Assembly: GCA_023213395.1 (NCBI GenBank)
Contig: CM041465.1
Location: 138,081,741 to 138,145,740, forward strand
Direction: 5' to 3'
From: Cycas panzhihuaensis
Lineage: Eukaryota > Plantae > Cycadophyta
Length of the DNA: 64,000 nucleotides
Positions 1 through 64,000 of this stretch are shown here, piece by piece. Made by a program: the position numbers and the translations under genes. Position 1 is the first letter of the stretch, and every line of letters starts with the position of its first letter. A model generated the notes under the pieces. The model had not been told where the DNA came from. It saw nothing but the letters and a program-made list of their open reading frames with translations, and made no database searches.

Positions 1-278
1 TCGGATAACGAGAAGGAAAACGGTAAGTATAAATAGGCAAAAGAATTGTGGAGGTCAAGTCTGATAATGTGTGACATATGACTGTCACACCAGATGCCTT
101 TCCATTGGCAGTAGTCGTCTCCCTTCCATGAAGACAATTTGGGTGTGGGGTGCGCAGCCTTCACTTTAAGCAGAGCCAACCTCTCCTCGTTTAAACATGA
201 AGCCATTATCATAGGAGACAATATTGTTCCACACCATAGCACTGCAAATAGCAACAATATTGTTGACCTAAATTCCAT
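1..278 (-). CDS. LRR receptor-like protein/kinase, N-terminal part (signal peptide + LRRNT cap); runs off the window edge
   Basis: Manual translation from ATG at 278: MEFRSTILLLFAVLWCGTILSPMIMASCLNEERLALLKVKAAHPTPKLSSWKGDDYCQWKGIWCDSHMSHIIRLDLHNS... This is a hydrophobic signal peptide followed by the plant LRRNT_2 pattern (C..EER.ALL..K...LSSW...CC.W.GI.CD...H...LDL). No stop occurs in the window, so the ORF track omits it. Confidence 0.88.
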   Translation of the reverse strand, partial: MEFRSTILLLFAVLWCGTILSPMIMASCLNEERLALLKVKAAHPTPKLSSWKGDDYCQWKGIWCDSHMSHIIRLDLHNSFAYLYLPFSFSLS

Positions 279-384
279 CGACTTATTTTGTTATTTCTCT
301 CACACTTCCACCTGTGGAAGAGTTATCAAATATTCTTAAAATTAAATCAACATAAGTCAAATTAATTATTCAAAATAATTAAAA

Positions 385-394
385 TATTTATATA
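385..394 (-). promoter_or_regulatory. Possible TATA box of the LRR gene
   Basis: TATATAAATA on the minus strand about 107 bp upstream of the ATG. The AT-rich context makes this weak. Confidence 0.3.
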
Positions 395-1269
395 TCAATT
401 TATAATTAAAATAAACAAATAAAACAACAAATTAGATACACAAAAGCAACTAGTTTTTCATCATTAAACACATTCACCAATAATTGTTCCTGGTGATTCT
501 ATGTCTTCCAAACTCTCATAGAACAATAATTCCATTATGTACTAGAAACAAGAAGAGAAATTTGTAGAACAAAGAGACCATTCATACATCTATTTTTCTA
601 TTCTATATTTATTATAAAAGAACACAAGATATTAGTAAAATTTAGGTTGAGAATTAAAATTAAAAGATGAGGCAAACTATCACATTTATGATACATGGTA
701 AGCAATTGTTTTCTTCTTATTCAAGAACATATGAGGAAAATAAGACATAATATTGCTTTTAAACAATCTTCATTGAAAATAATGAAAACACTTCATGTAA
801 AGGGAAAAAATTTAAAAAAAAAAAATCAAAACAAAATTAGTACATTCATCTACGGACGTACTCACCAATAGCTAGCTATTGATCTTTAATTCCCAAAGCT
901 TTCGGTATAAAAGATAATACAAGATCAATTGTATCATAGAATGGAACCCCAAAAGGCTCTTATAGGCTAAAGATGACAATAGCATTGGTGTTTGTTTTTC
1001 CTACTCTTAGGTCGAGGAAAAATAAGAAATTAGCAAAACAGCGTATGACTTAGACTATCGAAAAGTAAAACAATAAGATAGAAAACTCTTGCATTTCAAA
1101 TACAACATTGCTAAATTATTTTTTAGTGATAAGATATTACATTTCAAACAGCCATGGTTCGATTTTTCCTCTTTTGGTCAAGAACATGTAAGAAAATATG
1201 GTAGGTGGGCAGAAGATTCTAGTGCAACATTCAAATCTAAGAGGTGACTTCATATAGTCAAGATATTGA

Positions 1270-2496
1270 AGAAAATATGCAACTAAATACTTATAGAAAC
1301 AGACGCATAATATTTTTTTTTATACAAACTAATAAAAGGAATTTATATTTCTCTAAAGCAAATTTTGTTCAATATTATATTATTCATGGTGATGAAGGCT
1401 ATAAATTTGTTTTATAACAATATTTTTTTATATTAATATATTAAATATAAATATTGTAATGTGCAATAATGTGGATTGATGATTTCTTTATTTTGCTTGT
1501 ACTCACACATCCAATTACTCTACTTTGAGTAATAAAAAGTAAGAGAATTCAGTAGTGGCAAAGAAAAACAAAAGAAAACTACCCATTAAAATAAAGAACA
1601 AACACATCATATAATGAATGAGAAGTAACAACTTACATAAGATAATGATAATGCATCATATATTCCACCACTCTTGGTCAATACAAGTGTGATTTATAGG
1701 GTTGTGAATAAAAGTTAAAGTATGATATAGCAAACTATTACATTTCAATATGACATACCTTAATTATTTCCTCACTAGTCAAGGATAAATGAGAAAATAA
1801 GACATATAGTACAAGTTGAGGAAGTAATGTTTCACGGCGATGACAAGAAGAAAAATCAAAGCATCACAGGCAAACAAAGCTTCTAGACATGAAGAAAAAT
1901 CAAAGCATCTAGAAGCATTAGTAATCTAGACAAGCATAAAGCTTCTAGACAAGAAGAAAATCAAAGCATATAGAAGCATTAGTAATCTAGACAATTACAT
2001 AATTTTCTTCCTACAATACCAATAAATGTGTATATATACTTATGAGATGGAAAGAATCATATCAACATAATCTTCAGATTGGAAATATATTTATGTAGGT
2101 TTTATAAAGCAAATGCATGTGATTTTTCTCCATCTAAATTGGTAAAAAGGAAGTTTATTCTAGTTTACATTTATTTTAATAAAATTTCACTAGATATTAT
2201 GTTGTTCATGATAATTAAATTGAAAGTTATGAATTTGGAAATATAATATAATATATATTTTTATTAGTATGTTGAAAAAAGAAATTATGATGTATAATAA
2301 CGTGTTATGGCAATTCCATTCTTTTGTTTGTATTCACACATCAATAATAATATCGTTATAACTTTGTTTTCAATAATAAAAGGAAAGATAATGCTTTAGT
2401 AGCGAAAAAGAAAAGCAAAAACTATTCATTGAAATAAATGGCAATTGTATCATATAATGGAATAATGAAATTAGTTTATCATAAAGATAATAATAA
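1270..2496. repeat. Degenerate direct duplication (~1270-1655 vs ~2080-2496) upstream of the LRR gene
   Basis: Colinear matches, e.g. TTTGCTTGTACTCACACATC (~1492) vs TTTGTTTGTATTCACACATC (~2323), and AATAAAAAGTAAGAGAATTC...AAAACTACCCATTAAAATAAA vs AATAAAAGGAAAGATAATGC...AAAACTATTCATTGAAATAAA. Confidence 0.7.
1846..1993. repeat. Short tandem duplication with a ~61-bp unit plus a partial copy
   Basis: AAGCTTCTAGACA.GAAGAAAA(A)TCAAAGCAT.TAGAAGCATTAGTAATCTAGACAA occurs twice, with a third partial AAGAAAAATCAAAGCATC. Confidence 0.85.
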
Positions 2497-2688
2497 TGCT
2501 AAAAATAAGCTAGCAAATTACCCTTTTAAGGAAAATCCACAAATAAATACTCCATTATTATTTCAAATAAATGTCTAATTATGTTATTACACCATGATGT
2601 GCATTTAAATATGGCAATCATAATATTTTAACCACTAAATTATGCATGATACAAGTAAATATTAGATATTTAACAATATCTTTTAACA
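2497..2688 (-). repeat. Probable 3' LTR of Copia C (~190 bp)
   Basis: On the minus strand a purine run TGGGGA is followed by TGTTAAAAG...TAGCA. Homology of the flanking duplication breaks at about 2497. Confidence 0.55.
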
Positions 2689-5600
2689 TCCCCATAATAT
2701 TGACTTTAAGAGGTATAAAAGGCATCATTATTTCAACCCCTACTTGATGATTTTAGTTATTTCAAGGATTTCTTAAAGCTTGCTAAACTTGTCATTGGTA
2801 AGTGGTTTGGTGAAGACATCTGATATCTATTCGAAGGATAAATTTCCAACTAAATAGTTCCATTACTAATCGGGTCATATATAAAAATATGTATAGTTTA
2901 ATATACTTAATATTTGAGTAATGTGCATGATTCTTGATAACATAAATAACTCTTTAATTATCAATATGTAATATGATAAACATTTTCAAGGAAAAACCAA
3001 TTTCATCAAGTAAAGGTTTGATCCACAAAGTTTCTTTGATTAACTTAACTAATGTATGATATTTAGCCTCAATAATAGAAAGAGTAAGATATTATGTCTT
3101 CATATTTGAACTATATGATAGGACAAACCAAGATGAAAAATATAACTCGTTGTTGACTTTCTTCTACCAATCACCTGTCTAATTAAAATCTGAATAGCTA
3201 ATCAACTCAAAATCACCATCAAATTATTCATATTAAAGATCATGATGGATAATACCTTAAAGATATTGTAGAATTTTCTTAACATCATTACAATAAGATT
3301 CATAAGGGTCCCACATAAATCGAGAATAAACACCAATTGCGTATGAGATGTTAACTCAGTATATCTAATATATCAAATTATTAGTAATTACTAATATAAA
3401 ATGACCTTAATTAGGGAGAATCATAAATGATGTTGAGTTTACTCCACTTAAAATGAGTAAGGAGTAGGCTTGCAAGCATCCATTCTAAATTTCTTAAGTA
3501 AATCTATAATGTAGTTAGGTTGTGAAATTGAAAGACTACTATTTATTTGAAACTTGAAATTTAAGAAAATAACAAAGTAAGCCAAAATCAATCATCTCAA
3601 AATTATTCTTCATGTCATTCTTAATATATAAATAGAAGTAGTATTATAACTAATGATGACCATATCATCTACATAAAGAACTAGAAGTGTAATCTTATTA
3701 CCTTGACATCAAAAACAGAGATTGGAATCACTCACACATCTAGAAATCCATGATTAATAAGATAATGATACTTATTAATTTTTTTTTAATATTTAGCCTT
3801 AAATGCTTATTTCAAACAATACAAAGACTTCTTGGATTTACAAACTAGATCATAACTAAATTCATAATTAGGAGGTTAGACCATGCAACTTTGCTCTTTA
3901 AGATCATAATTTAAAAAAGATTTTTGACATCATTTGATGAAATTACAATATAAATTTAATATCAAAATAAAACTTGATAATATTTATTTTAGTAATCATA
4001 GGAAAAGTCTCAATATAATTAACTTTATCGATTTCTAAGAAACCTCTAGTTACCAATCTACCTTTATATTTCTTAATATCATAATCAAAATAAAATTTTG
4101 TTTAATAGACCCATTTGCAACTAGGTTCTTATAAAGGGGAAAAACATTGCCTCTTATATAAATTTTTTATCAAAGCATCATACTACTCAGCCATAGTAGC
4201 ATTCTAAAAGGGATTGTCTTTAACCTCATCAAAAGATTCAGAGTCTTCAAGTTCTATTTCCTTGTCCATAAGAGCATAATTAGCTTGAAGCATTTAAGTA
4301 AAGTCCTTTTAGGAGTGAAAAATTATACATATCAAAATTAATTATGGTAGTGTTTTTGAAACCATTTAGGTTGTCTTTGAGTATTTGAAGTTTCAACATC
4401 TAAATTTACATTATGAGAATTAGCTAAATCATATTAATGACCACCACAAATGTGAGAGATAGAAGGAGAAGAAATATGACCACTTGAGATAGAAATACTT
4501 GAGCCAAAAGTAATGCCATGAGATGGAATATGAGTAATGTTATTTATAAGAGGAAGCAAAGAAGCACTAACATACTCATGAGAAGGATAAATGCTTATAA
4601 ACCATTCTCATCAACCTTAGCATAATGTAATAAATACTTTATTAGAAGTAAGATCAAAGTGTTTATACATTTTATACTCTTTACTACAACTAATAAAGAT
4701 ATATCTTGTACTTTTTTAATCTAATATTTTCCTTCATTTATTAGAAATATAAGGTTGTAGAACACTACAAAAGATCTAGAGATATGGCACTATAGGTTTC
4801 CTACTCAACTATTTTCTTCAAGTTAATGTTAAAACAATACTAACATGTAGATGATTTAATCGATAATTAGTACAAATGATGATTTCAACCCATAAATTTA
4901 GTTCTAATCCCTTAAAATATAGTATGTAATATGCCATTTTAACAAGAGTTATGTTTTTCTTCCATACTACACCATTTTATTGAGGGTATATATAATAGAA
5001 TATCGAAAATGAATGTCATTCTTCTTTCCAAGATCTAAAAACTAATTATTAATGTATGATATTGGCTTCAACATATTGATTTATAACCAAATTGATTACA
5101 GAAAGGGGTTTGAATTTAAGAAATCTATTAAACAAATCACTTTTTTGTTTAAGAATATAAATCCAATATTTATATGAAAAATCATCAATGAAAGTAAGTA
5201 GAAATTTTCTTCTTAATATAGAAGTTACTTGAAATGGTCCACAAATATTAAAGTGTATCAACTCAAGAGAATATTAGGCTTTAAAAATAACCTCAGGAAA
5301 TAAAGAATCTATGTGACATTTCTTATAATACATTCCTCACAGGCATAATATATTATGGGGAGATTATGAAATAACTATATTATGCTTTTGCAAAATATTT
5401 AATTACCCATAGTTGATATTACCAAATAAAAAATGTTATAACTTATTAAAAGAATCAAAATAAGCAATGTCTGAAGAAAAAGCAAATCTCATACCATATT
5501 CTTAAACATCACACCTTCTACTAGTCCATTCATATCATATAGGTTATATAAACCATTGTTATAATCATTAGTACCTAAAGTAATAACAACCCTATAACGA

Positions 5601-5707
5601 TCTCCGTAATTCCTTTTTTACAAAACCTTTTTTTTGTAAATTCAACCTTATAATTTTTTTGACAAAGTTGGTAAACAAAGAGAAGATTGGATTTGAAACC
5701 CAATAGA

Positions 5708-5992
5708 TGTTGGAATAATGCCTATATTAGGGCACACATCCACCTTGGGGAGATTACGCATATTAGGGTGATAAGATAGATTAATGGAGATATTATGGTT
5801 GCAACATGTTAGGTGTTTGTTAACACCAGTCGATGATAGACCTTGAGAGGTGTGATGAATCCCTCTTGGTCTCACTTATTTATTCAAGTGGTTCAAAGAA
5901 CTTGGTATTCATCAACACCACCATTCTCACGGAATGTTGGTAGTGCCTTCTCTTACATTTTATTCTACTCCCTTTATCCCCTAATTCCATCA
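5708..5992 (+). repeat. 5' LTR of Copia A1
   Basis: TGTTGGAATAATG...TTCCATCA, aligns to 17168-17451 and is followed by a tRNA-Met PBS. Confidence 0.93.
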
Positions 5993-8900
5993 TTTGGTAT
6001 CAAAGCTATCGTTTAGGTATTCAAAGCCATCATTTAAGTGTTCAGAGTCACATTTGGATGAGCCATTTATGAAGGAGTTCGTCACATGCACTAGTATATG
6101 TATGATTTCTCATTTATTTATATACACGCTTTCCTTCTTTTGTTTAACCTATTTATCATTTATTACTTGAATCTCAATCACTTCTAATAGGCACTAGTGC
6201 TTATGCATTTATGTGTGATTTACTCTGTTCTCTTAATCTCTCCATGAACAACTCGCATTTACATCCTTGAGTCTTTGCGAAAATAATGAAACCTATTCAT
6301 TTCCATTTAAAAGTCTACTTGAGAACCTGTTAAGGCCCATCTTAAATATACATCAAAGTCTATTTTTTTTGCTCCAATTTCCATTTTAGGTATGCTTTAG
6401 CTCATTTATCTCTAGTTCTGTCTACATCTATTGTTCATGTGTGGATACTTATGACTCCCATTTTTTGAGTGAAATCTTATGTACGTACACTACTCTATTA
6501 ATTGCATTAAGGATTTATAAGAAACCTATGATTGAAAGCCATAAACCACATTTATGGATTCTTTTTATCCATGCCCTTCATTATTGTTCTAATTTTATCT
6601 ATTTTATTGGATCAATAGTTGTATTTATATACAACACAAATTTACAAAAACTACCTTTACATTTTACACATCTGATTGTAATAAAACATCCCATTGAGGC
6701 AGAGTAAGGATTGCATACGTAAATATAGCCATGGTAGGTTGACTCCCTCCAAAGGGATAAAACTTATCTATGTCTTCCCTATCCTCGCCATTATCGTTGT
6801 CCCACAAAGATTAAAAATAGACTATGTAGTAAGGTGTAGGTCTTATAAATAATTATGCGATCTTTTTTTTATACATCCTTGTAATGATTGCATGAAAAAT
6901 AGTACACAAATCCCATTAACATCAATGTGGATTTCATAATATTTACACAATATTTACATCTACCTTATTCCTCAACTTTATAAAGTATTTACACATTTTT
7001 CCTAAATATTTACATATAAACTTTTATTTGCATCTTTTCTGATATTTAAATGTTTGTGCCACTTTTTGCATAAGATATGATAGTTGCATCTATCTTGATC
7101 TTGTCAGTTTGTAGTCTTTGCAATTCATATATACTTGAGTATTTTATGTTACTGATTGGTATTATCGACACCATCAGTTGACTGAATATATCAAGTCACT
7201 CACGCATTTATTCCAATATGTTTATCCCAAGCATCGTGGGCTTATACATCTTGGCTTGCGTAATGATAAGCATATACTGTACAATGATAGTAATGATTTT
7301 ATAAGGCCATGTTTAAGTGTTTAATGCCATGGAAAATCCTCCTTTCTTGCTCTTGGGCATCATATGCTTAACTAAGATAGTCTCAAGTTACATGATTATT
7401 TCAATGTATTATTTGAATTATTTGTATATATCTCTAGCAAATCCTTTGGTTGCATATTTAATCTACAAGTCATATTCGATGCACAAGTGACTAAAAGACC
7501 ATTTTTTTCAAAGGGGCTAATTTATTTTTCAAGGAGTCTATATCGAAACAAGTACTTATTTACCTTGATAGTGATGTCAATCACTAACAAGGGTCATTTT
7601 AAGTTCTACTAGCTCTAAAGCATTCTACACTTCCCCCCAAACAAAATGAGTGGTCCTATGGCTATGTTTGGTCTTTATTTGACAATATTTTTAATGACTG
7701 AAAGTTGATGTAAAGTTTCTTTGTAGTTCATGTACTAAAGGGCTCTTTATCCTTCTTAACCTTCTTATACTTTTTAATACATAACTTGGTCATATAAAGT
7801 TAGAATTAAGTGTCATTTGAGGCGTTAGGCTCATATTTTAATACCCTATTGAGTGGATGATCTTTTAAATTTTTTTGAAGTTATTTGATGTAATATTTTA
7901 TTAACTAAAGTTGATGCTAATTTTAAACTTCCTATGAGATGACCCTTAAATAAGTATAGCAAAAATTTAGTTTGTAATAATCATTAATATAAAAATCTTG
8001 CTTTGGAGGAGGTTAAGTCCCAATTAGGACACTTGTGCATGTCTTAAAGATGAAAAAGTACAAGTTTTATTTGTGATTTTAAGTGTCTTTATTACCTTGT
8101 TTAAATGATTTTTAATATTTTTTTTCAAGTACTTTACTTTTTTAAATAATTTATTTTTAAGGTAATTTTCTTCATTATGGCCTCAAGTATAAGTAATGTA
8201 ATGGTGCTAAAGTTTAATGGTACCAACTTTTTGAATTGGAGTAGAAGAATGAAATCCATTTTTGTATCTAAGAATATGTGGGACTTAATTAAAACAGGTT
8301 ATGGAGCACTTGAAGCCAATACCACTTAAGACCAAAATATGACCTATAAGGAGAATGAAAAGTAGGATAATGGAGCTTTTATGTTTATCTTATGTGCATT
8401 GGAGGATTATATTTTTCTAGGGGTGAGTGAAGCATCTACATCAAAAGAGGTATGGGATGTATTGAACACCACTTATGAAGGAGCAACTACATCAAAACTC
8501 CAAATATTGAGGAGTAAGTTTGAGAAGTGAATGACTTCATAACAAAAATCTAAGGCCTAGTCAATCAAATAAAGGCTTTAAGAGAAGTTATTCTGGGAAA
8601 GAGTGGTCAGAAGATCTTGAGATGTGTTAGTAATATTAAAAGATTTAAGATGGTTGCCATAAGTATTGAGATCTCCGAGGCCTTACCCTCAAAATTGATT
8701 AATTGAGTGTAATGCTACATGTTGTTAAGGAGAAAAAAGAGAGAAGTAAATTTCTAGAGCATGTATTTACGATGAGTAAAATTGATATAATGCCTCATTT
8801 TAAGGACAAATTTCTAAGGAAGAAGATAATCTCCTGAAGAAGAGGTCAATGACCTAGAATCAAAATTAATTTTATCGAAGACAGATTAAATATCGAGACA

Positions 8901-10247
8901 AGGATAATATCATCGAGGATAAAGCTATTTTCATCAAGGTCAAAATCAATTTCAAAGTCAAGGATAAAGATATTTTCAAGGCTAATTTAATCAAGGCCAC
9001 AGATAAAATTATGGACCTTAAGGAAGAGGTAAAGGCCAAAGTCAAAGAGGTAGAAACTAAAGATAAAGGGAAGAAGTCATAAGGGAGAGAGCAGTCAATG
9101 TTCCTATTACCATAAAATTGGGCACTTAGAAGAAAATTATTTTACAAAAAGATTTGATTTACAAAAGGGACTTTTAATATAATTATTGAAGAAAGGAAAA
9201 ATGAAAGACTTTTTCTATAAAGTTTAATGGCAAATGAGGAAGAAGGCAATTAGTATAAAGACTTAGGATGTTCTACCTATATGATACATAGAGAAGAGTG
9301 GTTGAAAGAATTGGATAACACTAAAAGAAGTAATATTATGTTTAGTGACAATATCACTCAAGCTGTGGTTGTAGAAATATTTCCATACAAATAGATTTTG
9401 GAGAAATAAGGTGTATTAATAATATACTTTAGATGCCGATCTAAAAAAAAATTGTTATAAATATGATGAAATGATGAGTAAAACTACAAGGTAATATTTG
9501 ACAATAGAGTGCGATCAAAGATAAGCCGAGGAATAAAGTAATAGTGGCTAAGGGACAAATGAATAGTGATAAATTATTCAAACTAATTATCCCCCTAATT
9601 GATTATTATGCCTTAAAGGTTTCAACCAATATGGATAATAAAACATGACCCAAAAGACTTGGCCATATGAACTATAATAGTTTGGACTTAATGAAAAAGA
9701 TGGAAATGGTGATAGGACTACCTAATATTAAACATGATCAGGAATTGTGTGAAGAGTGTATACTTAGTAAACAATAAAGGCATGATTCCTTAATAGAAGT
9801 TATAGGGACAATGGGCCTCTTTAATTAGTATATATATAGATTTATGTGGTTCGATGGATGTGGCTTTACTTAGAGGACTCGTGTATCATGATCTTCAATG
9901 ATGAATTCATAAGAATAACTTAGATTTTGATTCTCAAGTGCAAGTTAGATGCACTCTAATCCTTCAAAAGTATGGTTAAAGATAAAGTGGAGTTAAAATT
10001 TTAACCTTAAGATTAGATAATAAGGGAGAATCTATTTTAAATAATTTTAAAGATTATTGTAAATATTTTTGGGATAAGAAATATTTTAAAGATTTTCATA
10101 AATATTTAATAGGGTTGCAGGAAGAAAGATCAAGACTATTATTAAGATGGCAAGAAGTATATTTAAGGATAAGCATCAAGGTAATGAATATTGGGCATAA
10201 GCTTTATATATACTTATTTATTTGTTGAATAAGTATACCACTAAAGT

Positions 10248-13200
10248 TAGAGAGGGAGGTTACTGTAAAGGATGAGTAGAAGATGGGGAGATTCGAGGCG
10301 GAGGAGGGTGGGACACCTGAATGGGTTTCAAAAAGCACTACATCAGAGGTGAGGAAGGCCCCAGACTATGGGATGGAGAAGAAGGTGGGCGGGGCATACT
10401 AGAAAGGCCAGCAGGGAGAAAGAAACACAGGCGGATAGACACAGGGGTGCAGAGCACGTTGAAAGAGGGGACCTTTAGAAGGCCTAATCTCGAGTAGGAG
10501 AGGTTGAGGGGCAGAAGCCTGGGTCATCTATGAAGGTCCTTTCTTGGAATATCACGGGGCTAAATGCCCCATCTAAGCAAAGATTAGTTAGAGAGCTTAG
10601 GATTAGGTCGGGAGGGCGATATTGTACTCTTCGCCGGGAGACAAAAGTGGAGGCAGTTAAGGAAGCGAGGTGCTTAACAAGATTTGGAGGAAGGGGATGG
10701 GAAGACAAGTGCGAGGTTCGGCGGGCTCGAGGGCTAGCTTCTACATGGAACCCAAGAAGATGGAGGGGTTGGGAGTGTGTGAGTGAACACTTCCTTACTA
10801 TTAGGCAGTTAGTGCCTCTACTAACAAGGAGTGATGAATCACCAACATCTATGCCCCTAATTTGGTACGAGGAGGAGGAGATTATGGGAAGATGCGGTGG
10901 AAATCCACTGAGATTGGGGGAGGTCACAGGCGGTGGCGAGATTTCAACTCCCCTATGCCGTAAGAGAGAAGAGAAGGAAGGTGGGCAAGAGGGGTGGTCT
11001 AGAAGTATGTCTGATTTGGGCATGTTCTTGCAATCGGGCGGGTTGATGGATGTTCCTCTCAGGGGAGCCAGGTTCACCTGGTCCAACAGGCGATTAGGAC
11101 ATAATCATATACAATGTAGACTGGACAAGATGTTAATAAACTATGACTGGGCCTGTCACTTTGAAGGAGTGAAAGTGGAGCCCTCCGGAAGGTGGGGTGG
11201 ACCATGCGCCTCTCATTTTGGAGGGGTGGGTTAAGGCTTTCTGAAGGGACGCCATTAAGCTTTGAACATGTGGCATAAACATCGGTTGAGAGAAAGGATT
11301 AAGGAATGGTGGGGAATCCGGTATAGGGCATGTTTAGATTTTCAAGGAAATTGGGCTGGATCGAGAAACAAATTAAAGTGTGGAATAAGGAGGTCTTTGG
11401 AAATATTTTTGAACATAAGGCAGCCTGTTGGGGAACTAAAGGGGATAGACAATAGGATCCAGAGGGAGGGAAGAACCCAGGAACTAGCCTATAAGGAGCT
11501 TTCAATTTCTAAGAAGTTTGAGGAGGTGCTGGAAAGGGAGGAAATCTTAAGGAAGCGAAATCCGAGAGTAATGGATAAGGGAGGGGGATAGGAACACGAA
11601 GTTCTTCCATATGTCTACATTGAGACACAGGGTTCATAACAGAATCTCTAAAATTAGAAGTAGGGAAGGGGTTGTGCATGAGGCAGAGGATCCAGTTAGG
11701 GGTATTACAATGGATTACTTCAAAGTATTTATAGGCAGGATGTCAAGATCCCGCCCTTAGGACGGTGCTCTTACATCACATACCAAAAATGATCTCGGAG
11801 GACCAGAACAATAAATTGATAGAACCTTTCTCTCAAGAGGAGGTGGAGAGGGCCTTATTCAAGATGGGTCATGACAAAGCCCCAGGGCCGGATGGTTTCC
11901 CTCTAGGCTTTTTCTAGGAATATTGGGAGATAATCAGGATGATCGATGTAAGCGCTTAATGAATTCTTCGGGCGTCTTATCTTGAAGAGTGGCGGGCCAC
12001 ATTCTTGTGTTGATCCCAAAGAAGGAGGAGTGGAAGCCTTGGAAGACTTGAGACCGATTAGCACGTAATGTTAAATACAAGATATTGGCTAAAGTATTTG
12101 GCGAATCATTTGAAGGAGTTTCTCTGGACATTATTTCCCCAAACCAGGATGGGTTTGTCAAGGGAAGGCAAATTCGGATGGCATCATAATTGTCCATGAG
12201 ACCACGCATTCGGCGATGCAACTTGCGTAAGGAAGCGAGGATGATTATTAAAATAGACATGTCAAAGCCTCTGTTGGGTGGCTTGGGATTTGTTTGTTCT
12301 GGAGTGCCTAAAGGCTTTTGGTTTTGGGGAGGTATGGAGGGAGTGGATGGTGTTGTATTTCGAGTTTCCTTTTCGGTATTAATAAATGGGAGATGACCCC
12401 CTTCTTTGTTGGATCGAGATTTGAGGCAAGGTGATCCCTTTCTCCTTCATTCATTGTTATGGTAGAGATGTTAGACAGGGCGACGATGGAGGCTCAGAGG
12501 ACAGGGAGGATATCAAGATTGATAGCTTCTTCCAATTTAGATAACATTGTGCTGCATCAGTTTATAGACGATAATATTTTCCTTTGCAAGGCCTCTTTGA
12601 GGGAGGCCAGGGCCTTAAAATCGGGGCTACAGGCATATGAAAAGGCTACAAATCAAAAAATTAATTTGGATAAAAGCTCAGCCTTTTTTATTAATACCTC
12701 GGAGAGGCTTCAAGTAAAAATAAGCAAGATTTTGGAGATGGCTAGAGGTTCCCTCCCCAGCTCTTATCTTGGCATGCCTCTTTTTGTGGGAAGGATGGGG
12801 AAGGAAATGTGGGATCCAGTAGTAAGTAGATTCTCACGAGGCATTTTGGATGGAAAAGGGCTCTCCTCGGTTGAAATTTGGAAAAATTCGATTCTTGGTG
12901 ACCTCCTTGCGAGTGTCAGGGTTTATCAAATGGCCGGTCTTCAAAATTACAGTAGGGTTATTTCGATTTTGGAAGGAATCATGAAGAGATTTCTTTGATC
13001 GGGAGTTGAAGATAAAGGAGATTTCACCTAGTATCATGGGAGAAGGTTTATAGGCCTGAGTGGGCGGGGAGGTCTCAATGTCGAGGAAGTGGGGCTTTTA
13101 ATGAAGCCCTCACGGCAAAACGGTGGAGGCTTTCTAAAGAAGTCGGTTCGACCTAGGGAAAGATCATTGTGAGGTATACAGGGGATAACCACTTTCTTCT

Positions 13201-14745
13201 AGGGAGGGCTATGTTCGGAGGGTCGGGTATGGAGAGCCTTGAGGTCTCGAGATCCCTTCTTCGTGAAGGTTTGCGATGGAAGCTGGGGGACAGCGAAAGC
13301 ATAAGGTTCTAGGAAGATAGATGGTGCGGTCACTTCAAACTTGAGGAGATGCACAATAGTGGGACCATGATGAAAGAGGGGAATGTAGGTGGTTTTGGCC
13401 CTTGGGTTAAGAATTCTTGGGTAGGCAGGAAAGAGCGGAAGTGGAGATCGTTTGAGGAAGTGCTTGGTCTTGAGGAGGCGATACTCGAGGTGAAAAGAGA
13501 TTTTGACAAATAGTATATCCAGAAGAGGACGGGTCAGATCTCTGGTATGGTCCCCATCAAATCTCAGTTCATATACTATTAAAGTGGTTATAATTTGGGA
13601 TGGCGAGAGAGGGTTGGGGCAGGAGCAGCGGGTTAGGCTGGAGTTTGGAAGTTGATTTCCCAAAATTATAGCTTTTGGTGGTTAGGCCTCCAAATAAATT
13701 ACCAACTGGATAATCTATCGAAGAGGGCCTCCATCAGCGGCGGATGTGTGTTGTGTAAGATGGAAGCCAAAACCACGGACCATTTGTGTATTCATTGTCC
13801 TTACTCGGTGGACATACGGAATGGTATTTAGGCGAGGGATGGGGATAACTTGGTTTCCCGCTCTCCACACACTAGGAGGAAGCGATGGTCGGCATGGACA
13901 TCTCCTTCAAAAGCAAATCCTCTCTAGACTTTGGAAGATGATTCTCCCGTAGGTTCATGGTTCATCTGGAAAGAAGCGAAACAGAGGATCTTGAAGGTAA
14001 AGAGAAGGATAATCGGATATTGTTAGTCGAGATCGGAAGGCCATCTCGAAAATGTTGGTTAATCAAAGGATAGGGTCCCCGGAGGAAGAAGATATTATTA
14101 GAGTTGGGTATAGTTCCTGATCGTGACAAGCGAGGAGAAAAGATGTCAAGTGGCATCCAGGATGCCTTGAATAAAGAGATTAACTTTGATGGTGATGCGA
14201 GGAACCCGGGAGGCGGGAGGGAGGCCTGCGGAGATCATGGAGGTAACGAGATGAGCTTCGTGGAATATCTAGGGGTTCGATCGAACCGAGAAGGCGAGGT
14301 TAGCTATCTTGAGACCCACTACTATGTTGGACGAGGAAAATATGCAAGGTTATAATAGAGGGTGATTCGGTGTATGATAAAATGCTTGAGAGGAGGAGAC
14401 CACGGGTGGGAGAACCTGAGATATCTTCAAGGATGTCTAGGATGCTTTGAGTGGCGGAGGGCGGTGAGTTAGATCCAACATACTTATAGGGAAGGTAATT
14501 CGGTAGCAGATTGGCTGGTAAATTGGGCCGTGATGAATAAAAGTTTAAAAGTCTGGAAAGAGGAGTTCCCAGAGGAGTTACTGAGATTGGTCAGGGCAGA
14601 TGCACATATGGGAGAGGTGTCAGTGAAGAGTTAAACTTGGGCTGAACCATGGACTGTCATGAAGTGAGTTTTTCTTAGTAGTATGGCCTTGATGTCTGGG
14701 TTTGGGGACCTAGTTAAAACCCTACAATTTGTTTTACGATAAAAA
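10248..14745 (+). mobile_element. L1-clade LINE 1, 5'-truncated (ORF1 tail + ORF2), inserted in the Copia A1 integrase
   Basis: Perfect 17-bp TSD AAGTATACCACTAAAGT at 10231-10247 and 14746-14762, a short A tail, and a GC-richer composition than the flanks. Confidence 0.93.
10530..14633 (+). pseudogene. LINE 1 ORF2 (APE endonuclease, RT, zf-RVT, C-terminal RNase H), frameshifted as given
   Basis: MKVLSWNITGLN, FTWSN...RLDK, KAPGPDGF, KIDMSK, LRQGDP, HQFIDD, YLGMPL, INFDG...NPG and HTYREGNSVADWL. Confidence 0.9.
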
Positions 14746-16526
14746 AAGTATACCACTAAAGTAGTGAGATGGGTTGCACTATAAAAGCTTTGACATGTTA
14801 CAATCCAAGTATTAAACACTTAAGAGTTTTTGGGTGCATAGTTCATGCACGTATCCTAGAATAAAAGAGGACAAAATTAAATGATAAGAGTACCAAGTGG
14901 ATATTTATAAGATATAGTGATGCTTATAAATCCTATAAACTTTATGATCCAAGAGGCAAAAGAATTATTATGAGTAGGGATGTCATCTTCAAAGAAGATG
15001 AATTCTATTAAGAAGAAGTTATTAAAAAAGACAAAGGTAAAAATATCATGGTTAAAGTAGACTTTAACTCAAGTGGTACAAATGTACCTAATGTAAATAA
15101 AACAAGACCCTCTACTTCAAATCAAAGGGTCTCTAAATGGATATAAAGGGTTCATAACGGCAAAGCGACTTAGACAATAACTTTAAGAGAAGAACTACAA
15201 GATCTAAAAGGATGAACTTTCTATTTATGACTTAAGTTATGGAGTCTAATGAGCCTCATAACTTTGAAGAGGTAAATAATCAAGATGAATAAAAAAAAAT
15301 AATAGAGGAAGAGTATAACACCTTAGTGAAAATAACATATCGAGTTAATAGATTTTCCACCTAATAGGAATGATATTAGAACAAAATAGGTCTATAAGAC
15401 CAAGTATAAATCGAAATATGCCTATTAATAAATATAAGATAAGAAAAGACTATGCTCAAATTGAGTGCATAAATTATAATGAGACATTTACACTTATTGC
15501 AAGGTTAGAAATAGTTAGGTTAATCACAGCCTTAGCTACACAATAATATTAGATAATACATCAAATGGATGTGAAAAGTGCCTTCTTGAATGGCTATATA
15601 GATGAGAAGATTTATTTTCAACAACCCAAGGGGTTTGAAGTTAAAGGAGAAGAAGACAAGGTCTACAAACTTTAAAAGGCCTTATATGGACTCAAGTAAG
15701 CACCTAGAGCATGGTACTTTAGGATTGATAAGTATTTTAAAGATAAAGGATTTCAAAGAAGCTAGCGGACCACGGTTTATATATAAAATGGAAGGAAGCT
15801 TAGTACTAATTATGGGATTATATATGGATATCCACATATATATTAGGAACTATGATTATTTATCCTAAAGTTTAAGAAATATATGTGCAAGAATATGAGA
15901 TGACATAAGCAGGACTTATGCATTACTTCTTAAGCATAGAAGTATGATAGGATAAAAAGGAGATATTTGTTTTCTAAAGGAAATACACATTAGATATATT
16001 GCACAAGTTTAATATTAGTAGTCATAAGCCATTTATAATACCAGTAGAGGTTGGGTTGAAATTGTCCAACTTTGAGGAATTAGAATTAGTTGATCCTACA
16101 CTTTATAGGTAATTAATTGGGAGCTTAATTTACTTGACTTCAAATTGACTAAACATCATGTATGCAATCAATGTAGTTTCTAGATTTATGCATCAAATTA
16201 AGCTAAAACATTGGCAAGTAACTAAAAGGATTCTCAAGTATCTCAGAGGTGCTTTTAGATATAGGTTACATTATAGGTCATCAGGGGATTATAGGTTGAT
16301 TGGCTATATATACTTAGAATGGGTAGGTTGTATAGATGAAAGGAAATCTACTTCAGGATATATATTAAGTTTGGGTTTAGCAACAATAACATAGAGTTCA
16401 AAGTAGTAATTAATAATATCTATTTCTACTATAATAACATAGTATAAAGCAACTATAATAGGAGTTTGTGAGATAGTTTAGCTTAGAAGATTCTTCAAGA
16501 TTTATAGGAAAAATAGGTTGGTCCCC

Positions 16527-16912
16527 TATGACGGGGTTAATGTTCCTCACCTAACTCCCACCTTAGAAACATGTGAGTGCACACTTCTTTATGGTAAATA
16601 AGGCAAGATTATTTTATTGTGCATTATTATTATTTTATATTATTTTAAATTGGAAGCTGAGGACATTTCCCTCCTTTCTCAAAAGTATATATCTTATGGC
16701 GTTCTAAACCCTAATATTCATCAACACCACCAACTATTGGAAATCTACTGTATTCTCTTCACAATGGGTTAATACAATGCTACTTCACAAGTGTACTTTG
16801 AATATGGCTTGAGTTACATGATTTCACCTGCTACTTTGAGTAATTCTAACATGTTATTAGAGTTGTGATCAAATTCCAATATGGTATCAGAGTACTTTGG
16901 TAAATTCTAACA
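16527..16912 (+). mobile_element. Solo-LTR-like insertion (386 bp) in the Copia A1 RNase H
   Basis: Begins TATGACG (probably TG>TA) and ends CTAACA. Flanked by TCCCC/TCCCA, and the RH frame resumes after it. Shares TTCATCAACACCACCA with the A-family LTRs. Confidence 0.7.
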
Positions 16913-17167
16913 TCCCATAGTTACTTTATAATAATTAAAGCACCATTTAGATGATTAGAAATCTAATGTTTCATGTTAGGACAAAGCACCTTAAAACACA
17001 ATATCACTTCATCAAAGAGATGGTATAACAAGGTGAATTAAAATTGGTTTATTGCAATACTGAAGAACATATGACAAACATATTCATAAAGGTACTTGGT
17101 AAAATAACGTTTATTAAATTTAGAGATAAACTTGGAATTTTCCCAAATAGGCATTATGGGGGAGAAA

Positions 17168-17451
17168 TGATTGAATAATGCCCATATCAGGATATGTATC
17201 CTCCTTGGGGAAATTACCACAATGGGATTATAACTTAGATCGATGGAGATATTATTGTGGCAGCACGTCAGGTGTTTATCAATGGAAATCGGCAATAGAC
17301 CTTAAGAGATATGCTAAATCTCTCTTGGTCTCACTTATTTATTTAAGGGGTCTAAAGACCCTAGTGTTTATCAACACTACTATTCTTATGGAATGTTGGT
17401 AGTGCCCTCTCTTGCATTTTATTCTACTCCTTTTCTCTCTTGATTCCATCA
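17168..17451 (+). repeat. 3' LTR of Copia A1
   Basis: Follows the PPT and aligns to 5708-5992. Confidence 0.93.
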
Positions 17452-20400
17452 ATACACATTATATATTACTAATAGATTTATTTTTTACTGTAATATTATG
17501 TTAAAATATTATTTTTTATGGTTATTGATATAATATTGATATAGTGATGATTGATTAATGTGAAAGGTTCTCTAATACATAATCTGATAAATTGATGTAA
17601 TAATGAAATATAATTAGATGATGATATGATGAAACTTCTATATAAGGGTAACACATATTAAAAAGAAAATTAGATCACCTCCTCCTCCTTATATGGATAA
17701 GATGACTTACCATGTGGATCATTGATTATTTTTTCTTAGTATAAGATCTCATATATATTTAGAGGTCATTTTTTCATTTATGGGTTTTTACGCTAAACAT
17801 AGTATCACATGTGGTGTTTGTATAATTGACCCTTTTTTCTTAGCCTTATTCATTTATTGTGTTTATTATATGCTTAATTGATCATACAATTATATTTTCT
17901 TTTGCTTGATTATAGCCTTCTACATAAGTTATTTTAGAAAATTTAAATGGTATTAGAGCTAATATAAAGTACAGGGCACATGTAAAGATCCTATTAAGAT
18001 GTTAAATCAGAGTTGCATAATAGAAGTAAAAAGCAAGCTAACTAGTAAAATGTTAAAGTCTATACATACATGGTGATGATCTTTATCATCTGGGGATGAT
18101 CCACGCATGTATTATGAGAGCCAATACTAAACCAAAAGTGAGTGAGTATCATAATCCAATATCAAACTAATTTGATAAGTAAAAAACTAAGATATAATGA
18201 GGAGATGTGACTATATATTAATGGTAAGATAAAAGTGTTAAAGTTATGAAAATAGTAAAAACTTGATTATTTCATTGATATGGACAATTATTTATGTACG
18301 TAGACCTATACTCTAGATATATAAAATTTTATCAAGTTAATAATAATATGGAGAAGATTCTACACTACTTAAAAACACCAAAACATGCCTACATAACCTA
18401 TTAAATTGAGAGAGAGTCGATACAAGAGACATGTCTAACTGTAGATATAGTGTTTGAAATTGATTTAGTCTTGTGGATATTGTTGCAAGCATTCAAATGG
18501 GGATTCACTACCACATCAAGCCATTTCCTTGGTATCTTAATGTGATTATTCCCTATTGAATTTGTTACATTATGAGATTAATGTAGTGTTGATAGGTACG
18601 GAGTAAGAAATTAAGTATTTGAGTCTTATATTAATATGTTGAATTTATTATTGTTGTTTTTGTATTATTGAGTTGCTTACAAAAATTACTATGAGGGGGC
18701 ATTATTCAATATGTTTAAGGAGACAAATTTGATACTAGGGTTTGAGGTGACTAGTAGTGATGTTATGAGTGTTTGAAATGTTTAGTGCATGATGGGTAAC
18801 AATTATTATTCATTTATATTTGCTTATACTATTGAGCACATAATCTTTTCATTGGTCCTAGTATATGGGCACATAGATATTATGAAGATATTATAGGTTG
18901 TAGAATATTATTGAGCATCACAATAGACATCATAAATAAAGGTCATAATAATCATAAATAAGGGTCATTTATGTAAGGTTATAAACTAAATAAGGATGCT
19001 TATTAATAAAGTTTTGGGTAGAGAATATATATATCATTTTGTATTGATCTAATTTATCATGATGGTCTCATGAGAGATCTCCTTAAGCGGAGTTTAGAAA
19101 TCTAGTGAAATCATCAGAGTTTAAAATTTAGCTAATGAGTATTATCAACATGCACATTAAAGAAATAAATAGATAAAGTCCTATTAAGGTAAGTATTTTT
19201 TCAATCTATTATTTGAGGTTGCCTAACAAAAATGAAGTTTCCCAATGCCATTAGTTCGAATTTGCCATACAAGTTTAAAAGGTGAATCTACAAGCATTGC
19301 ATCCAAAAATGCATATGCCCATAGGTTTGTAACCTAACACATAGAAAATTTACTCACATATCACTTTGAAACACTCATGGCAGAAATTACATGGAGCTCA
19401 ACTAAAAATACTCACACCCATAAAAGAAATCAACACAAATTCACCACCTATTGTTCCTCCATAATTGTAAATGCATAAATGTTTTCATATGACATTAATT
19501 ATATAAAGAGAACTATAGAGATATTGCCGAAAAAATTGTCATAGAGAAATCCTAAATGACAACGTAATAATATGATATAAAATTTATTTTTTATAATGTT
19601 TTGATGATATTTCATAAAATTGGATATTTGTGTGAAGTCCACCCAAGTCCCCTTCAAAAACCCATATGGTCACATGGAATGAATAACACGACCACAAGTG
19701 AAATGATGAAGGTGCTTAACATCATTTGTTGATATGTTTCAATTTTTATATGACATACTACTTTTCATTGCATAACTTCTTCACACGAAACCAAATTTGA
19801 GTGCTATCAATTGCATTGGAAAGAAGATTTAGTCAAAATCACAACAAATAATTGCAAGGTATATTTTGGAGATCACATCATGGAAATTTTAATAGGTAAA
19901 GTTGAGCAAGTTATTTTTTGCATACTAAAAGGTTAATTTTTTGAATAGTTTGAGATATGATTTAGCATTTTTTTTAATGATTTTAAAAGCTCACGAGTAT
20001 GTAATGATGAAAATAAAAGTGTAATGATAGATTTAGATATATTTTTTATTGAAAAGTTGTAAAAAGTGACACATTAAGACTCATTTATGATATATTAGAG
20101 GTTAAAATTTAAAAAAATTTCATTATGAAGCATGCGAGAACTTGAAATAACGATAACAAATACATCTTGGGCTTGATATTGATCCCATAAATGAAATGAC
20201 GCATGGTTGATGGAATAATGACTAATCACTTTGTTTAATACATGATTGCATAAAAGACAATAAGCACTTATTAGTTTATTTAAATGAATTAAATGATGAG
20301 AAAAGGATAAAGGACACCACTTGGTTATTTGAGAGAACTTGGAAGTTTGATTATTGATTGAGAAAAGTTGTTTGGTTGAGTTGTAATTAAGTTTTCCACT

Positions 20401-21149
20401 TGATATAATATGTTGAGGAGTCTTGCAAGCTTGTTTGTTTAAGAAATTGATAATAATAAATGCAAATTATTTATAAAACTAGGTTCAAATATTGAGCAAT
20501 CCAACTAATATATGTTTTTACAATTAGAAGTCTTATCATCCCATATGATAAGAGATATGGAAATACATTGTACATATTACCTTATTACAGTTAGCTTGAT
20601 AGGCCAGGTGGTATGACCCATTCCTAGAGTTGGTTGTTTTAAGAAAAGTTGTTTGAGTGATTTATTATCAAATAAAGCTATATAGGGTTAAGTTTTTTTA
20701 TATCTCATAAGCAAAATGTGAGAAAATATTCATGAATTACTCTTATTGCAATATATTTCACTAACTATAATATGTTATATTTATTTTTGTAAAGCTAATG
20801 AACCATATATAAGAAATGCTTCTTAGATAACTAATGATTGTAGTAGTTAATTGCCCATCTATTTTAGTAGATGGTTGTTATTTTATATGAATATTAGTTT
20901 TTAGTTTTATTAGTGAGTTTATTTTATAGCTTACGAGTGGAAGATAAAAAATTATTAAGATAAAAGTTTAGATATTATGATAAGTTAAGAGTCATGCTTA
21001 TTTGATTATTAGTTTACAGATGGTAGTGTGATATATTTTTATGATATGAGATGTAATTTACTTGTAGTAGATAAGTTTGGGAAAAAGAGGTTTGATAATT
21101 GATGCTTATAGGTAATATAAATATATAAATGAGCAAATGATCTAGCATG

Positions 21150-24100
21150 TGTTGGAATAATGTCTATTGGAGCTTATATTCACCTAGGATTTGTTACCCA
21201 TATTGGAGAGATAACCAAGATATTAATAGAGATATTATTGTGACTCTTTGTTAGAGCCTAGCCATACATAACTGCACCTTATCAGATATTGGCATCATCC
21301 ATTCTGATATTTACCAATGCTAGTCAATGGTAAATATTGAGCGGTGTGCCACATCTTACTCATATCCCATCTATTTAGCTATGGGGTTCAAACACCTTGG
21401 TGTTCATCAACACTATCATTCTATCATATTATTGATTTTCTCTCTTCTACATTCTCCATGCTCCCTCTATCCCATAATTCCATCATTTGGTATCAGAGCT
21501 TAGTTTAAGAATTTAATACATAGTTTGAGCATTTGAATACTGTCTTCCTTATTATAGAAGCGATTGTTTAGAGCCAACATTTAGAGTTATTGTTTAGAGA
21601 ACTAGTCATGTTCAAAAAAGTCATCTATAGAGGAGTCTTATGAGAAATATCTCTGCTCCCATTCAGTATCTCTCTTATTCTACAGAGTCTCTTTTTTAAT
21701 ACTCGCATCTTATTTATTTTATTTTGAAGCATTTACCTTAGTCAGTGATATTGCATAACACTATATCATGTTTATGAGAACTATATATCATTTACCTATC
21801 CCTCATTTGGTAGGTGTATTAGAGTTGCCTTGTATCATTTCTCTCGTCTATTTTTTAGGGAATGTTATAATACATGAATGGAGTATTGATCATCTAAAAT
21901 AGATACATCTAGATAATGCTTCTCTCAAGCAATTATAAAGTAATAAGAGAAGCATTAACAACACCAAGATAAGGATTCTACACTCTTCTTTCAGTACACA
22001 ACATTTTAGAAAATATTAAACTCTTCTTTGAGCAGTTTTACCTCCCTATGCATTCTCTGCATAGTGTATTTTTCTATTAGAAGCCTATTGATATTTTTCT
22101 ATTAGAAGCTTGTTGATCTTTATGTGATAGTCTATTGGCTTGTTTACATCCCATCTCATTTAAAATTTGCCCATTTATGTTGATTGAAAGTCTAGAGTCT
22201 ATGATTGTTTATGCCTATCCATTCTTGGGTAAACTAAAATCTACATTTGAATCTATGCATATTAGAATATAAAGATAATATATGTGAAGAACCATCTTGA
22301 TATTTTAAATTTAATAATCTTTGAAGAACAAGAGAAAAGAAAGATAGTGATCTTATTGAAAGTGAAAGTGTAACCTTGATCTATTAGTCATTTGCATCCA
22401 GCTATATATGTCTTAACACAACCTTTCTTGCATTCACCCTACATGTCTCCTTTTGTCTTCCAACTACGTATCTGCGACTTTCTCTTCACTGACAATTGCA
22501 CACTCACTACATAGTTGTTTAAGTATTATATTTTTCAATATTTTCAAAACATAGAAATACTTTAAGTCTGTCTGACTATTTATACATTTACAACTCCCTT
22601 CATTTCATTGTGACTTCCATATCATGCAATGATTAATGTTTTTTTTGCATTGCCTTTTTTCTTTACGGTTGGAATAATTTTATTTGTGGATATTTTATGC
22701 ATTTAAATATTTATCAAATATCGATATTTGTGCCTCGTTGGTGGATAGATCTAACCACAAGCAGATAGATTTATGTAAATACTTTTTTCAATACAATCAA
22801 TTAATGCTTTGTAATACTTTGGTGTCTCATTTTATGGCTGAATATATTTATAAAAGTTAATTATTGAATTTGATATACAACTAGATGTTTTTAATATGGC
22901 AATTGCATTACCTTTCAACCAATTTAGCTGTATAGTCTCCAACATATTGATGTGGGGTTGTTCAAATGTTTTTTTTGAAATATTTACATTTCATTGCATC
23001 ACAATATTTACGTTAGACATCTCATATCAACTGAAGACCATATTATTTGCATACATTTCATATCAACTAAAAAGCACATTGTCAACTGAAAAGCACATTG
23101 TTTGCACCCTTATTCTTTCAATAGGATATTTTAATACATTTATTTAATCATTGATTATTATCATAAATTATATACCTATATACATTTGATGATTGTATTC
23201 TAAATCTTTTGAAGCCTTAAAGTCTCATAACCCCTTTATTGAATAGCCAACAGATCATATGTAACATTTAAAGTGACCAAGAATCATTTTTTAAAGGCGG
23301 CCAAGTCAAAATTTCAAAGTTGTTATTCAAAGATAGGACTTGTCTCTACTCCAATGGTCACAACTTTTACCAACTTAGTCAAAAGTTGGTTTTGTTAACT
23401 TTAGGTCAGAGTTCATTTTCACCTAATTGAAACAGGTGGTCATATGACCATATTTCGTTTCAATTTGATGTACTTTTTGATGAGTTAAGTTGATGGAAAT
23501 TTTATTTGAACCTTTAATGTTAAAATGCTAATTTTTTATAAAACATTTTAATGCATATCTTGAATGTCTAGTATTAGAATTGAGTTTGATTTGAAATATT
23601 GGACTTTATATTTTATCCTCTATTGAGTGGTAAAGACTTGAAGTTTTTTTTAAGTCATCTTATATAATATTCTTTTGCTCAAAAGTGGCGCTAGTGAAGG
23701 GCTTCCTGTGTAATAACCATTATATGAACTAGTCAAATTTTAAGTTGTAAGCTCTCAATAATATAAAATATTACATTTTAAGTAGTTAGAGTCCTAATTG
23801 GGATATGTGTCTAAGTCTCAAAGATGAAATGGGATATATCTTGTGGTTTTTAAATTCATCTTTCATTTCTTTTTAGTGCTTTGATTATACTTTACTTTAA
23901 GCACTTTTATATTTTAAAAATATTACTTTTCATGGTAAATTTTTTTACTATGGCATTGAATATTGGAAATATAATGGTGCTTAAGTTTTATAGCACATAT
24001 TTTCTTAACTAGAGTAGGCGAATAAAGCCTATCTTTATTGTTAAATACATATGGAAACTTGTTGATACATATTACAGATCAATTGATAAAGATACCACAA

Positions 24101-27100
24101 GGGATGAGAATAAATATTTCAAGGAATATGAAAAGAAGGACAATGAGGCACTTATACTTATCTTCTATACATTGGAAGATGATATCTTCCTTAGAGTTAG
24201 TGAAGCTACAACATCAAAGGAGGCTTGAGATGCACTTAAGGTGACTTATGAAGGAGCTAGATTATCTAAACTTCAAACCTTAAGAAGTAGATTTGAAAAT
24301 CTAAGAATGATAACTCATGAAGAAGTTAATGAGTTTATTACTAAGGTCTAAGGCTTAGTTAACCTAATGAGATCATTAGATAAAATGATTAGTAAATAAA
24401 GAGTTGTTAAAAAAATCCTAAGATGTGTAGGAGATATCAAGAGGTTTAAAATGGTAGTTACCAATATAGAAGTGTTTAGGAATATTAGCACACTTAAAAT
24501 AGATCAACTAAGTGTTATGCTTCTAGCAATTAAAGAAACGAAAGGGGGAAATGAATCCCTTGAACATGTCTTTTCCACTAAGGTGAAGATTAGGCATAAT
24601 TACCAAGGATAAAGTTCTAGTGGTGGAGGTTAATCCTCTAGAGGTAGAGACCAACTAAGAAACTAGTTTCAAAGATAAGATCAAGGTTTCCAAGCTTATT
24701 ATCAAGGTTATCAAATACAAGAATAAAGTAGCTATCAAGGACAAGCCCTAAATCAAAATTTTCAAGGGTAAAATTAATACCAAGGTCAAAGGTACTTTTA
24801 AGGCCAAGGAAAAGGCCAAAATTATGGACCTCAAGGAAGAGGAAGAGGTCAATGTCCTAGGGGGAGAAATCAAACTCAAAGAGATAAAGGAACCATTCAA
24901 TGTTCCTACTACTACAAGAATGGTTACTTAGAGGAAAACTATTTTACTAAATGGTCAAGTACACAAAAGAGAACAACTAATACAAGTGTGGAAGAAAGAC
25001 ATAATAATAGATTATTTCTTTCAAGCCTAATTGTCAATGAAGAAGAAGATTGTTAATATATTGATTTAAGATGTACCACACATATGACACACAAAAAAGT
25101 GGTTTAAGGAGTTAGATAACTCCTAGAAAAGTAAAATTATGTTTGGAGACAACACCATTCAGGTAGTTATTAGAAAAAGAAATATCTCCATTATAACTAA
25201 TTTTGGAGAAATTACAAGTATAAATGATCTCTCATATATTCCATCTTTTAAGAAGAATTTACTTTTAGTGGGTCAGATGATGTTGTAGCAATATAAAGTG
25301 GTCTATGATAATGGCAAATACAACATCAAGGATAAATCAAGGAATAAGGCAATTATAGCCAAAGGTCAAATGAATAGTGATAGGTTATTTAAAGCAGTCA
25401 TACCCCCAATAGGTTGCTATGCATTAAAGACATCATCAAATGTGGATAATGATAAATAACACAAAAGACTTGGTCATGTAAATTTCAATAGTTTGGCCTT
25501 AATCAAAAGAATGAATATGGTGATTGGACTTCTTACTATTGAACCTAACAAAGAACTTTATGAAGGTTACATATTTGGAAAGTAGCAAAGGGAAAGTTTT
25601 TCTAATGAAAGTTGTAGGGCCAATGAGTCCTTTCAATTGATTTATATAGATTTATATGGTCCCATAGATGTGCCCTCACTTGGACGAGCTAAGTACTTTA
25701 TAACTTTTATTGATAATTTTACAAAGATGACATAGGTCTACTTAATCAAATTTAAATTAGATGCTCTATAATGCTTCTATGGACTTCAAAACTTTTGTGG
25801 AAAGATAGTAGATTTAGAATTCTTCCCTAAGATCAGATAATAGGGGAGGCAAAGTGGATTTATAATTCTTATCCTAAGATCATATAATAGGGGAGAATTC
25901 ATTTAAAATGAGTTTAAGGCTTACTGAAATTATTATGGCATAAGAAAATAACTCACTAATTCTTGTACACCATAGTAAAATGGGGTTGCTAAAAGAAAGA
26001 ATAGAACAATTGTCGAAATAGTAAGAAGTATGCTTAAATATAAGTACCTTAGAAATGAATTTTAGGTAGAATCTATATACACAACTACTTAGATATTGAA
26101 TAAATGTGTTGCTAAGGTAATTACATGGGTCATGCTAGAAGAAGCTTAGACAGGTCATAAGCCAAGCATAAAATACTTAAGGATTTTTGGATGCATAACT
26201 TATGCACATGTTCTAAACCAAAGAAGAACTAAGTTAGATGATAAAGGCATCAAATGCATTTTTATAGGATATAGTGACTCATCTAGATCCTATAAACTCT
26301 ATGATCCAAAAGGTAAAAAGGTAATTGTAAGTAGGGATGCCATCTTTAAAAAAGATGAATTTTATTGAGATTAAGTTATTGAAAAAAAGATAAAGGAAAA
26401 TACAATCAATTTCTAAGGATACAAATGTAGCTAATCCAAATGAAATAAGACCCTCTACATCAAATCAAAAGGTCCCTAAGTAGGTATAAAGGGTACATGA
26501 CCCTTTGAGCATTTTGGACACCAACTTTGAGAGAAGAACTACTAGGTCTGAAAGGATGAATTTTGCATTGATGACTCAAGTTATGGAGTCCAATGAGGCT
26601 CATAACTTTGAAGAGGCTAGTATATAGGATGAGTGGAAGGGAGCTATGAAATATGAATATAATGCCTTAGTAAAAAATAATACATGGGAGTTAGTGGATC
26701 TACTACCAAATAAGAATATAATTAGAACTAAATGGGTCTGTAAGACCAAGTATAAATCATATGGAATTATTGATAAGTATAAAATAAGATTAGTACATGA
26801 TTTGTAAGAAGAACATGTTAGTCCCGCTCATATAGTTTGTGATAATCAAAGCACAATTTAGATAACTTAGAATCTAGTGTTTTATGGCAAGATCAAGCAC
26901 ATTAAAATGCAATATCACTTTATTAGAGAATTGGTGTAGTAAGGCAAACTTGAATTGGTCTATTGTAGCATAGAAGAAAAGATCAAGTGACAAACATATT
27001 CACTAAGGCACTTGGTAAGATAAAATTTATTAAATTTAGAGATAAAATTAGAGTCTCTTTAAATAGACATCATAGGGGATAAATATTAGAATAATGCCCA

Positions 27101-27418
27101 TTAGGGCTTGTATCCACCTAAGGTTTGTTACCCATATTGGAGAGATAAATAATATATTAATGGAGATATTATTACGACTCTTTATCAAACCCTAGCTGCA
27201 CATAGTCGTATATTATCAGATATTAGCGACATCCATACTAGTGTTTGTCAATGCCAATCGGTGGTGGATGTTGAGTGGCATACCACATCCTACTCACATC
27301 CTACCTATTTATTTATGGGGTTTGAAGACCCTGGTATTTATCAATACTACCATTCTATTAGATTATTAATTATTCTCTCATTTATTCTCCATGCTTCCTC
27401 TATCCCCTGATTCCATTA
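21150..27418 (+). mobile_element. Ty1/Copia element A2, same lineage as A1, with an internal RT-RH deletion
   Basis: LTRs at 21150-21485 and 27084-27418, PBS TGGTATCAGAGC at 21488-21499, PPT AGGGGATAAA. TSD is degenerate (GCATG/TTATG). Gag-pol is colinear with A1. Confidence 0.9.
23950..27070 (+). pseudogene. Copia A2 gag-pol remnant
   Basis: MALNIGNIMVLKF start, KLQTLRSRFENL, integrase NGVAKRKNRT, RT start NNTWELVDL...KWVCKTK joined directly to the RH segment CDNQSTI...KHIKMQYHFIRE. Confidence 0.88.
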
Positions 27419-28208
27419 TTATGAAGATTCAACATAATAATATGAAGGGAATTTTAAATTCCATAAATTAAACATTAATGGGGAGTGTTGGAATATTAGT
27501 TTTCATAATTATCAATGTAATATTTAATTAGTAGTCTAGTGATGATTGATTAATATGAAAGGTTTTCTCATACTTAATCCAATAGATTGGTATGAGGACC
27601 ATATGTGGAACTCTGATGGCTGCTAGGGTTCGAGGTGACACTAAAGGCCTGTGACTGTTTAGAGTGTTCAGGAAGCTGTGACGAGGCCCTAGGAGGGCAT
27701 GAGACCAAGATTCATCCCCCAATGATGGGAGGGACAGAAGCTTTACACATGTGAAGGATCACATAGAGATCTATATGTTGATCAGGGTGGTGCATACAAA
27801 GATCTAAGCTTTGATTAGGCTGGTGAAATGGAGGGATGAGGCGTGAGTCAGGTGTGTAGGATGGAGGGTACAAAGTACCCAAATATGCTAAAGTTGGTCT
27901 GAATAGCAGTGTGGAGACTCAAGTGGGGTTGGACCTTCATCCAGTAGTGGGCCAAAGCACAAAGATAAAAGGAGAACGTCAGGAGTTGTGCTAGGTTAGG
28001 GTCTCCTCTATTTTTAGAGCTTTGCAAGCAATTGTTGAATGGAGGGTACCCACATTGGGGTGTTTTAAGGTATCCCTATAAGGAACAGTAGTGGGCAGTC
28101 AAAGGAAAGGCTTATGGAACAATATCTTGATAATGGAGTTATATGGAAGCTAGGTGAGTCTTAGACTGTCAGTCTTTATTATGTTTTATAGTGATTTAGT
28201 TTATTAGT

Positions 28209-29590
28209 ATGGAGCAACTAGACCATAAAAACTAGACTTAATCCTCTCCTCTGAGAAGGACATACCTGGATGTGCTGAGAAATGGTGGTGCAAAGGAGTA
28301 TGAAATAAACCCAGTCTACCAAGACAACTGTATAAAAATCCTTGTACCAAAAGACCTAACCGAGAAGATGGAGAAATATAAGAAAAATAGTTTGGTCGGG
28401 AGGTTTTCAGGGCCTAGACTGGGGCTCGATATCATTAAGAAATGGGTGGTGAATAAGTGGAAAACGAAGAATCTAGTGGAGGTAATAGTTATTCCCAAGG
28501 ATTTCTCTCTTTTTAGGTTTGCCAACCAAGAAGATATGATTGGAATTCTCTTAAAATCACCCTAGATGCTTAGAAGAAAGGTAATCATCTTAGAAAAGTG
28601 GCATCCAGACTTTGACCCATCAGTTCCAATTATAAAACAAGTTTCAATCTGGGTCCAGATGCTGGGGTTACCCTTGCAATTTTAGAACCTGGAAGTAGTG
28701 AGAGGGGTGGCTAAAGCAGTAGGGCATCTATTAGCAATAAACTCAGGAACAAAGAATAGAACCCACTTGATAAACACCTAGTTTTTTGTTCTAACAAGAC
28801 TCAACAAAAACATCCTGGAAGAGGTCAGTATTGAAATAGAGGGGTGGAATATTGATCAGAAGTTGGTTTATGAGTTGGAGGGTTTTAGATGCTCTAGATG
28901 CAGATGCTTGGGGCATCTCCCTGTGAAGTGATAAGGGGAACTAAATAAGGATGTGGCTCATGAGAAGTGGGGGCTTAACAAGGCTATTGAGGATCTAGTG
29001 GAAGAAATAGATGTGGGTGATGCCTTGGGGACAAAGGCAGTTGAAACTCCTTAGTCAAATCAAAACGAGGAGGCTTCTATATTAGTGGAAGTTGAGGAAA
29101 AAGAGCAACCTTTAGAATAGGTAGAAGGGTATCAAGGATTAATAACCATGGAAGAGGAATGCCCTAAGGGTGAGGAGAGGAGGACAGAGGAGGCCCTGCC
29201 TAAGGTAGTCAAGAATACTTAGGTTGAGGAAATGAAGGAGATAAACTGGGACGAGGAAGACCATCTCTCAGAGGAAGGTGATGAGAATGATCATCCTGCA
29301 GGTCAGATGGAAGTGTAGCAAGTGTCAATAGTTGTGGGAGAGGACTACCAAGAGGGTGTGGACTGTAGGGCTGAGGGAGCCTAGTATGTGAGAGGGGAAC
29401 AAGAAAGGCCATTTAATGGGGATTGCAGGTGGGTAGCAAGAAGAGCCCTAGACTTAGGAAGCGATAGGAGGGTTGGCAAGCTGTCTAAGAAAGTGATTAG
29501 AGAAAGGGAGGCAGTTTTCCAAATCGACCAAGGGTTTTAGCGAACCCTAAAGGAAGGGGTTATTGAAGGCTTGTTTCTTAGAAGTAGAAG
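28209..29590 (+). pseudogene. LINE 2 ORF1 (DUF4283-like + CCHC knuckle)
   Basis: SLVGRFSGPR...KWVVNKW...FSLFRF, IWVQMLGLPL and FRCSRCRCLGH, with in-frame stops. Confidence 0.85.
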
Positions 29591-29619
29591 ATGACCCTTA
29601 AGGGCTGTCATGAAGGGGC

Positions 29620-32600
29620 ATGTCCATAAGGATATTATCCTAGAATGTGAGGGGTTTGAATGCCCCATCTAAATAGAGAATTGTCAAGAATTTGAGACAT
29701 AAAGTGGGAGGGGATATTATGATATTGTAGGAAATAAAACTTGAGAAGACTAAGGAATCATAAGTGAACAACAAGATCTAGAGGAATGGTGAGATGTTGG
29801 AAAAAGAGGGATCTCTTAGATCAGGAAGTATGGTTGTTCTATGGGACCCAAGCTTTTGGCAGGGGATTGGTATGGTTCAGGAAGAGCATTTCATGACTGT
29901 CTGCCTTACCTGTAGGAGAATAAATATCTAATGGTTAGCCACCAATATTTATGCTCTAACAACAGTGGAAAGAAGAAAGAACTTGTGGGATAGGATTGTG
30001 ACTATCCACAAAGACTAGAAGGGCCCATGGATAGTTATGGGGGACCTAAATACGACCTTATACCTAAGAGAAAAGAAAGGAGGTCAAGAGGGTTCGTCCA
30101 GGAGCATCTCAGACCTGGGGGATTTTTTACAAAGAGGGGGATTGATGGATGTCCCACTTAGAGGGGCTAGGTACACTTGGTCAAATAGGAGATTGGGGAA
30201 CAACCACATCTAGATTAAGTTAGACAAGGTGTTGACAAATTATGAATGTATGAGTCTCCATGAAAACATTAAATTAGAGGCACTACCAAAGGTGGCCTCT
30301 AACCATTCACCTTTAATGTTGGAATTTAATACTTTAAGTATTCATTGAGGGCCCCATTTCTTATTCGAGCTTATGTGGCTGAGGCACCCGAATCTCAGGG
30401 ACAGGGTTAGGGAATAATGGAGTATCCCAATGAAGGGACATGCTATGTTCATGTTCTTAAAAAGTTGAATTGGGTCAAGAGATAGATTAAAGTTTGTAAC
30501 AAAGAAGTTTTTAGAAATATTTTTGAGGCCAAAGGCAGACATCTTGAGGAATTGAATATGGTAGAGGGCAGGATTCAGGAGGAAGGGAAGTCCAATATTT
30601 TGGACTAGATGAAGCATTTGACCACAAAAAACTTGGAATATGTGTTGGCCAAAGAGGAAACATATTAGAAATAGAAATCTGGAGCTCTATAGCTATCAGA
30701 GGGAGACAAAAACACTAAGGTTTTTCATATGTCCATGTTGAAACATAGATCCTATAATAGAATAAACATTCTGTGTAGTGTGGATGGAGTCAATCATGAG
30801 ACAAAAGAGGAAATCAAGGACATTGTGGTGGAATACTTTAAGAACTTATTTGAAGAACCCAGTTGCCAATAGATGGAACTAAGGAACAATCTCATGAGAC
30901 ATATCCCAAAACTAATCAATGAAGTCCAAAATAGAAGGTTGATAGATCCTTTTACATTGGAGGAAGTGGAGAAGGCTCTCTTCAACATGGGCCAAGATAA
31001 AGCTCCTAGGCCGGATGGTTTCCCTCTAGGTTTTTTTGAAGAATTTTGGCATATAATCAGGGAGGATCTAAAACTAGCTTTGGATGCATTTATTGAGAAG
31101 AAAATAATTCTAAAGGAGTGGCAGGTGACGTTTTTTGTGCTGATTCCCAAGAAAGAAGGAGTGAAAGTCATGGAGGACTTTAGAACGATAAGCCTTTGTA
31201 ATGTAAAATACAAAATTTTGGAAAATAGATTAAAGGAATGCTTTCCACTTATCATATTCCCAAATCAGGATGGATTTGTAGAAGGCAGATAAATCTTGGA
31301 CAATATAATAGTGGTCCATGAGACGACTCATTCAATTTACCATAGAAAAGAGGCTGGAATATTGGTGAAAACTGACATGTCCAAAGCTTATGATCGGGTG
31401 GCCTGGGATTGCTTAATGGATTACCTCCAGGCCATTGGCTTTGATGAGGTTTGGAGGGGTTGGATGTGGTGTTGCATATCCAGCTCTTCTTTCTCTATTA
31501 TGGTAAATGACACCTCGACTCCTTTTTTCCCTGGCTTTAGAGGATTGAGGTAAGGGAATCATTTATCCCCCTACCTATTTATCATTATGGTAGAAATATT
31601 TGGGAGGAATGTTGAGGAGGCCGGAAGGAGAGGGTGGGTGACTAGGCTTAAACCTTCATCCAGCATTGACAATGTTGTCTAACATCAGTTCATCGATGAT
31701 AATATCTTTCTAGGTAAGGCAGCCCTAGGGGATGCTAGAGCATTTAAGACAGGGCTCCAGGCCTATGAGAGGGTTATGAATCAAAAAATCAATCTAGAAA
31801 AGAGCTCCATTTTCTTCATCAACACTGTTAATAAGACAAGGTCCTAATAACCTAAAACCACCACCAAGATCTAAACTATTTTGTAACTAGTTACAGGAAT
31901 TAAAACTGAAATTTAACATGCAAGTTCTTAAACTAGAGATAATATAATAAAATGGATTACATATACATTATATATACTTAAGCATCACATATACACCTGA
32001 TATAACATGGTAAAACCAGAGCAGTATGCTAGGGGAAACATCCACAAAGGAAATGTATCGATCTTTATTATCAAAGAATGGAGAAATATACACAATCTGT
32101 AGCAGAATGTTGATAACAACAACAACCAGCTGCCCAACTCTTCACAGTACATCCAATACATAAAACACCATCAACGTAATGAAAAAATACCCTAAATCAG
32201 GCTATATGAGAGAGTCATACAAGGCATAAATATCGACCATAGAATCTAGGGTATTTTTAGTGAATAACCCTGATTCTCTTTACAATTTAGTATGCTTTTC
32301 AGTGCTAGCTTTTTAGGTCAGGGGCTATCACCCCTGAATCCCCTGTTTATAGGGGGCCTTCTAACCCTTCCCTCTCCCAAACCAAAAGGGGCTCTCGCCC
32401 CCCTTGGAACCCCTTGAGGAAGTTTATTGGGGAAACCATGATGCCAACCTGTTAAAATCTTAGCCTCCAAAAGATTGTTGTCACATTATCTAACAAACAC
32501 CCTTGAGAGATTACAAAGAAGGATTAGTAGGGAGATGGAGATCCCTATTAGGACTCTTCCAACCACATACCTGGGGATGCCTTTATTTATGGGAAACATG

Positions 32601-34498
32601 AGTAAGGATCTTTGGGACCCTATTGTGGATAAAATCCAAAGGAAGTTGGCTAGTTAGAAGGGCTTCCTCCTTATTCAAGTGGGAAAATTTTAGTTGGTGG
32701 TGGCCACATTACAGAGCATTCCAGTCTACATGATGTGAATCTTCAAGATTCTAAGCAAGATCATTTTGATCTTAGAAGGCATTTAGAAAAGATTCCTCTG
32801 TTCTAGCATAGAGGATAAGGACAGATTTCACTGGGTTTCATGGGACAAGGTCTGTAGGCCTAGGTGGGTAGGCAGGCTTAAAATCAGAAGGCCAGGGAGG
32901 TTTAACAAGGCTTTGATGGCCAAACTTGGGTGGAGACTGGTGAAAAATGATGGCACCCAGTGGGGAAATATCATTACCAAAATGTACCTAGGGGGCAGAC
33001 ACTTTTTAAAAGATGAGGTGGGGAAAGTTTCTAGTTTCTTTATTTGGAAAGGATTGGTTCATGCGAGATACATTTTAACTAAGGGTATGAGATGGAAGTT
33101 GGGGAATGGGGAAAGCATCAGGTTTTGGGAAGATAAATGGTGTAGAGACTACAAATTAAAGGACAGACCCTCCATTAGTAATCGGTAGGGGTCTGTGAAA
33201 GTACCTTTGGCTCATTAGTTAAGGACTATTGGGTGGGTCAAGGCAAAGACAGAAAGTGGAGATCCTTTAAGGAAATACAAAGGGATCCAAGAGGGGGGGA
33301 TAATATTTAGATCCTTGAGAGGGAACTATACCACTAGTATATTCCCAAAAGGCCATTGGATGATACAATAACATGGACTCACTCCCCCTCTAGGACATAC
33401 TCTGTGTAAGAGGGATGTCAAATTATATGCATGGAGGAAGGGTTTGGTAAGAACCCACTACTAGATCGGGTTTGGAAGTTGGGGCTTATTCTAAAGGCGA
33501 TGGTCTTTTGGTGGCTTTGTCTACATAATAAGATACTAATAATTGATAATCTCCATAGGCGAGGCTTAGCCATGCTAAATAGATGTGTGTTGTGTAAGAA
33601 TGATGAGGAGTCTTTGGATCATATTAGTATTCATTATCCCTTCTCTAGGGGAAATTGGACCTGCATTTGGTCCAATCTTGGGATAGACTAGGTGTTTCCT
33701 ATGACCTTGTTAGATAAATGGATGTTGTAGAAATCACCCTTTAGGAGTAAGACGTTGGGACTACTTTGGAAACTAATTATGCCTATGGCAGTTTGGAATA
33801 TCTGGAAGGAATGTAATAGAAGAATCCTCTAAGGGAAGGAGATGCATAAACCTAGGCTCTATCAAATGACTCGATGAGCAATAGTAGAAATGATTAAACC
33901 TTTGGATGAGGAAGTGGATCTGAATGGGGATGGAAGCATTATGGACTGTTGGGGGATTAGGAGACCTAAGATCATAGGGGTAAAATAGGGGAAGTGATTA
34001 TGGTAGGTGCCTAATGAAAACTGGGTCAAAATAAATTTTGATGTGGCGTCAAAAGGCAACCCAGGTGAGGATGGGGGGGGGGGGGGGGGGGGGGGGGGAC
34101 TATGTAGATACCCAGATGGGTCGATAAGATGGGCCTTTGTAAAATACTATGGTCAACAAATGAATCATAGTGCTGAACTTAATGCTATGTAGAGAGCTAT
34201 AGCTACGACTAACGAGGACAACTATGATAAGGTAATGATAGAACAAGACTCTCTGAATGTGATCAGGATTCTCAAGGGGGATATGGAGGTTGATTGGTAT
34301 AATGTGGACATGGTTAGGGATGCTCAAGACATTTTAAGATCCAAATAGAGTACCTAGATTTGGCATATGTATAAGGAAGGCAATGCAGTTATGGATTGGC
34401 TTGCCAACTGGGTGGTTTTAAATAAGAGAATGAGGGTTTGGAAAGAGAATTTCCTATAGGAGCTTCTGAGTTTGGTTAGATTGGATTTGTTAGCCTAG
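29620..34498 (+). pseudogene. LINE 2 ORF2 (APE, RT, zf-RVT, RNase H)
   Basis: ILS*NVRGLN, KAPRPDGF, KTDMSKAYDRV, HQFIDD, YLGMPL, RCVLCK...ESLDH and WVKINFDVASKGNPG. Mostly nonsense substitutions. Confidence 0.9.
31826..32495. mobile_element. Solo LTR (670 bp) inside the LINE 2 RT region
   Basis: Inverted termini TGTTA...TAACA with a perfect 5-bp TSD AACAC (31821-31825 / 32496-32500). The LINE frame FFINT|LERLQ rejoins across it. Confidence 0.92.
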
Positions 34499-37400
34499 AG
34501 TAGGGAGTGCTAGCTATTGGGCTTCTCATGGCATAGTGAGATAGTGTGGGTTGAGTTATGCTAGGCGATAGGTATGTCATGGTCATTTCCATAGCGGGTG
34601 GGCTACTGTTGTAGAAGGTTCGAGGACTTATCAAAACCCCTTCTAATTTTTTTCCAAATAAAAAAAAAATCTAATAGATTGATATAATGGTGAAATATGA
34701 TTAGATCATAATCTAATAATATATTTATATAAGGACAATACATATTTAAAGAAAAATTATATCACCTAGTTCTCCTTGTGAGGATAAGATAACTCACCAT
34801 ATGGATTATTAATTATTCTTTCTTAATATGAGATCTTGTATATATTTGGAGGTGGTTTTTCTCATTTATAGATTTTTTATATTAAACATAGTGTTACATA
34901 TGGTGTTTGTATAATTTACTCCTTTTATTTCTCTTTATTTATTTATTATATAATTAATTAATTATGATTATATACTTAAACATATATTTTTATATAAGTC
35001 ATTTAAGAAAATTTAACATATTCCCTGCACTTATAATAAGATACTCAACATCATTGTTGTAGTAATCATTTTACCCAAACTAAGTCTATGATTGAAATAA
35101 TTATTTTTTTCTAATTTCTTATCATGTCATATAAGCAACTAGAATCTATAATTCAGGAAGAACATGAAGTATAAGTTGAAAAAGATGAAATATAAGCTAT
35201 TGAAGTAACTTAGTTTAAGATATTAGCATTTAACATTAATAAGCATATTTTCATTATAATACTTTTTAATAATAATGATAAATAGTATAAGCATGTGAGA
35301 GAGAAAATTGACCTAAATGCATTGCATACACTTAATTTCTTTTTTATCTTTTGAAATGTTGCTTTTAATATCATAGATTTTTTCTTTTCTTTTTTATAAG
35401 TTTATTATACATATATTATAATTCTTCTTTTATAAATTTTTATTATAGTGTTAATGGAGATTGCATATAACAGGTAATAAGGGTTTTTAATGATGAATGT
35501 TGAAGATTAAATGTAATGATCTTACAGATCAATACTTGTAAGGAGTATTCTAGAAGAAAAAAGGCCCACTTATGTAAAGATAAGCTTATAGGACTAGTTA
35601 TTTTAAGAACTCACAAAATGAAAAATAGGCCATGCTATTTATTATAAAAGAGAAAACAAAATAAGGAGATTCCTCCTTGTCCTTGCACTTTATTTTGGTT
35701 TGTTTTTTCCTTCTAATTATTGGGATATTTTTTGATTGAATTGATGAGAGAATAAAGTTGCTCTATTGGATGGAAATTTTAAACTTTGTGATTATTTTTT
35801 TATTAAGAAAATTGAGTTTAAATGTAGGATAAAATTTTTGCCTCCTCTAATTAATAGAATTCAAATATGTTACATTGATTCCACTACTATTTCATTGCAT
35901 CTAATTTACCAATAATCATGGAATCAAAGGAATTTTATAGAATCAATTTCACATCCCTTACTTAAGGTGGGAGATTCCTTAAGGAATATAACTATAATCT
36001 ATGCATTATTAATAGCTAGAAGTGAAGTTCTAACTTTTGTATAGACATGAATCTTACTGGATTTGATGGTTTCAAGATACAACACTCTAATCAAAGTTGT
36101 TATTTTTGGGTGAAGGAAATAAAGATGACAAACTATCACTCAATTCTATTATTATGCTAAACCATAAAGATAAGGACATAATATTTTCTTTGGAAGGTGT
36201 TGGTACTCTATCATCTGAGGTAAAGATCTCCCATGAGGTTGCATAAATGTATTAGAACAACCTTTACTAACCTAGAATTAATATTACTTAGAGTAACTTT
36301 GGACCATAATTAACATAGAGGTACCAAGAGAGGACTAAAATAATATACCCTTAGAAAGCTAATATTTGTGATATGCCTCATGTGGTGGTTAGGGTAAGGT
36401 CTAAGAAATTTCTAGGAGCCATGATAAATGAAGAGATATTGCCACAAAATATATTGCTTATATTCCATTTGAAGTGGTTGTAAAGATGAAATGAAGGAGA
36501 TACAAATCATTCAAAGCCTCATTACACACCAAGAATCACTACAAAAGTCTAAAATTAAAAGTCCAAAATTAACTGTAGAATTCTGTGTCAACATATCACA
36601 AAAATGACAGTGCTAAAGTCTAAATGGTTTTTAAGGATTTAATGTATATATTTCCTTCTTAATATTTTTAGAAATTAAATCAAAATTAATAATATCTTAG
36701 AATTTGTATAGCTTTTAACCTACTAGTTGAGGATTGCATGGAGGACTAGGGGTCAAATGTAAAAAGAGATAAATACCATTTTTCCACTCTTATTAAAAAA
36801 ATTATACCTAATTGCACATTTTATCTCATAACCTTAATATATGGATGCAATTTTTAAATTTGCCCAATTCATTAAACTCCCTATTCAAATGGCTTTGAAA
36901 TGAGTGGTTATAAGACCACATTGATTTCTAATTTATATAAGAAAATCAACTCTAAAGTCAAACTAATTTTTTGTAAGAAATATATTTAAAGCAAAAATAT
37001 TAAAATTTAATGCCATCTTGTGCATAAAAGGCTAAAATTAGTGAGTTTAATGTTATCACCCTTCACGGTGACTGATGTTTGAATTAAAGTCATATAAAAT
37101 ACTAAAACTTAAGTAAAAAGTGCTAAGTTAAATGTTTTCTAGTACCTTGCAAGGTGATTGATGACTTATTAAATGATGTTGTTGAATGTTGAGACATGTA
37201 AGTCCTTAAAAAGATATTATAGTAAATTAGTTAAATGTTAATACAAAAATATATAGAAAAATGAGGAAAATTAATATCAAGTAGTAGTTATATAAAGATA
37301 ACTAAAGAAATAATTAATTAGTGAAGGGCATGGTTATGATAATGATAACAACAACAAATAATAGAAAGGGATAATAAAAGACAAATATCTTTTATATATT

Positions 37401-37969
37401 TCCTTTTTTATTTGAGTATGGTTATCTGTTTAGACACTTTTTTTTGCTATAAGAACCTTCCTTGGATGTATGAGTACGATGTGTGGGAGTGTATTGAATG
37501 AAATTATGCTATGTAATAACTTAAGAGCTAAGAATACCTAAGGGCTATTGTGTTAAATGATTTGTAGAAAAATAATATCTTAATGTATTGGCTTTATAGC
37601 ATCTAAGGTAAAAATGAAATTATTGTGCTTGTGGCATTGTTATAACTCTTATTGTTAGGACCACATGTGAGAGTCATATGATTGTACCCTATTTGGTAGG
37701 ATAATTAACTCATTAAGAGAGCCTTGTTAAAGGCTTGATGTCTTGAAATATTTTTAGAATATATGAAACTTGATGAAATAAGCCTTCTCATGAAGATTAT
37801 GATTGGCTTGGTGTGGAGTCATAGTAGAAATAAGGAAGTGGAAAAGAGCATAAGTTTGGTTAGTTAGGTAGTTTGAGATGCCACTAATATTTGTGTTTTG
37901 ATACCACACAGTTATTATACTGGATAAACCACATATCTGGAAGGGTTCCATGGGTAATTTACACTAATT

Positions 37970-39235
37970 TGATACAAAGAGAATAAGAAAGATATGAAAT
38001 ATGCAACCAATAGATTTCTATTATTGATTTGTTCACCAAAAATTATCAAAAGGGACACTTGAAAGGATACTAAAAGATCACCAATTCATATAATATTACA
38101 GCATTACAAATAAACTCTAAATATAACCTTACTATATAAATATTGGGCTTTAAATAGGCAAGAATGGCCCTTTCTCATAGAATTATATCGGTAGGAAGAA
38201 CGACCCTTATTCCTATTGGAGGACATAAGTAGCCCGTGTACATAAGTTTATAGGAAGCTCTAATCATCATGCACCTTGGTCACATGAATTAACAACCCAA
38301 TTTCGCTAGTGGCAGGTGATTATATAATAGGTTGCCCCCTCTTAGATGTTGAGTCCTTGAAGATTATAAGATGAGGGTACTACTTAACAAAATCATTGGA
38401 CTCCCATGTTGCTTCCTCTAGATCACATTCAACCCATTACACAAACTTCTTATAGATGGTTTGGTTTCAAAGATGGCATTGATGGTTGGCAATGATACAG
38501 TTAGGGGGAACTATGAGTAGTTGCTTATCATTGAGGATGGGAAAGGTGGTTTAGGGGGTAATATTCTTTCCAAGGCTTTTTTTAAGGCAAGAGGCATGGA
38601 ATACATTATGGATCCTTATGTTTAATGAGTGTTCAAGTGCATAGACAACTTAACCAATCCTTTTATAGAAATTCACATGGAATATAATAACATAGGCTTA
38701 GCTTGTGGCCTTTGTGGCATTTGAGAGATTGATATTGATATCATTGGAGATACAAGAATGCTAAGTCATCAATGGAGAAATAGCAATCAGAACATGGGTA
38801 GATAGCAAATTGCTTTATACAATTCTAGGCATTCACTAAGTTTTGTTTAAGATTGTATAGATTTAGTCCATCTCTTGGAGTTTTTACTAGACAAAAGTAA
38901 TTCTAAGGTTAATGGCTAGAGTGTTGTGGGACACTAGAGGGTACCCATAAAGAGCCATGAATAATGTTATATAACCACTTATAACTAGAAAAACATGGAT
39001 ATTTATATATATGACTAAGATAGGTGAAGGTTAATATCAATTATTAAAATGTGTGCATGGGTAATATAGGTCCACCAATAGAATTAAAGGTTAACTGCCC
39101 TACAAATAGAATTCCATGAGAAGTAGCCACTTTTTCCTACTTAAGGCTATATGTTTGTAAAGGAAATGTTATACCTTAAGATTATTTTAATATTATACAT
39201 TTATATAACTTTAGTTTTCCTTTTGGTATACTTGT
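37970..39235 (-). mobile_element. 3' fragment of a chromovirus-type Gypsy (integrase C-terminus + chromodomain, PPT, probable 3' LTR ~37970-38329)
   Basis: Minus-strand motifs FMALYGYP, GHKLSLCYYIP (decayed KLSPRYYGP), RIHNVFH and chromodomain WVECDLEEATWE...YPHL, followed by the purine tract AAGAGGGGGCAA. Confidence 0.78.
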
Positions 39236-39786
39236 AAATGTTCATTCTTGTAATCATTTGTGCTTAAGCAATAAATTGAGACTTTTGCTTTATATTTTTC
39301 TCTCTCTTATTAAATATTAGTATAAATTATTGGTTGTAACCATTGCAAGTGGTGCCAATGTTATGTTTATGGATCTATTTGAAGCAACAAGGCATGGTCA
39401 AGAAGAAGCAAATTAATAAGTATAGCATAAAAGTGAAAACTTTTTCTCCCATGGTGAAATCTTTCGGACCCTCTACTTATTTATACTTTTTGTTTTGTAA
39501 TTATATTCTATAATAATTTTATAAGTCCTATAAATTAGTTGTAAACAAAAGGAGTAAGAAAAACTACCGGCAAGAACTTAAAGTGAAACTCCAAATGGTG
39601 CAAATGGAAGAGTTGTTTAAAGGATTACCAGCAGAAGATATCCCCAGAATGTTGTTATTGATGGAAAATCTAGTGAAACAATTACAGTTGACTATTCCTC
39701 TGTCCCAAGTTATTGATTAGATCAAAGGAGGAGTGTTACAGAAGGGAATTACTAAGAGTTTGAAGTAAATCATACCATCATTTGAT

Positions 39787-40626
39787 ATGGATCCGATGGT
39801 AACTATGACAGTTTTGGGAGAAAAGTTTCTGAGAGTGATCGTTGATAGGGGAGCAGCTGTGAATGTACTGCCCACCTCGACATGGTGGAAGTTGGGGAGT
39901 CCAAAGTTGGAAGCGGCAACCTATTCGTTAAAACTAGCCAATGAATTATTGGTGCAACCTATGGGAAAACTGGCCAACATCAAGGTGGATGTAGCAAGAA
40001 TTGTCGTAAAGATCGATTTTACGATTGTGGAAATGGAGAAAGGAGTAACCCCCTATCTGGCCTTATTAGGGAGACCATGGATATACAAAACCCAATGTCT
40101 CCAAAGTTGGAAAGATGTAACCTTCACCTTGTTAGATGAAGGGAATGAAGTAGTATTATCGATGTTAGGGAAGAATTACATTGAAGTGATACCTGACAAT
40201 GGTTTAAGTACAACCATTGCGAGTGAAGTAACAACTTCTTTGTTCGGCGAAGAAAATCTCTACAATACGGCCGAAGAACCTACCAAATTGATTGACCGCC
40301 AAGAAGCAGAACCGATGTACTTTGGAGAAATTTACAACTCTTTAGATGATGAAAACGGGATGGGATTTGTGGATTATTGGCTACGGGACACATATGAAGT
40401 CAACCCCTCATCCTATAGGTGTAACCTACTTTCTCGGAATGTAACTGAGGAAGTTGATATTAAATCTAAATTTGTTGATTATACGGGTATTCATAATAAC
40501 ATTAAAAACCTAGACCCAAACCCAAATACCCCTTTTAACCCAAACCCTTATCCTAATTCACCTCCTAATACCCCAACCCCTCTAACCCTAACCTTCCCTC
40601 TACCTCCAGTGTGGGTCTTGAGGTAG
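39787..40626 (+). CDS. Gypsy (Athila/Tat-like non-chromovirus) aspartic protease region with an acidic tail
   Basis: VIVDRGAAVNVLP...LKLAN...PMG...IDFTIVE...LLGRPW. An upstream gag-like LQLTIPLSQVI lies at ~39680. Confidence 0.8.
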   Translation: MDPMVTMTVLGEKFLRVIVDRGAAVNVLPTSTWWKLGSPKLEAATYSLKLANELLVQPMGKLANIKVDVARIVVKIDFTIVEMEKGVTPYLALLGRPWIYKTQCLQSWKDVTFTLLDEGNEVVLSMLGKNYIEVIPDNGLSTTIASEVTTSLFGEENLYNTAEEPTKLIDRQEAEPMYFGEIYNSLDDENGMGFVDYWLRDTYEVNPSSYRCNLLSRNVTEEVDIKSKFVDYTGIHNNIKNLDPNPNTPFNPNPYPNSPPNTPTPLTLTFPLPPVWVLR

Positions 40627-40979
40627 ATTGCCCTTCCCCATCCCAGCCCGAGGAAGGAAATAACAAACCTTCCTCATCTTCTTTAGAGGTACACCTACCT
40701 AGCGGAAGATCTTTTTCAACCATCGGCGCCAAATTTGAGAAAGAAGAAAAGGAACTCTTGAGAGTATCCCTAGATATTAGGTCTAGGAAACAAAATTGCC
40801 ACTCGGAAGAAAGAAATCATGGAGAATACGTTGGAGATTATGTGAAACCCTTTTATGGAGAACCACTATATGGAATTTCCCATTTGAGACATTGTAGAGA
40901 ACATTGGTTAGGAGAAGATCAATTAAGGGATCATAAGAAGAAATCGCCAAAGCATACCACACCAAGGAAAAGGCGGAAA

Positions 40980-41210
40980 AGGACAAGGCACGACCGCCAC
41001 CACAAGACATCGCATTTCAAGAAGGGTGATCGAGTATGGCGATTCGACAACAAATCCCAAATAACCTAAGGAGAATTGAAGATGCATTGGAAAGGCCCAT
41101 ATAGGATTGAGAAGGTGTACCGGAATGGCACTATCCAGTTGAAGAAACTATCAGGCCAGCTACTACCTGAAATGGTCAAGGGTAGTAAACTGAAACCCTA
41201 TATCAACTAG
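40980..41210 (+). pseudogene. Gypsy integrase C-terminal (GPY/F) remnant
   Basis: HDRHHKTSHFKKGDRVWRFDNK...*GELKMHWKGPYRIEKVYRNGTIQL...VKGSKLKPY. Confidence 0.8.
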
Positions 41211-41566
41211 GGTGGAGCAACTTACCAGCCGAATCAGCTGGTTGTACCATAGTGTGTTGCATGAAGTTGAGGCAAAATCGAATTACCTTAATATCGGAAC
41301 ATGATTCAGTTTGGTATGTAACATAAAATACAAAAAAAAATTATTAAAAAACAGAAAAACAACCGTAACTCATATCATACAAATCAGCAATATGGTGAAG
41401 CATGGAGGAAAGATATATCATCATACAGAAAATTGAGGGAAGGTTGAACAAAACAAAGCACCAATAGATGAGGATTTATTAACCAAGAATGGCGACAAAG
41501 CGGCGAGGCGAGGCAGAGCGACCTTAGAATAGAGAGGGGGAGGAATACCCCAAATTTTAAATTTTT

Positions 41567-42476
41567 TGTTGAGCAAGGATGCTCAACCCAATCATGTTGA
41601 CTCAGGATAGATGTTGGGACATATTGTGAAACATAGGCCTTGAGGAAGACGGAATACAGGCTGTATTGACTAAAGGAATACAGTGCGGACCGTCTGCAGG
41701 TATGCACAAGGAAGCAAGGAAAAACTAGCATTACGGGTACATATGACGGTGCATACAGGCAGATGCACCACATATACATACCAGTAGCGGAATAGAACCG
41801 AACGGAAGCGATACACATGATAGTACGAGACCAGTGGAAGCTCGAAGGCGCTGACGTGCGTGCGGATGTCTGGACCTAATGAAGACATTAGTTAAAGTGC
41901 ATAACTAATGATTAAAGTGAAAGGGTACCTTGGTGACAAAAGGTATGGTTATGACTTTGGGTCATAACCTTTCATCCAAAAGGCATCAAAGGGACATATT
42001 TAATGATGCTTTGAGGACCATTCCAGTGTGAGAGCCGAGTGATTCAATCCCATGACATACTCTCGAGGGTGAGAGCTGATTATCACGGGTACACAAAGGT
42101 GTAAGAGCCAGTACGTATGACAGCCATTTGGAGCATCATTATATGATAAGTACCATCTGGGTATGCATATGTAACAGAAGGATTGTATGCTGCTGGAATG
42201 CTCAGGAATACATTCCAGCCTCTGTGTAAATTGAATTGATTACTTAATAAAAGGAAGAGTTACGTGGAAAATGATGTATTCTTAGTGCTGTGATGATGAT
42301 TTGCTGAGTATGTATTGATTTCTGTACTGTTGTGTACCATTCCGTGAAATATATGTGAAATAGATGTGGAATGTATGTGAATAACCATGTTGACAGTATC
42401 CTGAACTAGACTATAGCACTATGTAACCTTGATAAGTGTATTGATCTCACAAGGGTGTGGAATCTATAAGTCAACA
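41567..42476 (+). repeat. Putative LTR of the 39.5-41.2 kb Gypsy derivative
   Basis: Inverted ends TGTTGA...TCAACA and a purine tract AGAGGGGGAGGAA about 20 bp upstream. No partner LTR or TSD was found. Confidence 0.4.
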
Positions 42477-43849
42477 AGTAACAAACCCTTCCTTCCTTTT
42501 CCTTAGAGGTTAGGTAGAGACAATGTCTTGGGGTTTATAAACATCATAGGGAACTGTCATTCTTGGCCTAACATAAGTAGGTATACACCCATATATGAAG
42601 CAAAGTAGATTATACTACTTACATAGGCCTTAAATAGTACCTACTTATAAAAATGAGCCTCTACATACCTTTAAGTATATCATAGAAACCTTTTAGGTTC
42701 CCCTTCCTTACGTAGTAATAGGTAAATTATCAACTGCATATTATCTATAGTGCACTAGTTATCGATTAGCATCGAAAAGTTACAATTTTCAAATACCTTT
42801 GCAGTACTCTTATGACTATAGAAATAAATATTCTTTTATAGTTAATACCCTGAGATATTAGGTTGAGTGTTAGCACTAATAAAGATGTTTATCAAAGGGC
42901 CTATATACTAGGTAAACCTATGCTAAAGTCTAGTAGAATGCCAAGTGCCTACAATTGTTGAGACTATTATGCTTCCTCAATACTGTTGTATTACCAAAAT
43001 TGCTATACTTCTATGATATGACTATATCACTAAAATTACTAGGAAAATATAAATCTACCTCAATAAATTCTCTACCATTAGTAATATAACAATGTAAGAC
43101 TACATTAACAATATAATAACTTAATAGCTTAATACTAACTTATAGTAGAGCACTAAGCACTAAGGTATTTGCTTATAATACAACATAAGTCATAACACCA
43201 AAGAATTTATAGGCTTCTCTTAACAAAACCTTCAGGTCTTCTACCTATCTAAATATTTAGTTCAAAGTCCATTGTCTAAAAGAAAGGGGAAAAAATACAT
43301 AAAGAGCCTTCGTAGGGTCACATTTAGAAATATTTCTTTGTTTTAGACAAAACCTACACCATTAGACTTAGTGTAAAATTTTTGAAAACAAAAAGAAAAA
43401 AATATCCATAATTCTAAATTAACCTTAGCTATTTATCCATCTTATTTTGATTAATGTGTCATGCTGATCATTTTACACTAGGTCAATTTTAATCAATTTT
43501 TTGGGTTAAGAGTATATAGGTACCCCATGGATCCCACATCCCAAATTCTCCATTTAGAACTCACCTACCTTATTTTAATGAGCTTTTTGTGTTTATTCTA
43601 TTATACTTGTTAAATTTACTACACATTTTTGGGCCAACAAGTTATATACACCCTACCTCACTCCCTTCCCCTCTACATTGCTTCTTGATTCTTTAGGGCC
43701 CATTCTTTCTATCTTGTCATCAATTCATTTATCTTGTTATGTCTTTCTAATCCTTTATCAAAATCCTTTCTCCTTTAATAATATGTATTTATCCCCATGG
43801 TAGCTCCCATTTAGGTAGATCATATATTAACATTGGAAACCCAACTCAT

Positions 43850-46164
43850 TAGTATACAAGATACCTAGAAAGGCGGCATGGTTAAGATAATAATAGATAT
43901 GGCAAACTTTGTCACCTAAATAGACTTTACAAGGATGATGAGGGAAATAGCAAATTTGAATGCTCAAGTGTCCAACTTCACTTTCACATCTAACTCCACT
44001 GCCAATTCACATGGTGATACTCTTTTGCCTTGTTAATAGATTCCTCCTCCCCCACCACCTGCTAATAATCATTTAACCATAATTTTAACATACTAATCTT
44101 TGATATAGTCCTTAATAAAGAATCCACCCATAGTTAGAATTTCAAGTTAGATTCTTACTTTTCTCTCAATCCTATGTCTTAAGTTGAGTAATTAATGTTT
44201 GCATTCATCCTTATATAGGGTAAGGCATATCATTGGTTCTAGTGGTGGAAATGTGAATACCCAATCAATCATATATGGGATCAATTTAATAAGAGTTTCT
44301 TTAAACAATATGAGGGAACTTGGAATCAATCCTTCTTTAATCAACCCACTTGGCTAAAGTAGGAAACATCTATGGAAGTTTATACTAATGAGTTTTAGGC
44401 TATTTAAAATAGAGTTAACCAACCTTTATGCAAAGAAATATACTCTAGGTCATGATAGAATTTGTAAAGTAGAATACATGGTGTGCAACATTGACCTATA
44501 ATGTCTTTTGAGGAAGATTCTAACTCCTATAATGAACTTGAAGATTAACAACCTTTGGAAGCTCCCCCCACCCTAAACCTAAAGTATCCTTATCTATTAT
44601 TACCTCTACCTCTTGCTTAGAAGCACTCTAAGGTAAAGGCACTTTAAGGAAGACCCCTATCACCATTTTGATCAATAGTGATGCATTGCTAAACTTCATC
44701 GATATCTCATTACCTAAATAACTTAATTTGTACATAGTACTAAAAACTAGTTTCATCTATTCCTTGCTTGGCTATCACACACTCCATTATGTTGGTACTA
44801 TAAAAAAACTTACACATCCACATTGGTACATACCATTTATTTATGGACTTCTATACTCTATCCATAAGAGGATTTGATACTATCCTTGGAGTCTAATGGC
44901 TTCAAAACTTAGGCACTTATATCACTAATAATTGCCCTAATAACCCTTTCTTTTTATTTAAAGACCAATTTGGCCAAACTCACAAACTACATGGTCTCCA
45001 ATTACCCTCATAACAAGCTCATTTTGCTTAAATAAATAAGTAAGCAATTAAACAATAGTCCAAGATATATATAGCATGTCTCAATAACATTTTGTACCAA
45101 ATAAATACTCACTTAGATAACTAAAACATCCTCACTAAATATTACACAGTTTTTTTCCCTCTTTATAGCAATGCCTCCTAGATAATAAATTTCATCATAT
45201 CATTGAACTCCAAAACCTACACAACCCTATTAACTTACACCCTCATTGAAATTTATATTTTCAAAAAAATAAAATCAAACATATTACCAATGAACTTATG
45301 CATATGGGATAATACAACCTAGAAAGAGCCTTTACTTAACCCCCATTATCCTCATATAGAAAATAGATGGCTCTTTTTAACTTTGTATTGATTATCATGA
45401 ACTTAATAAGCTTACTATAAAAAATAAAATTTCAACCCTACTAATTGATGATATGTTGGATGAAATTAATAGGGCAAATAATTTCTCAAAATTAGATATA
45501 TAATCGAGATATTATCAAATTCTCATTGCTCCTAAGGATAAGCATAAGACAACCTTCCAAATACATCATGGCCATTTTGAGTTCTAGGTCACTATTTAGC
45601 CTATCTAATGCTTCAACTATATTTCAAGCCTTAATGAATAAGACATTTACTTGATACCTTTTAAAATTTATTATTATCTTCTGTAATGATATATTCATGT
45701 ATAATCCTAATATGTTTTTACATCTCTAACATTTAGAAATTACTCTTTAGATACTCACTAAAAATCAATTTTATGCTAAAATATCTAAGTGTGAATTTAG
45801 GGAAACTAAACTATAATGCTTGGGCTATATCATTTTCTTAGAGGGTATCCACATCAATCTTGATAAAATTTTAGTCATAAAAAATTGTCCCACCTCAAAA
45901 AATCTCATATAATTATGTGTTTTCTTGGGCTAATGTGATTCTATCACCAATTAGTCAAAAACTATACTTCCATCACAACCCCCTTAACTAATATGCTTTG
46001 TAAAGACACCTTCAATGGTTACTAAGTACTAATGATGCCTTTAATCATCTAAAGATGCTTATATTAGCCACTCTAGTCCTTGCTACTCCTAACTTTTCTT
46101 AAATATTTCAACTTGAATGTGATACTTCAGGAGTTAAATTATGAGTTATCCTCATGTAGGACTC
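43850..46164 (+). pseudogene. Heavily decayed chromovirus-like Gypsy gag-PR-RT-RH, cut by the Tat insertion
   Basis: GKAYHWF*WW, LINSDA..NFI (protease), LCIDYHELNK, FSKLD, YYQI, GHFEF, NDIFMY, and RH start ECDTSG...ILM*D ending at the LTR at 46165. Confidence 0.8.
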
Positions 46165-48682
46165 TGTTTCCCAGCTACTAGGAATGGACTCGAGATGCAT
46201 CAACGCAGGTTTGTTCAGGTATATTTTCTTACTTTTCTTGCCCATGCTTGATTGAGGTTATTTAGAGTAGGTTGCTTGACATATGCCTGCCTGCACACAT
46301 TGCTTTTCTACTTGTTCATTATGCATGTGCCTACGGCACGCCATCAGCCTATGACGACTCACAACGGGGGCATTCCTCAGTGAATGCTACACCCCGTATG
46401 GCGTACAACCACCCACGGTGTCCCCACGGTCCTCCGGGATGTTTCTGTCAGTTTTATTTGTTCTTGTTGCGATATGTTACTTATGTTGCAGTCCTTCCTA
46501 AGTCCAGTTTAACCCTTAGTTAGGACTCTTTGCATTGTTTTGGGTACTTGCCCATTGCCTGGGCACTCCCTCAGCTACTCTAATTCATATTTGGCTTTGT
46601 TTTTGCCTCAAAACCTGATTTTCCTGCTCTTTTTTCTCTTTTTTTCTTTTTTTAGTTTCGGTGTCTGCGATAAACTAAGCGGTACCGCAGAGTTTGCCGT
46701 GGTACGACTGTTTGAAATTTAAAAAAAGAGAACCACGCAACAGTTTTCATTTTTTCGTGAAACTGTCGCGTGGCATTGATTGATTCGAGTTGCCTTGACA
46801 TCCCCAATGTTCACCTGCTATGAACAAGGGATAAAGGGGATTTTGCTCCCCATTTTTCAAATCTTTTTGGCCATTTTTAAAACTTCCAAGGAGAATTCCA
46901 AAGATTTTGCACAGGAAAAACTCATAGAAACAAACAACTTCATGCACAACAACTGAAGAAGAGGAAGTGAGCTGCCATCAATTTGGATTTTGAGGCCATT
47001 CTTTGCCCCCTGCTTTCCAATGACTCCATTCTTCTTGTAGGTGCTCAGAGATTCAAGGCTCTTCTTCAACCAAAAAGCTGTCCCAAAGGTCTACCCCAAA
47101 GCTCCAAGCTTGCAAGGAGCTTCCTTCAGCCATACCATTGCAGGAATTACTCATAACCAGCCTCTATTTGTCACATATTGCTGCTACTCTAAGTGGCAAA
47201 ATACATGCTTAATCTCCCATACAAGGTACTCCTGGTTTTTTACTTGCAACTTCTTGGTCTTTACTTGCAATTCCTTGGTTTTTACTTGCAACTTTCTTGT
47301 TTTTACTAGCAAGTAGTCCATTCATTTCTTTTTCTGTTTTGCCTCTTTTACTTCTAAATGAAGGTGATCCTATTTAGCCACAACTCTCCCATAGTGTTGT
47401 TCTAGACTAGGGGTACTTTCCTGGTGTTTCCTTGGAGCCCCTCCATTTTCTCTAAGCTCTCTTTTTCTCTTTCCTTAGTCAGCCAGTGCAAGGGCACATA
47501 CACGAGGATTCGAGGGAGGTAGGCGGGGTTCCGTCCCCCATTGTTGTCCTTCTCCCCAAGGGTTCCATCCCTTGTCCTTTTCCCCTTGCCATACACGCTT
47601 TCTCAAGGAATGAGCTAAAGAAGTTTAGGGGATTTTGTCAGGGCATCCCGACCGACCCAAGATAACTCGCCTCCACCTTGTTACCACCTAGTGTTTCCTT
47701 CCCGAACTCCGTGGAGTCTTCCCGTGGGTGAGTTAGCCATCCTGAGGCTATGCTCAGTTCCATTTCGTGTGTTTGTGGTATATGGCAGTGTGAGTTTCTT
47801 GTACACTTTTATTTCATTTTGCTACATTCTGATGTATAGTTTAGATCTTACTTTCGGTTGATTTTAGTCTATGCATATACGTATATTTCTTGGTAGATCT
47901 TGTGGCCTATCTTCTGAGAGGAAGGTGGCTTTCTTACTTGTTTGCAGGTTCATGCATTGGCGAAAGTGATACGCGGGACGAGCCCATTGCCGGTTAGCCC
48001 CCGCATGGTACTTCTCTTTCTTAGTTTCAAGCTTCTTTTCAGTTCCTTTCGTTTCATCTAGTTTTGCATGCTCAAGGGGAGGTAAGTAGACCCCTCTACC
48101 ACCATCGATCGGCGTTGCATGCACAGAGAAAGGAGAAAGAAGGAGCGCGACTTAGAGAGACAAGCCACATCTCCACTCAAACGCCAGATCCAGGTATTCC
48201 CCTCGCTTCTCGCGTGTTTCCTTTTGTGCCATTTCCTTTTCATGCATTTGCCTGAATAGATAGGAAAAGATAAAAGAACATAAAGGATAAAAGGGGAAAA
48301 CAAAACATTTTCTTGCATTATTTTTCTGCTTTATATAGCATAGTATAGATAGCCCATTTGTATCATACCCTTTCGTCACACCTTTCACCATATCTGCTTG
48401 CGTATTAGATTAGTTGCCCCTTGTCTTCGTTGCCTTCTCATTGCCATTGAGAAGACGTAATGCGCGAGGTGTTTCCTTTCCTTCCCGGCCATCCGAAGGG
48501 TAGGAAGGCCTTGTTTTTGCACGGCTACCTGGAAGCAACCAGGCACCTTGCAGTCCCGAACCTGCACTCCGGCACATGGACGTCCTGCGAGGTGGGATCC
48601 TCGCTGTCTGGCTTAGTTAACATAGTGCATTCTTATATTTGTTTGCTAGACGTAGGATCACCGCCCCGTAGCGAGCGTTTCA
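46165..48682 (+). repeat. 5' LTR (2518 bp) of the Tat element
   Basis: TGTTTCCCAGCT...CGTTTCA, homologous to 60422-61528 and 61529-64000. Candidate TSD GACTC at 46160-46164. Confidence 0.9.
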
Positions 48683-48683
48683 C

Positions 48684-48701
48684 TGGTGACCATACTGGGG
48701 A
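48684..48701 (+). promoter_or_regulatory. Primer-binding site, tRNA-Arg-like
   Basis: TGGTGACCATACTGGGGA 1 bp after the LTR end, resembling the TGGCGACTC..CTGGGGA PBS of Ogre/Tat elements. Confidence 0.7.
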
Positions 48702-48956
48702 CTGCCAGTAAGGGAGCTAAATTCGCTTCCCCTTCTTGCCGGTGTTCTTGCCTCTAGGTAGTTTCATTTTTCGCATTTTCAGTTGGGCAACCCCCAACGT
48801 GCACGCTTCACTTTCCCTCTTTTCCTCTTTTGTTTCTTCTAACAACACTCGCAAAGGCGTTGTATGCGATGTTTCTCACGTCACTTGTGAGGTTTGCCTC
48901 CGTTGTTAGAAGACCAATCGCTTCATTCCCTTCTGTCATCGAACCCCGATTCGACA

Positions 48957-51900
48957 ATGGAAGGTTACCCGTCCGATTGGGCTTACCATGCCATGACCTC
49001 AGGAACTCAAGAGTTCCCCGCATCTATTCCGGAATCCGCCCATAAGGGTGATGATTCCATCTACTATCCAGATGACCATTCCCATCCTAATGACTTTCGC
49101 CCTTCCGCCCATGCAGTGGAAGATTCGGCTCCTCATGAGACTCACCATCCCACAGGTGAGCCTTATGAGGAGCGTCCTGAGGGATCCCCTACGTTTGAGA
49201 TCCCGTCAACTTCGTATGGCTACGAGGATACCCCTCCTGCCGATATAGTCAAGGCGATTAGCGAGTATTTCTGAACAACTCACTGCCAACTGCATCCTAG
49301 ATGGTTTGAGGAAGTGTTGCGTAATGTAGCATCTTCCTCATCCATCCCTGCGCCTTCTACCACGATCGATGCTCTTGCCCGCGTGCACTCGTCCTACGCC
49401 ACGTCTACCCCGGCTCCCAGGGCAAGTGTTGTGCCGCCCGTTCCGAGTCATAGTCCTACTTCCTTAGGACCCATCCATGGCATGTCCTTTCCCCAACTCG
49501 GGGTTAGCATGCCATTTCTGAGCCAAACACATGCGCTGCCTTTGAACGTGGCTCATGCGTCCCCTAGTAGGCCTCGAGGTCTTGCTAGTGCCGCCGCCGT
49601 TAACTATGTAGGATCCACTCCTACATACGTTCAAAGCTCTGCTAGTGGTCCTTCCCTTTACGTGCCCCCAGGTTACGCATCTCAACCTTGGGGGCAAGCT
49701 AGGGGAAACCATCTTCCTATTTATGGGGTGGACCCATTGCACCCATATGGAGTTGCGCCACCTACGGGTGGCCCATATGGGCAAAACCTGGTCCCTCACC
49801 CGTTGTTCCCGTCATCTAGCGCAACTCCGTTCTTTGCGTCATCGTGAGGGGCATGCCTCCTTTCCGGGCGTTTACACGCAACCCCTTTCCAACAAGGGTG
49901 TTTCCCCAAGGAGGATGGGTTTACCACCCCATCATTCCTTTCTTAGATCATCGATCCATTAGCCCAAGTGAGGACCACGTCATTTCATACACTATAGGTC
50001 GGCGCCATTATGCGTTGAGGCGCTAAGGACCAACTGCGCCTCACCCTCACGAAGTTCCCAAATTCGGCGGAACTTTGTCGCATAGACCCAAGAGCATGTC
50101 TGTGGTTTCTCTATGGCGTGCATCGATTATTGGGCTTACGACCATATCCTTATGAAGTTATTTCCGCGGTCCTTGCAGGGCAACGCCCTCAAGTGGTTTT
50201 ACCGCCTTCCCGCTCATTCGATCTCTTCATTCCAGCAATTGGTGGATGAGTTCGTCAACTATTTTGACGTAGCCCGCCCATTCGAAAGCGGAATGAAGGC
50301 GCTTCTGTCGCTTAAACAATGTCACGATGAGATGAATCGTGACTTTGTGTGACGCTTTCATGATCTCCTTCACTCTACTAAGGCCACGTTGCCTGAAGAG
50401 TTGAAGCGAGATCTCTTCGTCAACGTATGTGGAAGTCCTCAAGATGGGGGCAACCATGTGTGATTCCACGATTACGAGGTGCTTGGCATTGGAGGCCATT
50501 AAGATCCAGGCTGGACTCAAGAAACCTCCTAAGCCCTACATAGCGTCGCGGGCGCCTCCTCATGAAAACCAAACCTTCGTAGCCTGCTAAGTCTACCTCT
50601 CATCCGACTGAAAGGACCCTAGATCCCCTTACCTCCAATATTCACTCATTTGAGTGCACGATGAAGGAGCTAAAACTCCAGCCTCCTTCGTCGCCGACCT
50701 CCCATAAACTAGTTCAGCAGGCTTCTTGTGCGATGCCCCCTAAAGGGCGTAACACCCAACCTTTTCAAGCAAGGAGGATCGATCCTCCCCTTGAGAAGAG
50801 GTGGTGTTCCATCCACGGGGAGTGTTTCCATGATGATGCGTGTTGCCGGGCATAGCACCCACGCGACGCCCCACCACGTGACTCGTCCCCTAGGTGGGCA
50901 TCGAGGCCTAACCTCAATCAATCCGTTCATAGAGACCCATTCCCCAAACATGGGGAACGTGGTCGTGGTGTTCAGCAAAGGAATAATCAGAATTGGGATA
51001 GATCCCCCGATTCTTGCCCTTCGCATGGTAGAGGGAAGGGTGTGTGAAGGTCAGCTTCCCTTGGCTCCCACGGCCCGTGCTCCATCACCTCCGCGGTCCC
51101 GTAACAAAGGAAAGAAGGTGATACAAATGCTTCAGACCACTCCTCTTTACGCGTTGACCCGGTCTCAAGTCGCGAAGGAGGCAACAAGCGCCTCTACGTC
51201 TGCCTCGCAGCTCCATCCCCCTCTGGAAGCCATTCCTCTGGAGATCCCTGCACTTCCCAGAAGCGTTCCCGTCCACCCCAGTAGATTCGACTTTAGGAGA
51301 GCCCTTACCCAACCCACAGGGAGGGGTAAGCCCTTCTCCGTAGTCGAAGAGCTTCTCACTGTGGCTGCCGGGATGTCCATCATGGACGTCTTGAGAAGTT
51401 GCCTTGAGTAATGAGCGCTCCTTTTGAAAGCTCTAGGATCGAATGATACGTCTGTTCACGCCTTGGGCACAACCCAAAGCGGCGAACCCGTTATCTCCTT
51501 TGATCCCAGAGATCTTCCTGCATCTAGTGGAAGGGGCATGATGGAACTTCCCTTTCACCATCACCATAGATACTCCCGATTGTACGTTGCGAAAAACTGT
51601 CGTGGACAACGGTTCTTCCGTCAATGCCATGACTTTGCGTGTTATGCAAGAGCTTGGCGTCTCTGCCTTGGAACCCGTTCCATGGCGCTGTTAGGGTTAT
51701 GACGGTACCGAGAAGACTCCCTTAGGATCTGTCTCGATACCCCTTACCCTCAAGGACAAGACTGTCATTACTGACATCGTCGTCCTTGATGTTGATGTCG
51801 ATTACAACTTGCTTCTGGGTCGACCATGGCTTGACCAAATGGGAGCCGTGTGTTCTACCCGTTGGGGGCAACTTAAATTTGTCCATAACGGGCAAATGAA

Positions 51901-54900
51901 AGCTGTCTCCCACGAGCGATCGCTCGCCAAACTAGTTAGGCCTTCCGCCCAAGCAAGCCATGACCATACGAAGGGAGACAAACGTCCTTCCGACCATGTC
52001 TCGGCTTGCTCCATTGGAATCCCTGATTCCTCTTACCGAGAAGAAGGTCCCACACCTTCTTCTCCTAGTCTGATGCGTTTCGCCCCCATTGGTGTCGGCA
52101 GCTATGGGTATCTCGCCGTGTTTGATGACGATGGGTCCCATAGCGAGGATGAGGATCGTCCTCACCTGGTTTCGTTCCTCCGCACTAGTGTGGGGCATCC
52201 CCCTAGTCCTAGATTTCCTCCTATGACCCCTTTTGTCGTAGAGCCTGGTCATTTTCACATGTCACATGACATTGTGCATGTTGGGCATCACATTCCCAGC
52301 TCTTCCGTCCCATCACCTCCCGTAGGTGATGATGTTGAGAGTTTCCTCTTGCTTTTTACGAGGGACCTCTCCTTGACTCTCCTTCAGAGTCTCCTAGGGA
52401 TGATGGGCAGTTTTCAGGCCATACCAGTCCTATCGCTCCCATGCTATCCCGCGCCTCGTCCATTCGAAGTTAGGTCATCCGTGGGATGGACTACTTCGAA
52501 GACGATGAGGCTTTGCTGGAGCACTTAGCAGGTTCCATGCCTAGTTTGCCTCCTGGTCACCACAAGCTTGGCCACCAGAAGGTCTTAGTGATTGGGTCTG
52601 CGTTAGCCGACCCAATCCCCTCTTCCATTTCTTCCCTTCCGGTTGACCTCACCCCCATTTATTTTGAGGAGGGGAATGCCATGTGCACAGGGGTAACTCA
52701 GGACATAGTCCTTGCCCCAGACAAGGTCATCAAAGTAGGAGTGAAATGTACTCCTGACGAAGTGAGGGAATACACCTTCCTGTTTCAGGAATTCTGCGAT
52801 GTATTTGCATGGGACTACTCGGATATGAAGGGCATTGACCCCTCCATCATCGCGCATAACCTTACGACCTTTCCTGACACTCGCCCCGTGCGTCAGAAGC
52901 AACGCTCCCTTCACCCGAAGCTTTCAGCTGCTGTTAAGATGGAAGTTGAGAAGCTTCTGGAGGCGGGACTCATTTCTTCTATCGATTACCCTAAGTGGGT
53001 GTCGAATATCATTCCCGTTGCTAAGAAGAACGGGACCATTCGTATTTGTGTCGATTTTCGCGACATAAACAATGCTTGTCTTAAGGACAACTTTCCTCTT
53101 CCCTTCATCGATCAAATAATCGATCATACGGCCAGATTCGAAGTTATGTCCTTGATGGACGACTTCTATAGCTATAACTAGATTCAGATTTCTCATGAAG
53201 GCCGTCATAAGACGGCCTTCACTATGCCATGGGGTACCTTTGCCTACAAGGCAATGCCCTTTGGTCTTAAGAATGCAGGGGCCACTTAGCAAAGAGCCAT
53301 GCATTTTATCTTTCATGACCTCATCAACAACACGTTGGAGGTCTTCATGGATGATATGATGGGCCTTTCTCGTTCCAGAGCCCATCATCCCTCTGACTTG
53401 CGCGCCATCTTCACAAGATGCCGCAAGTACCATGTTAGTCTAAACCCGCTGAAATACGTATTTGCCGTCACTTCAGGCAAACTCTTGGGTTTCCTCGTGT
53501 CCCAGCAAGGAATCCAAATCGATCCAGAAAAAGTCAAGGCAATCCTTGACATGCTGCCACCTAGGACCCAACTACAAATTAAGTCGTTTCTAGGCAGGCT
53601 TGGTTTCTTGAGGCATTTTTTGGCAGATTTTGCCATAAACGCCAAGCCTCTAACAAACCTATTGAAGAAAGGAACCCCTTTTGTCTGGTCAGACAAGATC
53701 CAAAAGGCCTTCGTAGGGCTCAAGGAAGCTCTTGTTTCCACCCCTACGTTGGCACCTCCTTGCTTTGATAGGCCCTTCATCCTCTACACCTCATTGGCGG
53801 CGAATCCACAGGCGCAATGCTCGTGCGGAGGGCGATTCGAGGCGGGAGGGCCATCTATTTCATCAGCCGCACTCTCGTTGCCGCTGAATTAAACTATCCC
53901 CCCGTCGAAAAGGAATGCCTCTCCTTGGTCCATGCGACCAAGAAGTTTAGGCATTACTTGCTCGACAATACAATCAAGGTGATCGTTCAATCTGATCCCT
54001 TGCGTTACTTGCTTACCCGTTCAAATTTGACAGGTAGGGTGGGTCGTTGGGCCATCCTGCTTCAAGAATTTGACTTGCAAGTTGTCAATAGGAAGTCGAA
54101 GAAGGGAATGATAGTAGCTGAGCAATTAGCTGACGCTGCCATCCCCAACGCGAGCAGCGTTCCTGTTGACGACTCTTTCCCAGACGAGTCTATTATGACC
54201 ATCAGTGATGCTTCCTCTCACCCACTCGTCGATAGCGAGTGGTATGACGACATTGTGCGATATTTGACCCAGCAAGAATATCACCCTGAAGCTAGTAACA
54301 AGGTTAGGTTGCGTATCTGCGCCACTGCTAGACAATACTTCCTCGTAGATGAAGTGTTGTACGAGAGATCTTTCGACGGGATCCTGCTCTGCTGCGTCGC
54401 TCCTCACGAAGTGGACCAAATACTCCACAAATGCCACCATGGCATTTGTGGAGGCCACTTTGGGGGCCAATCCATGGCCTAAAGGATCCTTCGTATAGGC
54501 TATTACTGGCCGTCCTTGTTTAAGGATGCCCACACTTGTGCTCTTAGATGTCGGCATTGTCAGGGGCACGCCAACGTCTCTCACATACCTTCTGAGGCGT
54601 TGCACCCTATCGTGTCTCCGTGGCCCTTTTCTCAATGGGGTTTAGAACTCATTGGGGCTATATCACCGCCATCTCAACATAAATATGTCTTAACCACTAC
54701 TAAATACTTCACTAAATGCGTAGAGGCAATCCCCCTGTCTACTACCCCTGGCAAGACGATAGCCACCTTCATCTACCAGCATATTATCTGTCGTTTCGGG
54801 ATCCCAGATGTCCTAATTATGGATAATGGGACTTACTTTTATAATAAAGAGATGGACGAATTGTGCGAGAAGTTCAAGATCTCGCATAAGACGTCATCCC

Positions 54901-55471
54901 CTTATTATCCCAAGCGAACAGGCAAGTTGAATCTTTCAACAAAACGCTCGTTGGCATTTTGAAGAAAATCGTCGCCCAGTCTCAAAGGGACTGGCATATC
55001 CAACTCCCTTCCGCTCTATGGGCTTATCGCACCTCCATCCGCACAACTACCGGAATGACCCCATTCTCGTTAGTCTACGGAACCGAAGCGATACTCCCCT
55101 TGGAAGTGGAGATCCCTTCTCTTCAGGTTTCCCTTCGAGGCCTCATTGACGAGGAGTCTGTTCGTCAGGCTCACCTCTTAGACCTTGAAGCCCTAGATGA
55201 GAAGCGCTTAGCAGCTTATCAAGCGAACCTCACTTCGAAAGCCTGCTTGCAAAGGACACATGATAAACGTTTTCGTGCTCATCCTTTGTGTCCCGGGGAC
55301 CACGTCCTCAAATTGGAGTACCTTTACGATCGCTTGGCCAAATTCAGGCCCAAATGGGTAGGCCCCTTTGTCGTTCTTGAGAGCCTCGATAACAGCGCGA
55401 TCGCCACCTTAGACGGCTTGGAATTTGAGAAAGCGATCAACAGAAAATTCCTCAAGAAATTCTACGCGTAA
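48957..55471 (+). pseudogene. Tat gag-pol: Pro-rich N-terminus, gag core, CHHC knuckle, PR, RT, degenerate RH, INT
   Basis: LFPRSLQGNALKWF, WCSIHGECFHDDACC, VVDNGSSVN...LLGRPW, RICVDFRDIN, MPFGLKNAGAT, VFMDD, NYPPVEKECL, CH...CGGH...CRHC, IICRFGIP...DNG and RPKWVGPF. Scattered stops and frameshifts. Confidence 0.92.
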
Positions 55472-56163
55472 TCTTTCTGCTCTTTTCTTTGCCATGCTCC
55501 GAAACGAGCCTAAACTACCATTTTAAATTGTTCCCATTCCTCCCAACCACGGGTAGGATGGCAATTTAAGGTGGATTTTTGGTTCTTTTTCTGATTCCTC
55601 CCATGGAACCTGCATTCTCATGCGCTTTTAGGAACCTTTGTCCTCCTATTTGGGCATCCCCCAACCAGGACGACGTTGTGGAGTATTGTCACTCCCCTCT
55701 CGTGCCTGTCGTTTCCTTCGCATATTCCGCTATGCTCCCCTGTGGACGTGTATGTCGCTCTATTCCTAACCTCACACCTTTAGAAAAAGCGATGTATGTC
55801 GCTCTATTCAAAAAAGTGGTCAATGGGAAATTCCTCAAGAAGTTCTACGCGTGATCTTTTCACCCTCTTCCTTGTCTTGCTCCAAAACGAGCCTAAACTA
55901 CCATCTTAAATTGTCCCCATTCCTCCCAACTGCGAGTTGAATGGCAACTTAAGGTGGATTTTTGCTTCTTCTTCTGGTTCCCCCCGTGGAACCCGCGTTC
56001 CCGTGTGCTCTTGGGAACCTTCGTCCTCATATTTGGGCATCTCCCCAACCAAAACGACGCTGTGGAGTATTGTCACTCCCCTCTCGCGCCTGTCGTTTCC
56101 TTCGCATATTCCGCTATGCTCCCCTGTGGACGTGTATGTTGCTCTATTCCTAACCTCACACCT
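55425..56163 (+). repeat. Tandem duplication (~383-bp period) of the integrase end and 3' UTR
   Basis: AAATTCCTCAAGAA.TTCTACGCGT recurs at ~55445 and ~55828, and the copies are colinear to CCTCACACCT (55770 / 56153). Confidence 0.93.
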
Positions 56164-56382
56164 CTCGATCGCCTCTGCTTACGGTGGATGTGTGTGCTCC
56201 TGTTAGACATATGGCCATACATAGAAGGAAACACATGCATCTTACAACAAATTTCTTACAACAAAACATATTTACATTTACAACATACAGAAAATATTCA
56301 TTTGCAAAAGTAAATCATACATGCTATCTCTATCATACATGATACACACCATTTCATGTCAAAATGGGGTTCCAATTATCCC

Positions 56383-56385
<3 letters not shown>

Positions 56386-56428
<43 letters not shown>
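56386..56428. repeat. (TA)n microsatellite
   Basis: About 21 perfect TA units. Confidence 0.97.
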
Positions 56429-56430
<2 letters not shown>

Positions 56431-56494
56431 AAATGTCATGGTACATCATGTGTGTGGGAAGCCGGGATCCTTGCAGGGGGGGGTACAATCATGT

Positions 56495-58447
56495 AAGCCT
56501 ACATATGACCCCCTGGAGGCCCGTTCTTTCTCGTCAAAACCATATGCATGTACATCTCATCCTGCTGCATCACGACCTAGGGTCCCATCCCGATGCATGT
56601 GATCCCTCTCCTGGGGACCACATCCCTGCGAGGCTCCTCCTGGGCCTCCACGAGCTACCTGCCTCGCTCTCCTCATCCCGAGGTTGTCTCAAGGTCGTAG
56701 CCGCTGTCTGTGTGTGGGTCTGGCTCCTGCTCGACCTCGAGACCACTTGTGCTACCAGCTGGTCATAGCGGACCTAGATGCGATCCCTCTCACCTCGGAG
56801 TCCCTCCTCTATGGCCCTGAACTTCTCCTCCGACGCCTTAAGGCGCTCCTCTAGGACTGCTAGGCGAGTCTTTGCTCCTGCGTCTCCTCTGGCTCGCTCG
56901 GCTCTCGAGGCTGAACCCGTCAGTGACTGTCCCGCTCACCCCTGGTCATGTCGAGCTCTCGCTGCAGCTGTCCCCGGAATGCCATGTGCTCCTGGGTCTC
57001 TGCATCCCAGATGTCTCTGACCCTCGTCAGTGGGGCGAACTCCTGCATGTAGGCTCCTACCGATCTTGGCGCATCCTCCGCCTGGATGGGTGGTTGCCCC
57101 TCTGCGTAGACCTGAGGGAACAGCTCCCTCACCATGGCCTCGACCAGCCTCTGTACCTCTACTACTCCTATCAAGGCAACATGCCATGTGTCAGTGTACA
57201 TACTCACTGCATATCATAATGGAATGAAATAAAAAATCTATCTAGATGTCAAACGACTAAGGAAACGGTTAGGTCTCACATCGTGGGTGCGGATCCTGCT
57301 ACTCGGGCGACATCCTCATCTCTTGGCCCTCCGCCAAGCTGCAGGGGCCTCATCCTCTAGCATGTCCTCTTCCTCTGCCTCGTCTCTGGCAGGGACTAAC
57401 TCGACCCTCACCTCTCCGGATCTCCTCATGATCCATAGCCTGCGCCCCCTGGTCTCGGTCGTCCTGCTTGTCTCGGTAGCTCCTGATGGGCCTGCTCCTC
57501 CTATGGCAGTCTCGGATGGTCCTGTTGCGCCCTCTGATGACTGCGATGGGCCTGCCTCTCCTACAAGTCATGATGGACCAGCCCCATCTCCCCCGTCATC
57601 GCTGTCATCATCCCCATCATCGTCGTCGTCATCACTGTCATCATTGATGGGTGCTCCTACTCCTCCTGCTCCGTCATCACTCTCCCACCTCACTGCTCTG
57701 TAAGGCTCTGCTATGAAGTTAGTCAGAGTGAGGAGGTCGAGTGATGTCGCATCAACTGACCGACGGACATGGGCCTGGTCCTCTGTCCCTCGGAGCCTCA
57801 TCTGCCACCTATGGACCATCGGGGCCCACCTCGCTATAGGGAATGGCCCCCCTGCCGGTGCCACTGCCGCAAAGTGATCAAAAAACCAGCACTGTAGCAG
57901 CGTGCTGTAGGAAAAGCCTCCTCTGCCTGATCTCCTGATGGTGTCTAATTGGGCGACAAGGTTCACTTAGCCCAGGTGGCCCGATCCATCCTCTCACCGG
58001 CCTCACCTGCCGTAGCTGCGTCCACCCATCCTCGAGGATCTCCACAGTTCTATTCCGGGAGATCCAGAACAGAATGCATAGTAGAATGAGCTTCCTCGCG
58101 GGAATCCACGACATAATCTTGTTTGGAGGGGCTCCCCTCGCTCCCACTGTCATCCCGTGAGGCTGAACGCCTCCCATGTCTTGCCTCGGTCTTGGCGGCG
58201 CCCTCGGCATCCACGGGTCTCCCTGCGGTACCCCTAGGATCACTTTGATATCTCCTAGGGTGATGGTAATGTCGCCTATCTGAGGCAAGTGGAATACATG
58301 CCTCCTCCTATCCTAGTATGACACTATGTCAACGAGGCCGTGATCGATCTGTTGGGGTCTTGAGGGGCCTTGTATGGTGCATCTCTTTAGTCGCCTTGTC
58401 CTCTGAGTCGCCATCTCCGGGTAACTTTCGAGAATGGGCATCGACAT
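56495..58447 (-). pseudogene. Antisense extra gene of the Tat element: Plant Mobile Domain (PMD) + acidic/AGPS-repeat linker + coiled-coil-like tail
   Basis: QIDHGLVDIVSY*DRRRHVFHLPQIGDITITLGDIKVILGVP and STLLQCWFFDHF match the PMD motifs W...HTFHL..GE.TITL.DV..LLGLP and LLQ.W.WEH. A candidate GT-AG intron lies at 57279-57207. Confidence 0.78.
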
Positions 58448-59143
58448 TTCGCGATTATCCGTGATAACTACTTGTAGTCAGTTGAAGCCAGTCAAAGTCA
58501 GTCTCCTAGCAGTCATCTAGGCCCCTAGCTATCTGTCTAGATGTCTTTTCTGGTTTCAAATTTGTTTGGCCCTTTTTCTATTTTCTAATTTTACGCTGCG
58601 TCTGGCTCCAAATTAGTAGTACCGCTAAGTTTGGAGCGGGTCCCGCAGCGATCCTGGCTTCCAGCGATCCTGCGGCCAAGATCGCGGATCTTGCGATCTT
58701 GGCCGTGACTCTGCATGGCAACCCCTCTAAAAAGGGGGGTTTTAGCCCTGAAAATCAAAAATTTTTGTGGTGGACCCCACGTGGAGCCCACCGGGACCAG
58801 GGCTGCCTAATGCCCAGGTCCTCGCCTCTTACCGGGTCCAATTCGGACTCCGAGAGGCCTCCAATTGCCCATAAGGGGCATAAAAAGCATTAAAAATCAA
58901 TTTAATAAGCAATGAATTTTAAACTTTGAAATGATGAGGGTTGCGTGAGATCCACTCACTGGGTCTGGCCTGACCATCGCCATCTCATCTCTGGGGTTGT
59001 GACGACTGTCTCCTCGCTCGAATCCGACGGTCGGATCGTCTCATGCGTGCCTCCGAAGTCGGGTAGCGCTCCGCGTTGTAAGGAATAGGCTCTGGTTTAG
59101 TACGAGAGCCGGTGAAAATGAATCCAATTTTCATTAGTTTTCC

Positions 59144-59151
59144 TTATATAG
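59144..59151 (-). promoter_or_regulatory. Candidate TATA box (CTATATAA on the minus strand) between the PMD and aRH genes
   Basis: An isolated TATATAA in a GC-rich spacer, ~700 bp upstream of the PMD ATG. A GTGAGT donor-like site lies downstream at 58959-58954. Confidence 0.4.
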
Positions 59152-59681
59152 CCGGGGGCTCCGATGAGCACTTCTCCCGTTTCTAGCTCCGTGACAGTCG
59201 TTGGGACCATCTTGTTGCCCTGTTAGCCTTTACCTTCTAGCCCAGTCACCCATTGTGCTCTATGGATGCTCTTTTTGCCCTCTCTCGCAAGGGCATTTAT
59301 GGTGCCTCATTATCGCACTTTTGCTAGGGCCCTTTTTCATTGTTTTACGCGCTACTCCCGTGCATGCCCGAGTTTACACTCGTTTGGCCCGTTTCGCTGC
59401 CCTGGACTCATTTTTGCAGCCCTTTCTCACCCGGGTCCCCGAAATGCTCCCACAGTGCAGGGGCATGTTTTGCTTTCCAAAGTAGCCTTGGGCACCCCAG
59501 GGCATCTTTCCTCCGCCCACGCTCAGCCAATGGACGAATTGCTTGCTCTCACCCTTGGGTAACCTCATTGTTAGGTCCTCCTACCCTTCTTGGCCATACT
59601 TCTCCCTTTTGCACTTACTATTTGAGTCTTTACTTTACTTTCATTTGCCATTTGCTTACTACCAGAGCTTAGTACTCAGTC

Positions 59682-60075
59682 ATGTCTCTTCTCATTTTTA
59701 CTGATCGTGGAAGTCGCGGCAACCCCGGGCCTTCCGCCGCTGCGTGGATTCTTCGCAGCTCCTCTGGACACGATTTCTTGCGTTCTGGGGTCTTTCTTCC
59801 CGAGGCTACTAATAACGAAGCTGAGTATATGGCCGTTATTGAAGCCCTTACCGATGCTCTCCGTTTCCATTGCAGGTCCATTGTGTTGTTTTGCGATTCT
59901 CAGGTTGTGGTGTCCCATCTCACCCAGGTTTACCAGGTGCGATGCCCCCCTCTGAGCCTGGCGTCTGCCAGTCTCTTACAACTTGTTCTTGTCGGTGGAT
60001 ATTGACATATCCCGGGCACCTCAATGTTGGTGTGACCTCGTCCACCTCATCCTTGGCGCCGCCTCCCTATTCTGA
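59682..60075 (+). CDS. Stand-alone archaeal-type RNase HI (aRH); 3' part frameshifted as given
   Basis: IFTDRGSRGNPG...ATNNEAEYMAVIEAL...LFCDSQVVV, with HIP.HLNV..D in a shifted frame. The D, E and D catalytic residues are present. Confidence 0.9.
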
Positions 60076-60421
60076 ATAGCCCCTTAGGCTTTTGCACGGC
60101 CCGTGCCCAAGTCTCTAGTTCTTTGGTTAGATGTGCTTGCTCTATTCTTTGGGTGCCCTCCTGCTTCGTTGCATTTGAGCGGAGGCATCCCCTTTCTTGC
60201 TTATTTCGATTTCGGATCGATGTTAGGCGATGTGTGGCGACCCTCGTTGTCCTCGTCTCATCTCCCTTGTCCACGCATTACGCCATGACACTCGCCTACG
60301 CCACAGGTCCCGTCTTGCTCTTTATTGCTTTTATATATATATGCATGTGCTACTCATATTTTTATTATCGATTCGCCATCACATTACGCTTACGGCGGTG
60401 AGGCTCTCTTTGCCGAGGCGG

Positions 60422-61528
60422 TGTTTCCAAGCTCTTGGGAATGGACTCGAGGCGCATCGCGGGTTTGTTCAGGTATATTTTCTTACTTTTCTTGCCCATG
60501 CTTGATTGAGGTTATTTAGAGTAGGTTGCTTGACATATGCCTGTCTGCACACATTGCTTTTCTACTTGTTCATTATGCATGTGCCTACGGCATGCCATTA
60601 ACTATGGCGACTCTGGGGGTATTCCTCGATGAATGCTACACCGTGTATACAACCACCCACGGTGTCCCCACGGTCCTCCGGGATGTTTTTGTCAGTTTTA
60701 TTTGTTCTTGTTGCAACATGTTGCTTATGTTGCAGTCCTTCCTAAGTCCAGTTTAACCCTTAGTTAGGACTCTTTGCATTGTTTTGGGTACTTGCCCACT
60801 GCCTGGGCACTCCCTCAGCTGCTCTAATTCATATTTGGCCTTTGTTTTTGCCTCAAAACCTGATTTTCCTATTTGTTTTTCTTTTTTAGTTTCGGTACGT
60901 CTGGCGGTAAACTAAGCGATGACATGAGTTTGCGATCTGTGAGTTTCTGAGATATGTTGTTTGAAATTTAAAAAGAAAACCATGACGATTTCCGTTTTTA
61001 GTGGCTGGTGGTGATGATTGATTGAGTTGCCCTAACATCCCCAACATTCACTGCTTTGTGAGCAGGGGATAAAGGGATTTGCTCCCATTTTTCGGATCTT
61101 TTTGGCCATTTTAAAACTTCGAGGAGAATTCCAAAGATTTTGCAGGAAAAACTCACGAGAAAACAACTTCATGCAAGCGAAGAAGGAAGTGAGTTGCCAT
61201 CATTTGGATTTTGCGGGCCATTCTTGCCCCTGCGCTTTCCTGACCAACTCCATTCTTCTTGCGGTGCTCGAGAGATTCAAGGGTCTTCTTCAACCAAAAA
61301 TGTCCCAAGGTCTACAGCTCCAAGCTTGCGAGGAGCTTCCTTGACCATACCATTGCGGGAATTACTCATAACCTTGACCTCTGTTGTCACCTATTCTTCT
61401 TTGCTCCAAGTGACAAAATACATGTAATCTCCCATACAAGGTACTCTGGTTTTGCTTTGACTTCTTGGTCTTTACTTGCAATTCCTTCATTTTTACTTGC
61501 AACTTTCTTGTTTTTACTAGCAAGTAGT
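60422..61528 (+). repeat. First ~1.1 kb of the Tat 3' LTR
   Basis: Colinear with 46165-~47317, ending at CAAGTAGT. Confidence 0.9.
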
Positions 61529-64000
61529 TATTTCCCAGCTACTGGGAATGGACTCGAGACGCATCGGCACAGGTTTGTTAAGGTATATTCTCTTACTTTT
61601 CCGGTTTTGGTATGATTAAAGTTATTCAGAATAGTTTGTTTGACATATGCCTGCCTGCATGCATTTGCTTGTCTGCTTGCTCATAATGCATGTGCCTAAT
61701 GCCGCCTTGACTATGACTCACCGGGGCCATTCCTCGTGAATGTTACACCGTATGGCGTCTGACCACCCATGGTGTCTCCACAGTTTCTCGGGATCGTTTC
61801 TGCCAGTTTACTTATTCTTGCTGTGGCATTTCTTTTGTGTTGCCATCCTTTCTAAGTCAAACTCGATTCTTAGTTAGGACTTTTTGGGTTGTTTTGGGTA
61901 CTTGCCCACTACCTGGGCCTTCCCCCAACTGATTTGCCTCATGATTAGCTTCAGTTTTTGCCTTAAAACCTAATTTTATTGCCTATTTTTCTCTTTTTTT
62001 AGTTTCGGTACGTCTGCGGTAAACTAAGTGAGTCTGCATGAGTTTGCGTGATGCTTGAGATTCTTGGTAATGCAGTTCAAAATTTAAAAAGAGAACCATC
62101 TCGATTTACGCATTTTTCACTGGCTAACTGCGTGGCTCCGTACGATTGGAGGTGCCCCAACGTCCCCAACGTTCACTTGTTGTGAACAAGAGATATAGGG
62201 ATTTTTTTTTCCATTTTGGGGCATCTTTTGGCTCATTTTTTGAAACTTCTAAGAGAAACTTTCAACCATCATACAAGGAAAAGACACAGAAATCAGAGGA
62301 CTTCTGTCGGCGGTTAGGCCGGAGGTGAAGTGGTGCCATCTGGTTGTAGGGTCATTGCTACCGCCTACTGCTCTCCACAACAAGCTCCATTTTTCCCTAC
62401 AAGTGCTCAAGGATCCAAGAGATTTCTTCACTCAAAAGGCTACTCTAAGGATCAACTTTCAGCTCCCAACTTGCATGGAGTTTCTTCCATCTACACTCTT
62501 GCAAGAATCACTCAAAACCAACCCCTAGACATTGTTTGTTGCTGCTGCTCCAAGTGGCAAAGTGCATGCATAACCTTCTCATCCAAGGTACTTCTTGTTT
62601 CTTATTTTTTTCTTGCTTTTTGTTTTCTACTTGCTAACTCATTTCACTCACTTGCATTCACTTTCTTTGCTATTTCCCTTGTTGTTCAATGAAAGTGATC
62701 TTAGCTAGTTATGGCCCTCCCATAGGGTTGCTCTAGATTTAGAAGTATTTTCCTATGTTTCTTTAGGACCGATCCATTTCCCCTAAGCTATCTCTTTCAC
62801 CTTTTCCTGAGTCAGTCGGTGTAAAGAGGTTCATACGAGTGTTTGAGGGAGGTAGGCGGGGTTCCGTCCCCCATTGCTGTCCTTCTCCCCAAGGGTTCTG
62901 TCCCTTGTCCTCTTCTCCTTTACTATCCATGCTTTCTTAGGGAACAGGGCTAGGGAAGTCTAAGGGATTTAGTTTGAGCTTTCCGTTTGGTATAGGTAAC
63001 CCATCACTACCCGTCTCCATCTTGTTACCCGCTAGTTTTCCCTTCCCGAAACTCTGTGGAGACCTCCCGTGGGTGAGTTAGCCATCCCGAGGCTATACTC
63101 AGTTCCATTTAGCATGTTTTATGGTACATGACGGTGTGAATGTTTCTTGTACACTTTTGTTTCATTTTGCTACGTCCTAATGCATAGCTTGAGTTATTTA
63201 GCTTAGTTGATTTCGTTTACATACATATACATATATCTTTGCCATACTCTGTAGCCTCTCTCCTGAAAGGAAGGTGCTCTCTACACTTGTTTGCAGGATC
63301 GCGTTGGAGGAAGTGGTGCGTGAGACAAACCCGCTGCCAGTTAGCTCCCACACAGTATTTCTCTTCTTTAGTTTCGAGTTCCTTTTTTGTCCTTTCATTT
63401 TATCTAGTTCTTGCATGCTCAAGGGGAGATAAGTGAACCCCCTTTACCACTGCCGACTGACATTGCATGCGCAGAGAAAGGAGGGAAGGAGCGCAACCTA
63501 GAGGGAGAAGCTGTACTTCTACTCGAATGCTGGATCTAGGTATTCCTCTCATTTCGTTCGTGTTTTCCTTTTACGCTATTGTTGTCTTTTCTTTCGTTTG
63601 TCGAAATAGATAAGAAAAGATAAAGGAACATAAAGAAAAAGGAAAATAATCTTTTATTTACATTTACTTTCTTGCATTGTTTCCTTGCTTTACATAGCGT
63701 AGGTATAGAAGACCCGTTTATATTGTACCCCTCAACCACACCTTGCTTCACACCCGTTACACGTTAGATTTGTTGCCCCCTCGTTGCCTTCTCATTACCT
63801 TGAGAAGCGCCTTGTGAGTTCCCTTTCCTTCCCGGCCATCCGAAGGGTAGGAAGGTCTCGTTTTTGCACGGCTGCCTGGAAGCAACCAGGCACCTTGCAG
63901 CCCCCGAACCTATGCTCCGGCGCACGGACGTCCTGCGAGGTGAGATCCCCGCTACCTAGCCTAGTTAGTGTAGTTTTTATATTCCTTTGCTAGACGTAGG
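61529..64000 (+). mobile_element. LTR of a related-subfamily Tat element inserted in the 3' LTR (about 25 bp short of its end at the window edge)
   Basis: Restarts at TATTTCCCAGCTACTGGGAATGGACTCGAG and is colinear with the whole 5' LTR up to TAGACGTAGG (=48648-48657), but is visibly more diverged than 60422-61528. Confidence 0.85.

What the first reader, a model, noticed from the sequence alone, without database searches (positions are those of the whole stretch)
56495..60075. Divergent PMD / stand-alone RNase H cassette in the 3' region of a Tat retrotransposon
Seen: between the INT stop (55471) and the 3' LTR (60422) sit an antisense PMD gene and a sense aRH ORF, head-to-head across a ~1.2-kb GC-rich spacer with one clear TATA. 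Known: PMD proteins (Arabidopsis MAIN/MAIL1) act in TE silencing and gene expression, antisense PMD extra ORFs occur in some Gypsy elements, and Tat elements carry aRH. Inference: this is a two-gene accessory module pairing a chromatin/anti-silencing factor with an RNA:DNA hybrid nuclease, expressed separately from gag-pol. Each part is known, but I do not recall this combination and layout being described.
Basis: partly seen in the sequence, partly recalled or inferred. Interest (0 to 1): 0.8.

Follow-up and report, generated by a model that had tools for sequence, protein, structure and literature searches.

The report
Retrotransposon with swapped, spliced accessory genes
A broken copy of an abundant plant jumping gene carries two extra genes back to back, an RNA-DNA hybrid nuclease and a likely anti-silencing DNA-binding protein; both are known from this lineage, but here their order is swapped, and both are predicted to be made from spliced RNAs.

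Summary
An antisense PMD gene (58447 to about 56570) and a stand-alone archaeal-type RNase H (aRH, ATG 59682) sit head-to-head in a decayed TatIII-like LTR retrotransposon. Both genes are frame-broken in this copy. The spacer is not GC-rich for the element, and its TATA faces PMD.

The gene combination is published: antisense PMD with a post-integrase aRH (Ustyantsev 2015) and aRH in its own ORF (Biryukov 2023). I did not find this order in print. In 27 related loci aRH starts 98-228 nt after INT, and in 16 of them PMD lies downstream, tail-to-tail. Here aRH lies 4.2 kb away, beyond PMD. Sister copies tile this layout in four runs, and aRH variants are mostly synonymous.

New points: a splice acceptor abuts the aRH start in both layouts. 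The PMD gene has an intron, followed here by a coiled-coil exon. A relative's PMD model best matches the anti-silencing protein VANC21 (Z 6.7, next 2.9). No RNA was available. The scan noted spliced antisense retrotransposon genes earlier in other genomes.

Verdict: new variant of a known kind.

The parts
46165..48681 (+). 5' LTR, about 2.5 kb (end inferred from the PBS-like site and from the second LTR copy)
48683..48700 (+). PBS-like site, 4 differences in 18 from the PBS of related loci L004/L007/L049 (tRNA-Arg type, label recalled)
50086..55471 (+). broken gag-PR-RT-native RH-INT; native RH lacks 3 of 4 catalytic acids (motif positions recalled); no aRH inside pol
55430..56163 (+). 383-bp tandem duplication of the INT end and the following non-coding DNA (87%)
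56570..57206 (-). predicted PMD-gene exon 2, frame-broken, with a heptad helix (L-L-F-L-I-L at every seventh residue, about 56870-56745); 3' end uncertain (56570 to about 56495)
57207..57279 (-). predicted 73-nt GT-AG intron; acceptor ranks 1 of 286 minus-strand AGs; GC 0.34 against a mean of 0.58; donor not in the top 10 of 105 GTs
57280..58447 (-). PMD-gene exon 1: PMD domain (about 58447-57690) and an acidic Gly/Ser/Asp linker; stops and frame breaks in this copy
58448..59681 (.). 1,234-nt spacer between the two start codons, 50.4% GC; possible 5' UTR intron of PMD at 58959-58468 (weak: ranks 7 of 105 and 10 of 286)
59143..59151 (-). TATA box, full consensus on the minus strand only
59559..59665 (+). 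predicted 107-nt intron in the aRH 5' leader; acceptor ranks 1 of 186 plus-strand AGs in 55472-60421; donor weak by score (98 of 765) but in a block with no listed variant among sister copies
59682..60075 (+). stand-alone archaeal-type RNase H; three acidic active-site residues align to solved RNases HI; in-frame stop 12 nt upstream of the ATG; frame broken after about 59947
60422..61528 (+). 3' LTR, first 1.1 kb, interrupted at 61529 by an LTR of a related family

Best explanation
This is the 3' accessory region of a decayed copy of a high-copy TatIII-like LTR retrotransposon, in which a stand-alone RNase H gene lies beyond an antisense PMD gene instead of beside integrase, and each gene is likely made from its own spliced RNA. 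Shown: gene content, order, family-wide presence, and selection on aRH. Inferred: the native RNase H in pol has lost its catalytic residues, so the free aRH likely supplies hybrid-cleaving activity in trans during reverse transcription. It is likely translated from an mRNA whose last intron ends just before its ATG; in this layout the RNA most likely starts in the spacer. Also inferred: the PMD gene is transcribed from the minus-facing TATA, spliced, and gives a PMD + acidic linker + coiled-coil protein. That protein would act like VANC, binding the element's own DNA and relieving silencing. The two genes likely do separate jobs; their head-to-head position came from moving one module.
For: aRH and PMD hits. 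Native RH degenerate. Contigs from 4 of 4 runs (4 organism labels) cover 30 of 30 bins of 56440-60420, 30,381-53,633 contigs each, with share running on into unlike sequence 0. In four further runs no variant row falls on the aRH ATG, the upstream in-frame stop, the acceptor AG or the local donor. 12 of 20 variants in the aRH frame are synonymous, against 33% expected for transitions (p 0.012, pN/pS 0.33). In relatives, 22 of 23 in-frame aRH ATGs have YAG 0-6 nt before them, against 16% of all ATGs. 12 of 12 examined PMD genes have a GT donor at the same codon position and an 82-110-nt AT-rich intron, with AG intact in 11. dN/dS in relatives: PMD exon 1 0.07-0.12, exon 2 0.07-0.22, aRH 0.11-0.27, INT 0.08-0.26. 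A relative's PMD model matches VANC21 at Z 6.7, rmsd 4.5, 185 aligned, the only chain of 48,161 with Z>=5, next 2.9. PMD-VANC structural likeness is published for MAIN/MAIL1 (passages).
Against: Nothing here shows transcription or splicing. The TATA is weak on the aRH strand and the local donor scores poorly. The splice scores come from my own crude consensus scorer. PMD hits are below the gathering cut-off. The link from this family's PMD to the relatives' PMD is modest (hhalign probability 45-68%, E 2e-4 and 5e-5). The VANC match rests on a relative's model of mean pLDDT 57, and Z below 8 can be a common arrangement. Selection on PMD was measured only in relatives, with dS of 0.8-2.0, near saturation. 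One antisense frame shares the wobble positions and gives 11 of 20 synonymous. How a free aRH would enter the particle is unexplained.
Confidence: 0.55

Rival explanations
1. Same genes, but aRH is made env-like: the LTR-driven RNA is spliced from a distant 5' donor to the acceptor before the aRH ATG, and the spacer promoter serves PMD only.
For: The TATA has full consensus only towards PMD. Relatives keep the acceptor at the ATG with only 98-228 nt after INT and no conserved local donor. Strong donors exist at 48082 and 49156. Splicing to env-like ORFs is reported for barley Bagy2 (PMC7264820 passage).
Against: Here a local donor-tract-acceptor unit of 107 nt sits in a block with no listed variant in sister copies. 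The search for a conserved distant donor in 7 relatives was inconclusive.
Confidence: 0.25
2. One reading: a co-regulated two-gene module in which PMD and aRH act together on chromatin, for example clearing R-loops at the element to oppose silencing.
For: Head-to-head layout around one TATA with a palindromic core. VANC-like fold of a relative's PMD.
Against: 16 of 16 relatives with both genes located have them tail-to-tail. The dead native RH (general in Tat with aRH, PMC10508981) already explains why aRH is kept.
Confidence: 0.1
3. aRH is the C-terminal domain of Pol, joined by splicing or read-through, as drawn in 2015.
For: In relatives the acceptor is in phase 0 with aRH in 21 of 22 cases, and in 5 of them it lies 6 nt before the ATG. 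PMC4408406 places aRH at the Pol C-terminus.
Against: The donor-like sites at the INT end are phase 1 or 2, or are plain Val codons. Here 4.2 kb and a shared in-frame stop separate INT from aRH.
Confidence: 0.07
4. The layout is a one-off rearrangement, a nested DNA transposon or an assembly artefact.
For: The LTR pair has 60 indel events against 73 substitutions, which suggests read errors in the assembly. PMD also occurs in MULEs.
Against: Overlapping sister contigs tile PMD, spacer and aRH. There are no terminal repeats around the cassette apart from TA-microsatellite matches.
Confidence: 0.03

Closest known systems
Tat lineage III / REXdb TatIII / structure #3 'post-integrase' (Tat H conifers, Tat I Cycas and Ginkgo); PMC4408406, PMC6317226, PMC10508981, PMC13468544
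   Same: GAG-PR-RT-degenerate RH-INT-aRH order; aRH in a separate ORF; antisense PMD eORF in the 3' region; size range; PBS type.
   Different: PMD lies between INT and aRH, head-to-head with aRH, which is 4.2 kb from INT. A coiled coil is present (reported for lineages IV and V, not III). Splicing of either gene is not mentioned in the passages read.
Related elements fetched here (loci L001-L080, RT 45-60% identical where measured)
   Same: Same two accessory genes, acceptor at the aRH start, intron in the antisense PMD gene.
   Different: Order INT-aRH-PMD, tail-to-tail. The intron follows the PMD domain directly. A separate RT clade (99/98).
VANC21 of the VANDAL21 MULE (PDB 9LNJ/9LNK; PMC5735166) and host PMD-C proteins MAIN/MAIL1/MAIL2
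   Same: Best fold match for a relative's PMD domain; TE-borne accessory gene; predicted coiled coil.
   Different: Retrotransposon-borne; 11-12% identity; no binding or anti-silencing data; the fold was not recovered for this family's own protein.
Antisense 3' ORFs of maize Grande (gene23), Retand (TRP28), Boty (brtn)
   Same: Antisense accessory gene between pol and the 3' LTR; an own internal promoter is shown for Grande.
   Different: Different protein family; no divergent sense enzyme gene described.

Membership tests
TatIII / Tat structure #3 | Ty3/gypsy order PR-RT-RH-INT between LTRs | tested here: met
TatIII / Tat structure #3 | archaeal-type aRH after INT and nowhere else in pol | tested here: met
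   the only RNase HI-profile hit in the element is 59682-59954
TatIII / Tat structure #3 | degenerate native RH | tested here: met
   catalytic motif positions recalled
TatIII / Tat structure #3 | antisense PMD eORF in the 3' region | tested here: met
   scores below the gathering cut-off
TatIII / Tat structure #3 | RT clusters with REXdb TatIII or Tat H/I references | tested here: inconclusive
   no named references on hand; grouping with the INT-aRH clade has only 72/40 support on 125 columns
TatIII / Tat structure #3 | tRNA-Arg PBS and length 12.7-17.3 kb | tested here: inconclusive
   PBS-like site 14 of 18 identical to relatives; length about 16.8 kb only if the interrupted 3' LTR was full size; ranges
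TatIII / Tat structure #3 | 5-bp target-site duplication | not testable with these tools
TatIII / Tat structure #3 | gymnosperm host | not testable with these tools
   organism labels are coded; inferred from the published distribution only
Ogre / Retand | aRH between RH and INT | tested here: not met
   native RH runs into the INT zinc finger in one frame, 53772-54482
VANC-type anti-silencing factor | VANC/PMD fold | tested here: inconclusive
   relative's model Z 6.7-7.0 to VANC21; sister-protein model too poor
VANC-type anti-silencing factor | sequence-specific binding to, and demethylation of, its own element | not testable with these tools
   needs experiment
MULE insertion carrying PMD | terminal inverted repeats, TSD and transposase | tested here: not met
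   (no TIR or flanking direct repeat of 14 nt or more beyond TA runs); no transposase hit among the ORFs scanned

The most novel reading that the evidence does not exclude
A gymnosperm retrotransposon lineage runs a bidirectional internal promoter that makes two spliced accessory mRNAs: a free RNase H that complements the dead RH of Pol in trans, and a VANC-fold, coiled-coil anti-silencing protein. It would be the first retrotransposon VANC-like system, and would answer how a solo aRH ORF is expressed.
Probability: 0.25. Interest if true: 0.8.

Novelty: new variant of a known kind. Interest (0 to 1): 0.5.

Why it matters
Biryukov and Ustyantsev (PMC10508981) state that aRH outside pol raises the question of how it can work, and PMC13468544 calls its status controversial. 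A conserved acceptor at the aRH start in two different layouts makes this directly testable with RNA. A spliced, selected PMD gene with a VANC-like fold would extend transposon anti-silencing factors from DNA transposons to LTR retrotransposons. It also bears on whether host MAIN/MAIL genes came from Gypsy elements, a question left open in PMC5418596. The single copy in the window is a decayed fossil; the interest lies in the family.

Tried and rejected
No genome is held for this window, so full-length copies could not be counted. No RNA holder was listed; this says nothing about expression. The word-index search with a PMD piece found nothing among longer proteins. The aRH search returned 37 RNase HI-like proteins at 33-45% identity, none a close sister. 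The ESM Atlas gave no result. Foldseek gave no match at E<=0.001. The model of sister protein P0089 was poor (pLDDT 47) and matched nothing at Z>=5. The 111-aa ORF 59227-59562 has no Pfam hit, and a shared in-frame stop blocks its fusion to aRH; rejected as an aRH N-terminus. The search for a conserved distant donor in 7 relatives gave two Gly-Lys/ambiguous sites, inconclusive. No repeated motif stands out in the spacer beyond four GATCGC sites at 58648-58693. Zero depth at 59967-60004 is not read as absence. P0019 shares a contig length with P0038 but looks like an ordinary prokaryotic RNase HI; coincidence.

Full report
Setting. The finding lies in a Ty3/gypsy LTR retrotransposon starting at 46165. 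Pfam places gag, RT, native RH and INT in broken frames from 50086 to 55471. The 5' LTR matches 60422-61528 at 83.7%. A second, related LTR starts at 61529 and matches 46167-48656 at 72.6%. I therefore read the LTR as about 2.5 kb and the 3' copy as interrupted (inference). A PBS-like site at about 48683 differs at 4 of 18 bases from that of related loci. The LTR pair shows 73 substitutions and 60 indel events, while an internal 383-bp duplication shows 43 and 1. Some frame breaks may thus be assembly errors.

aRH. The ORF from ATG 59682 matches RVT_3 (E 2.9e-11) and RNase_H (E 6.4e-11). It aligns best to RNases H/HI 4e19, 3u3g, 4h8k and 3hst, with three acidic active-site residues in place. 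An in-frame stop lies 12 nt upstream of the ATG. Contigs of four public runs show no variant row (40% threshold) at the ATG, that stop, the AG at 59665 or the GT at 59559. After 59947, 93-245 contigs per run leave this copy, so the broken C-terminal part is peculiar to it or to the assembly. Of 31 variant rows, 20 fall in the aRH frame and 12 of these are synonymous (expected 33%, p 0.012, pN/pS 0.33). The rows are not independent events, and some are near-fixed differences of this copy. The native RH lacks three of four catalytic acids (motif positions recalled).

PMD. Two minus-strand pieces match PF10536 collinearly but below the cut-off. A sister protein from a public assembly, P0089, is open across the stretch where this copy changes frame twice (three pieces at 46, 76 and 96% identity) and matches PMD 38-179 at E 1e-4. 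After an acidic linker, the 73 nt at 57279-57207 drop to 34% GC; the lowest non-overlapping window elsewhere in the gene is 45%. They end in the top-ranked acceptor of 286 (my own crude scorer). The next exon holds a six-heptad helix. I infer a spliced PMD-acidic-coiled-coil gene.

Spacer. It is 1,234 nt at 50.4% GC, ordinary for the element. The one TATA has full consensus on the minus strand. The AG at 59665, 17 nt before the aRH ATG, ranks first of 186 in the 3' region and 14th of 711 in the element; a local donor at 59559 ranks 98 of 765.

Family. Four runs with four organism labels cover 30 of 30 bins of 56440-60420 with 30,381-53,633 contigs each, and almost none run on into unlike sequence. 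No record spans the whole stretch. With, eight runs and six organism labels were laid. There are no terminal repeats around the cassette beyond TA runs.

Relatives. A scan with an alignment of three related Pol proteins returned 80 loci; this is a sample of a different clade, not of the window's. In 29 loci the INT end was mapped. 27 have aRH starting 98-228 nt later; one contig ends at INT and one has an insertion there. In 16 of the 27 an antisense ORF family lies downstream of aRH, none lies between INT and aRH, and the other 11 have at most 1,007 nt left (9 of the 16 were used to build the profile). Two of nine such ORFs hit PMD, weakly. Their profile aligns to P0089 over 122 columns (probability 45%; 68% with window pieces added). 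So the relatives are INT-aRH-PMD, tail-to-tail, and the window is INT-PMD-aRH, head-to-head. An RT tree of 39 rows and 125 columns puts the window with P0038 (98/97), apart from the clade holding all 18 INT-aRH loci included (99/98); joining the two has only 72/40 support.

Splicing in relatives. 22 of 23 loci with an in-frame aRH ATG have YAG 0-6 nt before it (16 directly; 18 distinct contexts; background 860 of 5,269); 4 loci have no such ATG. In the 12 loci taken from the motif hits (two identical; L049 and three false hits left out), the PMD gene has a GT donor at the same codon position and an 82-110-nt intron of 18-24% GC, with AG intact in 11. The loci share descent, so the counts are not independent. 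dN/dS is 0.07-0.12 for exon 1 (6 pairs), 0.07-0.22 for exon 2 (7), 0.11-0.27 for aRH (8) and 0.08-0.26 for INT (8).

Fold. An AlphaFold2 model of one relative's PMD exon (mean pLDDT 57) had no significant Foldseek match, but VANC21 stood out among the rows. VIA-align gave Z 7.0 on Foldseek's list and Z 6.7, rmsd 4.5, 185 aligned in the wide search, next 2.9. The likeness of VANC to host PMD-C proteins is already published (PMC13547354 passages; bioRxiv 2024.09.27.615353 abstract and passages). VANC's anti-silencing action is from PMC5735166 (abstract). The sister protein's own model was too poor to test.

Literature. PMC4408406 (passages, section 6, supplementary legends) describes gymnosperm lineage III with aRH at the Pol C-terminus and an antisense PMD eORF at the 3' end, and gives a coiled coil for lineages IV and V. 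[quoted passage not shown] PMC6317226 (passages and one supplement row) gives TatIII as 12.7-17.3 kb with eORF-3'R in 18%. PMC13468544 (passages) calls the ORF status controversial and has no hit for 'splic' or 'antisense'. Also seen as passages: PMC11963269, PMC5418596, PMC9289625, PMC7264820, PMC8365987, PMC7156037. Nine searches showed no paper placing PMD between INT and aRH or reporting splicing of either gene. Figures, REXdb's element table and subscription papers such as Steinbauerova 2011 were not visible and may hold it.

Verdict. The feature is real and family-wide. Its parts and their co-occurrence are known; the swapped order, the predicted splicing and the VANC-like fold of a retrotransposon PMD were not found in print. 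All expression and function steps are inferred. New variant of a known kind; interest 0.5.

Noticed in passing
window 61529-64000: A second LTR of a related family (72.6% to the 5' LTR) starts directly inside the 3' LTR and runs off the window; nested insertion or solo LTR.
   Followed up: partly
window 55430-56163: 383-bp tandem duplication that repeats the last codons of INT; 39 transitions, 4 transversions, 1 indel.
   Followed up: partly
window 46565-47317 vs 60820-61528: Indel events are about as many as substitutions between the LTRs, which suggests unpolished long-read errors.
   Followed up: partly
window 30069-34414 and 10970-12679: Decayed RT-bearing element ending in an RVT_3 RNase H (34025-34414, E 1.4e-11), probably a plant L1 with RNase H; a 64% identical partial copy lies upstream.
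   Followed up: partly
window 7650-10028/23436-25848 and 14756-15444/26112-26789: Two old copies of another repeat family (65-74%), not classified.
   Followed up: no
window 39769-40623: Retrotransposon-type aspartic protease remnant (E 2.7e-4); a weak RrnaAD hit on the opposite strand at 41387-41875 is below cut-off and probably chance.
   Followed up: no
L003, L004, L014-L018, L021, L050: Synonymous divergence differs by module: PMD 0.8-2.0, INT 0.4-0.8, aRH 0.25-0.42 (two different reference loci). PMD may be exchanged or evolve faster, as VANC genes do.
   Followed up: no
L001, L003, L004, L016, L021, L022, L050: An acceptor-like AG lies 10 nt (about 25 nt in L001) before the PMD ATG, with CACC or TACC next to the ATG, pointing to a 5' UTR intron as well.
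   Followed up: partly
window 58648-58693: Four GATCGC sites clustered in the spacer, of 13 in the element; a possible binding-site array.
   Followed up: partly
window 56387-56428 and 60332-60352: TA runs with ATGCATG-like motifs follow the 3' ends of both accessory genes and form a weak inverted match 3.9 kb apart; possibly 3' end signals.
   Followed up: no
window 59227-59562 (+) and 59676-59975 (-): A 111-aa open frame in the spacer with no Pfam hit, and a 99-aa antisense shadow frame over aRH.
   Followed up: partly
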